A stretch of 64,000 nt of DNA, from the NCBI GenBank assembly GCA_965652075.1, contig CBFGTN010000004.1:6775-70774 (forward strand), written 5' to 3'. Below the pieces are notes generated by a model. It saw only the letters and a program-made list of their open reading frames with translations. It searched no databases and was not told the DNA's origin. Of the stretch, positions 1-64,000 are shown one piece after another. Both the position numbers and the translations under genes were made by a program. Position 1 is the first letter of the stretch, and each line of letters starts with the position of its first letter. The DNA comes from an uncultured bacterium (GTDB taxonomy: Bacteria; Chloroflexota; Limnocylindria; QHBO01).

Positions 1-202
1 CACCTGTCGCGCGCCGCGACCGATCTGCGGCCTCTGTCCGCTGACCGATGCGTGCGCCTACTACGTCCTCGCCGCGAAGGGCAAGGCGCCGATGGCGCCG
101 ATCCCGAGGGGTTCAGCCGCGGACGGCCCGCCGCGCTACCACGACGAGCTCATTCACGGCTGGATGCCCCCGGAGGCTAGGCCCGCAGATCCCGCCGGCT
201 GA
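1..202 (+). CDS. 3' end of an HhH-GPD base-excision glycosylase (endonuclease III / MutY family), 5'-truncated by the window edge
   Basis: Frame 2 translates ...TCRAPRPICGLCPLTDACAYYVLAAKGKAPMAP.... The Cx6Cx2Cx5C spacing matches the [4Fe-4S] cluster loop at Nth/MutY C-termini. Stop TGA at 200-202. Converges on and overlaps the permease stop by about 26 nt. Confidence 0.45.
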   Translation, partial: TCRAPRPICGLCPLTDACAYYVLAAKGKAPMAPIPRGSAADGPPRYHDELIHGWMPPEARPADPAG

Positions 203-1850
203 AGCCCCACGTCCCGATCGCCACGCCAACGATCGCGATCGCGAGCGAGGCGACGATGCCGACCGGATCCCACACGCCGACCATCGGCTGCCCGAAGTGC
301 GTGGTCAGCGCGAGATCCTGCACGACCTGGGGAAGGCCGATCAGTGGACCGAGCAGCTGGATGAACCAGGTCACGACGACGAAGACGACGACGGTGGTCG
401 CCGCGAACCGCATGCCGAGGACGCCGCCCACGGCATGGCCGATGCCCACCAGCGCGAGGCCGTAGAGGCCGAGCACCGCCGATCCGAGCAGCGGCGTGGC
501 GACGTCAGTGTCGGTGGTGGCGACGCCGATCCCGATGCCCGCCGCCGCGATCGCCAGGAAGATGGCGACGTTCACGAACATCCCGAGGCCGCCGGACAGT
601 GCCCAGCGAACGCGGCTCAGTGGCGTTGCGAGAAGCATCTCCGTTCGACCGGTGGTCTCATCGGATGCCCAGCCGCTGACGAACGACGCCGCGGCGAGGC
701 CGGCGAGGATCACGCCGAACTCGATGAACAGCAGCTGCAGGAAGCCACCCGCCGACCCGTAGTCGACGTCGGGGAACACCGTCGACAGCAGCTCGATGAA
801 CGCCGGCGAGTCCTGCAGCTGCTCCATGAAGCCGCTGGCCGCGCCGCCGAGCGCCAGGCCGAAGAAGCCGATGCCGATTCCCCATGCGAATGTCGCGCCC
901 AGGTTCGTGCTGATCGCGCGCCCGATCGGCCCGCCGAGCCCGAGCAGCGAACGCGGCAGCGACGGGGTGGGAAGCGCGGTCGTCACGCCGATGTCGCGGC
1001 GCGCGAACGCCTCGATGCCGATCGCCAGCAGGACCACGACGACGACGGCCACAAGGATCACGGAGGGCCAGTCGTACTGGCCGGCCAGCGCGATGTGGTT
1101 CGAGGTCCAGCCCCACCACGTCAGGTTGGCGAACGGCGCCAGCTCCGGCACCGCCGACTGGTAGCCGTTCAGGATGAAGCCGGCGAACGTGATCGCGCCG
1201 GCGATCCCGGCCGCGGCACCGCGCCCGACGAACGGGCCGAGGGCGAAGGCGATCGCGCCGCCGACGAGCGCCAGCAGGCCCAGCCAGACCGCGTAGGCGA
1301 ACGACGACAGGACGCTGATCTCGTCACCCGGCAGCACCGCGAACGCGTTGCCGGCGATCGCGATCGAGGCGAAGGCGACGACGACGGCCACGAACATCAT
1401 CAGGACGTGGGCGGACAGCTTCTCGACCGCGATCCGTCGACGTGACTTGCCCGTGGAGGCGATGAACTCGAGGCTGCCGCGCTGCGCCTCGCCGGCCAGC
1501 GTGCCGGAGAGGGCGAGGATCGACCACAGGCTCAGGACGAGCGGGAAGAAGACGCCGTACTTGTACTGGAGGTAACCGCCCAGCGTGCCGACGTCGACGA
1601 CCTTTCCGGCCAGTCCCTGGAGGATGGGCGGGACCGCGGCGATCAGCTCCTCGAGCTCGGTCCGTGATTGGGGCGTGTCGAACTCGGCGGTGATCGCGTA
1701 GCTGACGCCAAGGAACAGGAGACCGAGCCCGACGGCGGCGATGATCGTCGCGCGTCGAGAGTCGCGGATCGTCTTGGCGAAGATGCTGCCGAGGCCGTAG
1801 ACCCGGCTCCACGCCGACGGCCGGTCGGCGGTCGGGGTCGCGGCGGTCAT
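177..1850 (-). CDS. ABC-2 type transporter permease (multi-pass membrane protein)
   Basis: 557 aa, highly hydrophobic with many predicted TM helices. Its start overlaps the stop of the upstream ABC ATPase by 4 nt. Confidence 0.75.
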   Translation of the reverse strand: MTAATPTADRPSAWSRVYGLGSIFAKTIRDSRRATIIAAVGLGLLFLGVSYAITAEFDTPQSRTELEELIAAVPPILQGLAGKVVDVGTLGGYLQYKYGVFFPLVLSLWSILALSGTLAGEAQRGSLEFIASTGKSRRRIAVEKLSAHVLMMFVAVVVAFASIAIAGNAFAVLPGDEISVLSSFAYAVWLGLLALVGGAIAFALGPFVGRGAAAGIAGAITFAGFILNGYQSAVPELAPFANLTWWGWTSNHIALAGQYDWPSVILVAVVVVVLLAIGIEAFARRDIGVTTALPTPSLPRSLLGLGGPIGRAISTNLGATFAWGIGIGFFGLALGGAASGFMEQLQDSPAFIELLSTVFPDVDYGSAGGFLQLLFIEFGVILAGLAAASFVSGWASDETTGRTEMLLATPLSRVRWALSGGLGMFVNVAIFLAIAAAGIGIGVATTDTDVATPLLGSAVLGLYGLALVGIGHAVGGVLGMRFAATTVVVFVVVTWFIQLLGPLIGLPQVVQDLALTTHFGQPMVGVWDPVGIVASLAIAIVGVAIGTWGFSRRDLRA

Positions 1851-2758
1851 CGTGCGGCCTCCTCCGCGACCGCACCCTTGCCGTACTCGGCGAGGAACGT
1901 CTCCTCGAGCGACGGCTCGCGGCTCACGAAGTCGGCCAGCTCGTAGCGCGCGGCGGCGCGCACGACCGGCGCGATGCTGCCCGAGACGCGCATCCGCAGC
2001 GTGTGGTCCTCGGCGACGAGGTCCGAGACGCCGGGCAGCGCGCTGAACTCCTGCACCGGCACGGCATCGGCGAATCGGAGCTCCACCTGGTGGTGGGCCA
2101 GGTCGCGCAGCGCCTCGGTGCGGTCGACCCGAACGAGGCGGCCGTCGCGGATGATCGCCACCCGGTCGCAGGTCTTCTCGACCTCCGACAGGATGTGCGA
2201 CGACAGGAACACCGTTCGGCCCTCGGCCTTGGCGTCACGGATGACGCCGTAGAACACCTGCTGGATCAGCGGGTCGAGGCCGGATGTCGGCTCGTCCAGG
2301 AGGAGCAGGTCCGGCCGATGCTGGAGCGCGATGATCAGGCCGATCTTCTGCTTGTTGCCCTTCGAGTACTCGCGGAACTTCCGGGAGGGATCGACCTCGA
2401 GGCGGTCGACCAGGTCCTGCTGGTAGCTGGCGTCGACGCCGCCGCGGAGGTTCGCGAAGTACTCGAGCGTCTGGCCGCCGGTCAGCTTGTCGTAGAGGGT
2501 GAACTCGCCCGGCAGGTAGCCGAGGCGCCGATGGATGGCGACCGGATCGGCGGTCGTGTCGATGCCGAAGATCGTCGCCGTCCCGCTCGTCGGGCGGATG
2601 TGGTCCAGCAACGTGCGGATCGTCGTCGTCTTGCCGGCGCCGTTGGGCCCCAGGAAGCCGAAGGCCTCGCCCTCGTTCACGGTGAGGTCGACGTCGACGA
2701 TCCCGCGGTGGGGTCCGTAGGTCTTGGTCAGCTGATGGGTCTCGATCACCGCGGTCAC
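1847..2758 (-). CDS. ABC transporter ATP-binding protein
   Basis: Walker A GPNGAGKTT, ABC signature LSGGQ-like (YSKGNKQK), Walker B LLLLDEPTSGLD. Coupled on both sides by ATGA/4-nt overlaps. Confidence 0.9.
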   Translation of the reverse strand: MTAVIETHQLTKTYGPHRGIVDVDLTVNEGEAFGFLGPNGAGKTTTIRTLLDHIRPTSGTATIFGIDTTADPVAIHRRLGYLPGEFTLYDKLTGGQTLEYFANLRGGVDASYQQDLVDRLEVDPSRKFREYSKGNKQKIGLIIALQHRPDLLLLDEPTSGLDPLIQQVFYGVIRDAKAEGRTVFLSSHILSEVEKTCDRVAIIRDGRLVRVDRTEALRDLAHHQVELRFADAVPVQEFSALPGVSDLVAEDHTLRMRVSGSIAPVVRAAARYELADFVSREPSLEETFLAEYGKGAVAEEAAR

Positions 2759-3276
2759 GCGGTCACTTCCTTTCGTCTGCCGGTGCGCCGGGCGGCGCCA
2801 TCGGTCTCGGCTTCGGCGGCCTCGGTCTCATGCATGCGAGCCAGGATGGCCGGCCACTCGCGTTCGAAGAAGCCATACAGGTCACGGATGTCGCGCAGCC
2901 GCGCCTGCGATTCGAGCGGGCGGTCGGCGATGAGGGCGAGCCCCGCCTCGGCGACCTCACGGTTCTGCCGGAGACGGTCGATCGCGACCTCCATGAGCCG
3001 ATGGAGCGCGTCCGGGGGGATGTCGAAGTACTCGCGCCGATCTCCCGAGCGCGTCCGGCGGCGGATGAGGCCGATCTGCTCCAGGAGCCTCGCCATCCCG
3101 CTCACCGACCCGCGGCTGGCCTGCAGCCGCTCGGCGAGCATCGCGGCGGTCTGCTCGGGCGGGTCGCAGATCGCGAGGTAGGCCCAGATTCGCCCGGCCA
3201 TCGGCGGCATGCCGGCGCCGAAGACCCGCGCGGCCTCCTCGATGAAGCTGTCCTCGTCCGTGATGTGCACGGCCAT
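2755..3276 (-). CDS. MarR/GbsR-like winged-helix transcriptional regulator of the ABC exporter operon
   Basis: About 175 aa with an HTH-like segment (AGRIWAYLAICDPPEQTAAMLAERLQASRGSVSGMARLLEQIGLIRR). It is the first gene of the regulator-ATPase-permease operon. The tracked ORF starts at a TTG at 3306; the ATG at 3276 is the more likely start. Confidence 0.6.
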   Translation of the reverse strand: MAVHITDEDSFIEEAARVFGAGMPPMAGRIWAYLAICDPPEQTAAMLAERLQASRGSVSGMARLLEQIGLIRRRTRSGDRREYFDIPPDALHRLMEVAIDRLRQNREVAEAGLALIADRPLESQARLRDIRDLYGFFEREWPAILARMHETEAAEAETDGAARRTGRRKEVTA

Positions 3277-3297
3277 CAGCCTGCGCTCTTCTGTGCG

Positions 3298-3313
3298 TTC
3301 AGTCAATACTGAA
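3298..3313. promoter_or_regulatory. Perfect palindrome TTCAGT-caat-ACTGAA next to the regulator start, followed by a CTTGAGCG direct repeat; putative operator
   Basis: Read directly in a locally AT-richer stretch. It lies about 22 nt upstream of the ATG at 3276 (or overlaps the TTG at 3306). The direct repeat CTTGAGCG-aaa-CTTGAGCG is at about 3322-3340. Confidence 0.3.
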
Positions 3314-3392
3314 TCATCAATCTTGAGCGAAACTTGAGCGGCCGAGGGTCCTGTTTCGCCCTCCGGCGAGGTCGGCTAGAATCGGCCCTCGC

Positions 3393-3467
3393 GCCGAAGT
3401 AGCTCAGGGGTAGAGCAACGGTTTCGTAAACCGTCGGTCGTGGGTTCGAATCCCACCTTCGGCTCCA
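3393..3467 (+). tRNA. tRNA-Thr (anticodon CGT)
   Basis: GCCGAAGTAGCTCAGGGGTAGAGCAACGGTTTCGTAAACCGTCGGTCGTGGGTTCGAATCCCACCTTCGGCTCCA. It has a 7-bp acceptor stem (GCCGAAG/CTTCGGC), a D-arm GCTCAGGGGTAGAGC, the anticodon loop TTCGTAA, a T-loop GGTTCGAATCC and an encoded CCA. Confidence 0.85.
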
Positions 3468-3471
3468 GCGT

Positions 3472-5388
3472 TCATGAAGCTGGGGGCGGGATCGCACGCC
3501 AGGGCGGACACCCGAGTCCGAGCCACTCCTCGAGGCCGATGCCGCTCTGCTCCGTCACCCGAGCGGCGACCTCGCTGTCGTCGGGGATGCACGGGACCGC
3601 GATCTCGCCGGAGATGATCCGCGCGCGGAGGTCCTCGAGCACCGGGCGGAACTCGTCCAGGAAGCCACCGCTGTACGCGATGTCGACGAGGCCCGATTCC
3701 AGGCCGTAGACCCGGACGGCCGGGGGAACGTCGCCGGCGGCGGTGTGCTCCAGCGCCTCGTGCACCGCCACGTCGTACCGCTTCATGACCGAGGTGAGGA
3801 TGTGCTGCCGCCACCCCCTGGGCACGTAGTAGCCCAGCGGGCTCTGGGCCTCGAACCAGTCGGTGTCGACGCCGATCACCCAGAGCCGACGCTCCTCCGA
3901 CGACAGCTCCGCCGCCGCCTGGACGATCCCCACCCCCGCAGGACCGGTGGCGCCGAACACCACGTCTGCGCCGTTCGCGAACATGCCGTGCGCCAGGGCG
4001 TTCGCCTGGTCCGGACTCTTGAACACCGATGCATCGGGCCACTCGCCCGCCCACGCGCTCAGGATCGTCACGCCCGGATCGACTGCCCGGGCGCCGGCCT
4101 CGTAGCCCGCGAGGAAGCTCCAGATGCCGATGGCCTTCCAGGCGCCGATGAAGCCGATCGTCCCCGTCTCCGATCTCAGCGCCGCCGCGGCGCCCGCAAG
4201 GAACGACGCCTCTTGCTCGCGGAAGTACACGTACGACACGTTCGGCGCATCCCCGACGTAGTCGAAGACGAGGTAGTGCGTGTCAGGGTGCTCGCGCACC
4301 GCACCATCGATCGAGGAGAGGTGGAACACGACGGCGAGCGCCGGGTGATCGTCCGACGCCTCGCCGACCCTCTGGAACCACTCCATCCGGCGCCATTCCT
4401 CGATGGTGTCAACCTCGGGCACATCGAACTTCCATCCGGCAAGCCCGAAGTCGCTGACGGCGCGGTCGAACCCCCACTCGACGCCCAGCAGCTCGCCACC
4501 CTTTCCAGCCCCGAACGTGACCAGGGAGACGCTGTGTCGCAGGGCATGATCCCGGCCGCGTGCCGCCGCGGCGGCCGTCGGCTCCAGCAGGAGCGACGGG
4601 TCGTGGACCAGGATGCGGTCATAAACCGTTCGGATCCGCGGCGAGGGATCGACGCCAAGCTCATCGCCAAGGCGGATTCGAAGGTCATCGAAGGTGCGGA
4701 GGGCATCGGCGTGCCGCCCGGAGCGATAGAGGGCCAGCATGAGCAGCTCGCGCGATCGCTCGCGCAGGGGATCGTCCGCGACCGCGGCGTTCAGCAGGCC
4801 GACGACCTCGCCATGGTGGCCTGCCGCGAGCTCCGCGGCCGCCAGGAGCTCGACCGCGTCCAGGTGCGTCTCGTTCAGCCGCCGGATGTGGGGCTGGGCG
4901 AACTCCTCGTATGCGAACTCGGCGAGGGGAGGTCCCTGCCACACCGTCAGCGCCGTCTGGAGCGTCGCCGTTCCGCGCTCCGCGTCGCCCGACTCGAGCA
5001 GCCTGGCCCCATCGCGAACGAGCTGCTCGAACCGCCAGGCGTCGATCGAGGCGCGGTCGGCCTCCAGGACATACCCGGGTGGCCGGGTCACGATCACCTC
5101 GGATGCGCCGAGTGGCTCCAGCGCCCGGCGGAGGCCGGAGACGTAGATCTCGATCGAGTGCGGCGCCGTCCGCGGCGCGCGTTCGCCCCACAGCAGGTTG
5201 ATCAGCCGATCGACCGGCACGATCTGCCCGGCGTGCAGCAGCAGGATGGCGAGCAGGGCACGCTGCTTGGGTGGTCCGAGCTCGACCACCGTACTGTCGC
5301 CGACCGCCGCCAGTGATCCGAGGACTCGGAACTCCACACGCCCTCCCGTGCGCCCATCCACTCGCCGGCTCGATGCGCGGCCCGTCAA
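3472..5388 (-). CDS. SARP/AfsR-family regulator (OmpR-type wHTH + BTAD) fused to a C-terminal BMP/PnrA-like periplasmic-binding-protein ligand domain
   Basis: N-terminus: FRVLGSLAAV...KQRALLAILLLHAGQIVPVDRLINLLWGE (SARP DNA-binding), then a TPR-like BTAD region. C-terminal half (NVSYVYFREQEASFLAGAAAA...VVFGATGPAGVGIVQAAAE...) resembles the BMP-family nucleoside-binding fold. 1-nt spacing to the upstream gene. Confidence 0.7.
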   Translation of the reverse strand: MTGRASSRRVDGRTGGRVEFRVLGSLAAVGDSTVVELGPPKQRALLAILLLHAGQIVPVDRLINLLWGERAPRTAPHSIEIYVSGLRRALEPLGASEVIVTRPPGYVLEADRASIDAWRFEQLVRDGARLLESGDAERGTATLQTALTVWQGPPLAEFAYEEFAQPHIRRLNETHLDAVELLAAAELAAGHHGEVVGLLNAAVADDPLRERSRELLMLALYRSGRHADALRTFDDLRIRLGDELGVDPSPRIRTVYDRILVHDPSLLLEPTAAAAARGRDHALRHSVSLVTFGAGKGGELLGVEWGFDRAVSDFGLAGWKFDVPEVDTIEEWRRMEWFQRVGEASDDHPALAVVFHLSSIDGAVREHPDTHYLVFDYVGDAPNVSYVYFREQEASFLAGAAAALRSETGTIGFIGAWKAIGIWSFLAGYEAGARAVDPGVTILSAWAGEWPDASVFKSPDQANALAHGMFANGADVVFGATGPAGVGIVQAAAELSSEERRLWVIGVDTDWFEAQSPLGYYVPRGWRQHILTSVMKRYDVAVHEALEHTAAGDVPPAVRVYGLESGLVDIAYSGGFLDEFRPVLEDLRARIISGEIAVPCIPDDSEVAARVTEQSGIGLEEWLGLGCPPWRAIPPPAS

Positions 5389-5389
5389 T

Positions 5390-6517
5390 CTAGTCTGACG
5401 ATCCGACGACCTCTTGGCGGTCGGAACCCGGCCAGGTGTCCGACAGCAGGTAGCCCTCGGGGAACGGGTCGGTCGGGTCCAGCAGCACCTCGGTCACGCC
5501 GGTGATCCACGCCTGCCCGGTGATCGCCGGAACGATCGCGCGCTTCGCCCCCACCGTCGTCTCGGCACGTACGCGCCCCTCGAACACCGACCCGATCACC
5601 GAGCGATGGGCCATGGCATCGCCGACTCGCATCAGCCCGCGCTCGTGCAGCGTCGCCATTCGAGCCGAGAGCCCCGTCCCCGTTGCGGAGCGGTCGAGGC
5701 GGCCGGGGGCGACGACGACGGCATTCAGAGAGGCAGCACCGAGGCCCTGCCACGGGCCGGCGAACTCGACGATGCTCACGCCGGCGATGTCGGCGTTCTC
5801 GGGATGGCGACACTCGAGCTGCTCGCGAGCTGCCAGCCGTATCCGCTCGCCGAGCGCTGCCAGGTCCTTCGCCTCCGATGGATCCAGCGCGAGTCCGAGC
5901 GCCTGCGCGTCGACGATCGCGTACCACATCCCCCCGTAGGCGACGTCGACGCTGATCGTCCCCGTGCCGGGAACCTCGACTGGGGCGTCGAGGCGTTCGG
6001 CGAACGATGGAACGTTGTCGATCGTCACAGCGGTGACCTGCCCGCCGTCGCACGCCGCCTCGATGGCGACGGGCCCGCCCGGCGCCTCCAGCTGGAAGCG
6101 GCTGACCGGCGGCGTCATCGGGACGATGCCCGTCTCGAGCAGCACGGTGGCCACGCACATCGAGTTCGACCCGGACATCGCCGGATACTCGGTGGGCTCC
6201 ATGATCACGAACCCGGCCAGGCAGTCCGCACGGCTCGAGGCGACGACCAGGTTGGCGTGCTGGGCGACACTGCCTCGCGGCTCTCGAAGCAGGAGCCGCC
6301 GAAGCGCGTCATCCGAGCGCAGCTTGCCCATCACCTCGTATACCGATGCACCCGCCGGCGCCCTCACCCCGGCGACGACGACGAGCCCGACCTCGCCACC
6401 GGCATGGCACCCGACGACCAGGATGCGCTGACGTGCGCGCCGACGCGGAGGCCAGTCGGGATCGTCGACGAAGGCCAGGCTGCCGGCCGCGTCGGGAAAT
6501 CGTTCGTCCGACGCCAT
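5390..6517 (-). CDS. Proline racemase-family enzyme with a Cys/Thr catalytic pair (trans-3-hydroxy-L-proline dehydratase-like rather than a racemase)
   Basis: The first catalytic motif SNSMC keeps its Cys. The second motif reads DRSATGTGLSA, with Thr in place of the second catalytic Cys of DRSPCGTG racemases/epimerases. Confidence 0.8.
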   Translation of the reverse strand: MASDERFPDAAGSLAFVDDPDWPPRRRARQRILVVGCHAGGEVGLVVVAGVRAPAGASVYEVMGKLRSDDALRRLLLREPRGSVAQHANLVVASSRADCLAGFVIMEPTEYPAMSGSNSMCVATVLLETGIVPMTPPVSRFQLEAPGGPVAIEAACDGGQVTAVTIDNVPSFAERLDAPVEVPGTGTISVDVAYGGMWYAIVDAQALGLALDPSEAKDLAALGERIRLAAREQLECRHPENADIAGVSIVEFAGPWQGLGAASLNAVVVAPGRLDRSATGTGLSARMATLHERGLMRVGDAMAHRSVIGSVFEGRVRAETTVGAKRAIVPAITGQAWITGVTEVLLDPTDPFPEGYLLSDTWPGSDRQEVVGSSD

Positions 6518-6530
6518 CGCACGATCCCTC

Positions 6531-9035
6531 TCAGAGCGCGGCCACGGCGGCCTGGAGGCGGGTCGTGGCCTCGACGGGATCGGTGTCGAACGCGAACACG
6601 ATCGGCTCGCCGAAGATCACCTCCACGTCGCCGCGCATCGCCGTGCCGGGCCCGCGCTGGTCGATCCACGACATCCGGTGGATCTTCACCTTCATCGGCA
6701 CCACGGGGAGCGCGCCGTCGACCGCGATCAGGCCCGCGCCGGCCTTGAACGGCTTCATGGGGCCACCGACCGTGAGCTCGCCCTCGGGGAAGATCAATAC
6801 GCTGAAGTCGCGGTCGAGCCGCGCCCCGAGCAGCTCGAGCGAGCGACGGATCGCGCCCTCTCGCGCCAGCGGGAACGCATTGCCGATCACCGCCGCGCCC
6901 AGGCCGCGGATCGGGTTGCCGAAGATGTCATCCGCGGCCGCCGCGACAGACAGCCGCCAGCGCCAGGCCAGCGGCAGGTGGGTGAGGATGATGGCGTTGT
7001 CGGTGTGCAGATGGTGGTTCGGCGCGAAGATCACCGGGCCCTCGAGGCCCGCCAGATGGCGCTCGCCACGGATCCGAACCCGATAGAAGAGCCCGACGAA
7101 CGGCAGCACCAGCAGCTCCTGGATGCCGATGCCGAGCGCGCGCACCGCCGGATGGAGGGGCCATTCGAACGCGTCGTCACTCCGCTTTGCGTCTCGTGCG
7201 GCCTCGACCAGGCGCTCGAGGTCCGCCACGGACGCGTTCGGATCGAGCTGACCGTCGTCGATGAAGGCGCCCAGCTCCTCTTCGATCACGCTCAGCAGCT
7301 CGACGCGCCCCAGCGAGTCGAGCCCGAGGTCCGCCTCGAGCCGCGACTCGGGTCGGACCTGTGTCGACGGCACCTGGGCCACCTGCCCGACCAGCCCCGC
7401 GACCGTCGCCACGCCGGTCTGGACCGCCGTCGCAGCGGTTGCCGCCTGGTCCGGCGCAGCCTGCCCCCGCTCGCCCACGACTTCAGCAAGGCGATCGAGC
7501 ACGAGCCGCTTCTTCACCTTCAGCGACGGGGTGCGCGGGAAGTCCTCGTCGGGCCACACGGTCCACTCGCGGATCTGCTGATGACCGGCGAGTGCGGCGT
7601 TCGCGTCACGGACGATCTCGTCGGCCAGGTCCGGCTGGTCGAGGAGGAGGATGGCGTGAACGCGCGCTCCCGATCCGTCCCGCTCCAGGCCGACCACGGC
7701 GGCATCGCGGAGCCGCTCGTCGCGCAGGAGCGCCACCTCGATGTCGTCGGGGTAGACCTTCTGCCCGTCCGGCAGGGCGATCATGTCCTTCTTCCGGCCG
7801 CGCAGCGTGAGGTAGCCATCGGTGTCGAGCTCACCGATGTCGCCGGTGTGATACCAGCCATCCGCGTCGATCGCGGCGGCGGTCGCTTCGGCGTTCTGCC
7901 AGTACCCGACGAATCGGTTCGGGCCGCGAGCCAGCACCTCACCGTCCGGCGCGATGCGGATCTCCACGCCGGGGATCGCCTCGCCGACCGTTCCGACCCG
8001 GTTGCGGGCAGGCCGCGTGAAGCAGATCACCGGGCTCATCTCCGTCGCGCCGTAGCCCTGCAGGCACTGAATCCCCATCTCCTCCCACCAGTGCGCGAAC
8101 TCGGGCTCCAGCGCCGACGCGCCGACCGCGAAGGTCCGCAATCGACCGCCGAACTGCGAGAGGACCGGCCGGAACAGCAACCGGCGCACGAAACGAGGCA
8201 TCCGCGCCGCCAGGCGGTGCAGCTGGTCGAACCGGGTCCGCCTGCCCGACGCGTCGACCCGGCGCTCGATGGCGTTCCCGAGGAGGCGCAGGCCCTGCGG
8301 AACGATCAGCAGCATCGTGACCTTGAACTCTCGGAACGTCCGCACGAGCACGGCGGGCTGGCGGCTGACCGGGTAGACGACGGTCTTGCCGGCGGCCAGT
8401 GGGGCCAACAGGTCGCAGGTGAGCCCGAACATGTGCGACAGGGGGATGACCGACAGCAGTCGCTCGTCCGGCCCGAATGGGAACACATCGACGAGGGTGC
8501 GCGCGTTCGACGCCACGTTGCGGTGGCTGAGCATCACGCCCTTCGGATCGCCGGTCGTGCCGGAGGTGAACATGATGAGCAGGAGGTCATCCGGCCCAAC
8601 CTCAGCGGGTGGCAGAGGCTCGCGCACCGTCCGGGCGAGATCCGGAAGCGACTCGATGAGGATCGTCGGCACCGTGAGCCGCCCGGCGGCCGCCTGGGTC
8701 TGCCGCGATCCGAGGACGAGCCTTGGGTTGGTCTGCGAGATGACCTTGGCGGCGAACTCATCGGTGCTGCGGACGTCGAGGGGCACGCCGACAGCTCCGA
8801 CGTGCGCGACTGCCAGGAAGCCGACGACCCACTCGGGCCGGTTGACGGCCCAGAGCACGACGCGGTCGCCAGGCTGAACGCCGCGATCCGTCAGCACGCG
8901 CGCGACGCGGCCGACCTGCCGGTCGAGATCTCGGTAGCGCCACGTCCGCGTGCGGAACCCAGGCTTGATGAGCAGCGCGGGATGCCGGTCGAAGCGCTTG
9001 ATCGCCTCGCCGATCAGATCATTCAGCGTGTCCAT
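6531..9035 (-). CDS. Tridomain fusion: acyl-AMP/acyl-CoA ligase (AMP-binding) – acyl carrier domain – PlsC-type lysophospholipid acyltransferase
   Basis: N-terminal adenylation motifs (MFTSGTTGDPKGV, GYGATE, YHTGD). A phosphopantetheine-attachment motif LGLDSLGRVELL follows. The C-terminus carries the LPLAT motifs NHHLHTD (HX4D) and FPEG. Confidence 0.8.
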   Translation of the reverse strand: MDTLNDLIGEAIKRFDRHPALLIKPGFRTRTWRYRDLDRQVGRVARVLTDRGVQPGDRVVLWAVNRPEWVVGFLAVAHVGAVGVPLDVRSTDEFAAKVISQTNPRLVLGSRQTQAAAGRLTVPTILIESLPDLARTVREPLPPAEVGPDDLLLIMFTSGTTGDPKGVMLSHRNVASNARTLVDVFPFGPDERLLSVIPLSHMFGLTCDLLAPLAAGKTVVYPVSRQPAVLVRTFREFKVTMLLIVPQGLRLLGNAIERRVDASGRRTRFDQLHRLAARMPRFVRRLLFRPVLSQFGGRLRTFAVGASALEPEFAHWWEEMGIQCLQGYGATEMSPVICFTRPARNRVGTVGEAIPGVEIRIAPDGEVLARGPNRFVGYWQNAEATAAAIDADGWYHTGDIGELDTDGYLTLRGRKKDMIALPDGQKVYPDDIEVALLRDERLRDAAVVGLERDGSGARVHAILLLDQPDLADEIVRDANAALAGHQQIREWTVWPDEDFPRTPSLKVKKRLVLDRLAEVVGERGQAAPDQAATAATAVQTGVATVAGLVGQVAQVPSTQVRPESRLEADLGLDSLGRVELLSVIEEELGAFIDDGQLDPNASVADLERLVEAARDAKRSDDAFEWPLHPAVRALGIGIQELLVLPFVGLFYRVRIRGERHLAGLEGPVIFAPNHHLHTDNAIILTHLPLAWRWRLSVAAAADDIFGNPIRGLGAAVIGNAFPLAREGAIRRSLELLGARLDRDFSVLIFPEGELTVGGPMKPFKAGAGLIAVDGALPVVPMKVKIHRMSWIDQRGPGTAMRGDVEVIFGEPIVFAFDTDPVEATTRLQAAVAAL

Positions 9036-9087
9036 TGGGCGGATCCTCCGTCATCGCTGCCGCGGAAGGCCTGGCGGCGTCCCCTCG

Positions 9088-9774
9088 TCACCCGGCCGCT
9101 CGTGCGGCGAGCTCGCGCAGTGCGTCGTTCGGTCGGTCCCGCCAGGGCGGGTAGTGCGACAGGGCGATCAGGTCGACGTCGAGCTCCGTCAACCGGTCCA
9201 CGGACACCCGCGCCCCGGCGTGGTCATGGCTGAAGAAGGCGCTCGCGTAGGTCAGCCGGCCGCGGACGACCTGCAGCACGTCGCCGGTGAAGAGGATCCG
9301 CTGCCGCTCGAGATACAGGCAGATGCTTCCCGGCGTGTGCCCGGGGGTGTGGATGACCCGCAACCCGCCGAGGACTGGGACCAGCTCCCCGTCCTGGACC
9401 GTCGTGGGCTCGGTCGGCGCTCGGGTGAGGTACTGGATGATCCGGCCCCGGCGCTCGCCACGGGGCTCGGTCCGTGCAAGGGCCTCCCGCAACGGGCGTC
9501 GGAGCCCGGCGAGATCGTCCGGGTGGATGAGCACGATCACGTCCTCACGGTCGCGGACGATTTCCGACAGGCCACCGATGTGATCGGGATGACCGTGCGT
9601 GCAGACGATCCGCTCGAGCTCGTCGATGCGCCGGCCGATGCGTCGCAGGTACCGCAGCAGGGCCCGGCGCGACCCGACCATCCCGGCGTCGATGAGGGTC
9701 AGCCGCTCGTCGGCCAGGAGGAACGCATCGGCGCCCAGCATCCGCACCTGGTGGACGCCCGGGGCGATCTCCAT
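9088..9774 (-). CDS. MBL-fold metallo-hydrolase
   Basis: Carries the THGHPDHIGG (HxHxDH) metallo-beta-lactamase motif, plus downstream His and Asp ligand residues. Confidence 0.8.
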   Translation of the reverse strand: MEIAPGVHQVRMLGADAFLLADERLTLIDAGMVGSRRALLRYLRRIGRRIDELERIVCTHGHPDHIGGLSEIVRDREDVIVLIHPDDLAGLRRPLREALARTEPRGERRGRIIQYLTRAPTEPTTVQDGELVPVLGGLRVIHTPGHTPGSICLYLERQRILFTGDVLQVVRGRLTYASAFFSHDHAGARVSVDRLTELDVDLIALSHYPPWRDRPNDALRELAARAAG

Positions 9775-9794
9775 GGTGGCCGGGATTGTACGGC

Positions 9795-9826
9795 CGACGT
9801 CAGTGCGCGGGCCCGATCGTTGACGT
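9795..9826. promoter_or_regulatory. Inverted repeat GACGTCA-N18-TGACGTC in the divergent promoter region between the MBL hydrolase and the MFS–cNMP gene
   Basis: Perfect 7-bp arms read directly from the sequence. It sits between divergently transcribed genes, so it is a candidate operator (for example for a CRP/FNR-type regulator). Confidence 0.3.
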
Positions 9827-9881
9827 CCCTGCCGGCAAGTCCCTAGGCTCCGCCCACTGATTGGCGACGCTGGGGAGACCG

Positions 9882-11549
9882 ATGATCGCGCGACTCCGCG
9901 CTGACGCCGCGCGGTCCCTCGCCGCGTTCCGCGAGGCGATCGCGAACCCGGACATCCGCAACGTCGTCCTCACCGCGACCGCCTTCTTCTCCAGCCGATG
10001 GGCGTTGAACGTCAGCCTGTACGTGTACGCCTACCAGGTCGGCGGCGCCGGCTCGGTGGCCCTGATGGGCGTGATCCAGATGCTGCCGACGGTCCTCGCC
10101 GTCCCGGTCATCACCGGCATGGGCGACCAGTTCCGACGCCAGCGCGTTCTTGCCGTCATCTACGCCGGCGGCGCGGTGGCTGCCGTCTTCCTCGCGCTCG
10201 CATTCCAGGACACCGAGCACGCGGTGTGGGTGTTCATCCTCGCCGGCGTGTCCTCGGCCATCGGGGCCGCTGCCCGCCCGCTGCAGATGGCGCTCCTTCC
10301 GGCGTGTGCGAAGCGGCCCGGCGAGCTCATCGCCGCGAACGTCGTGTGCGGAGCGTCCGACGGCCTCGCCGCGATCTTCGGCCCGGCCGTGGCGGCGGTG
10401 ATTCTGGCCGTCGCTGGGCCCGAGGCCGTCGCCGTGGTCGTGGCCGTCACGCGAGGGGTCGCGGCGCTCTTCGTCATGCGCATCGGTGTGGCGCAGACCG
10501 TGGCGCCGCTCGCCGACCGGAGCTGGAAGCGTCCCGCCACCGTGTTCGGGGCCGCCGGGGACGGGCTGCGGGCGCTCGGGAGCCTGCCGGGTCCGCGGCT
10601 CCTCATCGGCGTGCTCTCGGTTCGGACCTTCGTGCGCGGGATGCTGATCGTCCTGCTGGTGGAGGCCGCGATCGCGGCCCTGCGAATGGGCGAGCCGGGG
10701 GTCGGCACGCTGAACGCGGCGATCGGCGTGGGCAGCGTGGTCGGCGGCATCTTCGCCCTCGGCCTCGTCAGCCAGCCGCGGCTTGCGCCGAGCCTGGCGC
10801 TCGGCCTCATCGGCCGCGGACTGCCGATCCTGCTGATCGGGATCTTCATGGACCCATTCGCCGCGATCGTGCTCCTCGCGATCTGCGGGCTCAGCAACTC
10901 GATCGTCGACACCTCGGCGTACACCCTGCTCCAGGGCACGGTGCCGGACCGGGTGCGGGCGGGGGTCCTTGGCGTCCTCGAGGCCGCGATCGGCCTGACG
11001 GTCGCGGCGGGTGAGATCACCGCACCGATCCTGCTCGATCGTCTCGGCGTCGAGGCGACATTCATCGTCGCCGGCGCCATCCTGCCCGTGGTCACGATCG
11101 GCCTCTGGCCCCTGCTGCGCCGTCTCGACGACCAGGTCCTCCCGCCGCGCGAGCTGCTGCGGCTGCTCAAGGGCGTCCCGATGTTCGAGCCGCTGTCGCT
11201 GGCGGTGATCGAGCAGCTGGCCGGCGGGATGCAGGTTGTCACATACGCGAAGGGCACCGAGATCATTCGCCAGGGAGAGGCGGGCGACGCGTTCTATCTC
11301 CTCATCGACGGGTCGGTCGAGGTGATCCGAGACGGAACCCACGTCGACGCCATCGGCGCCGGGGGGTCATTCGGCGAGGTGGCGCTCATCAGCGGAGAGC
11401 CGCGCAACGCGACCGTGCGCGCGACCGCGGACTGCCGCCTGTATCGGCTCGACGCCGCGACGTTCCTGTCGGCCGTGACCGGGAACCCCCACAGCCAGGC
11501 CGCCGCCGATCGCGTCGCCGGCGAGCGAGGGTGGGCCGGCCGAGCCTGA
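9882..11549 (+). CDS. MFS transporter fused to a C-terminal cyclic-nucleotide-binding (cNMP/CAP-effector) domain
   Basis: About 12 TM helices, then a cNMP-binding beta-roll (GEAGDAFYLLIDGSVEV...GAGGSFGEVALISGEPRNATVRA). Start taken at the ATG at 9882, downstream of the tracked TTG at 9861. Confidence 0.75.
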   Translation: MIARLRADAARSLAAFREAIANPDIRNVVLTATAFFSSRWALNVSLYVYAYQVGGAGSVALMGVIQMLPTVLAVPVITGMGDQFRRQRVLAVIYAGGAVAAVFLALAFQDTEHAVWVFILAGVSSAIGAAARPLQMALLPACAKRPGELIAANVVCGASDGLAAIFGPAVAAVILAVAGPEAVAVVVAVTRGVAALFVMRIGVAQTVAPLADRSWKRPATVFGAAGDGLRALGSLPGPRLLIGVLSVRTFVRGMLIVLLVEAAIAALRMGEPGVGTLNAAIGVGSVVGGIFALGLVSQPRLAPSLALGLIGRGLPILLIGIFMDPFAAIVLLAICGLSNSIVDTSAYTLLQGTVPDRVRAGVLGVLEAAIGLTVAAGEITAPILLDRLGVEATFIVAGAILPVVTIGLWPLLRRLDDQVLPPRELLRLLKGVPMFEPLSLAVIEQLAGGMQVVTYAKGTEIIRQGEAGDAFYLLIDGSVEVIRDGTHVDAIGAGGSFGEVALISGEPRNATVRATADCRLYRLDAATFLSAVTGNPHSQAAADRVAGERGWAGRA

Positions 11550-11556
11550 GCGCCCG

Positions 11557-12339
11557 CTACGGGGACGCTTCCAGCCGCTCCTGCAGATCCATGAGCGGCC
11601 GTTGGCTGACGTTGATCAGCCCGTCCTGCGGACGGTCGAGATCGACGACGAGCCACAGCACCGCGCCGAGCGAGATCGCCAGCGTGAAGGCGATGACCGG
11701 GCTCCGCTTGCGGGCGAGTCCCGCGTTGTAGCCGACCAGGCCGAGGCTCAGGATCACGCCGATCACGAGCAGCCAGAGGACCGTCGGCGGGACGCGCGCG
11801 TAGAGCGCGGCGACGAGCCGCGTCTCGTGCAGCTCGATGACCTCGTTCAGGCCCTCGACGTAGAGGGCGGTGACGTCGGATCCCTCGGTTCTCGCAACCT
11901 CCTCGGCAATCGTCCACAGCTCGGCCTGGATCGCCTCGGACCGGGCGATCGCGCCAGCGAGGTCGTCGGGGTCGGACGTGGCGATCCGGAGCGGAACGTA
12001 CTCGCGCAGGAGCGCCTGGGAGTCGGACGATGCCGGCTCGGACAGGTAGCCGGCCCTCAGGTACGTCGTGTAGATCGTGTTCGCCTCGTCCAGGACGAGC
12101 CCGCGGCGGTTGTCGAACCTGTCGGCCGCCATGCCCATCGCGATCGCGAGCAGGAAGGCCATGAGCCCCAGGATCGCGCCGACGATCAGGCCGCTGGCGC
12201 CGTCGTCGGCGTCCGGATCACGCCCCTTCTGCCGGTCGCCGAACCGATAGCCGACCTCGTACACCACGAGGTTGACCAGGACGAAGACCGCGACGAGGAT
12301 CCAGAGCGGGACCTGGTCGAGCGGCTGCTGCGTCGTCAC
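11557..12339 (-). CDS. Membrane protein, DUF4239/bestrophin-like family (hypothetical)
   Basis: 260 aa with an N-terminal TM pair and a C-terminal TM pair around a soluble core. The family assignment is from memory of the architecture only. Confidence 0.5.
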   Translation of the reverse strand: MTTQQPLDQVPLWILVAVFVLVNLVVYEVGYRFGDRQKGRDPDADDGASGLIVGAILGLMAFLLAIAMGMAADRFDNRRGLVLDEANTIYTTYLRAGYLSEPASSDSQALLREYVPLRIATSDPDDLAGAIARSEAIQAELWTIAEEVARTEGSDVTALYVEGLNEVIELHETRLVAALYARVPPTVLWLLVIGVILSLGLVGYNAGLARKRSPVIAFTLAISLGAVLWLVVDLDRPQDGLINVSQRPLMDLQERLEASP

Positions 12340-12345
12340 CGCGGG

Positions 12346-13485
12346 TTACCCGCTTGGCGGCGTTGTAGGGGGTGGACCGGCGGGAGGGGGTGGACCCGCC
12401 GAGGGTGGAGGCGTGCCAGGCGGCGGTGCGCCCGGAGGCAGATCCTCTGGCGGGATCGGCGGCTCGCCACCGGTCGCGTCGAGCTCGTCCTCATCGGCGT
12501 TCCGGTTCTGATACCAGACGTAGAAGATGGCGCCGCCCGCGGCAAGCACGGCGAGGATCGCGAGCCAGGGCAGCGGACCGGGGCCCTGATCGCCCGACTC
12601 ACCGCTTGCCGACGGCGACGGCTCGGGCGTCGGGCTCTCGGTGGCCGATGGCGATGCCGATGCCGTGACGCTTGTCGATGGGCTGGGACTCGGTGATGGG
12701 GTCGCCGTGGCGCTCGGCGAGGGGCTCGGCGTGGCACTGGGTGTCGGGCTCGGCGACGGCGTCGGGGTCGCCGTCGGTGTCGGGCTCGGTGACGGCGTTG
12801 GCGTCGCGGTCGGAGTCGGCGATGGGGTCGGGCTCGGCGAGGCCGTCGGCGATGGGGACGGCGTCGGCGTGGCCGTCGGCGATGGCGTCCCCGCCTCCGT
12901 TGGCGAGGGTGTGGGCGCGACACTCTCCGTCGCCGATGCGGTTGGGACCGGCTCCTCCGACGGCGAGATGGACGACCCGGCATCGCCGCACTCGAGCCGC
13001 GAGTCGCCGAGTGCGGCCATGAACGCATCGATCGCCTGGGCCGCGACTTCGACGTCGCCGAGCGCCTCCTCGACCGTCGCCGGGTCGCCCGAATCGATCG
13101 CGGCGCGCAGGTTCGACGCACCGATGGTGGTCGCGTCAAGCGCCGTCTGGAACGCCGCCTCGATGACGGGACCGACGTCCTCGGCGGCGTCGTCGAGGGC
13201 TGCCTGTCCGTCCGCAGCCGTCGACTCGAGGCCGTCGACGGCCTCGAGTGCCGACGCGTTCTCTGGCGTGCCGGTCTGGGCGACGAGGGCGGGGTCGAGG
13301 GCGAGCAGCTCGTCCAGATCGGCCTGGATCTGGACGGCATAGTCGAACAGAGCGCAGACCGCGTTCTCCGCCCGACCGCACGCGGTCAGGAGCGCCAGCG
13401 CCAGGGGCAGGACCAGGATCGCGAGGCGCGCTCGGGACGCTCCCTTCGGGGCGCGCGGAGTCGCGAGGCGCGGGTCAGGCGTCAC
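12346..13485 (-). CDS. Lipoprotein with a long Pro/Thr/Ser-rich linker, a C-terminal TM anchor and a Pro-rich cytoplasmic tail
   Basis: Signal peptide plus lipobox (LLTAC). The helical N-domain is followed by (PTPSPTPTA)n low complexity, then a TM helix and a PPPG-rich tail. Confidence 0.6.
12640..12990. repeat. Coding low-complexity tandem repeat (GGCGTCGGC/GTCGGG-type units) encoding PT/PS linkers
   Basis: Visible periodic gtcggcg/ggggtcgg units. On the minus strand it encodes the (S/T)P-rich linker of the lipoprotein. It is not a CRISPR array: no spacers, imperfect units, in-frame coding. Confidence 0.5.
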
Positions 13486-14546
13486 GGGTGCGGTACGGCC
13501 TGCGCGAGCAGATCGGATGTGATCTCCGCGAGCGACGGACAGCCCGCGAGCGCCATCGCCAGCGACAGCTCGTCTCGCAGCAGCTCGATGACGCGCTGGA
13601 CGCCGTCAGCTCCATCGACGGCAAGGCCCCACAGTGCGGGCCGGCCGATTGCCACCAGGTCCGCTCCGAGGGCGATGCCCTTCAGGACGTCGACGCCCCG
13701 CCGCACCCCGCCGTCGACGACGAGGAGCGCACGGTCGCCGACCGCGGCCGCGATCTCGGCGAGCGCATGGGCGCCGGCGATCGAGGTATCGAGCTGGCGG
13801 CCGCCGTGGTTGCTCACCCAGATGCCGTCGCAGCCGGCCTCGACGGCCCGCAGCGCGTCATCGGCGCGAAGGATCCCCTTCGCCAGCAGCGGGATGGGGC
13901 AGACGCTCCGCAGCCACGCGAGGTCGTCCCAGTCGAGCTTCGGCAGCACGACGATTCCCGTCTCTGGGTCGACGGCCTGCTCGGGCGGCAGGTGCACGCC
14001 GAGGTCGATCTCGAATCCGCTGCGGCGGTCCCGCTCGCGATTGCCGGGCATCGGCAGGTCGACGGTCACGACGACGGCCGAGTAGCCGGCCGCCGCGGCC
14101 CGCTCGAGCAGGGCCCGGCACCAGTCGCGATCGCCGGGCGCATAGAGCTGGAACCACCGCGGCGCGCCGGGTGCCGCCGCGGCGACGTCCTCCATCGACA
14201 CTGACGAGATCGTCGACAGCGTGAACAGGCCGCCGGTGGCAGCGGCCCCTCGTGCCGTCGCGCGCTCCGCATCGGCGTGGGACAGCGAGTGGTCGGCGGT
14301 GGGTGCGACGACGATCGGATGGGCGAGCGACACCCCGAAAGCGCTCGTCGCGAGGTCGCGCGACGTGACGTCGACGAGGACGCGGGGACGGAGGAGGAGC
14401 CGATCCCATGCGGATCGGTTGGCGGCAATCGAGACCTCGTCGCCAGCGCCCCCGGCCTGGTAGTCCCATGCTCCGGGGTCGGTTCGGGCGCGCGCCAGCG
14501 GCTCGTACTCGGCGACGGTGATCGGGCGAGATGAAGCATCGGTCAT
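13482..14546 (-). CDS. FMN-dependent alpha-hydroxy-acid dehydrogenase/oxidase (L-lactate dehydrogenase / glycolate oxidase family)
   Basis: A TIM-barrel FMN enzyme signature: PIVVAPT..., SNHGGRQLD, and Gly-rich FMN phosphate-binding loops. The start is trimmed to the internal ATG ([15 protein letters not shown]); the longer tracked ORF has an R/S-rich junk N-terminus. Confidence 0.85.
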
Positions 14547-14565
14547 GCATCCCGATAATGCCCTC

Positions 14566-15495
14566 ATGCATCGACCCATCGCGTTCGTTCTCGGCAACGC
14601 CGGCCTCGTGCTGGCCATCCTCGTCGTCCTCGTGCTGTCGTCGTGCTCCGCCGAGGAGCCCGCGGTGAGCGCCAGCGCGACACAAGAACCGACTCCCGAG
14701 CCATCCCCATCGCCGACGTTGTCGGCCGAGATGCTCGACCGGGCGTGGAACGTCCTGTACGTCGGTTTGGACCAGAACGAGGCACGCGAGGGCGCCGGCG
14801 AGCCCAAGAACACCGATGCGCTCATGCTCGCCAGCCTGTCGGCCGACCAGTCGGAGCTGACCCTCGTGTCGCTGCCGCGCGACACCGTCGACATCCCGCT
14901 GCCTGACGGCTCGATCTGGTCGCGCAAGATCAACGCGCTGTACGCGGAGCAGGGAATCGACGCGCTCGTCGGCGCGATGGAGACCCTCTACGGCGTCGAG
15001 ATCGACGGCTACGTCCTCGCGGACATGGATGACTTCAAGGCGCTCGTCGAAGCCGTCGGCGGCGTGGAGGTCTCGCCCGAGGAGCCGCTCGTCGACCCGA
15101 TCGTGAAGCTCGACCTGGAGGCGGGTCCGCAGACGCTCGACCCGCAGCAGACGCTCGGGTACGTCCGGACGCGCGTCGACCAGGACTATGGCCGCATGGG
15201 CCGCCAGCAGGAGGTGATCGTCGAGCTCGTGAAGGGGCTGACCGATCCGGACGGGGAGATCGACCTCGAGGCGCTCATCGACGGGCTCGACTCCCTCGAG
15301 ACCGACCTGCCGCTCGACGAGCTGCTGACGCTCGCGGAGCTCGGACGGCGCGCCGCCGACGCGGACGTGAACAACCTCGTCATCGAGCCGCCGCTCATCG
15401 TCTTCGCGGGCGACCGCGGGGACGGGCGCGGCTACATCCTGCAGCCGGACGTCGAGGCGATCCGAGCGCGCGTGCAGGAGCTGATCGGCGAGTAA
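14566..15495 (+). CDS. LytR-CpsA-Psr (LCP) family cell-envelope phosphotransferase
   Basis: N-terminal TM anchor, then LCP core motifs (NVLYVGLDQ, TDALMLASL, LVSLPRDT). Start chosen at the ATG at 14566, because the tracked GTG at 14518 overlaps the divergent dehydrogenase start. Confidence 0.75.
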   Translation: MHRPIAFVLGNAGLVLAILVVLVLSSCSAEEPAVSASATQEPTPEPSPSPTLSAEMLDRAWNVLYVGLDQNEAREGAGEPKNTDALMLASLSADQSELTLVSLPRDTVDIPLPDGSIWSRKINALYAEQGIDALVGAMETLYGVEIDGYVLADMDDFKALVEAVGGVEVSPEEPLVDPIVKLDLEAGPQTLDPQQTLGYVRTRVDQDYGRMGRQQEVIVELVKGLTDPDGEIDLEALIDGLDSLETDLPLDELLTLAELGRRAADADVNNLVIEPPLIVFAGDRGDGRGYILQPDVEAIRARVQELIGE

Positions 15496-15555
15496 GGGGT
15501 CCGCGACCCGCGAGGGTCCGCGCTGTCGTCGGGCGTTGCGCTCCCGCGACGGGGC

Positions 15556-16284
15556 TCAGGAGTCGGAGCCGCCCTCGGACTCGGACTCGTCGCCGCCCGA
15601 CTCGCCACCCTCCGCGGGAGCGCCCTCGGCACCCTCGCCCTCGGCGCCCTCCTCGCCCTCGGCGGCCTCGGCCGCGGCAGCCTCGAGCTCCTCCTCGGTG
15701 AGGACGGGCTCCGGCTCCTCCTCGATCCGCGGCGGGACGACGGTCGCGACGAGCGCGTCGCCATCGGTCATGACGTGGACGAGGTCGCGGTTGAAGTTGA
15801 GGTCGCGGACGTGGATGGCGACGTCGAGGGTGTGCAGGACCGACACGTCCACCACGATCTCGCGCGGGATGTCGGTCGGCAGTGCCTTGACGTGGACGCT
15901 CGACAGGTTGTGCAGCAGCGTGCCGCCGGTCTCCTCGACGGCCGGGGCCTCGCCCGTGAACACGAGCGGGACGTCGACCTCCATCTCCTGCTTGAGGTTG
16001 ACGAGGAAGAAGTCGACGTGGATGGCGCTGCCGCTGAGCGGGTTGCGCTGGACGCTCTTGATGATGCCGCTCGCCGGGGCGCTCTTGCCGGGCAGGTGGA
16101 GGTTGACGACGGACGTGCGGCCGGCCTGTCGGTAGAGCGTCTCGAAGCCCTTCGCGTCGACCTGGACCGGGATCGAGTCCTCCTCCTTGCCGAAGACGAC
16201 GCCGGGCACGATGCCCGCGCGGCGCAGCCGCTTGTTGGCCTTGCCGTGCGCGTCGCGCGCGTCGAGGGTCAGCTCCAGGTCCAT
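15556..16284 (-). CDS. rplY: 50S ribosomal protein L25 / general stress protein Ctc, with an acidic C-terminal tail
   Basis: MDLELTLDARDAHGKANKRLRRAGIVPGVVFG... is a typical L25/Ctc N-domain. The C-terminus is an E/A/G-rich acidic extension. Start trimmed to the internal ATG. Confidence 0.85.
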   Translation of the reverse strand: MDLELTLDARDAHGKANKRLRRAGIVPGVVFGKEEDSIPVQVDAKGFETLYRQAGRTSVVNLHLPGKSAPASGIIKSVQRNPLSGSAIHVDFFLVNLKQEMEVDVPLVFTGEAPAVEETGGTLLHNLSSVHVKALPTDIPREIVVDVSVLHTLDVAIHVRDLNFNRDLVHVMTDGDALVATVVPPRIEEEPEPVLTEEELEAAAAEAAEGEEGAEGEGAEGAPAEGGESGGDESESEGGSDS

Positions 16285-16601
16285 GGGTCGGTCGGTTCCT
16301 CGGTCGATTCGAGTTGCGGGCAGCGCGGATCGGGGCGACGAGCGCTCCGTGCGAGCCGGCATGGTACCCGGCGAGCGGCCGAGCGGCAACCGCAGCCCTC
16401 CGAACGAGCGCAGCTCAGAACGACCCGCGCCTGACGATCGAGCCGGACGTCTCGATCCCGCCGAGCTCCGAGACGTTCCTCGTCGGCGGCGATCCGGCGC
16501 TCGACGCGGCGCTCCGAGACGAGCGAATGCCCGGAGTTGGATAAGGGATCTTCACCTTCTCCAAGATCGGCCGCATCCCGCTCGATTCCTATACTCCGCG
16601 T

Positions 16602-17300
16602 GTGGCCGGCACGATCATGATCGTCGAGGACGAGCCCGCCGTCGCTCGCGGCGTGCAGGTGGCGCTCGAGCGCGAGGGCTACGACGTGAGCGTTCAGCCC
16701 ACCGGCGAGGACGCGATCGCGAACTTCGCCGATGCCGCGCCCGACCTCGTGGTCCTCGACGTGCGCCTGCCGGGGATCGACGGCTTCGAGGTCCTGCGCC
16801 AGCTCCGCCGCGACACGCGGGCACCGGTCCTCTTCCTCACGGCGCGCGCCGACGAGGTCGACAAGGTCGTCGGACTCGAGATGGGCGCGGACGACTACCT
16901 CGTCAAGCCGTTCAGCGTCCGCGAGCTCGTGAGCCGCATCAAGGCCCTCCTGCGCCGCGCGTACGGCGAGCTGGCGGATACCCAGACCGGCCGCACGCTC
17001 CGACGCGGCGACCTCGTGATCGACCTCGAGCGGCGGCGCGTCACGCTAAGGGGAGAGCGCATCGGCCTGACCACCACCGAGTTCGACCTCCTGCGCCACC
17101 TCGCCTCGCGGCCGGGACGGGTGTACACGCGTGCGCAGCTCCTCGAGCTCGTCCGTGACTACGACGACGCGCTCGAGCAGGACGAGCGGACGATCAACGT
17201 CCACATCAGCCACATCCGCGACAAGGTCGAGCCCGACCCGTCGCAGCCGCGCTACATCCGGACGGTGCGGGGCGTCGGCTATGCCTTCGCCGAGGACTGA
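16602..17300 (+). CDS. OmpR-family response regulator (MprA-like)
   Basis: Receiver domain (IMIVEDEP...DLVVLDVRLPGIDGF...KVVGLEMGADDYLVKPF) plus a winged-helix output domain (RYIRTVRGVGY). Confidence 0.9.
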   Translation: MAGTIMIVEDEPAVARGVQVALEREGYDVSVQPTGEDAIANFADAAPDLVVLDVRLPGIDGFEVLRQLRRDTRAPVLFLTARADEVDKVVGLEMGADDYLVKPFSVRELVSRIKALLRRAYGELADTQTGRTLRRGDLVIDLERRRVTLRGERIGLTTTEFDLLRHLASRPGRVYTRAQLLELVRDYDDALEQDERTINVHISHIRDKVEPDPSQPRYIRTVRGVGYAFAED

Positions 17301-18885
17301 CAGGCCCGCGTCGTCGCGGTCGACACCGGACTGGTCGACCTTCGACCCGCGCGGCCTGCCGGCGCTCGCCAGCCGGCTGAACGTCCGCCTCGTCCTCGCC
17401 CTCGTGACGGTCACGCTGGTCGGACTGATCACGTCGGGCATCGCGATTCAGCAGATCCTGCCGGGCTTCTTCGCGGAACAGACCGAGCAGCGGATCGATA
17501 CCGCCGCTGCTTCTGCCGCGTTCTCCCTTCAGGGCGCGGTCACACGCGTCGGTAACGACCGACAGACGCAGGCGACGGCGCAAATCCGCGAGCTCCGTGA
17601 CTCGCGCATTGCGCCAGAGGTTGCGCTCCAGGCCGCCCGCCAGTTCGGCGCGACGGTCACCGTGATCAACGACCTGGGCGCGACCGTGACCCGCGCGGTA
17701 CCGCCGAACACGGATGAGCTCGAGGCCCAGGGTCTTCGGCGCGACACCGAGGCCGGACCCGCGCAGCGCCGCGTCGACATCGAGCTGCCTGACGGACAGG
17801 TGGTCAGCTATCGGATCGTCGTGAGCGACCTGTACTCGACGCGGGAGGCGACGCTGGAGCAGATCCGCAGCGCGCTCATCGGCGCCGGGATCCTGGCGCT
17901 CGGCGCCTCCCTGGCGACCGGCGTGGTCGCCGCGCGGAGCCTGACGATCCCGATCGCTCGGCTGCGCCGCGTCGCCGGGCGCGTCGCGCAGGGCCAGCTC
18001 GACGAGCGGGCGGCGCGTTCGGGAGTGCTCGAGATCGACGAGCTCGGTCAGCAGTTCAACGTCATGGCCGACAGGCTCTCGGGAACGCTGCGCATGGTCG
18101 AGGCGGATCGCGACCGGCTCCGCGAGTTCGTCGCCGATGTCAGCCACGAGCTGCGCACCCCGATCGCCGCGCTGCGGATGTACACCGAGCTCCAGCGAGA
18201 CGGCGACGTGGACGAGACGACGCGCCGCGAGTTCCTGGATCGCTCGCTCGACCAGATCCAGCGCCTCGAGTGGTTGAGCACGAACCTCCTCGACCTCTCG
18301 CGCATCGACGCCGGCATCTACCCGCTCGACATGCGCGAGGGCGACTTGCGGGACCCCGTGCAGGCCGTCGTCCAGGCGCTGAGCGAGACGTCGGTCGAGC
18401 ACGGCGTGGCGCTCGCGTCGGAAGTGCCCGGCGAGCCGGTCGAGATGCGCTTCGACCGCGAGCGGATCGTGCAGCTGATGACCAACCTCATCGGCAACGC
18501 GATCAAGTTCACCCCGCGCGAGGGAGCCGTATCGGTTCGGGTCGAGGAGCGCGCGGACGACGTGCTGATCGAGGTGCGGGACACCGGCGCCGGCATTCCG
18601 GCGGACGAGCTGCCGCACATCTTCGAGCGGTTCTACCGCGGGACGAACACCGGCGAGGCGCGCGCGTCGGGTAGCGGGCTCGGGCTCGCGATCGTGCGGT
18701 CGATCGTGGAGATGCACGACGGCCAGATCGAGATCGCCAGCGAGGTCGGCACGGGTACGCAGGTCCGGATCACGCTGCCGCGGCACCCGGCGGACGCGCG
18801 AGAGCCGACGGCGGAGGCGAGCGAGAAGGTCAACGAAACTTCACGCGGCGCGCAGGCTGCGCGCAATCCTGGGACCGTAGGGTGA
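17281..18885 (+). CDS. Sensor histidine kinase (MprB-like; TM–HAMP–HisKA–HATPase)
   Basis: Contains the H-box VSHELRTPIAA, an N-box IGNAIKFT and G-boxes RDTGAGI/GSGLGLAIV. The ATG at 17281 overlaps the response-regulator stop by 20 nt. Confidence 0.85.
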   Translation: MPSPRTDRPASSRSTPDWSTFDPRGLPALASRLNVRLVLALVTVTLVGLITSGIAIQQILPGFFAEQTEQRIDTAAASAAFSLQGAVTRVGNDRQTQATAQIRELRDSRIAPEVALQAARQFGATVTVINDLGATVTRAVPPNTDELEAQGLRRDTEAGPAQRRVDIELPDGQVVSYRIVVSDLYSTREATLEQIRSALIGAGILALGASLATGVVAARSLTIPIARLRRVAGRVAQGQLDERAARSGVLEIDELGQQFNVMADRLSGTLRMVEADRDRLREFVADVSHELRTPIAALRMYTELQRDGDVDETTRREFLDRSLDQIQRLEWLSTNLLDLSRIDAGIYPLDMREGDLRDPVQAVVQALSETSVEHGVALASEVPGEPVEMRFDRERIVQLMTNLIGNAIKFTPREGAVSVRVEERADDVLIEVRDTGAGIPADELPHIFERFYRGTNTGEARASGSGLGLAIVRSIVEMHDGQIEIASEVGTGTQVRITLPRHPADAREPTAEASEKVNETSRGAQAARNPGTVG

Positions 18886-18901
18886 AAGGTGCCCGCCCGG
18901 C

Positions 18902-20212
18902 GTGGCAACCCGCAGCAGAAGCGACGACCGACCGATGAACGACCACAACCAGCCCGACGATCCCGACCGGACCCAGCCGGTCGAGGTGCAGCGATACGGC
19001 CCACCGGTCCAGCGCGACCCGGCCGACACCCCATGGCAGGCGGCGCCCGCATGGTCGACGCGACCGCCCGAGACTGCGCCGCCGCCGGCGCGGACCAAAC
19101 GCGGCCTGGGCGCTGCGCCGATCATCGCGATCGCGGTCGTTGCGGGGCTGCTGTCCGGCGCGCTCTCCGCGTTCGGCGTGGCGACCCTGCTCGACGATGG
19201 CCCTGCCGGAGCGGTCACGGGCCAGAGCACCGATGCGAACACCGTCAGCGACGTCACGATCGACGAGTCGAGCGCGGTCATCCAGGCCGCCGACGCCGTC
19301 GCTCCAGCTGTCGTCACGATCGTCCGCACCAGCGGGAACGTCTTCGGCGACCAGACCGGATCGGGATCCGGCTTCATCTTCGACTCCGACGGCTACATCC
19401 TCACCAACCGACACGTCGTCGAGGGCGCGGACCAGCTGATGGTCGTCCTCAACGACGGCCGCCAGTTCGACGGCACCGTGTACGGGATCGACACCCTCAC
19501 CGACCTGGCGATCGTCACCATCGACGCCACCGACCTGCCCGTCGCGCCGATCGGCAGCTCCGCCGATCTGGAGCCCGGTCAGCTGGCGATCGCGATCGGC
19601 AACCCGTTGGGCACCTACCAGAACACGATCACGACGGGCGTCGTCTCCGGCCTCGGCCGCCAGATCCGCGCGTCGGACGCCTCGCAGACGAGCAGCGAGC
19701 AGCTGAACAACCTGATCCAGACCGATGCGGCCATCAATCCGGGCAACTCCGGCGGCCCGCTCGTCAACAGCGGCGGCCAGGTCATCGGGGTGAACACCGC
19801 CGTGAACACCGAGGCGCAGGGCATCGGCTTCTCGATCCCGATCGACGTCGCGAAGCCGATCATGCAGCAGGCGCTCGATGGCGCCGAGCTGGCTCGACCG
19901 TGGATCGGTGTCTACTACGTGCCGATCACCCCGGCGCTCCAGGAGCAGCAGGACCTTCCGGTTGACTACGGCGCGCTGATCACGACCCAGAACGGGTCAG
20001 CGATCTTCCCGGACAGCCCGGCCGACGCGGCCGGACTGCAGGACGGCGACATCATCGTCGCCATCGACGGCGACCAGATCGACCCGGGAGCGGACCTCTC
20101 ATCGCTCCTGCTCGACCACGCGCCGGGCGACACGATCACGCTCCGGATCCTGCGCGACAACTCGACGAGCGAGGTCGAAGTGACGCTCGGAGAGCTTCCC
20201 GACACCCGCTAG
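18902..20212 (+). CDS. HtrA/DegP-family serine protease with a C-terminal PDZ domain (PepD-like)
   Basis: Has a TM anchor, a catalytic His (LTNRHVV), an Asp, and the Ser motif GNSGGPL. The PDZ domain is at the C-terminus. An alternative start is the ATG at 18935. Confidence 0.85.
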   Translation: MATRSRSDDRPMNDHNQPDDPDRTQPVEVQRYGPPVQRDPADTPWQAAPAWSTRPPETAPPPARTKRGLGAAPIIAIAVVAGLLSGALSAFGVATLLDDGPAGAVTGQSTDANTVSDVTIDESSAVIQAADAVAPAVVTIVRTSGNVFGDQTGSGSGFIFDSDGYILTNRHVVEGADQLMVVLNDGRQFDGTVYGIDTLTDLAIVTIDATDLPVAPIGSSADLEPGQLAIAIGNPLGTYQNTITTGVVSGLGRQIRASDASQTSSEQLNNLIQTDAAINPGNSGGPLVNSGGQVIGVNTAVNTEAQGIGFSIPIDVAKPIMQQALDGAELARPWIGVYYVPITPALQEQQDLPVDYGALITTQNGSAIFPDSPADAAGLQDGDIIVAIDGDQIDPGADLSSLLLDHAPGDTITLRILRDNSTSEVEVTLGELPDTR

Positions 20213-20230
20213 CGCTCGGGGACTCCGCGA

Positions 20231-20614
20231 TCAGCCGAGGCGGCGCCGGAACAGCGCCGCCTCGACCGTGTCCAGCTCCCCGTCGAGCGGCGCCTCGGGC
20301 TTGCGCACCCGGACCTCGACCGCGTCGACGACCGCGGGGTCGGTTGCCGCGAGCACGGCCCGCGCGATCGCCCCGGCAAGGGCCTCGATGAGGTCGAACG
20401 ACGGCCCGGTGACGATGGCGCCGACGAGCTCGTGCACGGCCGAGTAGTCAACCGTGTCGGCGAGGGCATCGCTCTCGGCCGGTCGCGAGAGGTCGGCGTG
20501 CAGGACGACGTCGACCTCGAACGGCTGCGGCTCGACCTTCTCGTGCGCCAGGACGCCGTGGCGCGCGGAGAATCGCATGCCCAGCAGCGAGAGGCGGTCC
20601 GGAGCGTCGCTCAT
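20231..20614 (-). CDS. folB: Dihydroneopterin aldolase
   Basis: 127 aa (MSDAPDRLSLLGMRFSARHGVLAHEKVEPQPFEVDVVL...). The start overlaps the folP stop (ATGA). The longer tracked ORF is an R/G-rich artefact. Confidence 0.85.
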   Translation of the reverse strand: MSDAPDRLSLLGMRFSARHGVLAHEKVEPQPFEVDVVLHADLSRPAESDALADTVDYSAVHELVGAIVTGPSFDLIEALAGAIARAVLAATDPAVVDAVEVRVRKPEAPLDGELDTVEAALFRRRLG

Positions 20615-21462
20615 CGGCGCACGACCGCGTCGGCGATGCGGCGCGTCCGCGCGATGTGGGCGACGTCGTGAACGCGCACGATGTCCGCCCCGGCCGCGAC
20701 GGCCAGCGCCACGGTCGCGGCGGTCCCCTCGACACGGTCGTCCGCCGAGGCGCCGTCGAGCAGCTCGCCGATGAATCGCTTGCGGCTCGTTCCGATGAGC
20801 AGTGGCAGGCCGTCGAGCGCGGCCTTCAGCTCCGCGAGCCGATGCAGGATCTCGAGGTTCTCCGCGGTGCCCTTGCCGAAGCCGATGCCGGGGTCGACGA
20901 CGATCCGGTTCCGGTCGACACCACGCGCCACGGCGTCGTCGACCGCCGTCCTCAGCCACGAGACGACGGCGTCGAAGACGCCGTTCGGGTAGTCGATCTC
21001 CTCCTTGTTGTGCATGAGCACGAGGTACGTCCCGGCCTCGGCCGCGGCCGTCGCCGTGCCCGGATCGCGCGTCGCGGCCCACACGTCGTTGACCATCCGC
21101 GCCCCCGCGGCGATGGCTCGCGCAGCGACCGTGCCCTTCGAGGTGTCGATGCTGACGATCGCGCGGTCGCCGAGCGACGACGCGATCGCGGCGATCACCG
21201 GCACGGCGAGGGCCGCTTCGCGTTCGTCGTCGACCGTGGGGCGGTCGCCGTAGGCGTTCCGCGGCCGCGTCGATTCCGCGCCGACGTCGATGATCTCGGC
21301 ACCCGACGCGACGAAGCTCGCCGCCTGCTCAACGGCCGCAGATACGACCTCGTCGATGTCGCGGTCGGGGATCGCGAGACCGTCCCCGGAAAATGAGTCG
21401 GGCGTCACGTTCACGATGCCCATGACGTAGGTGCGTGCGCCCCACGTGAGATCCGGTGCCAT
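20611..21462 (-). CDS. folP: Dihydropteroate synthase
   Basis: Pterin-binding barrel motifs (IVNVTPDSFSDGG, DIIDVGAESTRP, DTSK, GIGFGK). Start trimmed to MAPDLTWGART.... Confidence 0.9.
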   Translation of the reverse strand: MAPDLTWGARTYVMGIVNVTPDSFSGDGLAIPDRDIDEVVSAAVEQAASFVASGAEIIDVGAESTRPRNAYGDRPTVDDEREAALAVPVIAAIASSLGDRAIVSIDTSKGTVAARAIAAGARMVNDVWAATRDPGTATAAAEAGTYLVLMHNKEEIDYPNGVFDAVVSWLRTAVDDAVARGVDRNRIVVDPGIGFGKGTAENLEILHRLAELKAALDGLPLLIGTSRKRFIGELLDGASADDRVEGTAATVALAVAAGADIVRVHDVAHIARTRRIADAVVRR

Positions 21463-22775
21463 CAGCTTTCCTCGGCCGTTCCGGCCAGCATGCCGCGAAT
21501 CGCGCCCACGAGGTAGAGGGAGCCGGCGACGACGACGGGGTCGGCGTCGGCCGCCATCGCCAGCGCGGCGCCCGGGTCGGACGCAGTCCGGCTCCGCTCC
21601 CCGGAGACACGTCGCCAGGCGCGCGCCAGCGATGCCGGCTCGCGGGCGCCGGGGTCCGCGACCCGGGTGAACACGAATCTCGGCTTCAGCGGCGCGAGCG
21701 CGCGCAGCGCGGCGTTCACTCGCTTCGTGCGCATCGCGCCGAAGATGATCGTCGGGCGGCGGAGGCCGAGGTCGTCGAGTGCCTCCGCGAGGGCGGCGGC
21801 GCCGGCCGGGTTGTGCGCGCCGTCCAGCAGGACCCTCCGCAGGCCGGCGGGCCGCCCGTCGAGCACCTCGAGGCGGCCGGGCCAGCGGGCGGCTGCAAAC
21901 CCGTGGCGAAGCTGCTCTTCTTCGACGCGGACGCCCCAGCGCTCGGCCAGCGCATCGATCACGCCGAGCGCCACCGCCGCGTTCTGGGCCTGGTGCCGGC
22001 CGAGCAGTCCGACGCGCAGCCCGTCGAGCCGCCGCGTCGGGGTCCGGGCGTCGACGACGATCCCATCCCATCCGGTCTCGCGCAGCGCGGCGCGGTACGG
22101 CTGCCGCGGACCGGCGCGCCGGAGCGGCACGCCGAGCGCCTGGGCGCGGGCGACGATCGGTCGAAGGCCGCGGCCACTGGCCCCCGTGACCGCCAGGTTG
22201 CCGGGCTTGATGATCGGGGCCTTCTCCCCGCCGATCGCGGTGAGCGTCGGCCCCAGGATCGCCTCGTGATCGAGCTGGACGTTCGTGATCGCCGCCACGC
22301 CGAGGTCGAGGACGTTCGTGGCGTCCAGGCGGCCGCCGAGCCCGACCTCGACGATCGCGAGGTCGACGTCCAGCCGCGCGAGCTCACCGATCGCGGCCGC
22401 GGTCAATGCCTCGAACTCGGTCGGCGGGCCGATCTCGGCCGCGACGCGGTCGATCGCCGGCAGCGCCCGCTCGACGGCGGCGGCGAACGCCCCCTCGCTC
22501 AGTGGGCGGCCGCCGACCGCGATCCGCTCGCGGTAGCTCACCAGGTGCGGCTTTGGCATCGTCCCGACCCGGAGGCCGGCGGCACCCAGGACCGAGGCCG
22601 TCATCGCGACGACCGAGCCCTTGCCATTCGTTCCCCCCACGAGCGCCCCGCGCAGGCCTCGCTCGGGATGACCCGTGACCTGCAGCAGGCGTTCGACGCG
22701 CTCGAGCCCGAGGCTGATGCCGAACCGGCCGCGCTCGGTGAGGGCCGCCACGGCCTCGGGGTAGGTGAGGGTCAA
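21462..22775 (-). CDS. folC: Bifunctional folylpolyglutamate synthase / dihydrofolate synthase
   Basis: P-loop GTNGKGS, a Mur-ligase-like fold and FolC motifs. It overlaps the folP start by 1 nt. Confidence 0.85.
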   Translation of the reverse strand: MTLTYPEAVAALTERGRFGISLGLERVERLLQVTGHPERGLRGALVGGTNGKGSVVAMTASVLGAAGLRVGTMPKPHLVSYRERIAVGGRPLSEGAFAAAVERALPAIDRVAAEIGPPTEFEALTAAAIGELARLDVDLAIVEVGLGGRLDATNVLDLGVAAITNVQLDHEAILGPTLTAIGGEKAPIIKPGNLAVTGASGRGLRPIVARAQALGVPLRRAGPRQPYRAALRETGWDGIVVDARTPTRRLDGLRVGLLGRHQAQNAAVALGVIDALAERWGVRVEEEQLRHGFAAARWPGRLEVLDGRPAGLRRVLLDGAHNPAGAAALAEALDDLGLRRPTIIFGAMRTKRVNAALRALAPLKPRFVFTRVADPGAREPASLARAWRRVSGERSRTASDPGAALAMAADADPVVVAGSLYLVGAIRGMLAGTAEES

Positions 22776-22779
22776 GCCG

Positions 22780-23337
22780 TCAGTCCGACGCGTCCTCGTA
22801 GAAGACGCAGTCGTTGAACTGGCCCGTCAGGCACAGGTCGTTGACGTAGCCCGAGTCCAGGTGCACGCCACCGCGCAGCTCGCACCGGGCCACCGTGCCC
22901 TCCTGCTTCATGAGCGTCCGCATCAGCTGCGGCGCCTGGATCGGGATGCGCCCCTTCGACCCGTGGGTCAGGTAGAAGTGCGGGCAGTGGTGGCGGCGCG
23001 GCTTCGTGTAGCCGAGGGGCACGCCGCGCCTGCCGACGTGGACCGCCATCGGCTCCGGGCTGCCCGCGTAGCGCTTCTCCGCGATGATGCAGCGCCCCGG
23101 CTCGCACTCCTTGTCGTTGTAGCAGCAGGCCCGGGCCGGACCGATGCCCTCCACCGCCCACAGCTCCCAGCACGGGCGACGCAGGATGAAGGCGGGGCAT
23201 CGGTAGCGGATCGTGAGGTCGCAGTTCTCGACCTCCCAGCACATCGTGCGGCGATCGCCGCCACGGCGATCGGGAGCGAACGGGTCCTCCGCCTGACGCC
23301 TGTCGGCGCCGCCGCGGCGCTCGGTCTTGATGATCAT
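22780..23337 (-). CDS. Cysteine-rich hypothetical protein (12 Cys, two C-W motifs, N-terminal DRR repeats)
   Basis: 185 aa with an atypical low-GC amino-acid composition (I, K, Y, F, N), which argues it is real coding sequence. Motifs include MCWEVENC, RCP, PCWELW, ACC, ECEPGRC, HHCPHF, and two ...DRR... repeats at the N-terminus. Its stop is 4 nt from the folC start, on the same strand. Confidence 0.6.
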   Translation of the reverse strand: MIIKTERRGGADRRQAEDPFAPDRRGGDRRTMCWEVENCDLTIRYRCPAFILRRPCWELWAVEGIGPARACCYNDKECEPGRCIIAEKRYAGSPEPMAVHVGRRGVPLGYTKPRRHHCPHFYLTHGSKGRIPIQAPQLMRTLMKQEGTVARCELRGGVHLDSGYVNDLCLTGQFNDCVFYEDASD

Positions 23338-23451
23338 GGGCGCTCGGGCAGCCTTCTCACGCGCCGGAGTGTAGCGGGTGCTCTCGGGCGCAGGCCGAAG
23401 GAAGAGGTGCGCGCCGTCACCGGGGCGCAGACGCAGGTCGGCAGATCCGGG

Positions 23452-23784
23452 TCAGGTCAGGAACTGGCTGAGCCGCTCCTCCATGACCTCCTGCGGCATG
23501 TAGCCGACCAGGCGGGCGGCCTCGCGGCCGTTCTCGAACAGGATGAGGGTGGGGATGCTGAAGATGCTGTAACGCATCGCCAGCTGCTGGTTGTCGTCGG
23601 TGTTGACCTTCGCGACGCTGAGCTTGTCCGCGTGCTTGTCGCCGATGCTCTCCACGACCGGTGAGACGAGTCGGCAGGGTCCGCACCACGCTGCCCAGAA
23701 GTCGACCAGCACCGGCTTCTCGGCGTTCAGAACCTCCGATTCGAAGGTCGACTCGTCGACCGTGATCGGGGCGACGGTTGCCAT
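23452..23784 (-). CDS. trxA: Thioredoxin
   Basis: Active site WCGPC and a classic thioredoxin fold sequence (FWAAWCGPCRLVSP...IPTLILF). Start trimmed to MATVAPITVD. Confidence 0.9.
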   Translation of the reverse strand: MATVAPITVDESTFESEVLNAEKPVLVDFWAAWCGPCRLVSPVVESIGDKHADKLSVAKVNTDDNQQLAMRYSIFSIPTLILFENGREAARLVGYMPQEVMEERLSQFLT

Positions 23785-23868
23785 CTCGGCTTGATCTGCC
23801 TCCAGCGTGGGTTTCGCAACTGGCGGCCATCCTAGCACCGCCCGTGCCGCGCGGACGGTGCCGGGGAC

Positions 23869-25476
23869 CTACGGCGTCGGAGTGGGCGTGGGCGACGGTG
23901 TCGGCGTCGGGGTCGGGGTCGGCGCGGGCGTCGGCGTCGGCGTCGGCGATGGCGTTGGCGACGGGGTCGGCCCGGTGCTGATCACGAGGTCGACCTGGGA
24001 GCCGGCCTCGACCTCCACCCCCTCCGCGGGGTTGCTGCGGATGACGGAGCCGTCCGGGACGGACTGGTCGGGCTCGCGGTCGATCGTCCCGACGCCCAGG
24101 TCGCGGCTCGCGAGGGTCTCGCGGGCCTGCTGCTCCGTCTGACCCCGCAGCCGCGGGACGGCGACCTCGCCGGGGCCGGTCGACACGAACGCCGTCAGCG
24201 TCGAGCCGTCCTCGACCTCCTGGCCGCTCGCCGGCTCGCAGCGGATGACCCTCCCCTCGTCGACGTCCTCGGACGACTCCTCCTCGGGATCGACCGTCAG
24301 CCCCAGCTCCCCGGCCTGCGATCGGAGCGTCGTCAGCGCCACGTCGTCGCAGCTCGGGACGGTGACGAGCGCGATCGACGGGCTCGGCGTAGCGGTCGGC
24401 CCGCTCAGGAGCTGGACGCCGAGGAAGCCGATCGCCCCGAGCAGGAGCACGCCAAGCAGCGCGAGGAGCCACATCCACCACGGCTGGCCCTGGTCGCGGC
24501 GACGGGTGGTCGGCGGCGGCATGACCGGCGCGCGATCGGCGGGCGTCGTGACCCGCGGCGGGACGTACACCGTCGGCTCGCCGGCGGCCGGCGTCGCAGC
24601 CGCGACGGTGCCGGCCGCCGCCCCTGCCCCGACGGGCGCGGCGTCCGGGTTCCGCCGCCAGGCACGCAGCGCCTCGGCCATCGCGCCGGCATCGGGGAAG
24701 CGGTCCGCGGGCTCGCGCGCGAGCGCGCGCATGACGATCGCCTCGAGGCCGGGCGGCTGTGGCCGGCCGATGGCGGTCGGCGTCGGCGGATCCTCGTTCA
24801 GGCGCTTGAGGGCGACGGCGGCGGCGGTGTCGGCCTCGAATGGGCGGCGCCCGGTCAGGAGCTGGTAGAGGACGATCCCGAGGGCGTACACGTCCGACGC
24901 GCCGGTCACCTCGTCGCCGCGTGCCTGCTCTGGGCTGAAGTAGTGGACCGACCCGAGCGTCGTGCCGGTCACGGTCATCGACGCCTCGCTGACGGCCCGG
25001 GCGATGCCGAAGTCGGTGACCTTCACATCGCCCGCATCGGTGATCAGGATGTTGCCGGGCTTCACGTCGCGGTGGACGATCCCCTTGCGATGGGCGACCT
25101 CGAGGGCGCTCGCCACGCCGATCGCGATCCGGACGGAGTCCTCGACCGACAGCGATCCGCGATCGGCGAGGATCGCGGAGAGGTCGCGGCCGGCGACGAG
25201 CTCCATGACGATGTACTGCTCGCCGTTCTCACCATCGGTCCCGTAGTCGTAGACCCCGACGATGTTCGGGTGCGAAAGGCCGCCGGCGGCGCGCGCCTCC
25301 TGCTTGAAGCGCGCGGCGAAGCCGGCATCGGCGCTGAACTGCGGGCGGAGGATCTTGACCGCCACCTCGCGATCGAGCTGCTCGTCGACCGCGCGCCAGA
25401 TCGTAGCCATGCCGCCCTCACCGAGGGGGGCGATGAGCCGATATCGGCCGCTGATCAGCCTGCCGATCATCTCCAC
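23869..25476 (-). CDS. Hanks-type Ser/Thr protein kinase with a TM segment and extracellular PASTA repeats (PknB-like)
   Basis: Kinase subdomains GEGGMATIWRA, VAVKIL, HRDVKPGNIL, DFGIA and SPEQ. These are followed by a TM helix, two PASTA-like modules, and a C-terminal (PTPS)n tail. Confidence 0.85.
   Translation of the reverse strand: MEMIGRLISGRYRLIAPLGEGGMATIWRAVDEQLDREVAVKILRPQFSADAGFAARFKQEARAAGGLSHPNIVGVYDYGTDGENGEQYIVMELVAGRDLSAILADRGSLSVEDSVRIAIGVASALEVAHRKGIVHRDVKPGNILITDAGDVKVTDFGIARAVSEASMTVTGTTLGSVHYFSPEQARGDEVTGASDVYALGIVLYQLLTGRRPFEADTAAAVALKRLNEDPPTPTAIGRPQPPGLEAIVMRALAREPADRFPDAGAMAEALRAWRRNPDAAPVGAGAAAGTVAAATPAAGEPTVYVPPRVTTPADRAPVMPPPTTRRRDQGQPWWMWLLALLGVLLLGAIGFLGVQLLSGPTATPSPSIALVTVPSCDDVALTTLRSQAGELGLTVDPEEESSEDVDEGRVIRCEPASGQEVEDGSTLTAFVSTGPGEVAVPRLRGQTEQQARETLASRDLGVGTIDREPDQSVPDGSVIRSNPAEGVEVEAGSQVDLVISTGPTPSPTPSPTPTPTPAPTPTPTPTPSPTPTPTP
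23872..23965. repeat. Coding hexanucleotide-type tandem repeat (GTCGGC-like) encoding the PTPSPTP tail of the kinase
   Basis: Periodic cggcgtcgg units, read directly. Confidence 0.4.
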
Positions 25477-25482
25477 GGTCGG

Positions 25483-26361
25483 TCAGTCTCGCAGGTCGAG
25501 TCCGCGGATGTAGGCGCGGACCTCCTCCGCGTCCTCCGACTCCAGCGCCACTGCGACGTTCGCCTTCAGCCAGCCGACCCGGGTCCCGGCGTCGTGCCGC
25601 GTCCCCTCGAACTGGTAGCCGAACACGGGCTGCTCCTGGATGAGGCCGCGGATCGCATCGGTCAGCTGGATCTCGCCGCCTGCGCCACGGCTCGTCTGCT
25701 CCAGGACGTCGAAGATCTTCGGCGTCAGCACGTAGCGGCCCAGCACCGCGAGGTCGGACGGGGCGTCCTCGACCGCGGGTTTCTCGACGAGGTTGCGGAT
25801 CTCGACCACGCGGCCGTCGTCGTGCAGGGGCTCGAGGATCCCGTAGCGAGTGACCTCCTCGCGCGCGACGCGCTGGACGGCGATGACCGAGCCGCGGTGG
25901 GTGTTGTAGGCATCGATGAGCTGGCGGATGACGGGCTGGCCACGCGGGTTCAGCATGACGTCGTCGCTGAGCAGGACGGCGAACGGCTCGTCGCCCACGA
26001 GGTCCTTCGCGACGAGCACCGCGTGGCCCAGACCGAGCTGCTCGCGCTGATGGACGAATGCGACGGTGCCGATCTCGCTGACGCGGCGGATCGTGCGCAG
26101 CATCTCGATGTCGCCGCGCTCCTCGAGCCAGCGCTCGAGGGCCGGGTTCGAGTCGAAGTGGTCCTCGATGGCACTCCGGCCGGTGGCGATGACGATGATG
26201 ATCTGCTCGATCCCGGATGCAACGGCCTCTTCGACGGCGTACTGGATGATCGGCCGGTCGACGAGCGGCATGACCTCTTTGGGGATCGCCTTGGTGGCTG
26301 GGAGGAAGCGTGTGCCGAAACCAGCGGCGGGCAGGACGGCCTTACGGACGCGCGCGGTGAT
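25483..26361 (-). CDS. galU: UTP–glucose-1-phosphate uridylyltransferase; 5' end extended to a putative non-canonical ATC start
   Basis: Conserved body (LGHAVLVA, LSDDVM, EKP, GRYVLTP). The essential N-terminal G-loop KAVLPAAGFGTRFLPATKAIPKE is in frame upstream of the first ATG (26271). No ATG, GTG or TTG lies between that loop and the upstream in-frame TGA. AAGGAG sits 6 nt before an in-frame ATC at 26361. Confidence 0.7.
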   Translation of the reverse strand: MTARVRKAVLPAAGFGTRFLPATKAIPKEVMPLVDRPIIQYAVEEAVASGIEQIIIVIATGRSAIEDHFDSNPALERWLEERGDIEMLRTIRRVSEIGTVAFVHQREQLGLGHAVLVAKDLVGDEPFAVLLSDDVMLNPRGQPVIRQLIDAYNTHRGSVIAVQRVAREEVTRYGILEPLHDDGRVVEIRNLVEKPAVEDAPSDLAVLGRYVLTPKIFDVLEQTSRGAGGEIQLTDAIRGLIQEQPVFGYQFEGTRHDAGTRVGWLKANVAVALESEDAEEVRAYIRGLDLRD

Positions 26362-26520
26362 GGCGGACTCCTTCGTAGCGTGATCTCGCGGGGGCGTGAC
26401 GCTGGCGCGCTCGGGTGGACCGCGGCGATGCCGCGCTCGGGGTCGTCACAGGGGACGCAAGTATACCCAACGGGCGTTTCACGGCCCGCGGCGGGGCCTG
26501 ACGGTACAATCGCGCGGCCG

Positions 26521-26967
26521 ATGCTGAGATCGCTCGTTCGAACCCTCCGCGGGCCGAGTCGCGACCCGAGGATGACCCACATCAGCCGCCCGCTTCCGCG
26601 CGACCTGCCGGACGAGGAGGTGCTCGAGGCGCTCGAGATCGCGCTCCGCGCCGACCCGCACCCGGAACGGCTCGTCGAGACCCTGCCGGCAGCGCTGAAG
26701 GAGGTCACCGGTCGCGACCTCCAGGTGCTCGACCGATCCGTCCGCGATGTCACCGGCGCATTCATGAAGGTGCAGGTCATGATCCGGGACGGCGACGTCG
26801 GCCGCTGGCCGGGCTATGACGCGATGTCGTACCCGCTCATTGCCCCGTCGGAGCGCGCGGAGGCGGTCCGTGCCGCCATCATCGCCGCCGATTCCGCCTC
26901 GTCCGACGAGGCGCCCGCCGGGCCGAAGCCCGGCTGGGAGCCGCCTCCGCCACCCGACCGCGGCTGA
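26521..26967 (+). CDS. Hypothetical protein
   Basis: Sense-looking composition (MTHISRPLPRDLPDEEVLEALEIALRADPHPERLVETLPAALKEV...). It is the 3' portion of a long tracked ORF whose 5' part is antisense to the kinase and galU. The start is either the ATG at 26521 or the one at 26572. Confidence 0.45.
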   Translation: MLRSLVRTLRGPSRDPRMTHISRPLPRDLPDEEVLEALEIALRADPHPERLVETLPAALKEVTGRDLQVLDRSVRDVTGAFMKVQVMIRDGDVGRWPGYDAMSYPLIAPSERAEAVRAAIIAADSASSDEAPAGPKPGWEPPPPPDRG

Positions 26968-27146
26968 TGGGCCGCCAGAACGTGCCGCGCGACCAGTGGC
27001 TCGAGCTCGGCTACGAGTGCCCGCGCTGCGGCGAGCAGCTGAACGAGTCCTTCGTCTACTCGTGGCGGCCGACGCCCGAGGAGCCGAAGCTGCTCCTGCT
27101 GTACTGCCCGAATTGCGGGGACAGGGTCGAGATCAACCACATCTAG
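26967..27146 (+). CDS. Small zinc-ribbon protein (59 aa; CPRCG...CPNCG)
   Basis: MGRQNVPRDQWLELGYECPRCGEQLNESFVYSWRPTPEEPKLLLLYCPNCGDRVEINHI. Two CxxC knuckles. The ATG overlaps the upstream stop (TGATG). It is below the 60-aa track cutoff. Confidence 0.45.
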   Translation: MGRQNVPRDQWLELGYECPRCGEQLNESFVYSWRPTPEEPKLLLLYCPNCGDRVEINHI

Positions 27147-27161
27147 GAACGTTGGCGGGCG

Positions 27162-27238
27162 TGGTGCCCCCAAGGGGATTCGAACCCCTGATCTCCACCT
27201 TGAAAGGGTGGCGTCCTAGGCCTCTAGACGATGGGGGC
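27162..27238 (-). tRNA. tRNA-Glu (anticodon TTC)
   Basis: The reverse complement reads GCCCCCATCGTCTAGAGGCCTAGGACGCCACCCTTTCAAGGTGGAGATCAGGGGTTCGAATCCCCTTGGGGGCACCA. Acceptor stem GCCCCCA/TGGGGGC, anticodon loop CTTTCAA, T-loop GGTTCGAATCC, encoded CCA. Confidence 0.85.
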
Positions 27239-27279
27239 GTGCCGGTCGATCCGCAGCGAATGCTACCAGCGCAGCACGC

Positions 27280-27591
27280 TCAGCCGAGGTAGAAGAGCAG
27301 GACGAGGATGATGAGCCCGGCGAGCGCGACCGCCGCGATGAGCGCCATCACGCCGCCTCCGATCGCGACGAGCACGGACTGCCCGCCCTGGCGACGGCGC
27401 GCCATGCGGCTGCCCCAGACCCATCCCTGGCTGTAGAGGAAGAGGCCGATGACGGTGGCGAGGATCGCGGCCGCCAGGAGCGCCAGGACCGAGAGGTCCG
27501 CGTCGCGCGGGTAGAGGGCGAGCGCCGCCAGGCCCCCGGCGATGATCAGGCCGACGATGCCGATGATGACGTTGCGCAGCAGCGGGTGCAC
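27280..27591 (-). CDS. Small multi-pass membrane protein (hypothetical)
   Basis: Three hydrophobic helices (VIIGIVGLIIAGGLAALALY, VLALLAAAILATVIGLFLY, VLVAIGGGVMALIAAVALAGLIILVLLFY). The 5' end is uncertain (tracked ORF to 27723; GTG at 27591 chosen). Confidence 0.4.
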   Translation of the reverse strand: MHPLLRNVIIGIVGLIIAGGLAALALYPRDADLSVLALLAAAILATVIGLFLYSQGWVWGSRMARRRQGGQSVLVAIGGGVMALIAAVALAGLIILVLLFYLG

Positions 27592-27767
27592 GGCGCGCCA
27601 TTCTAGCCGCGGGTACGCAACTTGCTCCCTCGCCGGAGGACCGCCACGGCGGCCAGCCAGCAAAGTACGAGGAGGCGCGTCCGATGCCGGACCGGCAGAG
27701 TGCCGACCAGGACGGAGCCGCACGATCTGGGACCCGCGACCGCAACGAGCCGCCCAGTGAGGGCGGC

Positions 27768-27992
27768 ATGAGCGTCCGCGACGCCGGCCGCAAGGGCGGC
27801 AAGACCACCCGCGCCCGGTACGGGACCGAGTTCTTCCAGGAGATCGGGGCGAAGGGCGGCCGAACGGTCAGCGAGCGCTACTCGAACGAGCACTTCCGAG
27901 AGATCGGCCGCAAGGGTGGGAAGCGCGTCGCGGAGCTCATCGCGCGGGCCAAGCAGCTCGACGAGGCGAGCGAGGTTCAGAACCCGGAGTAG
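27768..27992 (+). CDS. KGG-repeat general stress protein (YciG-like)
   Basis: Three repeats of the G(R/A)KGG(K/R)T motif (GRKGGKTT, GAKGGRTV, GRKGGKRV). Start trimmed to MSVRDAGRKGG. Confidence 0.6.
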   Translation: MSVRDAGRKGGKTTRARYGTEFFQEIGAKGGRTVSERYSNEHFREIGRKGGKRVAELIARAKQLDEASEVQNPE

Positions 27993-28582
27993 CGCTGCTC
28001 CTTCCAGGGATCCGCGTCGTTGTGATAGCCGTTGCGCTCCCAGAAGCCGGGCCGATCCTCATTCGTGAACTCCACCCCGCGCAGCCACTTCGCGCTCTTC
28101 CAGAAATAGGTTCCCGGCACGATCGCGCGCAGCGGGTAGCCGTGATCCGGCTCGAGCGGCTCCCCGTCATAGGACCAGGCCAGCAGGCACTCGGGCCGCA
28201 TCGCCGTCTCGATCGGGACGTTCGAGGTGTATCCGCCCTCGGAGTGGAAGATCACGAACCTCGCGTCGGCCGTTGGCTGGGCCACCTCGGCCACATGCGT
28301 GAAGGCGACGCCCTCCCATCGCGTGTCGAGCTTCGACCAGCGGGTCACGCAGTGGATGTCGAGCGTCTGCTCGTGGACCGGCAGGTTGCGGAACTCAGCC
28401 CAGCGCAGGGTGAGCGGCTCGGCCACCTCGCCCCAGACCCGGAAGTCCCAACCCGACAGGTCCGGGTACGACGGCGTTCGCCCGAAGTGGAGGACGGGGA
28501 ACTTGTCGGTCAGAACCTGGCCCGGGGGGACGCGGGAGGCGAGCTCGTCGGGGACGTTGCGCCGCTGCCATGGGAAGACCAT
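27977..28582 (-). CDS. Molybdopterin-dependent oxidoreductase catalytic-core protein (sulfite-oxidase/YedY-like Moco domain only)
   Basis: 201 aa (HCVTRWS...GYTSNVP...YPLRAIVPGTYFWKSAKWLRGVEF), a sulfite-oxidase-family Moco-binding fold without haem or dimerisation domains. The longer tracked ORF is trimmed to the internal ATG at 28582. Confidence 0.7.
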   Translation of the reverse strand: MVFPWQRRNVPDELASRVPPGQVLTDKFPVLHFGRTPSYPDLSGWDFRVWGEVAEPLTLRWAEFRNLPVHEQTLDIHCVTRWSKLDTRWEGVAFTHVAEVAQPTADARFVIFHSEGGYTSNVPIETAMRPECLLAWSYDGEPLEPDHGYPLRAIVPGTYFWKSAKWLRGVEFTNEDRPGFWERNGYHNDADPWKEQRYSGF

Positions 28583-28627
28583 GTGGAGATCGTACCCACC
28601 GGCGCCGGGGCTGCCTAGACTGAACCG

Positions 28628-30358
28628 ATGCCCCCGCGCTCGACCCCGTTCGCCGCGCTGGCCGAGACCGCTGCGGCGGTCGGCGCGACCCGCAGCAAGA
28701 ACGCGAAGCGCGACATCCTCGCGGCCTACCTCCGCGGCCTTCCGCCCGCTGACCTGCCGGCGGCGACGGTCTTCTTTGCCGGCCGGCCGCTGATCGACCC
28801 GACGGCCAAGCTCGGCCTCGGCTGGGTGCAGCAGGGTGCGGCGCTCGCCGCGGCCAGCGGGGCCGGGCAGGATGCGCTGCGGGCGGCGTACCTGCGCCAC
28901 TCGGACTTCGGCGACGCCGCCGCCGACCTGGTCGCGTCGGGCGACGGCGCGCCGCTGACCGTCGCCGACGTCGCGAACGGATTCAGCGCGATCGCGTCGG
29001 CGGGGTCCGCCGCGGACCGCGTGACGCGGATGACCGAGCTGTACCGGCGAGCCTCCACCGAGGAGGCGCGCTTCATCGGTCGCGTCGCCTCGCGCGAGAC
29101 CCGCATCGGTCTCCGGGAGGGCCTGCTCGAGGAGGCCGTCGCCACGGCCTTCGACGCCGAGCCCGATGCGGTGAGGCGAGCGCACATGCTGACCGGGGAG
29201 ATCGGCGAGACCGCCGTGCTGGCTCGCGATGGACGCCTCGCCGAGGCCGCGCTGCACGTCGGGCGGCCGATCCGCTTCATGCTCGCGTCACCGGTCGCGG
29301 ACGCCGCCGAGGTCATGCGCCGGGTCGGCGACGAGGCGTGGATCGAGGACAAGTACGACGGCATCCGCGCCCAGCTCCACCTCGAGGAGGGCGGTACGCC
29401 GAGGCTCTTCAGCCGCGACCTGAACGACGTCACCCGCTCGTTCCCGGAGATCGTCGATGCCGCCGGTGCCCTGGCGACCGATGCGCCGCTCGTGATCGAC
29501 GGCGAGCTCGTGCCGTGGCGCGAGGGCTCCGTCCTCGACTTCGCCTCGCTCCAGACCCGGCTCGGCCGGGTCCGGCCCTCGAAGGAGCTCCTGGCCGAGG
29601 TCCCGGTCGTGCTCGTCGCCTTCGACCTGCTGCATCATGCCGGGCGCGATCTGCTCGAGCGGCCGCTCCGCGAGCGACGCTCGGCCCTCGACGCGCTTGG
29701 GCTGCCGGAGCGGACCGGCGAGCGGGTCCTTCGCTCGCACCTTGCATCCGCGCGCTCGGCGGCCGAGGTCGACACCGCGTTCGACGATGCGCGCGATCGG
29801 CACAACGAGGGGCTGATGGTCAAGGATCCGGATTCGACCTATCAGCCCGGCCGTCGGGGGCTCGGCTGGCTGAAGCTGAAGAAGGCGCTCGCAACTCTCG
29901 ACTGCGTCGTCGTCGGCGTCGAGTGGGGCCACGGCAAGCGCCGCGGCGTGCTCAGCGACTACACGTTCGCCGTGCGCGAGGCCGATGAGCCGGAGTCGCG
30001 GCTGCTGACGATCGGCAAGGCCTACACCGGGCTGACCGATGCGGAGATCGCCCGCATGACCGACTACTTCCACACCGTGACGCTCCAGGACTTCGGCCGC
30101 TACCGGACCGTGGTGCCGGAGGTCGTCGTCGAGATCGCCTTCGACCGGATCATGCGGTCGAGCCGTCATCGATCCGGCTTCGCGATGCGCTTCCCGCGGA
30201 TCGTCCGCATCCGGGAGGACAAGACGCCGGCCGAGATCGACACGCTGGCGACCGTCGAGGCGCTCTTCGGCGAGCAGGCATCGGGCCGCATCCTGCTCGC
30301 GACCGGCGCGCGTGGCGAGACCGAGCGCATCGCGGCCATCGGATCCGGCGACGAGTGA
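28628..30358 (+). CDS. ATP-dependent DNA ligase (LigB-type: N-terminal DNA-binding domain + adenylation + OB)
   Basis: Motif I EDKYDGIRAQ (KxDG), motif III/IV region LMVKDPDSTY, motif V GVEWGHGKRRG and motif VI, on a 576-aa three-domain layout. Confidence 0.85.
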   Translation: MPPRSTPFAALAETAAAVGATRSKNAKRDILAAYLRGLPPADLPAATVFFAGRPLIDPTAKLGLGWVQQGAALAAASGAGQDALRAAYLRHSDFGDAAADLVASGDGAPLTVADVANGFSAIASAGSAADRVTRMTELYRRASTEEARFIGRVASRETRIGLREGLLEEAVATAFDAEPDAVRRAHMLTGEIGETAVLARDGRLAEAALHVGRPIRFMLASPVADAAEVMRRVGDEAWIEDKYDGIRAQLHLEEGGTPRLFSRDLNDVTRSFPEIVDAAGALATDAPLVIDGELVPWREGSVLDFASLQTRLGRVRPSKELLAEVPVVLVAFDLLHHAGRDLLERPLRERRSALDALGLPERTGERVLRSHLASARSAAEVDTAFDDARDRHNEGLMVKDPDSTYQPGRRGLGWLKLKKALATLDCVVVGVEWGHGKRRGVLSDYTFAVREADEPESRLLTIGKAYTGLTDAEIARMTDYFHTVTLQDFGRYRTVVPEVVVEIAFDRIMRSSRHRSGFAMRFPRIVRIREDKTPAEIDTLATVEALFGEQASGRILLATGARGETERIAAIGSGDE

Positions 30359-30373
30359 CGTAGGATCGGGTCG

Positions 30374-30982
30374 ATGGCGGGGTTCGAGTCGGGGTCGTAC
30401 GGGGGTGGGGGAATCGGCGAGGCGGCGTCGGTTGAGGTCGACGTGTACACGTCGGCCTACCGGGTGACCGGGACGATCACGACGCGATTCGGTCGAGTCA
30501 CGGAGATTCTCAACCAGCTCGCCGGCGGCCACCTCGACATCGCGCGCGCGACGGTCAGCGAGCATGCCGACCCGTCCGCCACGCTTGGCGCGCCGTCCAC
30601 CCTCGTGGCGGTCGACGAGATCCTGATCATGGTGGCGCCCTCCCTTCCGGGCGGCGGTGGCGAGATGCGAATCCAGAAGCGCCCGGTCCGCGCGCAGCTG
30701 GCGGTCCCTCCGTTCCGCGTCGCCGGCACGATCCACGTCCCGATGGGCAGCCGGCCGATCGAGGGCCTGCTGCACGGCATCGAGGCATTCCAGGCGGTGA
30801 CGGATGCCACGATCGCGTCCGGGAGCTATCCCCAGCTCGAGCGGACCGCGCCGGTGCTTGCCCTGCGGCGGGATCGTGCCCACGTGCTGTTCGTCGCCGA
30901 CGACGAGAACCCGGACCAGCTCCTGGCCGAGGTCCTCGACGAGCGGACCGCCGAGGCCTGGCTCCACCCCGAGGAGCAGTGA
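30374..30982 (+). CDS. Hypothetical protein with an internal duplication, translationally coupled to the ligase
   Basis: Starts 16 nt after the ligase stop. Contains two related half-domains (YRVTGTITTRFGRVTEILNQLAGG and FRVAGTIHVPMGSRPIEGLLHG). Confidence 0.5.
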   Translation: MAGFESGSYGGGGIGEAASVEVDVYTSAYRVTGTITTRFGRVTEILNQLAGGHLDIARATVSEHADPSATLGAPSTLVAVDEILIMVAPSLPGGGGEMRIQKRPVRAQLAVPPFRVAGTIHVPMGSRPIEGLLHGIEAFQAVTDATIASGSYPQLERTAPVLALRRDRAHVLFVADDENPDQLLAEVLDERTAEAWLHPEEQ

Positions 30983-30989
30983 CGGCCGG

Positions 30990-31745
30990 CTAGCGTCCCC
31001 GGTCGACGGCCGGCGCCGCCGCGAGGTGGCGCGCGGGCTCGGCGGCGTCGAGGATGGCCTCGATCAGTCGCGCGCCGTCGGCGGGGTCCATGCGGCGGAC
31101 CCGCCCGATGGAGTTCGCCCACCACGGCGCGTTGTCGGAGGTCACGATCTCGTCCTCGGGCTCCTCGAGGACGATCTGCGAGTGCGGCCGCGGGAAGACG
31201 ACCACCGGCCGCATCGGCATGGCGGGAAGGCCGAGCTCATGCGCCCAGCGCGTCACGCTCTCGTTGAGCTTCTGAGCGTCCCAGCTCGGATTCGTGCGGC
31301 ACCTGATCCAGCCCCTCCGGCCGCGGGCGTCGAACTCCCAGGAGCGGCCGCGCACGCGGTAGTGGCCGACCCAGTCGCGCACGGTCAGGATGCGCACGCC
31401 GGCGGGCCCGACGAGGATCCCGTCGAGACGCGCCGCGTCGGGAATGGCCAGCTGGGGCGCGACGACGAGGGCGTAGCTGTCGTCGAACGTGCCGGCGAGC
31501 AGCGCGGCCATTGCGCCCGGCAGGTCACGGGATCGGTTCGGCCGCAGGAGACGGATGAGCCATGCCGCCCCGATCCCCAGGGCGAGGGCAGCCGTGGTCG
31601 CCCCCACCGCAGCGATCGTCGTGTTCGTCGGCCGGCTGAGCGTCAGCTCGACCGCGACGAGGCCGGCCGCGAGCATCGACCCGGCGAGGAGGATGGGACG
31701 CCGGCGCGCGGTGGCGGTCAGGGCCGTTGGCCGGATCACGCGCAT
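30990..31745 (-). CDS. Membrane-anchored hypothetical protein, possibly a NERD (nuclease-related) domain
   Basis: Two N-terminal TM helices, then a soluble region LDGILVGPAGVRILTVRDW that resembles the NERD PD-(D/E)xK-like core. This is weak, by-eye evidence only. Confidence 0.4.
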   Translation of the reverse strand: MRVIRPTALTATARRRPILLAGSMLAAGLVAVELTLSRPTNTTIAAVGATTAALALGIGAAWLIRLLRPNRSRDLPGAMAALLAGTFDDSYALVVAPQLAIPDAARLDGILVGPAGVRILTVRDWVGHYRVRGRSWEFDARGRRGWIRCRTNPSWDAQKLNESVTRWAHELGLPAMPMRPVVVFPRPHSQIVLEEPEDEIVTSDNAPWWANSIGRVRRMDPADGARLIEAILDAAEPARHLAAAPAVDRGR

Positions 31746-31777
31746 CGCGCGAGGCCTCCGTCGGCTAGGCTCGGGAC

Positions 31778-32248
31778 ATGTCCAACCACATTTCCGCCAG
31801 CGTCGACCCCATCACGTGTCGGGTCGATGCCCGGACGGACACCGGCCATGCCATCCCGATGGAGCTCGACGAGCCCGACGGCCCGAACCCTGTCGAGGCG
31901 CTGCTCGCGTCGCTCGCCGGATGCACGGGGATGGACGTCGCCAGCATCCTGCGCAAGAAGCGCCAGGACGCCGCCACGTACGAGATCGTCGTCGACGGCG
32001 ATCGCGCCGATGAGCATCCGCGCGTGTTCACCGCGCTGCGCGTCGAGCATCGGGTGAGCGGCAGGGTGGAGCCGGAGGCGCTCAGGCGCTCGATCGAGCT
32101 GTCGGCGACGAAGTACTGCCCGGTGAGCGCGATGCTCTCGGCCGTGGCGCGCGTCGAGCATCGCTACCACCTGGTCGACGAGGATGGCCACGAGCACGAG
32201 TCCGTCGTTGCGGTGCTCGGTCCCGGCGAGCGGCGTCCCCCGGCCTAG
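31778..32248 (+). CDS. OsmC/Ohr-family peroxiredoxin-like protein
   Basis: OsmC-fold motifs (PNPVEALLASLAGCTGMDV...LSATKYCPVSAML) with the conserved Cys pair. Confidence 0.8.
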   Translation: MSNHISASVDPITCRVDARTDTGHAIPMELDEPDGPNPVEALLASLAGCTGMDVASILRKKRQDAATYEIVVDGDRADEHPRVFTALRVEHRVSGRVEPEALRRSIELSATKYCPVSAMLSAVARVEHRYHLVDEDGHEHESVVAVLGPGERRPPA

Positions 32249-32259
32249 GGCCGCCGCGG

Positions 32260-32652
32260 TCACGACGCGGTACGAAGCTCGCGCGCCCCTTCGAGTGCCT
32301 CCTCGACGGCGGCGCGGAACGCATCGAGGTCGAAGGGCTTGGCGACGACCGGGCCGATGGGGGCGAGCTCCGCGAGCCGCTCGCGATTGGCCGCCGAGAC
32401 GAAGATGGCGGGGATCCCGGGCCAGGCCGAGCGCAGGAGCTCGGTGATGTCGCCGCCATCGCCATCGGGGAGCATGACGTCGACGACCATCAGGTGCGGC
32501 AGCGCGACGTCCATCAGGTCGCCGAGCTCGACGATGCGCGTGCAGGTCACGACGCTGAAGCCCATCTCGCGAAGGAGATCGGCCTCCAGGGCCGCGATGT
32601 CGGGATCGTCCTCGAGGACGTAGGCACGGGGGGCAGCCGACTCGTCATTCAT
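32260..32652 (-). CDS. Stand-alone response-regulator receiver domain (CheY-like)
   Basis: YVLEDDPDIAAL...LMVVDVMLPDGDG...VSAANRERL...AKPFDL. Start trimmed to MNDESAAPRAYVLEDD. Confidence 0.75.
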   Translation of the reverse strand: MNDESAAPRAYVLEDDPDIAALEADLLREMGFSVVTCTRIVELGDLMDVALPHLMVVDVMLPDGDGGDITELLRSAWPGIPAIFVSAANRERLAELAPIGPVVAKPFDLDAFRAAVEEALEGARELRTAS

Positions 32653-32783
32653 CGACGCCAAGTGTCGCCTCGGTGCCGATCGTGGTCTATGGCCCATCCG
32701 CGTAGTACCGATGGTCACGGGTGGGGGACCCTTGGAGCGCCGGTGTACCCTTCGGAGCCTCAGTACGGGAGCACGGCACGCAC

Positions 32784-33689
32784 ATGGCGCGATCGATGTG
32801 GCGGGGAGCAATCCAGTTCGGCCTGGTCACGATCCCGGTCAAGCTCTACCTGGCGACCGAGCAGGGCGGGATCGGCTTCAACCTCCTCCACCGCACCTGC
32901 CTGAACCGCATCCAGATGAAGGTGTACTGCCCGCATCACGACGAGGTCATCCCGCGCTCGGAGACGGTGCGTGGATACGAGTACAGCAAGGGCAAGTACG
33001 TCGTCGTCGAGGACGAGGACATCGACTCCGTGCCGCTCAAGACGGTCCGCGCGATCGAGATCGAGCTCTTCATCAACGCCTCGCGCGACGCGGAGGGCGT
33101 GCAGTTCGTGAAGCAGGCCTACTACCTGGAGCCTGAGCAGATCGGCGCGAAGGCGTTCTACCTGCTGAAGTCGGTCCTGGCCGAGCAGAACAAGAGCGCC
33201 ATCTGCAAGATCGTCCTCAAGGACCGCGAGCAGCTCGCATCGCTCAACCCCTTCGCGAAGACGATGCTCCTCACCACGCTGCACTGGCCCGATGAGGTCC
33301 GCGCCGTCGACGAGCTGAACCTTCCCGAGGACGAGATCGAGATCAAGGCGTCCGAGAAGAAGATGGCCGAGCAGCTCGTGGCCAGCATGACCGGCGACTT
33401 CGACGCCAGCGAGTACGCCGACGACTATCGCGAGGCGCTGATGGCGGTCATCGAGAAGAAGGTCGCCGGCGAGAAGCCGGAGCCTGCCGCGCGCGCCGAG
33501 CCGACGAACATCACCGACCTCATGGCCGCGCTCGAGGCCTCGGTCGCGGCAGCGCGCCAGGACCGCAAGGCGGAGCCTGCCGAACCGACGAAGGCCAGGG
33601 CGAAGCCGGCGCGGGCGAAGTCGACCAGGACCAAGAAGGCCACCGAAGAGGCGGAGGCTCCGCGGCAGCGGCGCCGCAAGACCGCCTGA
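32784..33689 (+). CDS. ku: Ku protein (non-homologous end joining) with a basic C-terminal tail
   Basis: MARSMWRGAIQFGLVTIPVKLYLATE... and YEYSKGKYVVVEDEDI are a typical bacterial Ku core. It ends in a Lys/Arg/Ala-rich tail. Start trimmed to the ATG at 32784. Confidence 0.9.
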   Translation: MARSMWRGAIQFGLVTIPVKLYLATEQGGIGFNLLHRTCLNRIQMKVYCPHHDEVIPRSETVRGYEYSKGKYVVVEDEDIDSVPLKTVRAIEIELFINASRDAEGVQFVKQAYYLEPEQIGAKAFYLLKSVLAEQNKSAICKIVLKDREQLASLNPFAKTMLLTTLHWPDEVRAVDELNLPEDEIEIKASEKKMAEQLVASMTGDFDASEYADDYREALMAVIEKKVAGEKPEPAARAEPTNITDLMAALEASVAAARQDRKAEPAEPTKARAKPARAKSTRTKKATEEAEAPRQRRRKTA

Positions 33690-33699
33690 TCCGCGGGTC

Positions 33700-34395
33700 G
33701 TGCCCGGCGAGCAGCTCGACCTTCCGATCCCGACCGAGCCCGGCCTGGCGCTCCCGGCGCGGCTCGTGCCGATGCAGCCGTCGGCGGGCGTCGGCCCGTT
33801 CGACGACCCTGCCTACCTCTTCGAGCCGTGGTGGCCCGGCGTTCGCGCTCTCGCCTGGATCGAGGGCGGACGGCTGGCTCGCCTGCAGGTGGAGGGCATG
33901 GCCGATGCGCTGTCGGCGTTCACCGAGCTGGGCGACGAGCTTCCGGGCCAGCTGGCCGTGGACGGCGTCGTGCTCGACGGCTGGCTGCTCGCGCTCGACG
34001 AGGGCGGCTGGCTCGACACCGACCTGCTGCGTCGGCGCCTCGCGGGCGAACGTTGGGCCGGACGCCCGGGGTTCGTCGCCTCCGACCTGCTCTGGAGCGA
34101 CGGGGCACCGTGGCACGCTCGGCGCTTCGCGACCCGCCGCGAGCACCTGGCGAGCATCCTCCGCGATGGCGACCGCTGCGTCGTGTCGCACGCGCTCGCC
34201 GGCGAGGGGACGCTCCTCGCCGAAGCGTTGGCGCGATTCGGCCTGACCGGCATCTCGGCCCGTCGGCTCGACGCGCGCTATCGCTTCGGCGCTGCCGGCG
34301 AGGGCTGGCTGCGCGTCCCGATCGCGCCGGCCGAGACGACCGAGCGTCCTCGCCTGGCCCTCATCCAGCGTTTGCCGCTCGACGAGCGCGACTAG
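33700..34395 (+). CDS. Degenerate LigD-like ligase adenylation-domain protein, predicted catalytically dead
   Basis: The first ~50 residues (FDDPAYLFEPWWPGVRALAWIEGGRLARL...FTELG) run collinear with the LigD ligase motif I region. The KxDG motif reads WWPG, losing the Lys nucleophile and the Asp. The motif IV/V lysine region reads TGISARRLDARYRFG. The protein ends after motif V with no OB domain. It starts 11 nt after Ku. Confidence 0.6.
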   Translation: MPGEQLDLPIPTEPGLALPARLVPMQPSAGVGPFDDPAYLFEPWWPGVRALAWIEGGRLARLQVEGMADALSAFTELGDELPGQLAVDGVVLDGWLLALDEGGWLDTDLLRRRLAGERWAGRPGFVASDLLWSDGAPWHARRFATRREHLASILRDGDRCVVSHALAGEGTLLAEALARFGLTGISARRLDARYRFGAAGEGWLRVPIAPAETTERPRLALIQRLPLDERD

Positions 34396-36590
34396 GGCAG
34401 GGTCCGCTGCAGGATCCACGGGTACGGCGGATCCGTGCCGAGCCGCTGCGCGTCCGCCACGAGGCCATCGGCCGGGTAGGCCCGGAACGAGGCGATGTCG
34501 AAGATCTGGCCGGGCACGCGCACCGGTGCGCTTCGGTTCGGGAACGGGCTGCCGCGCACGACCGACGCGATCGCGATCTCGTCGTCGACCGGCAGGCCCC
34601 AATGGTCGCGGACGACGACCACGACGTCCCAGGTGACGTTGCTGTCCGGCGCTACGTCGATTGCGCGCTCCATCCACTCCTCCGCCTCGGCGCGCTCGTC
34701 GCGCATCGCGTGGGCCAGCGCCCGCGTCGCCGGGTCGGAGATCGAGGCGACGTCGATCGGCTCGTCCATCGCCCACCAGGCCAGCAGCCGATTGAACTCG
34801 AGGATCGCGTCCTCGTCGTCCGTCGCCGCGCCGATCGGCACGGTGCGCGGCCAGTCGTGCGCGAACGCCGTCAGGCTCTGGCTCAGGAGCGAGCGACGGT
34901 AGGCGTCATCGGCCTCGGGCGCCATCCGGAGCGACTCGTAGCTGATGGCCGCATTGAGCAGCTCGGCCTCGAGGAAGCCGGCCCTCGCGACCGCGCGTTC
35001 GGTCGCGTTGGCCTGGCAGCCGGAGTCGGCGGCCTCCGCGCAGGTGAGCGCCAGGTTCACCCACGACGGCGCGTCGCCGGGGTTGAGCTGAACGGCCGCC
35101 TCCGCCGCCTCGCGCGCCTCGCCAGTGCGCCCGGCCCAGTCGGCCGAGACCGCCAGCGACTTCGGACCGGTGGGCTGCCACGGATCGATCTCGACCGACC
35201 GGCGCAGCAGGTCCGTGGCACCGTCCCAGTCCCCGTGCGCGGCCGCGTCGGTGCCCATCCGGTACGAGATCGCGCCGGCGTCGGCGACGACCATCCCGCC
35301 GACAAGGACCAACGCCACCGCCCCGGCCGGCAGCAGGACCCGGCGCCGCTGGATCGGCCGCCACTCGACGACGCCGGCGTCGGTCAGGGCGACCGCCAGG
35401 AGGACGATCGCGAGCAGGTTGTAGGCGGGAACGAAGGTCAGGTCCTCGAACAGCCCGCCGACCGCGAGGCCGAGCAGCAGGAAGCTCGCCGCCCGCCCGG
35501 TCCCCGTTCGCGATCGCCACGGGCCGGCGTACCAGGCGATGGCGACGACGAGAACGACCGCCGCCGCCAGCCCGACGAGCCCCGCGTCGCCGAGGACGCC
35601 GAGCGGGAGGTTGTGCGAGTGCGGCTGCCCCACCGGGAAGCTGAAGTCCGGCGCCGCCGCCTGTCGCGCGTATGGCATGAAGCCGGGTCCGATGCCCAGC
35701 AGCGGATCGGTGCTCCAGGCGGCCAACGTGTCGGCCCACAGCCCTGCGCGATAGATGAGGGAGGTGACCGCGGTCAGTCGTGGGGCGATGAGCGCGATCG
35801 CGGCGACGATGCCCGCGACGGCGACGAGCGCGAGCGCGATCGTCCGCGCGGTCGGTCCACCTGACGGGCGCAGGCGGTGGCGGTTGCGCCACAGCCACGG
35901 GATCGCGGCCGCCACGATCGTGACGCCCATCGCCAGCCACGCGGAGCGCGACCCTGACAGGATCGTCAGCGGCACCCCGACGATGACGAGCCCGCCGCGC
36001 ACGATCCCGCGCCAGCGTGGCGACTCGATAAGGCCCGCGAGGGCCCACGCCGGCCAGATGACGAAGGGCGGCACCGCGACCGACCCGAAGGGCGTGCCCT
36101 CTCCCGGCAGCCGGATCGGTGGCAGGCCCGGCGCGCCGACCAGCACCCACTCGACGCGACGCGCGACGAGGGCGACGAGCGTGGGCACGGACAGCACCAG
36201 CACCGGGACCGACGTCAGCACGCCGACCCAGCTCGGCCGATGGCGGATGCAGATGAGCGCCACGGGAAGCATCGCCGCATAGGCGGCGATCGAGGCCATG
36301 GCCCGCAGGCTCATGCCGATGTTCATCGCCGATACCGTCGCCAGCCCGAACGCGACGAGCAGCGCGACCAGCGGCAGGTCGATCGGCGTGTGCGGCACCG
36401 CGCCGCCGCGCACGGCGACGAGCCCGAGCCCAGCGATCGCACCGATCGCGATCAGGTGGAGCAGCAGCTGGAAGCGCGCGTCCCAGAGCGCGCCATCCCA
36501 GCCGACGTACGCGAAGACGGCCAGCCCGGCCGATAGGCCGAGCCACTCGATCAGGGTGCGCCGGCCCGCCCACCCCGCGGCCGCGGTCAT
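34392..36590 (-). CDS. O-antigen ligase (Wzy_C)-like polytopic membrane protein with a C-terminal TPR-like soluble domain
   Basis: About 12 TM helices over 450 aa, then a helical repeat region (AAHGDWDGATDLLRRSVEIDPW..., AEAAVQLNPGDAPSWVNLALTC...). Convergent 4-nt overlap with the degenerate ligase gene. Confidence 0.65.
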   Translation of the reverse strand: MTAAAGWAGRRTLIEWLGLSAGLAVFAYVGWDGALWDARFQLLLHLIAIGAIAGLGLVAVRGGAVPHTPIDLPLVALLVAFGLATVSAMNIGMSLRAMASIAAYAAMLPVALICIRHRPSWVGVLTSVPVLVLSVPTLVALVARRVEWVLVGAPGLPPIRLPGEGTPFGSVAVPPFVIWPAWALAGLIESPRWRGIVRGGLVIVGVPLTILSGSRSAWLAMGVTIVAAAIPWLWRNRHRLRPSGGPTARTIALALVAVAGIVAAIALIAPRLTAVTSLIYRAGLWADTLAAWSTDPLLGIGPGFMPYARQAAAPDFSFPVGQPHSHNLPLGVLGDAGLVGLAAAVVLVVAIAWYAGPWRSRTGTGRAASFLLLGLAVGGLFEDLTFVPAYNLLAIVLLAVALTDAGVVEWRPIQRRRVLLPAGAVALVLVGGMVVADAGAISYRMGTDAAAHGDWDGATDLLRRSVEIDPWQPTGPKSLAVSADWAGRTGEAREAAEAAVQLNPGDAPSWVNLALTCAEAADSGCQANATERAVARAGFLEAELLNAAISYESLRMAPEADDAYRRSLLSQSLTAFAHDWPRTVPIGAATDDEDAILEFNRLLAWWAMDEPIDVASISDPATRALAHAMRDERAEAEEWMERAIDVAPDSNVTWDVVVVVRDHWGLPVDDEIAIASVVRGSPFPNRSAPVRVPGQIFDIASFRAYPADGLVADAQRLGTDPPYPWILQRTLP

Positions 36591-36614
36591 CGTGCGCTGA
36601 ACGCGGCGCCGACC

Positions 36615-37649
36615 CTAGCTGGCATAACGGTCGGCAGCCTGGCGCACCGAGCTGGCGACCGCCTTGCGCAACGCCTCCGGCTCGAGCACCTCGACGGCAC
36701 CGCCCCACGACATGATCCACGGCTGGATCTCGACGATCCCGTTGACGGTGACCGCGAGCTCGAGGCGTCCCCTCGGCAGTTCCGTGAGCTCCTGCGACCG
36801 GTGCCAGACCGCCTCGCGCACGCGGTGCGCGACCGAGGGTTCGAAGCGCAGCCGCACGCGGACCGGCGGCGTCGAGTCCGGCGACCAGATGCCCCACGCG
36901 TTGGCGAGCCAGGCGTCCGGGTCGAAGTCGGAGGGGATCTCGTATCGGTCCTGCGTGAGCGTCGCCGAGCGGATGCGCTCGACCTTGTACGTCCGCATCG
37001 CCGCGGCCGGCTCGTCGTAGCCGATGAGGTAGACGCTGCGGAGCGCGGCGTCGGGCTCCAGAAAGTAGGGGTGGACGCGGGTGCGCTTCTCCGTGCCGGT
37101 CCCGGGGTCGTAGACCAGCTCGACGACTCGGCCCTCGGCCCAGCCCCGAGCGACCGCGCTGAAGCTGCGCGTGAACGGCTCGTTCGGGTCGTGGGAGCCG
37201 ACCGCGAGCATCGTCGCGGTCACGTGCCGCGCGATCGGCTGCGGAAGCGCGTCGGCGAGCTTCGTGAACGCGCTGACCACGGCCGCGTCGTACTGGTCGC
37301 TCCAGCGCGCGATGAGCCGGGATGCGAGGAAGAGGACGATCGCCTCCGGCACCGACAGTCGGAGCGGAGGCAGGAAGAACTTGCGGTCGATCCCGTAGTG
37401 CCCGCGACCGGCCTGGTACACGGGCACCCCGAGCTCCTCGTCGAGAGCGTTGATGTCGCGGTAGACCGTCCGCGTGGTCATGCCGGTCAGCCGCGCGATC
37501 TCGCTGACCGCCACGCCCGTCTCGGTCCCGCCCTTGGAGTAGAGGATCGAGACGACGCTCAGCAGCCGGGCCAGCCGATCGCGCTTGCGCCCGATCCGGT
37601 CGTCGCCGCCGTCACCCCAGCCAGACCACCGATCGCTCTCGTCCAGCAC
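36615..37649 (-). CDS. WYL-domain transcriptional regulator (HTH–WYL–WCX; PafB/PafC-like)
   Basis: N-terminal HTH (VAVSEIARLTGMTTRTVYRDINALDEEL), a central WYL-type beta domain (RVHPYFLEPDAALRSVYLIGYD) and a C-terminal extension. Confidence 0.75.
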   Translation of the reverse strand: MLDESDRWSGWGDGGDDRIGRKRDRLARLLSVVSILYSKGGTETGVAVSEIARLTGMTTRTVYRDINALDEELGVPVYQAGRGHYGIDRKFFLPPLRLSVPEAIVLFLASRLIARWSDQYDAAVVSAFTKLADALPQPIARHVTATMLAVGSHDPNEPFTRSFSAVARGWAEGRVVELVYDPGTGTEKRTRVHPYFLEPDAALRSVYLIGYDEPAAAMRTYKVERIRSATLTQDRYEIPSDFDPDAWLANAWGIWSPDSTPPVRVRLRFEPSVAHRVREAVWHRSQELTELPRGRLELAVTVNGIVEIQPWIMSWGGAVEVLEPEALRKAVASSVRQAADRYAS

Positions 37650-37674
37650 GGCGCCGATGATAGACCGATGCCCG

Positions 37675-38409
37675 TCAGCCCTCGGGCGACGCGCTCGGCT
37701 CCGCCGACTGCGTTGGCGAGCCGGACGGTGCCGGAGTCCGCGTCGGCGCGGCCTCGCCGGGCAGCTGCGAGACGATCGATCGGTTCACCGCGTCGTCGAC
37801 GCCGATCAGCAGGAAGACGATGTCGCCGCTCGACCACGTGTAGATGTGCGTCCCCAGCGCCGTCGCGTTGTCCTCCGGGCGGGTCCACACGCGGGTGCCG
37901 TCGACGACCGCCCGTTTCCATGGCTTCGGGTCGAGCCCGGCGATCCCGACGTAGCGCCCCGCCGTGGCGAGGTGCGGCTTGAGGTCGGCGGTTCGCACGT
38001 CCGGGCCGTCGACGCGCATCGCGTACAGCGACGTGCGCGGCTCGACCGCGTAGGCGAGCACGAGGGATCGGAAGCGGTCCCCGATCTCGCCGTACGCGAT
38101 GGCGACGTCGCCGGGGGTGAGGGCGAACTCATCGAAGGGCGCGACCGTGATCGTCACGCCGCGCGCCTCCGTCGGGATGAGGGCCGCCAGATCGTCGTCC
38201 GGCTCGTTCGTGAAGCGCGGCGTCGGCTCTGGCGTGGGGCTTGGCGTGGGGGTCGGCACCGACGTCGCGAGCGTCGTCGGTGCGGCCGACGTGGGCGGAG
38301 CCTCGGACGGCGTCTCGGCGCTCGAGCACGCGCCGGTGACCAGGGCAATGACGAGCGCCAGTCCCGCCGCCGGTGCCGGGCGTGGCGGGGCGAGGCGAGC
38401 GGTCGTCAT
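37675..38409 (-). CDS. Lipoprotein (hypothetical) with a PT-rich linker
   Basis: Signal peptide plus lipobox (LVTGAC), a PTPTPSPTPEPTP linker and a beta-rich C-domain. Confidence 0.55.
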   Translation of the reverse strand: MTTARLAPPRPAPAAGLALVIALVTGACSSAETPSEAPPTSAAPTTLATSVPTPTPSPTPEPTPRFTNEPDDDLAALIPTEARGVTITVAPFDEFALTPGDVAIAYGEIGDRFRSLVLAYAVEPRTSLYAMRVDGPDVRTADLKPHLATAGRYVGIAGLDPKPWKRAVVDGTRVWTRPEDNATALGTHIYTWSSGDIVFLLIGVDDAVNRSIVSQLPGEAAPTRTPAPSGSPTQSAEPSASPEG

Positions 38410-38427
38410 CGGCCGCGGAATGATACC

Positions 38428-41400
38428 TCAGGCCGCCCCGCGCTCCTCCTCGCTCCGCACGTCCGTCCGGCGCCGGCGCCGGCCGACGTCGCCGCGGTCC
38501 GCGACGACCGCCGCGAGCGTCTCGAGGACCTCGCGTCGGTATCCGGCCGGCAGCGCTCGCAGCTCGGCCATCGCCTCGGCCCGTCCGAGCCGCGGCGCCG
38601 AGCCGCCCGACACGAGCTCGTCGTAGTCGTTCGCCGCCCCGACGATGTGTGCCCCGATCGGCACGCCTCGGCTGCGCCGGCGACCCGCCGCGAGCCGCCG
38701 ATAGCCCTCGATGAGCGCGCCGACCTCGCGCAGAGACGGGATCGGGGCAAGCTCAGCGACGCCGCGCGCGTCGAGCAGGTGGAGGCGGCCGGCGAGCTCG
38801 ATGCTGCTCCGTTCCTCGTCTGCGAGACCGAGCCTGCCGGCCACCGCGGACGCCAGCCGGCCGACGCGGTCGGCGTGCCCGCGGGCGGCGGCCCCGCGCC
38901 CGTCGAGCGAGCGAGCGATCGTCAGGAGCGCGTCGCGCAGGGTGTCCTGCCCCTCGTGCTGCGGGCCGGCCAGCTGGCTCGCACGCTCGACGAGGTGCTC
39001 GACCGCGTGCTCGTCATCGCTGTCGCGGAGAGCGGCCGAGGCGAGCTCCTCCAGCGTGCCGCGCAGGTCGCCGACGTCGGCGGCCAGGCGGTCGGCGCGA
39101 ACGACGCGGTTCTCGCCTGCACGCTTGCCGTAGTACAGGGCGGTGTCCGCTGCGGCGATGAGGCCGGCGCGATCCGTGGCGTCGCCCGGGAGCCCGGCGA
39201 CGCCGACGGTGATCGTGACGGGCGTCGGATCGGCGGCGGTCAGCGCGGACACGGCGCGCCGGATGCGGTTCGCGACGCGAGCCGCCTCGGTGACGCCGGT
39301 GTGCGGAAGGATGATCGCGAACTCGTCGCCGCCGTAGCGATAGACGCGGTCGTCGCTTCGGGCGGCGCCGTAGATCGCCGTCGCGGCACGGTGGAGCAGT
39401 GCGTCGCCCGCGGGGTGCCCGTGGCGGTCGTTGTAGGCCTTGAAGCTGTCGAGATCCATCATCAGCACCGCCAGTCGCGGGCGACCGGGCGCGTCCCCGA
39501 GATGCTCGACGAAGCCGCCGAGGTCGCGCTGGAAGGCACCGTGGTTGGAGAGGCCGGTGAGCGCATCGGTCTCGGCGCGCTGGCTCACGGCCCGGTGCGT
39601 GTCGGCATTGCGCAGGGCGATCGAGGCCTGGCCGGCGAACAGCTGAATGAGCTCGAAGTCGCTCTCGCTGAAGTACACCTCCGGCCCGCCGAGGCGCGAG
39701 ACGTTGAGCGCGCCGAGCACCTCGCCCTCCGCGACGAGGGGCACGACGACGACGGCCTCGGGGTCCGGCGGCGTGCCGGGAATCTGCAACGCGCGCGGAT
39801 CGCTCAGCGCGTCGTTGGCGAGGATCGGCTGGGAGTGCTCGACCGCCCATCCCATGAGCCCGCGCCCGAAGGGGATCGCATAGCGACCCACCTCCTCGGC
39901 ATGCTGTTCGCGGGTGAGGACCGGCGTCATCACCAGTTCGGCGGGATCGGTCCGATAGACGGACAGGTTGTCGTAGGCGACGACGTCGCGCAGGCCGTCG
40001 GCGATCGTCTCCAGCACGTCGGCGTGATCGAGGGCGGACAGCAGCCGCTCGTTGATCTGCAGCAGCCGTCGCTGGGAGTCCGCCCGGCGCGCCAGCTCGC
40101 TCGACTGGTCGATGAGCCGCTCGTAGCTCGTGGCGTTGGCCATCGCCTGCGCGGCGTAGCCCGCGAAGATCGACATCGTCTGCAGGTCGTCGTCGGTGAA
40201 GCGGTGGAAGCCGAGCTGGCTCAGGACGATGACGCCGAGCGCCCGACCCTCGTACAGCATCGGCACGACGAGCATCGACTCGGGCACGTCCTCCGTGCCG
40301 TCGATCGTCTTGCCCCGGTCGTCGTCGAGCGCGTCGTTGACGAGCAGCGGTTCGCCGTGCTCGGCGACCCAGCCCGTGAACCCCTCGCCGATCTCGACCC
40401 GCAGCCGCTCCACCGCGTTCTCCGGGTCGCCGTCCAGCATCTCGCGCGTGAACGCGATCGGATCGCACACGTTCCGCTCCCAGTCGACCTCGTAGACGCG
40501 GATGTCGTGGAAGTCCGCCAGCGGCTCGGCCTCGGCGACGATCGCCTCAGCGATCGCCTTGACATCGGTCAGTCGGTTCAGACGCGCCGACAGGTCCTGG
40601 ATCGATCGCATGCGGGCGGCCTGCGACGCGACGGACCGGTAGAGTCGCGCGTTCTGGATCGCGACCGCGGCCTGGTCGGCGAACGCATGGACCAGCGCGA
40701 CCTCCTCCTCCGGCCACGTCCGCTCGTTGCGGTGATAGAGGCCGAGCAGGCCGAGCGACTCGTCGGCGCCGACGAGTGGCACCAGGCAGACGGTCTGAAT
40801 GCCCTCGGCGAGGTAGCTGTCGCGGAGCGCGCCGATGCCGTCGTCGTCGAGCGATCTGGCGAACGGCCGCCGCTCGCGGAGCGTGCGCACCCCGACCGTA
40901 TCGGCGTCGAAGCGCAGGTCGGCGACGCGCGCCAGGAACGCATCGGACAGGCCGTGCTGCGCCGCGACCTTGAACGGTCGCTCGTCCCCGGGGGTCACGA
41001 GCCAGAGCCCAGCCTTGTCGGCCTCGAACAGCGAGCGCGTGAGATCGACGACCTCGCCGAGCACCGCCGTCAGGTCGAGCGTGCCGGTGAGCTCCTTCGT
41101 GACGGAGCGCAACGCGCGTGCGCGCTGGAGCTCCCGGCGTGCGCGGCCAAGGAGACCGGTGCTCGCCAGCGTCGTGCCGACCGTCGCGGACAGGGACCGG
41201 CGGAAGGCGGCGGACATGCCGGCGCCGGACTCGGCGTCGATGACGAGGACGCCGATCGGCCCGCGCTTCACTGCGAGCACGATCTCCACCTCGTCGCCAG
41301 CGGAGTCGGTCGAGCGGGTGGCGGGCGGAGCCTGGCCGAAGCCCCCGTGCGCGACGAGCCCGTAGGGCGGACTGTCGCCGACGTAGACGGCAACGCGGTC

Positions 41401-41739
41401 GACGCCGAGCTCGGCGCGCAGCGCCTCGACGACGGCGCGGGCGACCGATGCGGTGTTCGGGGAAGTGGCGAGCCCGGCCGCGATCCGGCCGAACACGGCG
41501 AGCTCCCCGGCGCGGTCGGTTGGCGCGTCGTCGTGCGGGGCGACGTCCTCCCCGCCGCGATCCTCGACGAGCAGGCGCTCGACGTCGCTTCGGCGGAAGC
41601 GCCGGTCGCCGCGGGCGTTGATGCGGTAGGCAGCGAGGCGACCGGCATCGGTCCAGGTGCGAATCGTGTTCGGGTGCACGCCGAGGAGCGTCGCCGCCTG
41701 GGCGACCGTCAGCAGCGTCTGGGCATCATCGCGCGACAC
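38428..41739 (-). CDS. Multidomain signalling protein: excisionase/MerR-type HTH – tandem GAF domains – GGDEF diguanylate cyclase – C-terminal degenerate HD-like domain
   Basis: N-terminus: LLTVAQAATLLGVHPNTIRTWTDAGRL (an HTH_17-like domain). Three GAF-like modules follow, then a GGDEF domain with an intact RYGGDEF site. The C-terminus (GHADRVGRLAS...LAGRLHLLDARG) resembles a degenerate HD/HD-GYP. Confidence 0.8.
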   Translation of the reverse strand: MSRDDAQTLLTVAQAATLLGVHPNTIRTWTDAGRLAAYRINARGDRRFRRSDVERLLVEDRGGEDVAPHDDAPTDRAGELAVFGRIAAGLATSPNTASVARAVVEALRAELGVDRVAVYVGDSPPYGLVAHGGFGQAPPATRSTDSAGDEVEIVLAVKRGPIGVLVIDAESGAGMSAAFRRSLSATVGTTLASTGLLGRARRELQRARALRSVTKELTGTLDLTAVLGEVVDLTRSLFEADKAGLWLVTPGDERPFKVAAQHGLSDAFLARVADLRFDADTVGVRTLRERRPFARSLDDDGIGALRDSYLAEGIQTVCLVPLVGADESLGLLGLYHRNERTWPEEEVALVHAFADQAAVAIQNARLYRSVASQAARMRSIQDLSARLNRLTDVKAIAEAIVAEAEPLADFHDIRVYEVDWERNVCDPIAFTREMLDGDPENAVERLRVEIGEGFTGWVAEHGEPLLVNDALDDDRGKTIDGTEDVPESMLVVPMLYEGRALGVIVLSQLGFHRFTDDDLQTMSIFAGYAAQAMANATSYERLIDQSSELARRADSQRRLLQINERLLSALDHADVLETIADGLRDVVAYDNLSVYRTDPAELVMTPVLTREQHAEEVGRYAIPFGRGLMGWAVEHSQPILANDALSDPRALQIPGTPPDPEAVVVVPLVAEGEVLGALNVSRLGGPEVYFSESDFELIQLFAGQASIALRNADTHRAVSQRAETDALTGLSNHGAFQRDLGGFVEHLGDAPGRPRLAVLMMDLDSFKAYNDRHGHPAGDALLHRAATAIYGAARSDDRVYRYGGDEFAIILPHTGVTEAARVANRIRRAVSALTAADPTPVTITVGVAGLPGDATDRAGLIAAADTALYYGKRAGENRVVRADRLAADVGDLRGTLEELASAALRDSDDEHAVEHLVERASQLAGPQHEGQDTLRDALLTIARSLDGRGAAARGHADRVGRLASAVAGRLGLADEERSSIELAGRLHLLDARGVAELAPIPSLREVGALIEGYRRLAAGRRRSRGVPIGAHIVGAANDYDELVSGGSAPRLGRAEAMAELRALPAGYRREVLETLAAVVADRGDVGRRRRRTDVRSEEERGAA

Positions 41740-41879
41740 CGGCCGGACCCCGTCATCGTCTCACCAGGCCGCGCCCGAAGGGCGAATGGAGCTTCTGGTA
41801 AGAACCGTGGACCCGATGCTAGAAACGGGATGTTCGGGGTGCGATGCCCCATTCGTACCGGCTCGCCCCGGACGTCGGC

Positions 41880-42620
41880 CTAGAGCAGGGATCCGACCAG
41901 CAGGCCGATGACGCCGACGATGGCGAGCGCAACGCCGAGACCGATGCCGACAATGCTGAGGGCGACGATCCGACGCTGCCTGCCGCCGAGGAGGCGCATC
42001 GCGTCGTCGAGGTCCAGGTTGCTGATGACGAACCCGCCGGGAGGCGGCTCCAGCCGCACGCGGCCGCCCTCGTCGCGCTGGGGCTGTGCGACCACGAGCA
42101 GGCGGTCGGTGATCGTCAGCGTGCGCACCGTGGATCGCGCGGCGGTTGCCGGACCGTGACGCTCGGCGAGGCGCTCGACCGCGGAGGCGTGCGGCTCCTC
42201 GAGGGCGGACGGGTCGCCGCGCCAGACCTTCGGGATCGTGATCAGCGGGTCGGCCGCGAGCGCGGGGTCGACGGAGATCGCACCGTCGTGGTCCCACAGC
42301 TCGAACGACCTCGTCTCGCGCATCCGCTCGACGCTGCGCCACTTCCCGCCGACGAGGACCTCGATGTCGCGATGAAAGGCCACGAGCTGCTCGTCCCCGG
42401 TGTCGAGGGGCTCGCGGCAACGGACCCGGCCGGCGACTCGCACGGCTCGTCCCGGCAGGTCGCCCCGGTCGAGCAGCCGGCCGACCTTCACCTCGCGCGG
42501 GCCGGCCAGCCGGCGGGCCAGCCCGGGCCGCGCGCCCGACCCACGGAGCGCGATCCACGACCCGATCGCCGCGAGCGTCCCAACGAGCGCGACGAACCCG
42601 AAGACGAGCTGGGCCGGCAC
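41880..42620 (-). CDS. Hypothetical membrane protein with TM helices at both termini
   Basis: 246 aa. N-terminal TM (LVFGFVALVGTLAAIGSWIAL), a soluble core, and a C-terminal TM (IVALSIVGIGLGVALAIVGVIGLLVGSLL). Confidence 0.5.
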   Translation of the reverse strand: MPAQLVFGFVALVGTLAAIGSWIALRGSGARPGLARRLAGPREVKVGRLLDRGDLPGRAVRVAGRVRCREPLDTGDEQLVAFHRDIEVLVGGKWRSVERMRETRSFELWDHDGAISVDPALAADPLITIPKVWRGDPSALEEPHASAVERLAERHGPATAARSTVRTLTITDRLLVVAQPQRDEGGRVRLEPPPGGFVISNLDLDDAMRLLGGRQRRIVALSIVGIGLGVALAIVGVIGLLVGSLL

Positions 42621-42622
42621 GA

Positions 42623-43111
42623 TCAGGCGAGCTCCGCGGCGGCCAGGTCCACGACCGTGCCACCGCTGGCCCGGACGAGGTCGGCCGGGGCCAGCGCGAA
42701 CACCGCGTCCGGCAGGCCGGCGGCCGCCCAGATCACGTCGTGGCGCTCGAGATCGCGGTCGACGAGAACGGTCGTGGCGGCGACGTGGCCGAAGGGCGGG
42801 ACGCCGCCGATCGCGAACCCCGTGGCGGCGCGAGCCTCGTCCCCGTCCGCCCGACGCGCGCTCGTCGCACCCGCGGCCGCCGCGAGCTTCTGGAGGTCGA
42901 CCCGGTTCGCGCCGGAGACGAGCGCCACGACCGGGCGGCCGTCCGCGACGAACACGAGCGACTTCACGATCTGCGCGACGTCGCAGCCGACGGCACGGGC
43001 GGCGTCGGCGGCCGTGCGCGTGCCCTGCGGGAAGCGCTGAACCTCGATCGTGAGCCCGTGTTCCGCGGCGGCCTCGACCACGCGGCCGACATTCGGGTGC
43101 ATCGCCGGCAT
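42623..43111 (-). CDS. YbaK/ProX-type aminoacyl-tRNA editing (deacylase) domain protein
   Basis: 162 aa (VGCDVAQIVKSLVFVADGRPVVALVSGANRVDLQKL...GGVPPFGH). It is the 3' portion of a long tracked ORF, trimmed to the ATG at 43111. Confidence 0.75.
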   Translation of the reverse strand: MPAMHPNVGRVVEAAAEHGLTIEVQRFPQGTRTAADAARAVGCDVAQIVKSLVFVADGRPVVALVSGANRVDLQKLAAAAGATSARRADGDEARAATGFAIGGVPPFGHVAATTVLVDRDLERHDVIWAAAGLPDAVFALAPADLVRASGGTVVDLAAAELA

Positions 43112-43144
43112 GGTAGGTGGCGTGCTAGGCTGGCCGCACAACCC

Positions 43145-43241
43145 AAGAGACGACAGGGGAGCGCCACCGCGCTGAGAGTGCGACGTCCGGAACGTCGCAG
43201 ACCCTCGAACCTGATCCGGGTCATGCCGGCGAAGGAAGTCG
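43145..43241 (+). promoter_or_regulatory. TPP (THI-box) riboswitch
   Basis: CAGGGGAGCGCC...GCTGAGA...ACCCTCGAACCTGATCCGGGTCATGCCGGCGAAGGAAG matches the THI-element consensus (CUGAGA, ACCC...GAACCUGAUCYGGNUNAUGCCRGCGNAGGGAA). The 3' GAAGGAAG doubles as the SD for the ATG at 43242. Confidence 0.8.
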
Positions 43242-43991
43242 ATGCAGCCCGTCGCGGCGCGCCTCATCCCCGGTCGACCTGACCGGACCCGGCGCGCCGT
43301 CGTCGTTCTCGCGGACATCTGGCCGATGGAGGAACCGATGCGGATCGTCGTCGTCGCGTCCGGCGCGCTGGCTCCGGGCGACGAGGCACGGCTCGACGGG
43401 GCAGACGCGGTCATCGCCGCCGACGGCGGTGCCGCCGCCCTCGACCGGCTCGGCCGGCGGCCGGACCGAATCGTCGGCGACCTCGACTCGGCGGAGGCCA
43501 CCCTCGTCGAGCGGCTCGAGGCCGCCGGCGTCCGGATCGATCGGCACCCGGTGGACAAGGAGGCGTCGGACACCGAGCTGGCCGTGCGCGCCGCCATCGC
43601 CGATGGGGCGGCTCGCGTCGACATGCTCGGGGCGACGGGCGGCGATCGCCTGGACCATGAGCTGGCGAACATCCTGCTGCTCGCGGAGCCGGAGTTCGAC
43701 ACGGTCGAGCTGCGGGCGATCGTCGGTCCGACGACGGTCCGCCGGCTGCGAGGCGGCGGGGCGATCACCCTCGACGGCAGCGTCGGCGACCTCGTCACGC
43801 TGCTCCCGATCGGCGGCGACGCTCGGGGCGTCACGACGGGCGGCCTGCGCTGGCCGCTCGACGGGGCGACGCTGCCAATGGGCGGCTCGCGCGGCCTGTC
43901 GAACGTCATCGTCGAGCCGGGCGCATCGGTCCGGCTCCGCGAGGGGGTGCTCCTCGTCGTCGAAACCGCACCCACGGGAGACCACACATGA
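43242..43991 (+). CDS. thiN: Thiamine pyrophosphokinase
   Basis: TPK motifs AADGGA, IVGDLDS, KDASDTELAVRAA and GATGGDRLDH. It is the first gene after the TPP riboswitch. Confidence 0.75.
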   Translation: MQPVAARLIPGRPDRTRRAVVVLADIWPMEEPMRIVVVASGALAPGDEARLDGADAVIAADGGAAALDRLGRRPDRIVGDLDSAEATLVERLEAAGVRIDRHPVDKEASDTELAVRAAIADGAARVDMLGATGGDRLDHELANILLLAEPEFDTVELRAIVGPTTVRRLRGGGAITLDGSVGDLVTLLPIGGDARGVTTGGLRWPLDGATLPMGGSRGLSNVIVEPGASVRLREGVLLVVETAPTGDHT

Positions 43992-44584
43992 CCACCACCT
44001 CGGCCGGCCGCGACCACGGCTGGCGCACCGTCGACATCGTCGTCGCCGCGGGCATCGCCGTCGCCTTCGGCGTCGTCTTTCTGCTTTGGAATGCGATCGC
44101 CGCGTTCACGACGCCGGCGTTCGCGTTCTTCCCCCCGGCCCAGGCGGTCCTCAATGGCCTCTGGCTGCTGCCCGCCGTCCTCATCGGGCTCATCGTCCGC
44201 CTCCCGGGCGCGGCGTTCTTCGGGGGCTTCGTCTCGGCCGCGGTGTCGGTCCTGCTCGGATCCCTGTACGGCGTCGACGCCCTCGTCTCGGGGCTGGTGC
44301 AGGGTGCCGGCGCGGAGATCGGGTTCGCGCTCGGTCTCTATCGGCGCTGGAACCTGCCGTTCGCGATGCTCTCCGGCGCGCTGTCCGGCGTTGCGGCGAC
44401 CCTTCACGACGTGCCGCTCTACTACGTCGGCGCGGGCGCCGACGTATGGCTCGTGTACCTGGTCGCATCGGTCGCCAGCGGCGCGATCGTGGCGGGCCTT
44501 GGCGCGTGGCTGCTCGTTCGCGCCCTCGTGCGGACCGGCGTCCTCCGCGACTTCGCGGTCGGTCGCGACCAGCGCCCGGTCTGA
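43988..44584 (+). CDS. ECF transporter S (substrate-capture) component, thiamine/HMP-type (YkoE-like)
   Basis: About 6 TM helices over 198 aa. ATGA overlap with thiN. Lies in the riboswitch-controlled ECF operon. Confidence 0.65.
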   Translation: MTTTSAGRDHGWRTVDIVVAAGIAVAFGVVFLLWNAIAAFTTPAFAFFPPAQAVLNGLWLLPAVLIGLIVRLPGAAFFGGFVSAAVSVLLGSLYGVDALVSGLVQGAGAEIGFALGLYRRWNLPFAMLSGALSGVAATLHDVPLYYVGAGADVWLVYLVASVASGAIVAGLGAWLLVRALVRTGVLRDFAVGRDQRPV

Positions 44585-44609
44585 CCGGCGACGCGCCGGA
44601 GCTCGGACC

Positions 44610-46070
44610 GTGATCGGTCGGGTCGCGCCGGCGCGCGTCGAGGCGCGTGGCTGGGGGATTCGCCACCCCGGCCGACGAGCGTGGGCGCTGCGGGGCGTCG
44701 ACCTCGTCATCGAAGCCGGGGAGCGCGTCCTCCTCCTCGGCCCGTCCGGAGCCGGGAAGTCCACCTTCCTGGCAGCGGTCGCGGGGCTGCTCGATCCGCG
44801 ATCGGCCGAGCTCACGGGGACGCTCCTCGTCGACGGGCTCGACCCGCGCGACGCCCGAGACCGCACCGGCCTCCTGTTCCAGGATCCGGAGGCGCAGATC
44901 GTCATGGCCAGGGCCGGCGACGAGGTCGCCTTCGGGCTCGAGAACCGATGCGTCCCGCCGGAGGCGATCTGGCCCAGGGTCGACGCGGCCCTCGCCGCGG
45001 TCGACTTCCCGTACGGTCGCGATCGCTCGACCGAGGCGCTGTCGGGCGGCGAGCAGCAGCGACTCGCCCTGGCCGCGACGCTCGCGCTCGCGCCCGGCCT
45101 GCTGATGCTCGACGAGCCGACGGCCAACCTGGACCCGGACGCGGCGGCCGCCGTGCGCGGCGTCGTCGGCGAGGCCGTCGACCGGCTGGGAGCGACGCTC
45201 ATCCTCGTTGAGCATCGCGTCGGTGAGTTCCTTCCGCTCGTCGATCGCGTCGTCGTGCTCGAGGCCGGCGGAGGCGTCGTGGCGGATGGCGCGCCACGCG
45301 CCGTCTTTGCCGATCACGGGGCCCGGCTCGCCGAGGCGGGGGTATGGATCCCGGACCACCCGCCCGCGGCGGCAAGGCGCGCGGAGCCGCCGCCACCCGA
45401 GACGCTCGTCATCGCCGACGAGGCGACCTATCGCTACCGCGGTGAGCTGCGCGACGCGCTGGCTGCGGTCAGCGTCTCCGTTCGCTCGTCCGAGGCGATC
45501 GCGTTCGTCGGTCCGACGGGAAGCGGGAAGTCGACGCTCGCGCTGCTGCTCGCGGGGCTCCTGGTGCCGTCCGCCGGGGACGTCGTTGCGGGGGAGGCTC
45601 TCGCGCCCGGTCGCGGCCGCGAGGCGATCTCGGGCTGGCGCGCCCGTGAGCTGGCAGCGCATATCGGCACCGTGTTTCAGGACCCGGAGCATCAGTTCCT
45701 TGCCGGTACCGTCCGCGAGGAGCTGCTCCTCGGGCCGCGGCGTGCGGGCGTCTCCGCGGCCGCCGCCGCGGTCCGGGTCGACGAGCTCCTGGAGCGCCTC
45801 CGGCTCGGAAGCCTGGCGGAGGTCAACCCGTTCACCCTCTCCGGTGGCGAGCAGCGGCGCCTGTCGGTGGCCACGGCCCTTGCGACGGCGCCGCGGTTGC
45901 TCGTCCTCGACGAGCCGACGTTCGGCCAGGACCGGCGGACGTGGGCCGAGCTCGTCCACCTGCTGTCGGCGCTGCGGGACGACGGGCGCGGCATCTGCGT
46001 CGCGACCCATGACCGCGCGTTCGAGCACGCGATCGCGGATCGGACGCTCCGGCTGGGCGCTCGCTCGTGA
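44610..46070 (+). CDS. ECF transporter ATPase, duplicated (fused EcfA-EcfA', YkoD-like)
   Basis: Two complete ABC cassettes (Walker A GPSGAGKST and GPTGSGKST; signatures LSGGEQQRL twice; Walker B LLMLDEPT / LLVLDEPT). GTG start at 44610. Confidence 0.85.
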   Translation: MIGRVAPARVEARGWGIRHPGRRAWALRGVDLVIEAGERVLLLGPSGAGKSTFLAAVAGLLDPRSAELTGTLLVDGLDPRDARDRTGLLFQDPEAQIVMARAGDEVAFGLENRCVPPEAIWPRVDAALAAVDFPYGRDRSTEALSGGEQQRLALAATLALAPGLLMLDEPTANLDPDAAAAVRGVVGEAVDRLGATLILVEHRVGEFLPLVDRVVVLEAGGGVVADGAPRAVFADHGARLAEAGVWIPDHPPAAARRAEPPPPETLVIADEATYRYRGELRDALAAVSVSVRSSEAIAFVGPTGSGKSTLALLLAGLLVPSAGDVVAGEALAPGRGREAISGWRARELAAHIGTVFQDPEHQFLAGTVREELLLGPRRAGVSAAAAAVRVDELLERLRLGSLAEVNPFTLSGGEQRRLSVATALATAPRLLVLDEPTFGQDRRTWAELVHLLSALRDDGRGICVATHDRAFEHAIADRTLRLGARS

Positions 46071-46861
46071 TCGGTCACGTCGAGTCCGCCCGCACGCCAC
46101 TGCAGCGCGCGAACCCGGTCGCGAAGCTCGTTGCCGCGCTCGTCCTGCTCGTGGCGCTGTTCGTCTCGCTCGACGGCGTGACGGCCTCGATCATCCTCGT
46201 GGCGCTGCTGGCCCTCACCCCGGGCTCGGGCGTGCCAGTCTCGGTGCTCGCCTCCCGTGGGTGGCTGATCGTCGTCCTGGCGATCGCCATCGGCGCATTC
46301 AACGTCCTCTTCGCGCCCGAGCAGGTCGGGCCGATCGTCGCCTCGGTCGGCCCGATCGAGATCGGCGCGCAGACGCTGGCGAACGGCGTTGGCCTCTCGC
46401 TGCGACTGATCGCGATCTTCCTGGCCGGGATCCTGGCGACCGCGACCAGCGACCCCACCGAGGTCGCCGACTCCCTGGTCCAGCAGGCTCGGGTGTCGCC
46501 GCGCTACGCGATCGGCGTCCTGGCCGCGCTCCGGCTCGTGCCCGGCCTCGCGCGGGAGTGGCGGATCATCGGGCTGGCCCGGCGCGCGCGCGGCGTCGAG
46601 GCCGGACGGTCCCCGGTCGCTGCGATCCGGCTCTTCGCCGGGCGGGTGCTCGCGCTCCTCGTGGCCGCGATCCGCCGGTCCTCGCGGATGGCGGTCGCGA
46701 TGGAAGCGCGCGGCTTCGGGGCGGCCGGCTGCCGGACGATCGCGCGCCCGCAGCGGGTCCGTGCGAGCGACGTCGCCTGGATCGCGGGCGCCATCGGGCT
46801 GAGCGCGCTCGCGATCGCCACGAGCGTCGCGCTCGGGACGTGGCGTCCGCTCCTTGGCTGA
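46067..46861 (+). CDS. ECF transporter T (transmembrane, EcfT/CbiQ-like) component
   Basis: 264 aa polytopic protein with EcfT-like ARG-rich coupling helices (ARRARGVE, AMEARG). 4-nt overlap with the ATPase. Confidence 0.75.
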   Translation: MIGHVESARTPLQRANPVAKLVAALVLLVALFVSLDGVTASIILVALLALTPGSGVPVSVLASRGWLIVVLAIAIGAFNVLFAPEQVGPIVASVGPIEIGAQTLANGVGLSLRLIAIFLAGILATATSDPTEVADSLVQQARVSPRYAIGVLAALRLVPGLAREWRIIGLARRARGVEAGRSPVAAIRLFAGRVLALLVAAIRRSSRMAVAMEARGFGAAGCRTIARPQRVRASDVAWIAGAIGLSALAIATSVALGTWRPLLG

Positions 46862-46874
46862 GGCCCGAGGCCGA

Positions 46875-48182
46875 TCAGCGCGGGAAGGTCTCGCGGCCCT
46901 GGAACGGCCCGAGCCACGTCGGCGCGTGTGCGACGCCGACGTAGCGCATGGGGTCGAATGGCTCGAGCGAGAGCGTTCGCGCCCGCCCTCCCGCGATGAG
47001 CTCGGCGAGGAGCAGCCCGAGGACCGGCGCGTACGGGAGGCCGTGGCCAGTGAGGCCGGCGCCGACGTACCCGCCTGGCAGCGGCGTGCCGTCGCCGGCG
47101 GGCAGCGGGCCTGCCATTGGGACCTCGAGCGACGCGAAGTCGAGCAGCCCGGCCCAGCACCGGTCGATCCGAGCGTCGGCCAGCCGCGGATGCAGCGACG
47201 CGAGGAGGCCGGCCAGGCGCGGCGGAACGCCGGGCCGTACGCGCATCGAGTACGAGCCGATGCCCATCCCCTCGTCGCTGACCGCGAAGCCGCCGACGAC
47301 GACCTCTCCGGTCCGCATCTGGCGCCAGTACTCGTTGCCCTGGTCCGTCTCGAACCCGGGGTTCCCGATGCTGAACGGCAGCGTCTCGGTCACGCACACC
47401 GTCTCGCGGATCGGCGTCAGGTTCGACGCGAGGTGCGGGGCGAGCGCAGCCGTCCACACGTTCGTCGCCAGCAGGACGGCGCCCGCCGACACCTCGCCAT
47501 GTGACGTGCCGACGCCGCTGACGCGCCCGCCCGACGCGAGCAGCCGCTCGACGCGGACGCCGGTGGCGACCGTCCCGCCGGCCGCCTCGACCGCGTCGAG
47601 CAACGCGTGGCAGAGCCGGAACGGGTTGAGCTTCGCGTCCTGCGGCGTCCACTTCGCCACGCGGACGATGCCCGGGGCGAGCCCGGGGGCGAGGTCGTCC
47701 AGCTCGTCGCCGGCCACGATCCGGACCTCGAGGCCCTCCCCGGCCTGCAGCCACGCCATGTGGCGCACGAGCTGCTCCTCGTCCTCGTCGGTCGCCAGAT
47801 CGAGCGAACCGAAGCGATCCCACTCGATGCCGCCCGGAAGCTCCGCGTCCCACGCCTCGAGCATGTCGAGCGAGCGCATCGTGTAGTCCAGGATCGAGCG
47901 CCCGCCGGACTCCTGGACGAGCCGCGTGACCCGTGGGAAGTGGCCGCCGAGGCCCGCGAGCGCCATCCCGGCGTTCCGACCGGACGAACCCCAGGCGGGT
48001 GAGTTCGCCTCGATGACGAGCGGGCGCATGCCGAGCCGCGCGAGGTGGTAGGCGGCGGACGCCCCGAGCATCCCCGCGCCGACCACGACCGCATCGGCGG
48101 AGCCCGGCAGCGCCGCGCCGGGTTCGGGGACGAACGGGACCTGTTGCGGCGACGGAGCGAGAACCGGCTCTGGCTGGGTCAT
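46875..48182 (-). CDS. FAD-dependent oxidoreductase (DadA / glycine-oxidase family)
   Basis: N-terminal Rossmann motif DAVVVGAGMLGASAAYHLA and a DAO-family body. Start trimmed to MTQPEPV.... Confidence 0.75.
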   Translation of the reverse strand: MTQPEPVLAPSPQQVPFVPEPGAALPGSADAVVVGAGMLGASAAYHLARLGMRPLVIEANSPAWGSSGRNAGMALAGLGGHFPRVTRLVQESGGRSILDYTMRSLDMLEAWDAELPGGIEWDRFGSLDLATDEDEEQLVRHMAWLQAGEGLEVRIVAGDELDDLAPGLAPGIVRVAKWTPQDAKLNPFRLCHALLDAVEAAGGTVATGVRVERLLASGGRVSGVGTSHGEVSAGAVLLATNVWTAALAPHLASNLTPIRETVCVTETLPFSIGNPGFETDQGNEYWRQMRTGEVVVGGFAVSDEGMGIGSYSMRVRPGVPPRLAGLLASLHPRLADARIDRCWAGLLDFASLEVPMAGPLPAGDGTPLPGGYVGAGLTGHGLPYAPVLGLLLAELIAGGRARTLSLEPFDPMRYVGVAHAPTWLGPFQGRETFPR

Positions 48183-48210
48183 GGCCGGCGCCGAGCGTAC
48201 CATCGGGCCG

Positions 48211-49206
48211 ATGCCGCGCTCCGACGACGTCCGCGTTCGCGCCGGCGAGATCGTCCTCGCGGGCACGCTGACGGTGCCCGATGGCGACGGCGAGAGCCCC
48301 CAGCGGTGGCCGTGGGCCGTGCTCGTGCCGAGCTGGCTGCCGCGCAATCGGGACGGCGCCTGGGACCGTGCCGCTCACCCCGGTTGGTTCGCTCCCGCCG
48401 ATCCGGGCCGCGGCCTCTTCGAGCGCATCGCGGACGCCCTCGCAGCGCGCGGCGTGGCGAGCCTGCGCTACGACGCTCGCGGGTGCGCCGAGTCGGGCGG
48501 TGACTGGGCTGCCGCGAGCCTGTTCACCCGGATCGACGACGCGCGCGACGCGATCGGTGCGATGCGATCGAGGCGCGAGCTCGACCTGCGCCGGACGGCG
48601 ATCGTCGGGCACGGCGAGGGCGCGGTCATCGCCATCAGCGTCGCGATCGGCGACCCGGCGATCGGCGCGGTCGGCCTCGTCGCGCCGCCGGCGCGCTCGT
48701 TTCGTGACGTCCTGCGACGCGGTGCCGCGGAGCGGGGGCGCACCGGGACCGACCGCGAGCACCCGTTCGTCGCCGCGCTCGACGCCGCGGCCGAGGAGCT
48801 CATCGAGCGCGTTGGGCGGCGCGAGCCCGAGATGCAGGTCCGCGTCGGGGACGCATCGGTCCGGCTGTCGCTTGCCGGCTGGGAGCAGGCGATCCACACG
48901 CCGGCCCTCGCCCTCGCGACGATGCTGCACCGGCACGTCGTCATCGCCCACGGGGACCGCGACGCGTGGTCGCACCCGGACGAGTCGCGGATCCTCGCCT
49001 CGGTCCTCGAGGACGCCGGCAACCGGCCTGTCCTGCAGGTGGTGGCCGGCGCCGGGCACGACCTGGCCGAGGCGGAGGACGATCGGATCGGCGCGTTCGC
49101 CGACGCGCTCGTGGCCGGGATGGAGCCGAGAGCGCTGCCGCCGGTGCTCGTGGCCATCGAGGAGATGACCTCGGATCCGGACGCGACGCTAGACTTTCGG
49201 CCGTGA
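48211..49206 (+). CDS. Alpha/beta-hydrolase fold protein
   Basis: Nucleophile-elbow-like GHGEG in an alpha/beta-hydrolase layout. Start chosen at the ATG at 48211, to avoid overlapping the divergent oxidoreductase start. Confidence 0.55.
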   Translation: MPRSDDVRVRAGEIVLAGTLTVPDGDGESPQRWPWAVLVPSWLPRNRDGAWDRAAHPGWFAPADPGRGLFERIADALAARGVASLRYDARGCAESGGDWAAASLFTRIDDARDAIGAMRSRRELDLRRTAIVGHGEGAVIAISVAIGDPAIGAVGLVAPPARSFRDVLRRGAAERGRTGTDREHPFVAALDAAAEELIERVGRREPEMQVRVGDASVRLSLAGWEQAIHTPALALATMLHRHVVIAHGDRDAWSHPDESRILASVLEDAGNRPVLQVVAGAGHDLAEAEDDRIGAFADALVAGMEPRALPPVLVAIEEMTSDPDATLDFRP

Positions 49207-49667
49207 CCCGACTGGCCGCCGGCGATCCGGCACCCGCATTCTCCCTCGCCACCGACGACGGCAGCGTCGTCACCTCGGAGTCGCTCGCGGGATCGCGCTA
49301 CGTCCTGTACTTCTACCCCAAGGACGACACGCCCGGCTGCACGACCCAGGCCTGCGGGCTGCGCGACAGCTGGTCGCGCGTGACCGATACCGGCGTCGAG
49401 CTCTTCGGCGTCTCGCCCGACAGCGTGAAGAGCCACGCGAAGTTCCGCGAGAAGTTCGACCTGCCCTATCGGCTCATCGCCGACGAGGGGCACCGCCTCG
49501 CCGAGGCATACGGGGTGTGGATCGAGAAGTCGAACTACGGGCGGACGTACTACGGCAACGAGCGCAGCACGTTCGTCGTCGGCCCCGACGGCCGGATCGA
49601 GCACGTCCTTGCGCAGGTGAAGCCGGCCGAGCACGTCGACCAGCTCGTGGAGGCGCTCGCCGCGTGA
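49203..49667 (+). CDS. bcp: Thiol peroxidase Bcp (peroxiredoxin Q)
   Basis: YFYPKDDTPGCTTQACGLRD carries the PxxxTxxC peroxidatic motif with a resolving Cys 5 residues later. GTG start in a GTGA overlap with the hydrolase stop. Confidence 0.85.
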   Translation: MTRLAAGDPAPAFSLATDDGSVVTSESLAGSRYVLYFYPKDDTPGCTTQACGLRDSWSRVTDTGVELFGVSPDSVKSHAKFREKFDLPYRLIADEGHRLAEAYGVWIEKSNYGRTYYGNERSTFVVGPDGRIEHVLAQVKPAEHVDQLVEALAA

Positions 49668-49880
49668 ACGGCGGAGGCGGCATCGTGCTCGCCAGCCTCC
49701 TGGTCGCCGCGGCGCTCCTGCTCGTGATCGTCGGCGTCCTGACGCTCGCGGCGCTCCTCGATCCCATTCCCTGAGGCTCGCTTCCCACGCATCTCGCGCG
49801 ATGGCACGCATCGTGCGATGGATGGCGCGTGCGGCGTCGACAGGCGCCGCAGGGGGGACATACCGACGAAGGAGAGACCG

Positions 49881-50027
49881 ATGCTCTGGACGATCATCGC
49901 CATCCTGCTGGTCCTCTGGCTGCTGGGCTTGATCGGCAACGTCGGCGGCGGCCTCATCTGGCTGCTGCTCGTCATCGCCGCGATCGTGCTCGTCTTCCAG
50001 CTACTCAGCGGGCGACGCGCCGTCTGA
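49881..50027 (+). CDS. Small membrane protein (48 aa), lmo0937-family-like
   Basis: MLWTIIAILLVLWLLGLIGNVGGGLIWLLLVIAAIVLVFQLLSGRR. AAGGAG lies 6 nt upstream of the ATG. Confidence 0.55.
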   Translation: MLWTIIAILLVLWLLGLIGNVGGGLIWLLLVIAAIVLVFQLLSGRRAV

Positions 50028-50294
50028 CCCGCACCAGCCGCTGACGCCGGCCGGCCCGATCCCCTGATCGGCAGGGGGGAAGCGGCCGGAGCGGCGATCT
50101 GTGCGGGATGTGACGCGGCCCGCCCGTGACCGATGAGCTGTCACGCTCGTCGGTCACCCTGGGCGGGTCGTGTCGTACCCTTCGCGCTCTTCAGGCCCGG
50201 CCACCGCCCGACTCGCCGCGACGGTGCCGGGCTTCGTCGTGCGTCCGGGGTGGCCGATTCGGAGCAGGGCGCTCGGCTACCCTGACGCGAACCG

Positions 50295-51389
50295 ATGAAG
50301 CTGCTCCATTTCGCGGACCTCCATCTCGACGCGCCCTTCGCGTGGGCGACGCCGGAGACGGCGCGGGTCCGGCGCCGGAATCGCCGCGAGTCGCTGATGC
50401 GGATCCTCGCCCTGGCGGAGTCAGAGGCGGTCGACGCGATCCTGTGCGCGGGCGACCTGTTCGAGCAGGATCGGATCGGTCCCGACACCGTGGAGTTCCT
50501 GCGCAGCGCGTTCGAGCGCACCGATCGCCGCGTCTTCCTCGCGCCGGGCAACCATGACTGGCTCTCGGCGCGGAGCCCGTACCGGCTCGTCCGCTGGTCA
50601 CCGAACGTCCACGTCTTCACCGAGGCCGAGCTGCGGCCCGTCGAGCTCACAGATGGCCTGACCCTGTGGGGCGCCGCCCATCGTGCCCCCGCGAACACCG
50701 ACGATCTTTTCGCCGGGTTCCGGACGGAGCGCGGGGGTCTCCACGTCGCCGTCGCGCACGCGTCCGAGCGAGCGACCCTGGCGTGGCAGGAGTCCGGCAA
50801 GGCCCCGCACGCGCCGTTCGACGCGGCGGAGCTGCCGGGGACGGGCCTGGCCCATGCGTTCCTCGGCCACTATCACCTGCCGCGCGATGCGGAGCTGCAC
50901 ACGTATCCGGGCAACCCGGACCCGCTCGACTTCGGCGAGACCGGCGAGCGCGGCGCAGTGATCGCGACGATCGGCGCCGATGGCGCCATCAGCAGGTCGC
51001 GCCACGACGTCGCGGTCAGCGAGGTGCACGACCTCGAGATCGACGTGGGCGGAGCGACGCATTCGGATGAGGTCGCCGTCGCCGTCCGCGAGCGGCTCGC
51101 TCCGCTCGGTGGCTGCGTGCGCGTCACCCTGTCGGGAGAGCTCGCTCCGTCGCTGCAGCTCGACCTCCGCGAGCTCGAGCGCAACGGCGAGCACCTCGAG
51201 GGGCTCGTCGTGCGGGCGGGCCACCTGACCGTCGGCTACGACCTGGATGTGATCGGCGCCGAGTCCACCGTTCGGGGACAGTTCGTGCGATCGGCCGTCG
51301 AGGAGATCGCCGACCCGGAGCTGCAGCGGCGCGTGATCCTCACCGGCCTGCGCGCCCTCGAGGGCCGCGGCGACCTGGAGGTCGCGTAG
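50295..51389 (+). CDS. sbcD: Mre11/SbcD-type metallophosphoesterase nuclease (YhaO-like)
   Basis: Calcineurin-like motifs FADLHLD, AGDLFE, GNHD and GHYH. Confidence 0.8.
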   Translation: MKLLHFADLHLDAPFAWATPETARVRRRNRRESLMRILALAESEAVDAILCAGDLFEQDRIGPDTVEFLRSAFERTDRRVFLAPGNHDWLSARSPYRLVRWSPNVHVFTEAELRPVELTDGLTLWGAAHRAPANTDDLFAGFRTERGGLHVAVAHASERATLAWQESGKAPHAPFDAAELPGTGLAHAFLGHYHLPRDAELHTYPGNPDPLDFGETGERGAVIATIGADGAISRSRHDVAVSEVHDLEIDVGGATHSDEVAVAVRERLAPLGGCVRVTLSGELAPSLQLDLRELERNGEHLEGLVVRAGHLTVGYDLDVIGAESTVRGQFVRSAVEEIADPELQRRVILTGLRALEGRGDLEVA

Positions 51390-51391
51390 GC

Positions 51392-54199
51392 GTGCGCATC
51401 GAGCGCGTGATCGCGCACGCCTTCGGACCCTTCCGCGGTGAGTCCCTCGACCTCGCGTCGGGGCTCACGGTCGTGAGCGGACCGAACGAGGCAGGCAAAT
51501 CGAGCTGGCACGCCGCGATCCGCGCCGGTGTCTGCGGCGTGCGACGCGGCCGTGGCGCCGCGACGAAGTCCGACGCGGCGTTCGAGGAACGCCACCGGCC
51601 CTGGGACGGCGACGGGCGCTGGGCGGTGGAGGTCCGCCTGCTTCTCGACGATGGGCGGACGATCGAGCTCCACCAGGATCTCGCCGGCAAGGTCGCATGC
51701 CGCGCCGTGGACGTGGTCCTCGGCCGCGACGTGTCCGACGAGATCATGGATGGCACCCCCGATGCGTCGCGCTGGCTCGGGCTCGACCGCGAGGCGTTCG
51801 CCTCGACGGTCTGCGTCGGGCAGGCGCAGATCGCCGCGATCGCCGGGCGGGAGGCGGCCGAGTCGCTCCAGGAGCACATGCAGCGGGCCGCCGCCACCCG
51901 CGGCACCGATGCGACCGCGGCCGAGGCACGCCAGCGGATCGACGAGTTCCGCCGCATCCACGTCGGCGTCGATCGCCAGGGCTCGCGCGGGCCGCTTCGC
52001 AGCGCGAAGGAGCGCGTGGAGCACGCGCGAGCGACGCTCGCGGACGTCCGAGCCCGGCACGAGGCGTTCCTCGACGCCAGCCTGAGCGCCGAGGCCGCCG
52101 AAGGCGAGGCCGACGCCCAGTCTCGGCGCGCCGACGCGATCGAGGCGGCGATCGCCGCCGCCGCCGCGGACGAGCTCAACCGTCGAGCCGGTCGCGCCAC
52201 GGCGCTCGCCGCCCGGCACCCCGCCGAGCCCGCGGGCCAGCTCGACCGGGACGCCCGGGCCGATGCCGTTGCCGCGGCGCTCGACGGCTGGAGCGGCCGG
52301 GCCCGGCCCGAGCCGTTGTCCGGCCCTACGGCGGCCGAGCTCGAGGCGGAGCTCGCGGCGTTGCCCGCGCCACCCGTCGGGGACGTCGAGCCACACCCGT
52401 CGGTCGTCGATGCGCGCCGCAGGCTCGATCGTGCCGACGAGGCGCTTGGCCTGCTCGGTGACGCTCCCACCGTGAAGCAGGCCGCCGGACCTGGGGAGGA
52501 GGAGCTGCGGGCGATCGCCCGCCGCCTCCGGACACCGGATCCCGATCCACGCCCCGACCTCGAGGCGGAGCTGCACGCGGCCGAGGCCGAGCTCTCCGCG
52601 GGCAACGGTCGCGGGGCAACCGGTTGGGTCGTCGCCGCGGCCCTTGCGGCGCTCGCCGCCGCGGCCGCGCTCACGGCCGGGCAGGTGGCGGTCGCCGTGG
52701 TCGGGTTCGCGCTCGCGGCTGGTCTCGTCGCATGGGCCCTGATCGGCAGGCGCTCGGCCTCCACGGGGTCCATGCGCGTCGAGCTCGCGCGCGCGGCGCT
52801 CGTCCCGTCCGCGCTCGCCCGCGATGCGGCCGCCTCGGAACGTCGCGCCGCTGCCGAGCAGGCCGCGTCGATGGGCCTGCCGGTCGATCCCGTCGACCTG
52901 GACCGACGCGCGGACGCGGCTGCCGAGGCCGCCCGTGCCGCTCGCGAGGCGGACGCGTGGAGCGTTCGGCGCGCGAGCCTCGACGCGCGCCGCGCCGGCG
53001 CGATCGCCGAGCTGCGCGAGGCCCTGCGGGCGCGGGGCGTCGAGGCTGCCTCGGACGACGTGGCGGATGCGATGTCGGCGTACGAGGCCTCGTGCCGCCG
53101 ACGTGCCGAAGAGACTCGGCGGGCCGGCGGCCGAGAGGCGCTGGTCCGCGCCGTGGCGACGCGGCGCGAGGCCGAGGCCGCGACTGCCGAGACCGAGCGC
53201 GTCGCCGTCCGCGCCGAGGCCGCGCTGCGCACCGCCGCCTCCCAGGTCGGGATCTCGGCCGACGGATCGGCTGACGATGTTGCAAAGGCGCTCGGCGGCT
53301 GGCGCCGTGAGCAAAGCGAGGAGGCTCGGCGATCGGATGAGGCTCGCCGCGAGTGGCACGAGCTGACGACGCTGCTCGATGGACGGTCCCTCGACACGTT
53401 GCGATCGGACGCGGACGAGGCGGCGACGCGGGCATCGACCCTCGCGGCGCACGTCGACGCCGTGACCCTCGCGGAGCTCGGATCGCGCGAGGACCTCGTC
53501 TCGCTGCTCGAGGTCGAGCGCGAGGAGCTGGCGCGCGCGCGGGCGGACGCGAGCACCCAGCGCGGCGCGCTGGCCGAGATGCAGCGCGATCTCCCGGACG
53601 TCGCCGAGGCGGAGGAAGCGCTGTCCGACGCAGCGGACGAGCTCGCCAGGGTCGTGCGCCTCGGCGAGGTGCTCGCGGAGACGACGCGCCTGCTGCGCGC
53701 GGCCGAGGATCGGGTCCATCGCGATCTTGCGCCGGTGCTGTCGCAGGCGATCACGCGATGGCTGCCGACCGTGACGCTCGGCGCCTACACAGAGGCGACG
53801 GTCGATCCGGCCGATCTCTCGATCCGCGTGAAGCACGCCGAGACCGGACAGTGGCGCCCGCCGCCGACGCAGCAGCGCCACCAGGCATCCGTCGAGCTCC
53901 TCTCCGAGGGAACCGGCGAGCAGATCTACCTGCTCCTGCGCGCGGCGATGGCCGAGTACCTGACCACGACCGGGGAGACCGCCCCGCTGCTGCTCGACGA
54001 GGTCACGGCCCAGGCCGATGCCGAGCGCAAGCAGCGCCTCCTCGAGGTGCTCCACCAGCTGAGCGCGGAGCGCCAGATCGTCCTCTTCACCCACGATGAC
54101 GACGTCACGGCATGGGCTGCGCGAACCCTCGATGGCTCGCGCGATCGGCTGGTTGAGCTCGGCGCTCTCGCACCGGCACCGCAGGCGGCCCTGGGCTGA
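51392..54199 (+). CDS. sbcC: SbcC/Rad50-family ATPase without a zinc hook; the central region is a predicted TM hairpin (YhaN-like)
   Basis: N-terminal Walker A GPNEAGKSS; long Ala/Arg/Glu coiled coils; C-terminal D-loop/Walker B LLLDEVTAQAD. No CxxC hook motif. The mid-protein reads WVVAAALAALAAAAALTAGQVAVAVVGFALAAGLVAWALIG. The GTG start is 3 nt after the sbcD stop. Confidence 0.8.
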   Translation: MRIERVIAHAFGPFRGESLDLASGLTVVSGPNEAGKSSWHAAIRAGVCGVRRGRGAATKSDAAFEERHRPWDGDGRWAVEVRLLLDDGRTIELHQDLAGKVACRAVDVVLGRDVSDEIMDGTPDASRWLGLDREAFASTVCVGQAQIAAIAGREAAESLQEHMQRAAATRGTDATAAEARQRIDEFRRIHVGVDRQGSRGPLRSAKERVEHARATLADVRARHEAFLDASLSAEAAEGEADAQSRRADAIEAAIAAAAADELNRRAGRATALAARHPAEPAGQLDRDARADAVAAALDGWSGRARPEPLSGPTAAELEAELAALPAPPVGDVEPHPSVVDARRRLDRADEALGLLGDAPTVKQAAGPGEEELRAIARRLRTPDPDPRPDLEAELHAAEAELSAGNGRGATGWVVAAALAALAAAAALTAGQVAVAVVGFALAAGLVAWALIGRRSASTGSMRVELARAALVPSALARDAAASERRAAAEQAASMGLPVDPVDLDRRADAAAEAARAAREADAWSVRRASLDARRAGAIAELREALRARGVEAASDDVADAMSAYEASCRRRAEETRRAGGREALVRAVATRREAEAATAETERVAVRAEAALRTAASQVGISADGSADDVAKALGGWRREQSEEARRSDEARREWHELTTLLDGRSLDTLRSDADEAATRASTLAAHVDAVTLAELGSREDLVSLLEVEREELARARADASTQRGALAEMQRDLPDVAEAEEALSDAADELARVVRLGEVLAETTRLLRAAEDRVHRDLAPVLSQAITRWLPTVTLGAYTEATVDPADLSIRVKHAETGQWRPPPTQQRHQASVELLSEGTGEQIYLLLRAAMAEYLTTTGETAPLLLDEVTAQADAERKQRLLEVLHQLSAERQIVLFTHDDDVTAWAARTLDGSRDRLVELGALAPAPQAALG

Positions 54200-54202
54200 C
54201 CG

Positions 54203-54922
54203 ATGCCTGACGACCGGCTCCCGACGCCGGAGCGCGCGCTCGTCGTCGCCGCCCATCCCGACGACATCGAGTTCGGCGCGGCCGGCACCGTGGCACGCTG
54301 GATCGGGGAGGGCGCTGCGGTGCGCTACCTGCTGGCGACCCGCGGCGACAAGGGCAGCGACGACCCGACGACGGATCCCGCGCAGCTGGCCACCATGCGC
54401 GAGGGCGAGCAGCGCGCCGCCGCCGCCGAGATCGGTGTCGACGGGGTCGACTTCCTGGACGAGCCCGACGGACAGGTCCTGCCGACGCTCGAGCTACGCG
54501 AGCGGATCACGCGGGCGATCCGTGAGCTGCGGCCGGAGGTGGTGATGACCCACGATCCGACCGTCCTGTTCGTGAACAACGAGTGGGTCAACCACCCGGA
54601 CCACCGCGCCGTCGGCCAGGCGGCGATCGACGCCGTGTTCCCGACCGCCCGCGACCCGCTGAACTTCCGCGAGCACGTGGAGGCGGGGCTGGCTCCGTGG
54701 AAGGTCGCGGAGCTGTTCCTGTGGAGCACGAACGAGGCGAACCAGCTCGTCGACATCGGCGACACCCTCGACGCCAAGATCGCGGCGCTCAGCCACCATG
54801 CCAGCCAGTTCCGATCCCTCGAGGACATCGCGCGGTGGGTTCGCCGCCGCAGCGAGGAGCTCGGCGAACGGGCCGGCTACCGAGCTGCGGAGGGCTTCCG
54901 CCGCGTGACCCTGGCCCGATGA
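54203..54922 (+). CDS. PIG-L/LmbE-family N-acetylglucosaminyl deacetylase (MshB/Mca-like)
   Basis: AHPDDIEFGAAG motif with downstream His/Asp ligands (HPDH). It starts 4 nt after sbcC. Confidence 0.8.
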   Translation: MPDDRLPTPERALVVAAHPDDIEFGAAGTVARWIGEGAAVRYLLATRGDKGSDDPTTDPAQLATMREGEQRAAAAEIGVDGVDFLDEPDGQVLPTLELRERITRAIRELRPEVVMTHDPTVLFVNNEWVNHPDHRAVGQAAIDAVFPTARDPLNFREHVEAGLAPWKVAELFLWSTNEANQLVDIGDTLDAKIAALSHHASQFRSLEDIARWVRRRSEELGERAGYRAAEGFRRVTLAR

Positions 54923-56949
54923 CCGGGCCTGGGGGTCGCGGTCCGGTCGTCGTCGCCCTCGTCGCGCTGCTCGTCGCCGGCTGTGCCGTCGAGCCGACAC
55001 CCGAGCCCACACCGCGCCCAACGACGTTCCCGGTCGCGGGTCCCGATGCCGGCGCTGCCGTCGCGGCGGCGTTCGTCGAGGCCTGGGGCGCCGGCGACTA
55101 CGAAGCGATGTACGCGGCTCTCGACCCAGGCGTTCAGTCGCGCTATCCGCTCGAGTCGTTCGACGAGCTACACGCGGCGTTCGCCGAGATGGCGGAGGTC
55201 AGCGAGATCAGCGCGACGATCGGGACGCCCGAGACGATCGGCCTGCCCGCGGAGCCCCGGCCCGACCACTTCCCGGCGCCGTCGCCGACCCCCGTCCCGA
55301 CGCCCGACCCATCCGCGTCGGCTGCACCGTCGGGCACGCCGGCACCCTCGCAGCCGCCCGTCGACCCGCAGGCTCCGCTCGAGGGGCCGGTCCCCGCGCT
55401 CTCCGTCCCCCTCGAGCTGTCCGTTGCATCGGAGCGCTTCGGCGACCTCGAGCTCGATCGCGGGCTCGTCCTCGTCCAGGGGCCCGACGGCTGGCTCGTG
55501 CGATGGTCGCCCGAGGTCCTGTTCCCGGAGCTCGGCCCGGAGGGCACTCTCCGGCTCGACCGCGACCTCGGTCGCCGCGGACGCATCCTCGGCGACGGCG
55601 ATGTCGTCTGGGCCCGCAATCGCCAGGACGGTGCGCGGGTCTACCCGCAGGAGGCCCTCGCCGGTCAGGTGATCGGGTACGTGAGCGAGGTCACAGCCGA
55701 GGACCTCGAGACGCTGGAGGCGCGGGGATATCGGGCCGGGGACGTCGTCGGTCGCTCCGGCCTCGAGTACGGGGCGGAGTCGCTGCTGCGCGGCACTCCG
55801 GGCTGGTCGCTGGTGGCGGTGCCGGCCGAGGGCGAGCCATCGGTCCTGTTCGAGACCGAGATGGTGCCGGGCGCGGATGTGACGATCACGATCCGCCCCG
55901 CCGTCCAGCTCGCCGCGCAGGACGCGCTGGCCGCCTATCCCCAGGGCGCCACCGCGGTCGTCGACCCGACCTCGGGCGACGTGTGGGCGCTCGCCAGCCA
56001 GCCGCCGTTCAACCCGAACTCGATGACGATCGGGAGGACGCTTGGGGGCGCGCCGCTGGCACCCGCCGAGGCGGGGCAGACCTTCAACCGCGCGGTGCTC
56101 GGCGCGTACCCCGCGGGCTCCTCGTTCAAGCCGTTCACGCTCCTCGCCGCCCTCCAGACCGGCATCGTCACGCCGTCGAGCTCCCGCCCGTGCCCCCCGA
56201 CCTGGCAGTACGGCAACTTCACGTTCCACAACTACATGGACCACACGCTGCCTGGCTCGGTCGGGCTCGCAGAGTCGATGGCGTTCAGCTGCAACACGAC
56301 GTACATGCCGCTCGCCTACGAGGTCTTCCAGGCGAACGAGACCGCGCTCACCGACCTCCTGAAGGACTTCGGCTTCGGCGCGCCGACCGGGATCACGTAC
56401 CTCGTCGAGGAGACGGGCATCGTGCCGGACGACGCGTGGCTGCGCGAGAACGGCCGAGGTGGGTACTCAGGCTTCGAGCAGGTGCAGCTCGCCATCGGCC
56501 AGGGCGCGTTCCTGGGGACGCCGCTGCAGCTCGCCAACGCGTTCGCGGCGATCGGGAACGGCGGCACACTGTGGACGCCTCGGATCGTGACGAAGGCGGC
56601 CCTGCGCGACGGCACCCGGCTGCTCGAGGTCCATCGCTCGGTGGCACATCGCATCGCGGTCGATGCGAGCGACTTCGCGTTCGTGACCGATACGCTGCAG
56701 GCCGTCGTGACGCTGCCCTACGGCACCGGCACCGCGGCCTTCGCGGGGTTCGGCATCCCGGTGGCGGGCAAGTCGGGGACGGCCGAGTCCGGCACGCCGG
56801 ACCCGCACGCGTGGTTCCCCGCCTACGCCCCAGCCGACGACCCGACGATCAGCGTCGCGACCGTGCTTCCGAACATCCCGCTCGGCACCGGCGGATCGGA
56901 CGCGGCTCCGCTCGTGCGCCGCGTCATGGCCGCGTACTTCGCGAGCTAG
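54919..56949 (+). CDS. Lipoprotein penicillin-binding protein (class B-like transpeptidase with an NTF2-like N-terminal domain)
   Basis: Lipobox LVAGC, a PT linker, and the transpeptidase motifs SSFKP (SxxK), SCN (SxN) and KSGTA (KTG). ATGA overlap with the PIG-L gene. Confidence 0.85.
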   Translation: MTGPGGRGPVVVALVALLVAGCAVEPTPEPTPRPTTFPVAGPDAGAAVAAAFVEAWGAGDYEAMYAALDPGVQSRYPLESFDELHAAFAEMAEVSEISATIGTPETIGLPAEPRPDHFPAPSPTPVPTPDPSASAAPSGTPAPSQPPVDPQAPLEGPVPALSVPLELSVASERFGDLELDRGLVLVQGPDGWLVRWSPEVLFPELGPEGTLRLDRDLGRRGRILGDGDVVWARNRQDGARVYPQEALAGQVIGYVSEVTAEDLETLEARGYRAGDVVGRSGLEYGAESLLRGTPGWSLVAVPAEGEPSVLFETEMVPGADVTITIRPAVQLAAQDALAAYPQGATAVVDPTSGDVWALASQPPFNPNSMTIGRTLGGAPLAPAEAGQTFNRAVLGAYPAGSSFKPFTLLAALQTGIVTPSSSRPCPPTWQYGNFTFHNYMDHTLPGSVGLAESMAFSCNTTYMPLAYEVFQANETALTDLLKDFGFGAPTGITYLVEETGIVPDDAWLRENGRGGYSGFEQVQLAIGQGAFLGTPLQLANAFAAIGNGGTLWTPRIVTKAALRDGTRLLEVHRSVAHRIAVDASDFAFVTDTLQAVVTLPYGTGTAAFAGFGIPVAGKSGTAESGTPDPHAWFPAYAPADDPTISVATVLPNIPLGTGGSDAAPLVRRVMAAYFAS

Positions 56950-56969
56950 TCGGCCGTCCTTGCAGCACG

Positions 56970-56999
56970 CACGACCGAACGGGTAGCATCGATCTTGCC
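56970..56999 (+). promoter_or_regulatory. Putative housekeeping-sigma promoter (TTGCAG-N18-TAGCAT) upstream of the flavoprotein/cytochrome bc operon
   Basis: Read directly from the sequence, about 55 nt upstream of the GTG at 57053. Hexamer-only evidence. Confidence 0.3.
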
Positions 57000-57052
57000 G
57001 CTCCTGTCAGCCTGATGGTCTAACGCCGCCCGGAGAGAGCGACGACGACACC

Positions 57053-59026
57053 GTGATCAGCGATACCGCGATTCCACTGAGGTTCCAGACCGCCGAGGTC
57101 GGTGTCGACTGGCTTCAGTGCAACATCGAGTGCCAGGAAGGCTGCCCGGTCAACACGAACTGCCGCGGCTACCTGATGCTTGCCGCCGAGGGGCGCTTCG
57201 AGGAGGGGTACATCCTCGCCCGCGACCCGAACCCGGTGGCCGCGATCTGCGGCTATGTCTGCTCCGCGCCCTGCGAGAAGGCCTGCCGCCGCGCGGACAT
57301 CGACAAGCCGCTCGCGATCCGCGCGATGAAGCGCTTCCTCGTCGACTGGCACTACGGCAACAACATGCCAGACAACGTCGTCGTCGCCCCGCCGACCGGC
57401 CGCAGCGTGGCCGTCATCGGCGCCGGTCCCGCCGGCCTCGCCGCGGCCAAGGAGCTCGGAGGCTGGGGCCACGAGGTGCACGTCTACGAGGCGCTCCCCT
57501 CCGGCGGCGGCACGACCCTCATCGGGGTCCCCGCCTTCCGCCTGCCGCGCGACGTCATCGAGCTCGACGTCAACTGGGTCGCCAAGCACGGGGTGCAGTT
57601 CCACTACAACGTCGAGATCGGCCGCGACGTGACGCTCCAGGAGCTGCGCGACCGGCACGATGCCGTCGTCGTCGCCACGGGCTGCATGTACCCGGTCGCG
57701 ATGAACGTCCCTGGCGAGGAGCTCGAGGGCGTGATCTACGGCGTCGACTTCCTGAAGCGCGCGAACCTCGGGCAGCCTCAATGGGTGGGCGAGCACGTCG
57801 TCGTCATCGGCGGCGGCTACACCGCCATGGACTCGAGCCGAACGGCGCTCCGGCTGGGCGCCAAGACCTCGACGATCATCTACCGCCGCGGCCCGGAGGA
57901 GATGGTCGTGGACGAGGAGGAGCAGCACGAGACGCGCTTCGAGGGCGTGAAGTTCGAGTACTTCGCCTCGCCGGTGGAGGTCACCTCCGGTCCGGACGGC
58001 AGGGTGACCGGGATGGTCTTCCAGCGCACGCGCCTGGGCCCGCCGGACGCGAGCGGGCGGCGCAGCGCCGAGCCGATCCCCGGCAGCGAGTTCACCGTCC
58101 CCTGCGACATGGTCATCCCCTGCACGAGCCAGGCGTCGGACAACAACGTGCTGGGCGAGTTCGGCGCGGCACTGAACCGTCACGTCGGCGTGACCGACAC
58201 GCGCACGGTCGTCGAGGGCGGGTCGCTGTCATCGTGGCGAACGCCGCCGCTGAACGGATCCACCCCGCGCGACGCCAGCGGCGGCTCGCTCAACGCCCTG
58301 CCGTTCGAGTTCAACCGCGGCAACGTCGTCATCAACGCGGACAGCTTCGGCACGACCGTCGACGGCGTGTTCGCGGTCGGCGACTTCGTCACCGGCCCGG
58401 CGACGATCATCGAGGCGGCCGGGCTCGGGCGGCGGGCCGCGCGGGCCGTCGACCGCTGGCTGGCCGGCGTGCGCGGTGAGGAGCTCGAGGAGCTGCCGGT
58501 GATCAACCGCGCGGTCATCACCCAGAGCCTCGACCACGACATGCCACGCTTCTACGAGGCGACCCGGCGCCAGGAGATCCCGATGGCGCCGCCGGAGCTG
58601 CGCCGGGACTTCACCGGACTCGTCGAGGTCGGCTACGACACGCGCGGAGCGATCGCCGAGGGCACGCGCTGCCTGCAGTGCAACCACAACATCAACATCG
58701 ACGGGCCCCGCTGTATCCTGTGCGGGCTCTGCGCCGACGTCTGCCCCGAGGGCGTGATCTACATGGTCGACAAGGCGCAGGTCGGCGGCGACGACCCGGA
58801 GCAGGACTTCTTCAAGGCGTGGCCGCGCGGAATCGCGATGATCATCGACGAGGAGCGCTGCATCCGCTGCAACCTCTGCGTCGAGCGGTGCCCGACCAAC
58901 TGCATCACGATGGACCGCCTGGAGCTCGAGCGGTTCACGCCTGATGGGAAGGTGCTCTTGGAAAGCTACAAGGACAACGTCCTGGGACAGGTCGGCCAGC
59001 AGGCCGGAATGGCGGTCGATCGATGA
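57053..59026 (+). CDS. GltD/NfnB-like FAD/NAD(P)H oxidoreductase with an N-terminal 2x[4Fe-4S] domain and a C-terminal 2x[4Fe-4S] ferredoxin domain
   Basis: N-terminal Cys clusters (CNIECQEGCPVNTNCRGY, CGYVCSAPCEKAC). Two Rossmann motifs (VAVIGAGPAGLAAA and VVIGGGYTAMD). C-terminal ferredoxin motifs CLQCNHNINIDGPRCILCGLCADVCP and CIRCNLCVERCP. ATGA overlap with cytochrome b6. Confidence 0.8.
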   Translation: MISDTAIPLRFQTAEVGVDWLQCNIECQEGCPVNTNCRGYLMLAAEGRFEEGYILARDPNPVAAICGYVCSAPCEKACRRADIDKPLAIRAMKRFLVDWHYGNNMPDNVVVAPPTGRSVAVIGAGPAGLAAAKELGGWGHEVHVYEALPSGGGTTLIGVPAFRLPRDVIELDVNWVAKHGVQFHYNVEIGRDVTLQELRDRHDAVVVATGCMYPVAMNVPGEELEGVIYGVDFLKRANLGQPQWVGEHVVVIGGGYTAMDSSRTALRLGAKTSTIIYRRGPEEMVVDEEEQHETRFEGVKFEYFASPVEVTSGPDGRVTGMVFQRTRLGPPDASGRRSAEPIPGSEFTVPCDMVIPCTSQASDNNVLGEFGAALNRHVGVTDTRTVVEGGSLSSWRTPPLNGSTPRDASGGSLNALPFEFNRGNVVINADSFGTTVDGVFAVGDFVTGPATIIEAAGLGRRAARAVDRWLAGVRGEELEELPVINRAVITQSLDHDMPRFYEATRRQEIPMAPPELRRDFTGLVEVGYDTRGAIAEGTRCLQCNHNINIDGPRCILCGLCADVCPEGVIYMVDKAQVGGDDPEQDFFKAWPRGIAMIIDEERCIRCNLCVERCPTNCITMDRLELERFTPDGKVLLESYKDNVLGQVGQQAGMAVDR

Positions 59027-59757
59027 GCAACGGAGACCGCAACCCGATCGTCCGCGCCGTCACCGAGTCGTCGCTGTGGCGCAGCCTTTTCCGTCAGCCG
59101 TACCCGACCACCAGCCGCACGCGGGCGCTGGCGGTGATGAACAACGTCTTCCTCCACCTCCACCCGGTCCGGGTGAAGCGCCACGCGGTGCGCTACACCT
59201 ACACGTTCTGCCTGGGCGGGATCAGCTTCTTCCTGTTCCTGGCGCTGACCGTGACCGGCCTGTACCTGATGTTCTTCTACGTCCCGTCGGTGAGCCGCGC
59301 CTACCAGGACATCCAGTCCATCGAGGCGGCGGTCGCGTTCGGCAGCTTCACGCGCAACATGCATCGCTGGGCGGCGCACCTCATGGTGCTGACCGTCTTC
59401 CTGCACATGATCCGGGTCTTCTATCACGGCGCCTACAAGCCGCCGCGTGAGTTCAACTGGGTCGTCGGCGTGATCCTGCTCTTCTGCACCCTGTGGCTGA
59501 GCTTCACGGGCTACCTGCTGCCGTGGGACCAGATCGCGTTCTGGGCCATCACCGTCGGCACCCAGATGGCGCAGTACGCACCGATCCTCGGCCCGGAGAC
59601 CGGCTTCTTCCTGCTCGGCGGCATCCAGGTCGGCGGCGACACGCTCCTGCGCTTCTATGTCATGCACGTGATCGCGTTCCCGCTCATCACCGCGATCTTC
59701 CTGATCGTCCACTTCTGGCGGATCCGGAAGGACGGCGGGATCAGCGGGCCGGTGTAG
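59023..59757 (+). CDS. Cytochrome b6-type subunit (N-terminal half of a split cytochrome b)
   Basis: 244 aa with four TM helices and the haem-ligand His pairs (HRWAAHLMVLTVFLHMIRVF, then YVMHVIAFPLITAIFLIVH). It ends before the cytochrome b C-terminal helices. Confidence 0.9.
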   Translation: MSNGDRNPIVRAVTESSLWRSLFRQPYPTTSRTRALAVMNNVFLHLHPVRVKRHAVRYTYTFCLGGISFFLFLALTVTGLYLMFFYVPSVSRAYQDIQSIEAAVAFGSFTRNMHRWAAHLMVLTVFLHMIRVFYHGAYKPPREFNWVVGVILLFCTLWLSFTGYLLPWDQIAFWAITVGTQMAQYAPILGPETGFFLLGGIQVGGDTLLRFYVMHVIAFPLITAIFLIVHFWRIRKDGGISGPV

Positions 59758-59773
59758 CCTTGGTGATGGACCG

Positions 59774-60391
59774 ATGACGATCGAGAAGCGGCCGAACGCC
59801 ACCGCCGACAAGAACGCCCCGACCCAGGCGCCGGAGCGCGCGCCGATCGTGGCGCCCGGCACCGGGCCGAAGCTGCCCGGGCCGCCCGGAGTCCCGGGCA
59901 CGGAGCGGTTCCGGCTCCTCGCCTACGTCAAGCAGGAGTCGATGGTCCGCGTCGACAAGCGGCCGGACGAGACCGTCCTGACCTGGCCGCACCTGCTGCG
60001 CGCCGAGTTCGTGATGATGTCACTGATCCTCGTCCTGCTCGTCGTGACCGCGATCTTCATCCAGGCCCCGCTCGAGGAGATGGCGAACCCGGCCGTCACG
60101 CCGCACGTCGCGAAGGCCCCGTGGTACTTCCTGGGCCTGCAGGAGATCCTCAGCTACTTCAACGCCACCGTCGCCGGCGTCGTCGTGCCCACGTTCTACC
60201 TGCTCGGCCTGGCCGCGATCCCGTACATCGACCGCTCGCCGTACAAGGCGGCCCGTGACCGCAAGCTCATGTGGGTCTTCTTCCTCTGCCTGATGATCGG
60301 CGGCCTGCTCGTCACCTTCATCGGCTCCTTCTTCCGCGGGCCCGGCTGGAACTGGGTCTGGCCGTGGGACGGGCTGTTCTTCAACCTATGA
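59774..60391 (+). CDS. Cytochrome b C-terminal portion (b6f subunit IV-like)
   Basis: PEWY-type Qo motif KAPWYFLGLQE with three TM helices. ATGA overlap with the Rieske gene. Confidence 0.85.
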   Translation: MTIEKRPNATADKNAPTQAPERAPIVAPGTGPKLPGPPGVPGTERFRLLAYVKQESMVRVDKRPDETVLTWPHLLRAEFVMMSLILVLLVVTAIFIQAPLEEMANPAVTPHVAKAPWYFLGLQEILSYFNATVAGVVVPTFYLLGLAAIPYIDRSPYKAARDRKLMWVFFLCLMIGGLLVTFIGSFFRGPGWNWVWPWDGLFFNL

Positions 60392-61044
60392 CCCAGCAGA
60401 CGTCATACGGCGAGGTCACCGGGCCGCCGACCGGCGAGATGAGCCGGCGGACGTTCATGCGCCGCATGCTCGGCGTCGGCGTCGGGATCATGTCGCTCGA
60501 GTTCCTGGGCGCGACGCTCGCGTTCCTGTGGCCGAACCTCACCGAGGGCCTCGGGGCAGCGATCACGATCGGCACGCCTGCCGACGTCACCGCGCTCGAG
60601 CCCAGATGGGCCGAGGGCGTCCCGTTCATCTACACCCGCGCGAACCTCTTCTTCATCAACGTCCCCGCCGGAAAGGAGCTCGTCGACACGGAGGGGAACG
60701 TCGGCACGCCGGTCGATGACCCGGGTGGGGACGTGGACGAGGACCTGCCGCTGGCGGATCGGTCCGTCCTCGCCCTCTGGCGGAAGTGCCCGCACCTCGG
60801 CTGCCAGGTCCCGCAGCTGTGCGACGTGAGCTTCTGGTTCGAGTGCCTCTGCCACGGCTCGAAGTACACGATCCTCGGCGAGAAGCGGGACGGCCCGGCG
60901 CCGCGTGGCATGGACCACTTCCCGGTCAGCGTCGAGGGCGGCGCGTACGTCATCAACACCGCCGAGGTCGTCTCCGGGCCGCCACCCGGCACGGTCACGT
61001 TCGACTCGCGAACGGCGACCGACATGGCGCACTGCACGGGCTAG
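60388..61044 (+). CDS. Rieske [2Fe-2S] iron-sulfur protein with a Tat signal
   Basis: Twin-arginine motif SRRTFMRRM and a TM anchor. Rieske boxes CPHLGC and CLCHGS. Confidence 0.9.
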   Translation: MTQQTSYGEVTGPPTGEMSRRTFMRRMLGVGVGIMSLEFLGATLAFLWPNLTEGLGAAITIGTPADVTALEPRWAEGVPFIYTRANLFFINVPAGKELVDTEGNVGTPVDDPGGDVDEDLPLADRSVLALWRKCPHLGCQVPQLCDVSFWFECLCHGSKYTILGEKRDGPAPRGMDHFPVSVEGGAYVINTAEVVSGPPPGTVTFDSRTATDMAHCTG

Positions 61045-61047
61045 CCG

Positions 61048-61866
61048 ATGCGCCTGAAGTCGCTCGGCGTCATCATCACGACCCTGCTCGCCGCCGTCAC
61101 CATGCTGTACTGGTTCACCGACGGCATGCGCCGCGAATCCCTCGCCGCGCAGCACGAGGAGGAGCTCGCGCACTACGGCGAGGTGATCTTCAGCGACGAC
61201 GAGACCGAGCCGGCCGCCGCGGGATGCGCGCGCTGCCACGGTGACGACGGGACCGGCGGCGAGATCCCGAACGACCCTGACGGCCGGCGCGCTCCCTCGC
61301 TGCACACCGCCAGCCTGGCGAACAAGCTGCGCGTGAACCCCGAGTACGTCCGCCTCGTCGTGAGCTACGGCGGCGTCGTCGTCTCCGGCAACGTGAACTC
61401 GCCGATGCCCGCCTGGAGCAGCGAGGTCGGCGGCCCGCTGAACGTCCAGCAGATCGACGCCGTCGTGCAGCTCGTCGAGGGCTGGGCCGTGGAGGCTGGG
61501 GAAGAGGCGCCGGCGGAGGTCGAGGACACGCCCGAGGCCGGCCAGGAGGTCTTCAACTCGGCGGGCTGCGCCGGCTGCCATGGCCCCGACCTCATGGGCA
61601 GCACTTCCGGGCCGGACATCTCGACGATCGGCGACGGCCCGATCATCGACTTCGGCGGCGACTTCCTCACGCCGTCGGATACCGACCAGATGCTCGCCGA
61701 TTTCGAGGAGGACCCACGCCTCTTCCTCGAGAACTGGATCCGCGACTCGTCGGGGAACTACAACGGCGGCGAGGCCACTGGGATGCCGGCGCATGACGAG
61801 GAGGCGATCAACGAGAGCCAGATGCGGGCGCTGATCACCTTCCTGCTGACCCAGACCGGCGAGTGA
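61048..61866 (+). CDS. Membrane-anchored dihaem c-type cytochrome
   Basis: N-terminal TM helix, two CxxCH sites (CARCH, CAGCH) each followed by a Met-containing segment. It starts 4 nt after the Rieske stop. Confidence 0.85.
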   Translation: MRLKSLGVIITTLLAAVTMLYWFTDGMRRESLAAQHEEELAHYGEVIFSDDETEPAAAGCARCHGDDGTGGEIPNDPDGRRAPSLHTASLANKLRVNPEYVRLVVSYGGVVVSGNVNSPMPAWSSEVGGPLNVQQIDAVVQLVEGWAVEAGEEAPAEVEDTPEAGQEVFNSAGCAGCHGPDLMGSTSGPDISTIGDGPIIDFGGDFLTPSDTDQMLADFEEDPRLFLENWIRDSSGNYNGGEATGMPAHDEEAINESQMRALITFLLTQTGE

Positions 61867-61876
61867 GGGTCGACCG

Positions 61877-62470
61877 ATGAGCGCTGGCACGTACCCCGTC
61901 TACCGGCGTCGCGGCGGCTTCGGCCGCCTGCTGTCGTGGGCCGACGACTTCATGAACTGGTTCCTGTACGGCCACGAGACCTGGCTCGTCGCCGTGCTCA
62001 AGGGCGTGCCGCTCTTCCTGTTCATCTACTTCCTGATGACGTACGTGCCGAACTACGTCTACTACCTGATCACCGTCGAGCTGCCGTTCCTGCGACTGAG
62101 CGACGACCTCGGCTTCCTCATCGCCAACGGCGTGGCCGGTGGCAACTTCGCGCTCATCGTCATCCTCGCCATCGGGGTGCAGGCGGCACGCGGCCGGCGC
62201 GGGTTCGGCTGGTCGGCGATCCGGATCTTCGTCGGCCTGAACTACGTGATGGTCGTCCTGCTCCTCATCCCGCTCCTGGCGTTCAACCTGGCCGGCGGCT
62301 CCTTCTGGCCGGTGCGGATCCCCCTGCAGTCGGTCGCCTTCGGCGTGGTCGTGGCGGGAATGGGTGCCGCCGCCCTCGTGTACCTGTACTTCGAGTACAA
62401 CCGCATCACCCGGCGCGAGGCCGAGGCTGCCGCCCGCCTTGGCAGCTCGGGCCCGCCGGCCATCCGCTGA
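61877..62470 (+). CDS. Hypothetical polytopic membrane protein co-transcribed with the bc-type complex (possible accessory subunit)
   Basis: 197 aa with about 4 TM helices. It starts 11 nt after the cytochrome c stop. Confidence 0.5.
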   Translation: MSAGTYPVYRRRGGFGRLLSWADDFMNWFLYGHETWLVAVLKGVPLFLFIYFLMTYVPNYVYYLITVELPFLRLSDDLGFLIANGVAGGNFALIVILAIGVQAARGRRGFGWSAIRIFVGLNYVMVVLLLIPLLAFNLAGGSFWPVRIPLQSVAFGVVVAGMGAAALVYLYFEYNRITRREAEAAARLGSSGPPAIR

Positions 62471-62815
62471 GCCGTTCGCGCCTCGCGCACCTGGCCTGGT
62501 CGGCGCTCGTCATCGGCGTCGCCGCGCTCTTCATCGGCCTCGAGCTCTCCGCCGCCTGCCCTCCCGGTGGCCCGCTCGCCTTCGGCGACTGCGCCGAGGT
62601 GCGGCCATTCCTCGTCGGGGTCGTCGCCCTGGCGGCCGTGATCTACGTGGCAGGCTTGAGCGCGGTGCGCTGGTGGACCGGCGGCCTTCGTGGGCGAGGC
62701 GTCGCCGACGCGCGCGCCAGCCGCGACTGGTATCTGCTCGCCGCCGCACTCGGCCTGCTCATCGCGCCACTGCTGGCATTCACCCTGCTCTCGGCCCTTC
62801 GGTAGGATGGGACCG

Positions 62816-64000
62816 ATGAGCATCGCAACCGACACGGACCTTCGCGAGCGCCTGTCCGGCGTCGCCGACATCGGGCCAGCTGGGCTCGCGGTCCACGACG
62901 AGGCGGCCCTCCGCGGTCCGCTCATGGACGACCTCGCCTTCGAGGCGGTCTTCAACGCCGATGCCGCGATGCGCGAGGCGGCGCGCTGGGTCATCTGGAG
63001 CGCCTCGCAGGCGCTCGGCTGCGGGTCGGCCTCGATCCACGAGCTCTACCGCGCCCGCGGGCGCGGGGAGGTGCCCGCAACCGGATTCACGGTTCCGGCC
63101 ATCAACGTTCGCGCCGCCGCGTACCTGACCGCGCGTCAGGCGTTCGCCGCGGCCCTCGAACGCGACGCGGGTGCGGTGATCTTCGAGATCGCCAAGAGCG
63201 AGATGGCCTACACCGACCAGCGCCCGGCCGAGTACACGGCGGTCATCCTGGCCGCCGCGCTCCGCAGCGGCTGGCGCGCTCCGGTCTTCCTCCAGGGCGA
63301 CCACTTCCAGTTCAACGCCACGAAATGGGGATCGGACCCGACCGCCGAGATGGAGGGGCTGCGCGACCTGACGCGCGAGGCGATCGGGGCGGGCTTCCTG
63401 AACATCGACATCGACTCGTCGACGCTCGTCGACCTCTCCCGGGAGACGGTCGATCAGCAGCAGCGCGTGAACGCCGAGAACACCGCCGAGCTCACGCGCC
63501 TCGTCCGCTCCCTCCAGCCCGATGGCGTGACGGTCAGCGTCGGCGGTGAGATCGGCGAGGTCGGGAAGTCGAACTCGACGGAAGGTGAGCTGCGCGCGTA
63601 CCTCGACGGCTACCTCGGCATCCTCGGCGATGGGGTTGAGCCGGTGAGCAAGGTCAGCGTCCAGACCGGGACGAGCCACGGCGGCGTCGTCCTTCCCGAT
63701 GGCAGCGTCGCCGAGGTGAGCATCGACTTCGACACGCTCCAGCGCCTCTCGACGGTGGCGCGCGACGAGTACGGCATGGCCGGATGCGTCCAGCACGGCG
63801 CATCAACGCTGCCCGAGGACGCATTCCACCGCTTCCCGGAAGTCGGCACTGCCGAGATCCACCTCGCCACGGGATTCCAGAACATCGTCTACGACGGCGG
63901 CGGACTGCCCGAGGAGCTGCGATCGGAGATGCTCGCGTGGTGCGCGGCGAACTGCGACGCGGAGCGTAAGCACGACGAGACCGAGGAGCAGTTCCTGTAC
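62816..64000 (+). CDS. Class II fructose-bisphosphate aldolase family protein, 3'-truncated by the window edge
   Basis: Hand translation (not in the track because no stop lies within the window): MSIATDTDLRERL...PAINVRAAAYL...FLQGDHFQF...VSVGGEIGEVG...QTGTSHGGV...VQHGASTLPED. This matches the class II FBA zinc/His motif layout. Confidence 0.65.
   Translation, partial: MSIATDTDLRERLSGVADIGPAGLAVHDEAALRGPLMDDLAFEAVFNADAAMREAARWVIWSASQALGCGSASIHELYRARGRGEVPATGFTVPAINVRAAAYLTARQAFAAALERDAGAVIFEIAKSEMAYTDQRPAEYTAVILAAALRSGWRAPVFLQGDHFQFNATKWGSDPTAEMEGLRDLTREAIGAGFLNIDIDSSTLVDLSRETVDQQQRVNAENTAELTRLVRSLQPDGVTVSVGGEIGEVGKSNSTEGELRAYLDGYLGILGDGVEPVSKVSVQTGTSHGGVVLPDGSVAEVSIDFDTLQRLSTVARDEYGMAGCVQHGASTLPEDAFHRFPEVGTAEIHLATGFQNIVYDGGGLPEELRSEMLAWCAANCDAERKHDETEEQFLY

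Follow-up and report, generated by a model that had tools for sequence, protein, structure and literature searches.

A nuclease-ATPase gene pair followed by two cell-wall genes

The locus lies in a 64,000-nucleotide stretch of DNA from an uncultured bacterium, referred to here as the window. It is a run of four genes on one strand: an SbcD-like nuclease, an SbcC-like ATPase, a PIG-L/LmbE-family deacetylase and a penicillin-binding lipoprotein (PBP). Its features are the following.

50295..51389, plus strand: Mre11/SbcD/YhaO-type metallophosphoesterase, the nuclease partner, 364 aa (Pfam Metallophos, 3e-14)
51392..54199, plus strand: YhaN/SbcE-type Rad50-like ABC ATPase, 935 aa, built as N-terminal head, arm, apex hairpin, arm and C-terminal head (Pfam, PDB profile search, fold match, hhalign)
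51479..51502, plus strand: Walker A (P-loop) GPNEAGKS, aa 30-37 (residues invariant in alignments A1 and A2)
52613..52747, plus strand: apex, a 45-aa uncharged helix-turn-helix, aa 408-452, with predicted TM1 at 412-430, turn TAGQ and predicted TM2 at 432-452 (hydropathy, AlphaFold2, conservation, positive flanks)
53900..54097, plus strand: C-terminal head motifs, namely signature LSEGTGEQ, Walker B/D-loop LLLDEVTAQAD and H-loop FTHD (Rad50 head structures match at 5e-15)
54203..54922, plus strand: PIG-L/LmbE-family deacetylase, 239 aa, a neighbour outside the conserved module (Pfam PIG-L, 1e-30)
54919..56949, plus strand: class B penicillin-binding lipoprotein, 676 aa, lipobox LVAGC, a neighbour outside the conserved module (Pfam Transpeptidase, 7e-55; PBP_dimer, 5e-18)

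The nuclease and ATPase genes are separated by 2 nt (TAG-gc-GTG), the ATPase and PIG-L genes by 3 nt (TGA-ccg-ATG), and the PIG-L and PBP genes overlap by 4 nt (ATGA); the gap ahead of the run is 268 nt and that after the PBP gene 103 nt. The original prediction had described the genes as chained by 3-4-nt gaps or overlaps; the tight spacing stands, the first gap being 2 nt. Judged from gene spacing only, sbcD through PBP may be co-transcribed, as distances of 2-4 nt allow a single transcript. A consensus scan of positions 49600-57200 found neither a sigma-70 promoter nor a terminator. SOS boxes (GAACN4GTTC, at most one mismatch) occur 16 times versus 16.4 expected, with none in 50028-50294, and SOS regulation of the pair was rejected on these grounds.

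The phosphoesterase motifs of the SbcD-like product are intact (DLHLD, GDLF, GNHD and GHYH). Its closest solved chains are those of T. maritima Mre11/SbcD (4e-9), and the NCBIfam SbcD subfamily model TIGR00619 scores 53.6 bits, below its cutoff of 77.65. The best NCBIfam model for the PIG-L product is BshB1 (TIGR04001) with 95 bits versus a cutoff of 182.5, which leaves it a generic PIG-L/LmbE deacetylase. A link to bacillithiol, considered for the BshB1-like PIG-L and for a GT4 gene upstream of Paenibacillus yhaO, was dropped since both are far below the BshB1/BshA cutoffs. The PBP carries the catalytic motifs SSFK401, SCN457 and KSG618 and scores 337 against the PBP2/MrdA equivalog model, below the cutoff of 455; it has the lipobox LVAGC, and its start is corrected from 54583 to 54919.

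A Rad50-like head without a zinc hook

In addition to the head motifs listed above, the ATPase contains a Q-loop. Pfam matches AAA_27, AAA_23, SMC_N and SbcC_Walker_B; AAA_27 was considered as a YhaN marker and rejected, as its match is confined to the first ~50 residues, in the window ATPase and in distant relatives, and is not diagnostic between families. Rad50 heads are the sole matches in the PDB profile search, and Rad50 (7zr1) is the best Foldseek match of the AlphaFold2 model. Rad50 equivalog models score at most 31 bits versus cutoffs of 700-1000. The protein has four cysteines and no CxxC zinc hook; CxxC is likewise absent from the 120 closest homologues, bar one non-apical case, and a central CxxC is found in none of 116 Bacillales-type YhaN proteins. 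Walker A and the C-terminal D-loop, both claimed in the original prediction, are present at its coordinates, and its claim that CxxC is missing holds. The arms contain two conserved non-helical motifs, LPxxPxGD (aa 324-331) and GLPxDP (aa 495-500). One apparent SbcC-PIG-L fusion among the relatives (P0028, 1074 aa) is a frameshifted miscall and not a fusion.

Relation to the YhaN/YhaO family

The window clade (A2) and Bacillales YhaN (A3; 30 proteins from Paenibacillus, Cohnella and Bacillus sp.) align in hhalign with a probability of 100% (E 8.6e-45, 863 columns). The alignment runs end to end, hairpin opposite hairpin, with an identity to the Bacillales profile of only ~18%. An IMG-named YhaN protein (P0305) is matched at E 7.7e-63. 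Comparison with the Bacillales proteins bears out the initial assignment of the locus to a YhaN/YhaO-like pair: the profiles match, the hook is missing and the partner gene lies upstream. IMG names alternate between YhaN and SbcCD ATPase inside a single 90% cluster. The superfamily comprises 6,464 representatives of 50%-identity clusters at E<=1e-10, from more than 10 phyla. Its mark is the hook-less ATPase with a hydrophobic centre, a trait not peculiar to the window locus, which is an unremarkable chromosomal representative of YhaN/YhaO (SbcE/SbcF), a family that is widespread but little studied. One homologue that retains the hairpin comes from a Mycobacterium sp. (L011); mycobacterial Rv1277/Rv1278 may be relatives.

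The characterized member of the family is B. subtilis YhaN/SbcE, and our tie to it runs via other Bacillales orthologues and not via the B. subtilis 168 YhaN sequence. The absence of the hook and the hydrophobic centre are already known from that protein: the 2009 study describes a lack of CxxC and a central domain that is unique, partly hydrophobic and marked by a conserved proline (PMC2811018). Within the family, a function and an interaction with the nuclease are known only from B. subtilis, where SbcE binds SbcF, has a role in double-strand-break repair and transformation, and localizes to the competence pole (PMC2811018). The 2009 paper never describes the protein as membrane-bound (PMC2811018). 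Our literature search for a TM segment in SbcE/YhaN gave nothing beyond that paper, and a membrane-anchored Mre11-Rad50 organization as such is not described in the literature searched.

A hydrophobic helical hairpin at the apex

The hydrophobic string that first drew attention to the ATPase spans aa 412-452 and lies within a run at the midpoint of the protein, aa 408-452, that is free of D, E, K and R; charged residues make up 34% of the arms. The Kyte-Doolittle (KD) 19-mer maximum of the protein is 2.44, and Hessa-type sums for the two halves of the hairpin are +0.5 and -1.0 kcal/mol, the first helix being Ala-rich and borderline. AlphaFold2 predicts a helix at 409-428, a turn at 429-431 and a helix at 432-493, with a pLDDT of only 59-79 across the hairpin.

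The central hydrophobic segment is kept in 120 of 120 close homologues, and three independent sets retain the hairpin in 141 of 145 (cluster representatives), 86 of 90 and 114 of 116 proteins. Throughout 428 homologues the longest uncharged run sits at a relative position of 0.45-0.53. The sequence of the hairpin drifts freely; what is conserved is its hydrophobicity, its length of ~47 aa and a Gly/Pro turn, commonly G-x-P/G among the relatives and GQV in the window protein. The hydrophobic apex is a feature well beyond chance. The net charge of the hairpin flanks is positive and that of the arms negative. Where members have no hairpin, its place at the apex is taken by an amphipathic helix that is cationic and aromatic, which is independent support for attachment of the apex to the membrane. 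The conserved apex of the family comes in two forms, an uncharged helical hairpin of ~45 aa and, in a number of lineages, the cationic amphipathic helix.

Could the helix-turn-helix instead be a buried dimerization bundle that replaces the zinc hook in a soluble, cytoplasmic complex? The borderline first helix and the moderate AlphaFold2 confidence in the segment would fit such a substitute hinge, as would the foci of SbcE-YFP in B. subtilis, which are found on nucleoids as well as at the poles (PMC2811018). We nevertheless consider it unlikely. Forty-five residues without a single charge, a composition that is conserved when the sequence is not, the absence of a heptad polar pattern and the positively charged flanks all speak against it, as do the low-GC members, whose central segments are rich in Leu, Ile and Phe with KD values of up to 3. 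The apex that takes the place of the hairpin elsewhere is a classic interfacial amphipathic helix, and on its own the central domain of SbcE is wholly insoluble (PMC2811018). Hydropathy, conserved composition, positive flanks and the alternative helix together support a central segment that would behave as a membrane hairpin and not as a coiled coil. The membrane-inserted apex put forward in the original prediction gains from this comparison, insertion itself being predicted.

Gene order in relatives

In all 75 loci for which upstream DNA was available, the gene immediately before that of the ATPase encodes a nuclease homologue, and in Paenibacillus a Metallophos gene just precedes yhaN with a 4-nt overlap. 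The two genes are always paired; in the window proteins the catalytic motifs of the nuclease and the Rad50-type head of the ATPase are intact. The nuclease and the ATPase are the only clusters that recur across the 80 loci; a third conserved gene, such as one resembling yhaM, did not emerge from all-against-all clustering of ORFs from 81 loci. Searches for relatives on plasmids, viral contigs or phages found none, the only hits being three weak matches of the head in phage records that lack annotation.

These results bear on the suggestion that the pair is an anti-phage or anti-plasmid module, in which a membrane-anchored SMC/Rad50-like sensor ATPase and a nuclease effector would meet injected DNA. 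A membrane site would suit the catching of incoming DNA, JetC and Lamassu LmuB are among the many SMC-like fold matches, and PADLOC gives weak partial matches to mad3 (2e-14, C-terminal head only) and to the N-termini of GajA, LmuB, PbeC, AriA and PtuA. However, these matches span generic ABC-head segments only, none of the anti-phage ATPase models being matched over its full length, and the cognate partner genes are absent. The neighbourhood is a stable housekeeping one (Metallophos, PIG-L, PBP, bcp and cytochrome genes), mobile elements yielded no relatives beyond the weak phage-record matches, and the role of the characterized member is repair and transformation. We regard a defence function, proposed in the original prediction, as very unlikely.

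PIG-L and/or PBP genes follow the pair in only five of 80 genome loci, all five from the window's own clade; where the contig reaches far enough, these five share bcp on the upstream side and GltD/cytochrome b on the downstream side as well. The 75 loci without either gene come from Actinomycetota, Acidobacteriota, Bacillota, Dormibacterota, other Chloroflexota and an archaeon, and they include Chloroflexota relatives of 44-51% identity (L010, L017, L023 and L028). That the cell-wall genes adjoin the pair is an accident of gene order confined to one lineage. The least probable reading is the proposed functional tie to wall-remodelling enzymes, with nuclease complex, PIG-L and PBP as one operon acting, for example, in septal DNA clearing during wall building: the spacing within and around the run and an order held in relatives down to ~48% identity favour it, but the same relatives also share TPK, an ECF transporter, a hydrolase, bcp and DUF5670, then a GltD-like gene and cytochrome b, a whole neighbourhood that marks general synteny; sbcC and the PIG-L gene lie 36-89 nt apart in them, against 3 nt in the window, one locus (L018) has the PBP without the PIG-L, and the pair recurs without both across several phyla.

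A proposed membrane-anchored Mre11-Rad50-like complex

We think it likely that the products of the two genes form an Mre11-Rad50-like complex of the YhaO/YhaN (SbcF/SbcE) family that is chromosomally encoded, has a housekeeping role and is anchored to the membrane at its apex. The hairpin would insert in the cytoplasmic membrane with both ends inside and would substitute structurally for the zinc hook, so that the arm tips, and probably two protomers, are held together there. From the membrane the ATPase heads and the nuclease would reach into the cytoplasm, where they could bind and trim nearby DNA ends. Judged by its B. subtilis counterpart SbcE, the complex may serve in double-strand-break repair, in processing of DNA entering at the membrane, or in both. 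PIG-L and the lipoprotein PBP would be a tightly coupled pair of their own that adjoins the module by chance in the window's lineage; they may share its transcript in this genome, yet would stand outside the machine.

We argue that the defining property of the family would be the attachment of Rad50-like arm tips to the membrane, in view of the conservation of the TM hairpin, the amphipathic helix that stands in for it elsewhere and the positive charge of the flanks. Such an attachment would account for the link of B. subtilis SbcE with the cell pole and competence, and is a concrete, testable idea for how a Rad50-like complex could work without a zinc hook. Whether replacement of the hook by a membrane anchor extends across the YhaN-like superfamily as a whole (thousands of clusters in more than 10 phyla, including an archaeon), mostly by a TM hairpin and elsewhere by an in-plane amphipathic helix, is in our view evenly balanced. 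If it does, the superfamily would consist of membrane-tethered Mre11-Rad50 machines that act on boundary DNA, be it incoming, septum-trapped or injected. The window locus is typical of a large family that already bears the name of B. subtilis YhaN/YhaO, and it matters little alone; the family, very widespread and almost uncharacterized, deserves attention.

Comparison with known systems

With the SMC-like defence ATPases (Lamassu LmuB, Wadjet JetC, Gabija GajA, PARIS AriA and MADS mad3) the window ATPase shares the generic ABC/SMC head and, with some of them, the coiled-coil architecture. Unlike them, it lacks the cognate partner genes, is not associated with mobile elements and sits in a stable housekeeping context.

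Canonical SbcCD/Mre11-Rad50 is closer: head fold, motifs, nuclease partner, gene order and long helical arms are shared, and Rad50 and Mre11 are the best PDB sequence and fold matches of the pair. The window proteins depart from it in the missing zinc hook, the predicted membrane hairpin at the apex and the non-helical motifs of the arms, and they score far under the curated SbcD and Rad50 thresholds.

The closest named system is B. subtilis SbcE/SbcF. Unlike it, the window has no yhaM-like gene downstream and no Gram-positive SOS box upstream; the signature and Walker B read LSEGT and DEV in the window versus LSRGT and DDL/DDS in Bacillales. At 935 aa the ATPase is slightly shorter than the 106-kDa yhaN product, of about 960 aa (PMC2811018). 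Like SbcE/SbcF, the window combines a long-armed Rad50/SbcC-like ATPase, free of CxxC and hydrophobic in its central domain, with an Mre11/SbcD-type phosphoesterase gene immediately upstream.

Gene layout of the locus

A long run of + strand genes is picked out by codon-position G+C in the window, the overall G+C of which is ~72%. The genes around the nuclease–ATPase pair are as follows.

49203-49667: bcp, upstream of the pair
49666-49775: tiny hydrophobic (membrane) ORF 1, between bcp and the nuclease gene
49881-50027: tiny hydrophobic (membrane) ORF 2, DUF5670, 48 aa, between bcp and the nuclease gene
50295-51389, + strand: calcineurin-like phosphoesterase (SbcD-like nuclease), 364 aa, Metallophos 3e-14
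51392-54199, + strand: Rad50-type (SbcC-like) ATPase, 935 aa, GTG start 2 nt past the nuclease stop
54203-54922, + strand: PIG-L deacetylase, start 3 nt past the ATPase stop
54919-56949, + strand: class B PBP with a lipobox and SSFK, SCN and KSG motifs

The second tiny ORF is separated from the nuclease gene by 268 nt, PIG-L and PBP overlap by an ATGA (54919-54922), and a 103-nt gap lies 3' of PBP. Both tiny ORFs keep their position in clade relatives. The nuclease has the full set of Mre11/SbcD motifs (DLHLD, GDLF, GNHD and GHYH), its closest solved relatives being T. maritima Mre11/SbcD. The ATPase carries Walker A GPNEAGKS, a Q-loop, the signature LSEGTGEQ, a Walker B/D-loop LLLDEVTAQAD and the H-loop FTHD. 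The identical contig is present in a soil or sediment-type metagenome, and the closest genomes, which are MAGs, carry the labels Chloroflexia, Chloroflexota or Candidatus Limnocylindria.

Elsewhere in the window, the genes at 57053-62470 encode a GltD-like Fe-S/FAD oxidoreductase and, after it, a split pair of the cytochrome b6/PetD type, a Rieske protein and a cytochrome of the c type. This bc-complex cluster is of the kind found in Bacillota/Chloroflexota and not of the QcrB type of actinobacteria. On the - strand, 38428-41760 encodes a 1,110-aa protein combining a MerR-type HTH, three GAF domains and a GGDEF diguanylate cyclase domain; it adjoins a WYL/WCX regulator (36615-37784).

A hydrophobic hairpin at the apex of the ATPase

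The original observation was of an SbcC-like ATPase with no CxxC zinc hook and with consecutive hydrophobic helices in the middle of its coiled coil, and both statements hold. The protein has four Cys and no CxxC, and residues 408-452, at the midpoint of the protein, form a 45-residue run without any D, E, K or R in a protein whose arms are 34% charged (Kyte-Doolittle 19-mer maximum 2.44). An AlphaFold2 model built on a 65-sequence alignment (mean pLDDT 80.5) has a helix at 409-428, a three-residue turn, and a helix at 432-493 that continues straight into the C-terminal arm. Among PDB entries the model comes closest to Rad50 from the C. thermophilum MRN complex, and in a sequence-profile search of the PDB Rad50 heads are the sole matches.

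The arms have features of their own. Two near-invariant non-helical Pro/Gly motifs, LPAPPVGD (aa 324-331, 52361-52384) and GLPVDP (aa 495-500, 52874-52891), lie within the supposed coiled coils, and the two arms differ greatly in length, ~208 aa for the N-arm against ~342 aa for the C-arm. A plain antiparallel coiled coil is thus an inadequate description of the arms, which may hold a joint or binding site. Immediately N-terminal to the signature motif is a 10-residue insert, PPPTQQRHQA (53858-53887, aa 823-832; pLDDT <50), which among the sequences inspected occurs elsewhere only in the 78%-identical homologue P0002.

The hook-less apex is a family trait

The hydrophobic segment is found at the same position in 120/120 of the closest database homologues, with an apical CxxC in none of the 120. 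When 1.84 billion cluster representatives were searched with a profile, 16,840 matched at E<=1e-3, 6,464 at E<=1e-10 and 1,169 at E<=1e-30, and the segment is kept in 141 of the 145 best new representatives. Scanning GTDB, one genome per species, recovered 80 loci spanning Chloroflexota, Actinomycetota (including Mycobacterium sp., Umezawaea, Lentzea and Micromonospora), Acidobacteriota, Dormibacterota, Eremiobacterota, Bacillota, some proteobacterial MAGs and an Archaeoglobaceae MAG; most have the hairpin despite protein lengths of ~600 to 1,400 aa. The hook-less hydrophobic apex is thus characteristic of the family and no local peculiarity of the window locus. The archaeal pair (7001-9697 of its locus; a low-G+C gene pair with a 933-aa ATPase and a central TM hairpin) could stem from horizontal transfer or from mis-binning.

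In alignment the sequence of the segment drifts freely while its hydrophobicity, central Gly/Pro turn and length (median 47 aa, interquartile range 44-50) are kept, and the longest uncharged run sits at relative position 0.45-0.53 in all 428 homologues. The 15 residues on each side are net positive (K+R ~3.0, D+E ~2.0) whereas the arms are net negative, which is consistent with a hairpin having both ends cytoplasmic.

A few members have no hairpin (Caldilineaceae, several Dehalococcoidia and other MAGs; representatives P0194, P0233, P0235, P0260 and P0344); in these, a single 18-25-aa helix stands exactly at the apex position (aa ~420-445 in locus L027, ~340-372 in L024, ~374-402 in L062, ~366-398 in L069 and ~405-432 in L068). 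Phe, Trp and Leu abound in this helix, Arg/Lys number three or four and acidic residues are absent, as in GGLFATLFRAIRAVFAALFRLFGGG and LLARLWRAVARLVSALLRAVLRR; hydrophobic moments are 0.44-0.81 in five of the six loci measured and 0.31 in the sixth, L012. Judged by composition, this would be an in-plane membrane-targeting helix, and the cationic amphipathic helix appears to be another type of membrane anchor. That two different membrane-binding devices occupy one site argues that what is conserved is the attachment of the apex to the membrane.

In the main alternative, the hydrophobic helices would make up a soluble bundle that serves dimerisation. Three observations speak for it: SbcE-YFP, from the B. 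subtilis counterpart, is reported as nucleoid foci; AlphaFold2 confidence in the hairpin is moderate (pLDDT 59-79); and the first hairpin helix is borderline for insertion, the Hessa-type sum being +0.5 kcal/mol over the Ala-rich first half against -1.0 over the second. Hydropathy, conserved hydrophobicity and length, net positive flanks and the alternative amphipathic helix at the same site support the predicted transmembrane hairpin.

Genomic neighbourhood

The order sbcD-sbcC-PIG-L-PBP is kept in relatives of 70% and ~48% identity, which also share upstream thiamin pyrophosphokinase, ECF transporter, hydrolase, bcp and DUF5670 genes, and downstream the GltD-like oxidoreductase and split cytochrome b. 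In these relatives the sbcD-sbcC (1-2 nt) and PIG-L-PBP (4-nt overlap or 5-nt gap) junctions stay tight and the ATPase-PIG-L gap, at 36-89 nt, is wider than in the window, which indicates two separate gene pairs side by side. The ATGA overlap is kept in most clade relatives (L003, L005 and L007), so PIG-L and PBP are a coupled pair of their own.

Six-frame ORFs of all loci were searched with the window proteins. An SbcD-like gene lies immediately upstream in 75/75 loci having upstream DNA. PIG-L and/or PBP follow in only 5/80 (L008, L009, L014, L018 and L020; L018 has PBP and no PIG-L), all of the window clade; both are absent from other Chloroflexota MAGs of 44-51% identity (L010, L017, L023 and L028). 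All-against-all ORF clustering across loci found no third gene family accompanying the pair. The proposed tie to wall enzymes is accordingly not upheld. An apparent SbcC-PIG-L fusion (P0028, 1074 aa) was discarded as a miscall caused by the many frameshifts of a poor assembly.

An anti-phage role, also raised originally, is unlikely: PADLOC gave only partial matches to generic ABC heads, no cognate defence partner genes lie near the pair, no relatives were found on plasmids, IMG/VR contigs or phage genomes, and the genomic context is stable and housekeeping.

Relationship to YhaN/YhaO

In distant relatives as in the window protein, Pfam AAA_27 covers just ~50 residues at the N-terminus and does not decide the family; assignment was therefore made by stepwise outward searches. 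The homologue L065, from a Mollicutes MAG (phmmer 6e-25 against the window ATPase), retrieves proteins that IMG names 'uncharacterized protein YhaN', and one of these, P0323, retrieves Paenibacillus, Cohnella and Bacillus sp. proteins named 'Uncharacterized protein YhaN' or 'YhaN AAA domain-containing protein' in NCBI/UniRef. The proteins so retrieved have the central hydrophobic segment in 114/116 cases and a central CxxC in 0/116. A window-clade profile (123 sequences) matches a Bacillales YhaN profile (30 sequences) with probability 100% and E 8.6e-45 over 863 columns spanning N-head, hairpin and C-head, and in Paenibacillus a Metallophos gene overlaps the yhaN start by 4 nt. The predicted YhaN/YhaO-like identity is thereby supported, making the window pair a further member of a known, under-studied family. 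IMG names alternate between YhaN and 'SbcCD ATPase subunit' inside a single 90% cluster, which accounts for the SbcC label on close homologues. In UniProt, YhaN is presumably annotated as a multi-pass membrane protein.

In two Paenibacillus loci a GT4 glycosyltransferase gene (L088 2564-3703, L089 2499-3626) lies on the same strand 18-33 nt upstream of yhaO. Its score of 114 bits against the BshA model falls short of the 273.7 cutoff, which marks it as a generic GT4 and leaves no specific tie to the window's PIG-L gene.

The genes for an intact Mre11-type nuclease and an intact Rad50-type ATPase always occur as a pair, the zinc hook is absent, and the apex is conserved and membrane-philic. We propose that the apex would be inserted in the cytoplasmic membrane, or lie on it, and that this anchor would replace the hook in keeping the arm tips together; heads and nuclease so anchored would act on DNA ends close to the membrane. 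If SbcE is a guide, the role may be repair and the handling of incoming DNA.

B. subtilis SbcE (YhaN) has no CxxC motif and a unique, completely insoluble central domain with a hydrophobic first half, not termed transmembrane in that report; its interaction partner is the nuclease SbcF (YhaO), it has a part in double-strand-break repair and in transformation, and it accumulates at the competence pole (PMC2811018, 2009). The window pair is like SbcE/SbcF in being hook-less, in its hydrophobic central domain and in its nuclease partner.

Follow-up and report, generated by a model that had tools for sequence, protein, structure and literature searches.

Gene content and layout of the operon

The window, the whole 64,000-nucleotide stretch of DNA analysed here, has a GC content of 70% and carries on its forward strand an operon ordered as iron–sulfur (FeS) flavoprotein, cytochrome b6, subunit IV, Tat-Rieske protein, dihaem cytochrome c and one or two small membrane proteins, with the following features (positions are those of the window).

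57053–59026, +: FeS flavoprotein, 657 aa, NfnB/GltD-like NAD(P)H:FAD module with a C-terminal ferredoxin-like domain (Pfam, PDB, Foldseek)
57113–57361, +: N-terminal flavoprotein domain, residues 21–103, with eight Cys (C23, 27, 31, 37; C66, 70, 74, 78) (Pfam Fer4_20, motif positions)
57419–57436, +: FAD-binding GxGxxG motif, GAGPAG, residues 123–128 (motif; G123/G125/G128 invariant)
57809–57889, +: second Rossmann motif GGGYTAMD, residues 253–260, and YRR, residues 277–279, predicted NADPH site (sequence motif)
58667–58894, +: C-terminal FeS domain, RCLQC (C540/C543) and two CxxCxxCxxxCP motifs, residues 554–565 and 603–614 (motifs)
59023–59026, +: ATGA, flavoprotein stop overlapping the cytochrome b6 start (read from the sequence)
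59023–59757, +: cytochrome b6, 244 aa, four transmembrane (TM) helices, N-terminal extension of ~59 residues (Pfam Cytochrome_B, 3.2e-44)
59155–59157, +: His45 in the NVFLHLHP motif of cytochrome b6 (putative equivalence, by position counting in orthologues)
59209–59220, +: CLGG (C63), CxGG motif of covalently bound haem c_n (alignment with b6, at its Cys35)
59774–60391, +: subunit IV-like protein, 205 aa, three TM helices, Pro/Ala-rich N-terminal extension of ~70 residues (Pfam Cytochrom_B_C, 4.7e-12; TM prediction)
60116–60127, +: Qo-site motif APWY, replacing PEWY, in subunit IV (sequence motif)
60388–61044, +: Rieske protein, 218 aa, twin-arginine motif at residues 20–26, one TM helix (Pfam Rieske, 1.5e-06; motifs)
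60787–60804 and 60844–60867, +: Rieske cluster motifs CPHLGC and CLCHGSKY (motif scan)
61048–61866, +: membrane-anchored dihaem cytochrome c, 272 aa (Pfam Cytochrom_C, 5.3e-16, two stretches; N-terminal TM helix)
61225–61239 and 61567–61581, +: CxxCH motifs CARCH and CAGCH of the dihaem cytochrome c (motif scan)
61877–62470, +: membrane protein with no assigned family, 197 aa, four predicted TM helices (TM prediction)
62467–62805, +: conserved small membrane open reading frame (ORF), ~107–112 aa (GC3 0.89; tblastn 44–81% in 16 close loci)

The first six ORFs, all found on the forward strand, have GC3 values of 0.86–0.95, as for genuine genes in this window, and independent gene calls on metagenome contigs with an identical cytochrome b6 give the same lengths (657/244/205/218/272/197 aa). 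An NTGA overlap between flavoprotein and cytochrome b6 is kept in 43 of 46 loci of the Limnocylindria class, including a group at 50–54% identity; a second ATGA overlap (60388–60391) joins subunit IV to the Rieske gene, and the remaining junctions are gaps of 16 nt (cytochrome b6/subunit IV), 3 nt (Rieske/cytochrome c) and 10 nt (cytochrome c/membrane protein). The gene content and translational coupling described in an earlier note on this DNA are thus borne out by the ORFs, the Pfam and NCBIfam matches and the ATGA overlaps; its gaps of 4–11 nt are slightly off, two of the gaps being 16 and 3 nt. Terminator-like signals within the operon did not rise above background (three weak matches against 1.5 expected). 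A longer ORF beginning at GTG 60271 was rejected as the Rieske start in favour of ATG 60388.

The product of 61877–62470 has no Pfam or NCBIfam match and is kept (44–88% identity) only in the close Limnocylindria group, at flavoprotein identities of at least 82–84%. The small conserved ORF that follows is a seventh gene, absent from the earlier note; a start-codon scan found no ATG, GTG or TTG, the sole in-frame candidate being a CTG that shares bases with the stop codon of the gene before it (CTGA), and at one related locus (L016) this ORF is apparently fused with the preceding gene. The host is a soil Chloroflexota bacterium; loci at 92–96% identity carry the names Chloroflexota or Ca. Limnocylindria, in place of the actinobacterium-like genome first supposed.

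The flavoprotein and the cytochrome b/Rieske core

Pfam matches to Fer4_20 (7e-17), Pyr_redox_2 (2.5e-28) and Fer4_7 (1.4e-10), with two Fer4 motifs, define the architecture of the flavoprotein, for which no TM helix is predicted. Its sequence matches in the PDB (9bov_A, 3.6e-98; 9n5u_A; 8oh5_C; 4ylf_B, 2e-80; GltD 2vdc_G, 4e-64) represent NfnABC-A, StnC, NfnB and GltD, with E-values from 1e-98 to 1e-64, and Foldseek ranks StnC, NfnABC-A, NfnI-L and GltD in the same way; among solved structures the closest are NADPH-site subunits from the bifurcating enzymes NfnABC, StnABC and NfnI, with GltD next, so that the NfnB/GltD-like character proposed earlier holds. The eight N-terminal Cys are enough for two predicted [4Fe-4S] clusters, as in GltD, NfnB and DPD, and together with the two CxxCxxCxxxCP motifs agree with the four [4Fe-4S] sites previously counted. 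Among 21 diverse relatives C27, C31, C70, C74 and C78 are invariant. The extra RCLxC pair (C540/C543) is also invariant, as are G253–G255, D260, Y277, R278 and R279 at the second Rossmann motif. The YRR motif presumably confers the predicted NADPH specificity, by likeness to GltD and NfnB. Some relatives carry a rubredoxin-like or [2Fe-2S] domain N-terminally, beside the N-terminal cluster pair. The AlphaFold2 monomer was of low confidence (mean pLDDT 53.7, and under 50 in the FeS domains) and gives no usable geometry.

Residues 60–244 of cytochrome b6 align end to end with residues 32–215 of the chloroplast protein (E 1e-48), with all four haem-b ligands (H114, H128, H215 and H230) invariant, and C63 lies in the CxGG haem c_n motif defined by Dibrova et al. 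2017 (PMC5600118). Within the extension, His45 is invariant in 11 diverse sequences and in all 80 metagenome loci retrieved with cytochrome b as the seed; its equivalent has been proposed as the ligand of an extra inter-monomer haem b in AlphaFold3 models of Kuenenia complexes (PMC12954380). Because both His45 and the extension are also invariant in APWY-type loci that have no flavoprotein, they are read as a feature of the clade, and not as evidence of flavoprotein docking. In subunit IV, KAPWYFLGLQE is kept in every flavoprotein-linked locus and, with the WxSxFR...NxFLH extension of cytochrome b, forms the common signature of the family; the cytochrome b/subunit IV pair is assigned by sequence to the 'APWY clade' defined by Kao & Hunte 2014 (PMC4122944). 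The Rieske protein carries the S-Y signature of the 'high potential' class (PMC4122944).

Distribution and relation to the anammox complexes

Among the 80 closest flavoprotein relatives in species-representative genomes, 72 adjoin genes for cytochrome b6, subunit IV and the Rieske protein. These linked loci span seven phyla and show three gene orders, and six of the eight other loci are contigs ending within 230 nt of the gene. Linkage is broken at L048, where an orthologue lies beside nuo genes, and at L056, both being cases of an orthologue or homologue apart from cytochrome b. The flavoprotein is thus conserved with the cytochrome b genes, and the possibility raised earlier of an unrelated neighbour is not what was found. 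The pairing, which spans at least seven phyla, occurs in Acidobacteriota, Omnitrophota, Bacteroidota, Victivallales, Syntrophaceae and other Planctomycetota and Chloroflexota; with cytochrome b as the seed, P0399 and P0398 (55–61% identity) lie in operons ordered flavoprotein–Rieske–cytochrome b–subunit IV–multihaem protein. A full flavoprotein is present in 19 of the 80 APWY-type metagenome loci retrieved with cytochrome b, and ~20 others have only a small ferredoxin of 116–147 aa directly upstream of cytochrome b, which is homologous to the 2x[4Fe-4S] domain at the C-terminus of the flavoprotein and lacks the RCLxC pair. Seen beside this sister group, the flavoprotein resembles a fusion between an NADPH module and a cytochrome b-associated FeS subunit.

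At the locus of the anammox bacterium Ca. Brocadia pituitae, the flavoprotein (39% identity) and cytochrome b (58%) are accompanied by the same APWY motif in subunit IV, and orthology of the predicted complex with the NAD(P)-oxidoreductase-bearing Rieske/cytochrome b complexes of anammox bacteria is shown at the level of sequence. The earlier comparison with these complexes therefore reflects true homology, but they are not the only comparable arrangement, as the pairing occurs in several other groups; the uniqueness suggested there was overstated, Dibrova et al. 2017 (PMC5600118) having noted oxidoreductase genes near short cytochrome b genes 'in many other cases' and the APWY clade having been published (PMC4122944). 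For the homologous complexes of Kuenenia, the relevant passage of PMC5600118, citing de Almeida 2016, places cytochrome b and the oxidoreductase subunit in one expressed complex, and Rieske potentials above +300 mV and AlphaFold3 models with an FeS path and the extra haem b have been described (PMC12954380). The window complex is a simpler relative of these unusual complexes, differing in its dihaem cytochrome c and three-helix subunit IV, and probably functions in an aerobic context.

The proposed complex and the direction of electron flow

The operon is best explained by a Rieske/cytochrome b complex of b6 type, belonging to the APWY clade and bearing the flavoprotein on its cytoplasmic (n-side) face; the sequences make it highly probable that the proteins belong together in a single complex linked to NAD(P)(H). 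The C-terminal FeS domain would dock on the n-side of the cytochrome b6 dimer near haem c_n (C63), possibly also near the extra haem held by His45, such that the four [4Fe-4S] clusters would form a wire between the low-potential haems and FAD/NAD(P)(H); on the p-side, the Rieske protein, exported by Tat and of the high-potential S-Y type, would pass electrons through the membrane-anchored dihaem cytochrome c to a terminal oxidase. Electron flow might run in either direction, as quinol-driven NADP+ reduction or with NADPH feeding the quinone site.

Quinol-based bifurcation of the Kartal type to NADP+ is favoured, tentatively, and bifurcation to NAD(P)+ is hypothesised here as it is for the anammox complexes. 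Oxidation of quinol at the APWY Qo site would send one electron downhill through the Rieske protein and dihaem cytochrome c to O2, while the second would be driven by way of b_p, b_n and c_n into the FeS wire and on to FAD for the reduction of NADP+. Since the haem c_n motif is retained and the b6 core looks normal, n-side electrons could simply reduce quinone downhill, and without gating of the Qn site this would short-circuit the reduction of NADP+. If the quinone is of high potential, NADP+ reduction fails on energetic grounds.

A serious possibility, though a less probable one, is the opposite direction, in which the flavoprotein is a built-in NADPH dehydrogenase. Electrons from NADPH would pass through FAD and along the FeS wire, reach haem c_n/b_n and reduce quinone at Qn, where they would either join the Q-cycle electron to complete the two-electron reduction (Mitchell's 'donor d') or serve as a ferredoxin/FNR-like input, as proposed for cyclic flow in chloroplast b6f; quinol would then be oxidised at Qo, and the whole would act as an NADPH:cytochrome c oxidoreductase that translocates protons by the Q cycle. 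This flow is thermodynamically downhill with no need of special gating and fits the retention of the CxGG motif for haem c_n, a Qn-site cofactor; the small 2x[4Fe-4S] ferredoxin of the sister group, at the same gene position, resembles an input port for cytoplasmic low-potential donors; Dibrova et al. regard such enzymes as cytochrome b-anchored dehydrogenases, recalling the Mitchell donor-d Q cycle (PMC5600118); and Hauser et al. (PMC12954380) point out that a His/Glu pair close to haem c_n would be suitable for reducing quinone. Hauser et al. also argue that flow in this direction wastes energy. Such a system would offer no energetic gain over a type-2 NAD(P)H dehydrogenase with an ordinary bc complex, and leaves unexplained both the clade-wide Qo change to APWY and the S-Y/S-F (mid to high potential) Rieske signatures.

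Flavin-based electron bifurcation, by which FAD would take a hydride from NADPH and split the pair between the C-terminal clusters, leading to cytochrome b and quinone (the high-potential branch), and the N-terminal [4Fe-4S] pair, leading to ferredoxin or flavodoxin, would produce reduced ferredoxin at the membrane in the manner of Fix/EtfABCX, and is considered unlikely. The kinship with NADPH-site subunits of StnABC, NfnABC and NfnI, alignments to StnC and NfnABC-A that extend through the linker and RCLxC motif into the next FeS domain, the two separate FeS modules flanking the flavin domain and the N-terminal additions in some relatives all count in its favour; the N-terminal cluster pair, however, is common to GltD, DPD and many non-bifurcating enzymes, the Kuenenia models are described as a single cluster path from haems to flavin (PMC12954380), and the operon holds no ferredoxin gene.

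Slighter still is the chance that the flavoprotein is a co-transcribed non-subunit, a soluble FeS oxidoreductase that uses NADPH, acts on a substrate of its own and is encoded beside the bc genes for reasons of regulation or assembly, as its lack of a TM helix and the cases of L048 and L056 might suggest; against this stand the linkage across phyla and gene orders, the conserved stop/start overlap, the survival of the C-terminal domain alone at the same position in the sister group and the Kuenenia complex reported in the passage of PMC5600118 cited above. Identity with the ExtP/ExtQ 'selenite/tellurite reduction operon' cytochrome b system, or with ordinary actinobacterial QcrCAB, is refuted: cytochrome b6 scores 294.7 bits against the NCBIfam ExtP cutoff of 290 and NCBI records label 84–98% identical proteins ExtP, but the ExtQ score falls below its cutoff (61.8 versus 150), the ext-cluster genes (porin ExtI, rhodanese ExtH, multihaem ExtKL/M/N/S) are absent and the QcrA/QcrB/QcrC models give 17/105/34 bits against cutoffs of 275/500/200.

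If the favoured quinol-based bifurcation is true, the complex would provide a route from quinol to NADPH without consuming proton-motive force.

Operon organisation and host lineage

All six ORFs of the operon that the earlier note had read from the sequence were found on the plus strand, with third-position GC of 0.86–0.95, as for genuine genes (the window is 70% GC), and the identical six gene lengths are called on metagenome contigs sharing an identical cytochrome b6. A seventh conserved ORF follows them.

Genes of the operon, with the evidence for each
57053-59026, plus strand: flavoprotein, 657 aa (Fer4_20, Pyr_redox_2 and a C-terminal di-cluster ferredoxin motif; domain search)
59023-59757, plus strand: cytochrome b6 (Cytochrome_B, 3e-44)
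59774-60391, plus strand: subunit IV homologue (Pfam Cytochrom_B_C, 4.7e-12)
60388-61044, plus strand: Rieske protein with a twin-arginine leader (domain search)
61048-61866, plus strand: membrane-anchored cytochrome c, 272 aa, with two CxxCH motifs (dihaem)
61877-62470, plus strand: four-helix membrane protein, without any family match
about 62467-62805, plus strand: small conserved membrane ORF, about 107–112 aa (third-position GC 0.89)

ATGA overlaps join the flavoprotein gene to cytochrome b6, as previously claimed, and subunit IV to the Rieske gene; the gaps between cytochrome b6 and subunit IV (16 nt), Rieske and cytochrome c (3 nt), and cytochrome c and the membrane protein (10 nt) leave the earlier figure of 4–11 nt slightly off. 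No terminator-like signal within the operon rises above background, the matches being weak and at background level, and a promoter scan found no sigma-70-like promoter, a result that is uninformative either way for a Chloroflexota genome. Genes for a PBP transpeptidase and a PIG-L deacetylase lie upstream and a class-II aldolase-like gene downstream; since these flanking genes are unrelated, the operon unit is taken to run from 57053 to about 62805.

The seventh ORF is 44–81% identical across 16 close loci and has no ATG, GTG or TTG start, the sole in-frame candidate being a CTG that overlaps the preceding stop (CTGA), a junction that recurs in five relatives (L002, L004, L053, L008 and L011); the missing start may reflect initiation at CTG, a frameshift of −1 or a gene split in two. 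At locus L016, its counterpart and the preceding gene are seemingly fused in one frame. Elsewhere the window encodes a 1110-aa MerR-HTH/triple-GAF/GGDEF protein (38428-41760, minus strand), a Ku homologue (32706-33689, plus strand), and a Metallophos and SMC/AAA_23 pair resembling SbcCD (50286-54199, plus strand), all unrelated to respiration.

The flavoprotein has hundreds of relatives at 84–98% identity, those named being Chloroflexota or Candidatus Limnocylindria MAGs, and species-representative genomes at 92–96% flavoprotein identity are likewise named Chloroflexota or Limnocylindria. The description of the genome as 'actinobacterium-like' is therefore wrong, its high GC having misled the reader.

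Linkage of the flavoprotein and cytochrome b genes

Cytochrome b6, subunit IV and usually Rieske genes adjoin the flavoprotein gene in 72 of the 80 closest loci in species-representative genomes; the earlier note had proposed this partnership from one genome, naming adjacency in relatives as the point to check, and the flavoprotein proves to be a conserved cytochrome b partner, not a chance neighbour. These loci, from one genome per species, were found with a scan pattern in the C-terminal ferredoxin motif and ranked by flavoprotein similarity; as scan and ranking use the flavoprotein alone, locus selection was blind to cytochrome b. Among the eight loci without linkage, six have contig ends less than 230 nt from the flavoprotein gene, and L048 and L056 are clear exceptions; one of the six, L059, is 89% identical to L056 with no cytochrome b in 8 kb upstream, and is thus probably a real exception too.

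Linked loci occur in Chloroflexota (Limnocylindria, Chloroflexia), Planctomycetota (Ca. Brocadia pituitae, Phycisphaerae and others), Acidobacteriota (many), Omnitrophota, Bacteroidota, Victivallales and Syntrophaceae, with the gene orders flavoprotein–cytochrome b–subunit IV–Rieske; flavoprotein–Rieske–cytochrome b–subunit IV; and Rieske–cytochrome b–flavoprotein, with subunit IV further on. This distribution shows that the pairing of an NADPH-flavoprotein with cytochrome b6 is ancient and widespread, spanning seven phyla. The four-base NTGA overlap between the flavoprotein and cytochrome b genes is found in 43 of 46 Limnocylindria-class loci, at protein identities down to 50%; once the frame offset and a TGA stop are in place, an overlapping start would probably arise by chance, and it is the conservation of the frame relation that carries the signal.

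Approached from cytochrome b, a diverse profile search aimed at Geobacter-type ExtP returned almost exclusively Limnocylindria, the informative matches being the two distant cytochromes b P0398 and P0399 (55–61% identity), both encoded in flavoprotein–Rieske–cytochrome b–subunit IV–multihaem operons. A cytochrome b-seeded metagenome scan gave 80 loci of the APWY type, the published split-cytochrome b lineage named for its Qo motif; 19 encode the full flavoprotein and about 20 a small ferredoxin only; the others encode neither, and most of them are either short contigs or operons that start with Rieske and include octahaem cytochromes. With 72 of 80 loci against 19 of 80, the linkage is strong seen from the flavoprotein and partial seen from cytochrome b.

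Several loci depart from the common layouts. L048:937-10985 (Limnocylindrales) encodes a flavoprotein orthologue 87% identical to that of locus L020, without cytochrome b; next to it come the gene for a second GltD-like protein, whose N-terminus is of the NuoG [2Fe-2S] type, and then nuoJ, nuoL, nuoM and nuoN. This arrangement appears in no other locus, and is therefore taken for an isolated rearrangement or an artefact of chimeric assembly. At L155:5034-5777, a cytochrome b 90% identical to the Limnocylindrales type stands alone, with no flavoprotein, subunit IV or Rieske gene within 5–7 kb either side. On the metagenome contig L084 (6509-12568), a response-regulator gene precedes a flavoprotein–Rieske–cytochrome b–subunit IV–cytochrome c operon that continues into genes for a molybdopterin oxidoreductase, a 4Fe-4S protein, an NrfD-type membrane subunit and more cytochromes c. 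In Ca. Brocadia pituitae (L057:10206-11903), a GmrSD-type restriction endonuclease gene separates the flavoprotein and subunit IV genes.

Subunit architecture and relation to known complexes

The assignment of the first gene product to the NfnB/GltD family is upheld by PDB sequence searches and Foldseek alike. The best solved relatives by sequence are NfnABC (9bov_A, 3.6e-98; 9n5u_A) and StnABC (8oh5_C), followed by NfnI (4ylf_B, 2e-80; 5jca_L), then GltD and dihydropyrimidine dehydrogenase, with E-values of 1e-98 to 1e-64 for the family; the top-ranked NfnABC, StnABC and NfnI chains are NADPH-binding subunits of electron-bifurcating enzymes. Foldseek with an AlphaFold2 model returns a matching ranking; owing to its low pLDDT (26-sequence alignment; mean 53.7, FeS domains below 50, Rossmann core alone trustworthy), the model supports the core NfnB/GltD fold only, and not cluster geometry.

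A Fer4_20 two-cluster domain and FAD and NADPH Rossmann domains are present, with eight N-terminal Cys, sufficient to ligate two [4Fe-4S] clusters, the FAD motif GAGPAG, GGGYTAMD and YRR at the predicted NADPH site, an invariant RCLxC pair and two CxxCxxCxxxCP motifs, which makes the earlier count of four [4Fe-4S] sites a fair reading; the NADPH specificity of GGGYTAMD and YRR is assumed from what we know of the NfnB/GltD family. The Fer4_20 and Pyr_redox_2 core, conserved Cys, GxGxxG and YRR are common to NfnB, the A subunit of NfnABC, StnC and GltD, whereas the module of the window is joined to a ferredoxin-like domain, which other organisms encode as a separate protein beside cytochrome b. 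No partner NfnA, GltB or NuoF-like gene is found among the neighbours, which are the PBP transpeptidase gene upstream and the bc genes downstream. For the linkage survey, the window flavoprotein was aligned with 20 diverse proteins of like architecture, drawn from 1.8 billion cluster representatives, and this alignment served to retrieve the 80 loci. An insertion of about 50 residues (about 368–420; window 58154-58312), rich in Gly, Ser, Thr and Pro and of low model confidence, is limited to close Limnocylindria (at least 84% identity), and is missing from the 53% group and all distant relatives. Rubredoxin-like or [2Fe-2S] domains extend the N-terminus of some relatives, and some, such as P0126, carry a fused receiver domain.

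The origin of the C-terminal domain is suggested by the ferredoxin-only operons of the APWY type (L122:6394-6903, L142:6490-6933, L139:5174-5524 and about 17 more metagenome loci), in which the gene directly upstream of cytochrome b encodes a 2x[4Fe-4S] protein of 116–147 aa. Genes for subunit IV, Rieske, a dihaem c and small membrane proteins come next, giving the layout of the window without its NADPH module; no homologue of the protein encoded at 61877-62470 was detected in these sister operons. Alignments of the small ferredoxins to the flavoprotein C-terminal domain take in both CxxCxxCxxxCP motifs, with tblastn E-values of 1e-12 to 1e-17, and their simplest reading is that the domain represents a cytochrome b-associated 2x[4Fe-4S] subunit fused to an NfnB-type NADPH/FAD module. 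This fusion reading agrees with the AlphaFold3 models published for the Kuenenia complexes (PMC12954380), which place an additional haem b where the two cytochromes b of the dimer meet, opposite an Arg at about position 550 of Kustd1483 (511 in Kuste4570). Counted by position in the Brocadia orthologue, this Arg would lie inside the last cluster motif.

Cytochrome b6 is a four-helix protein whose residues 60–244 match chloroplast b6 residues 32–215 end to end (E 1e-48). Its invariant haem-b ligands H114, H128, H215 and H230 presumably correspond by position to b6 H86, H100, H187 and H202, and CLGG at C63, aligning with b6 Cys35, is the CxGG motif for covalent haem c_n; residues 1–59 have no counterpart among solved structures. 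CxGG persists in the forms found in Chloroflexota, Planctomycetota and Syntrophaceae, but the flavoprotein–Rieske-first form (Acidobacteriota and others) has lost it. Subunit IV has three predicted transmembrane helices, and its Qo motif (residues 115–118) is APWY, not PEWY or PDWY. The Rieske motifs are CPHLGC and CLCHGSKY, giving the S-Y signature after CxCHG that is associated with the high-potential class (PMC4122944); the protein thus carries one of the two signatures (S-F or S-Y) of predicted mid-plus or high potential that are expected of the APWY clade. In the Limnocylindrales (L020:11763-13151 and the rest of the 49–62% group), a monohaem cytochrome c fused to a plastocyanin/azurin-like cupredoxin replaces the dihaem c.

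Two signatures are common to all flavoprotein-linked complexes: KAPWYFLGLQE in subunit IV and a WxSxFR...NxF(L/M)H N-terminal extension in cytochrome b. The extension His (His45 in the window) matches by position the His proposed for the extra inter-monomer haem b of the Kuenenia complexes, itself an AlphaFold3 prediction (PMC12954380). A role for His45 and the extension as a flavoprotein-docking marker was considered and dropped; both are invariant in all 80 cytochrome b-seeded loci, including well-flanked ones without the flavoprotein, which makes them a feature of the APWY clade and not evidence for the flavoprotein partner. They may form a general n-side electron port.

The resemblance to the anammox complexes (Kuenenia Kuste4569-4574 and Kustd1480-1485; Kartal et al. 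2013; PMC12954380) proposed in the earlier note reflects real homology. The flavoprotein is 39% identical (residues 9–623) to the Ca. Brocadia pituitae orthologue, whose gene is surrounded by Rieske, cytochrome b and subunit IV genes; the b6-like four-helix cytochromes b share 58% identity, CxGG and the same N-terminal extension; and in both systems a separate subunit IV carries KAPWYFLGLQE, and the Rieske protein is of the Ser-containing signature class. The window complex differs in having a dihaem c (272 aa) in place of hexa- and octahaem cytochromes, with no counterpart of the HAO-like octahaem protein Kuste4574; a subunit IV of three predicted helices, against about five in Brocadia, Acidobacteriota and other loci; a flavoprotein-first order with a stop/start overlap onto cytochrome b; two extra small membrane proteins; and a high-GC uncultured soil Chloroflexota host rather than an anammox planctomycete. 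Octa- to decahaem proteins also occur in the flavoprotein-linked loci of other phyla.

The further claim that anammox offers the only comparable arrangement does not hold, given linked loci in seven phyla and published reports of NAD(P)-binding Cys-rich oxidoreductase genes near short cytochrome b genes in planctomycetes 'and in many other cases' (PMC5600118). Split cytochrome b, the APWY motif and a Rieske protein of mid-plus to high predicted potential are shared with the APWY clade, whose hosts include Chloroflexi and of which no member has been characterised (PMC4122944), and which overlaps the cytochrome b groups found near oxidoreductase genes by Dibrova et al. (2013; 2017, PMC5600118). 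As the clade, the oxidoreductase proximity and the anammox complexes have all been published, the kind is already known; that literature describes the cytochrome b lineage and merely mentions its oxidoreductase neighbours, and neither the Limnocylindria architecture nor the ferredoxin-only sister form is described in the APWY and cytochrome b papers compared. A literature search on Limnocylindria with cytochrome b/Rieske, and on GltD with cytochrome b6 operons, found no description of the arrangement, and the anammox complexes are the only ones of this kind studied (PMC12954380).

With the cyanobacterial and chloroplast b6f and Firmicute b6c complexes, the window complex shares an end-to-end cytochrome b6 alignment, four His ligands, the haem c_n Cys, a three-helix subunit IV and a Tat Rieske protein, but it has APWY where they have PEWY or PDWY, a cytochrome b extension of about 59 residues, and no cytochrome f or PetG/L/M/N genes. 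A loosely bound FNR has been discussed for b6f, whereas the window encodes a putatively hard-wired NADPH flavoprotein instead. Actinobacterial QcrCAB was rejected, as cytochrome b is split and the QcrA, QcrB and QcrC models score 17.3, 104.5 and 33.6 against cutoffs of 275, 500 and 200.

Geobacter ExtO/ExtP/ExtQ belong to the same cytochrome b lineage by HMM, within an ext cluster of multihaem cytochromes, porin and rhodanese and no flavoprotein (PMC5877670). NCBI names the Limnocylindria cytochromes b (P0410, P0415, P0505; L009) 'selenite/tellurite reduction operon b-type cytochrome ExtP'; with ExtP barely above its cutoff (294.7 bits against 290), ExtQ below (61.8 against 150), and no ExtH-I-J-KL-M-N-O-S context genes within the window, the selenite/tellurite assignment was rejected and the name is an over-transfer, amounting to systematic misnaming of these proteins in public annotation. 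Database entries for some near-identical sequences give Mycobacterium sp., Actinomycetota or Steroidobacteraceae as the source; these assignments and the ExtP name probably reflect mis-binning plus a borderline HMM cutoff.

Electron flow and biological significance

Reduction of NAD(P)+ through quinol bifurcation by a Rieske/cytochrome b complex has been an open proposal since about 2013, the Kartal-type scheme, and its discussion has centred almost solely on anammox bacteria. Applied to the window complex, the C-terminal FeS domain would sit on the n-side of the cytochrome b6 dimer, where FAD and the four clusters would connect the low-potential haem chain with NAD(P)(H), and the p-side chain would lead from Rieske through dihaem c to a terminal oxidase. 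The subunits themselves, dihaem c here and the cytochrome c–cupredoxin fusion in Limnocylindrales, support an aerobic-type high-potential branch. The Qo site would then split quinol electrons, one passing to the high-potential chain and the other to NADP+. This Kartal-type scheme is tentatively preferred as the direction of electron flow, at somewhat less than an even chance; the homologous anammox Rieske potentials, measured above +300 mV (PMC12954380), the S-Y signature of the window Rieske and the clade-wide remodelling of the Qo motif point towards it, whereas the retained Qn-site cofactor invites a short circuit to quinone, and the energetics hinge on the quinone type of the lineage.

As the main rival, the same components could run downhill, NADPH supplying haem c_n and the Qn site in a hard-wired NADPH:cytochrome c oxidoreductase, which would recall the Q cycle as Mitchell first drew it, fed by an external donor (PMC5600118), and the FNR/ferredoxin input discussed for b6f; this is a serious possibility, if a doubtful one. 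Flavin-based bifurcation, dividing NADPH electrons between quinone and ferredoxin, is improbable, although it is suggested by the nearest solved structures, every one a bifurcating NADPH site, by the FeS modules that flank the flavin domain on both sides in sequence, and by the extra rubredoxin-like or [2Fe-2S] N-terminal domains of some relatives.

Developed further, the Kartal-type scheme would make the Limnocylindria form a minimal oxygen-linked, NAD(P)-reducing Rieske/cytochrome b complex within an APWY clade that has a general n-side port, a composite reading that is rather unlikely to hold in full. One quinol electron would pass through Rieske and dihaem c to O2, and the other would be lifted to NADP+ via the ferredoxin-like adaptor fused to the NfnB-type flavin module, achieving reverse electron transfer to NADPH without spending proton-motive force. 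The n-side electron port would comprise the His45 haem and the FeS subunit, into which different cytoplasmic modules could plug, and donors of soil Chloroflexota, for example trace H2 or CO, may enter at the quinone level.

The value of the finding lies in the breadth of the conserved linkage; in the insight that the cytochrome b-proximal part of the pairing is a separable ferredoxin-like subunit; and in a simpler experimental target for a long-standing question. Anammox bacteria are slow-growing and their complexes very elaborate; the Limnocylindria form is stripped down to a dihaem c, a three-helix subunit IV and five core genes with one or two small membrane proteins, and would be far more tractable in expression hosts, by cryo-EM and in direct assays. 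Should it oxidise NADPH, it would be a previously unrecognised hard-wired NADPH:cytochrome c respiratory module; if it makes NADPH from quinol, the view of how abundant soil Chloroflexota and Acidobacteriota obtain reducing power would be revised.
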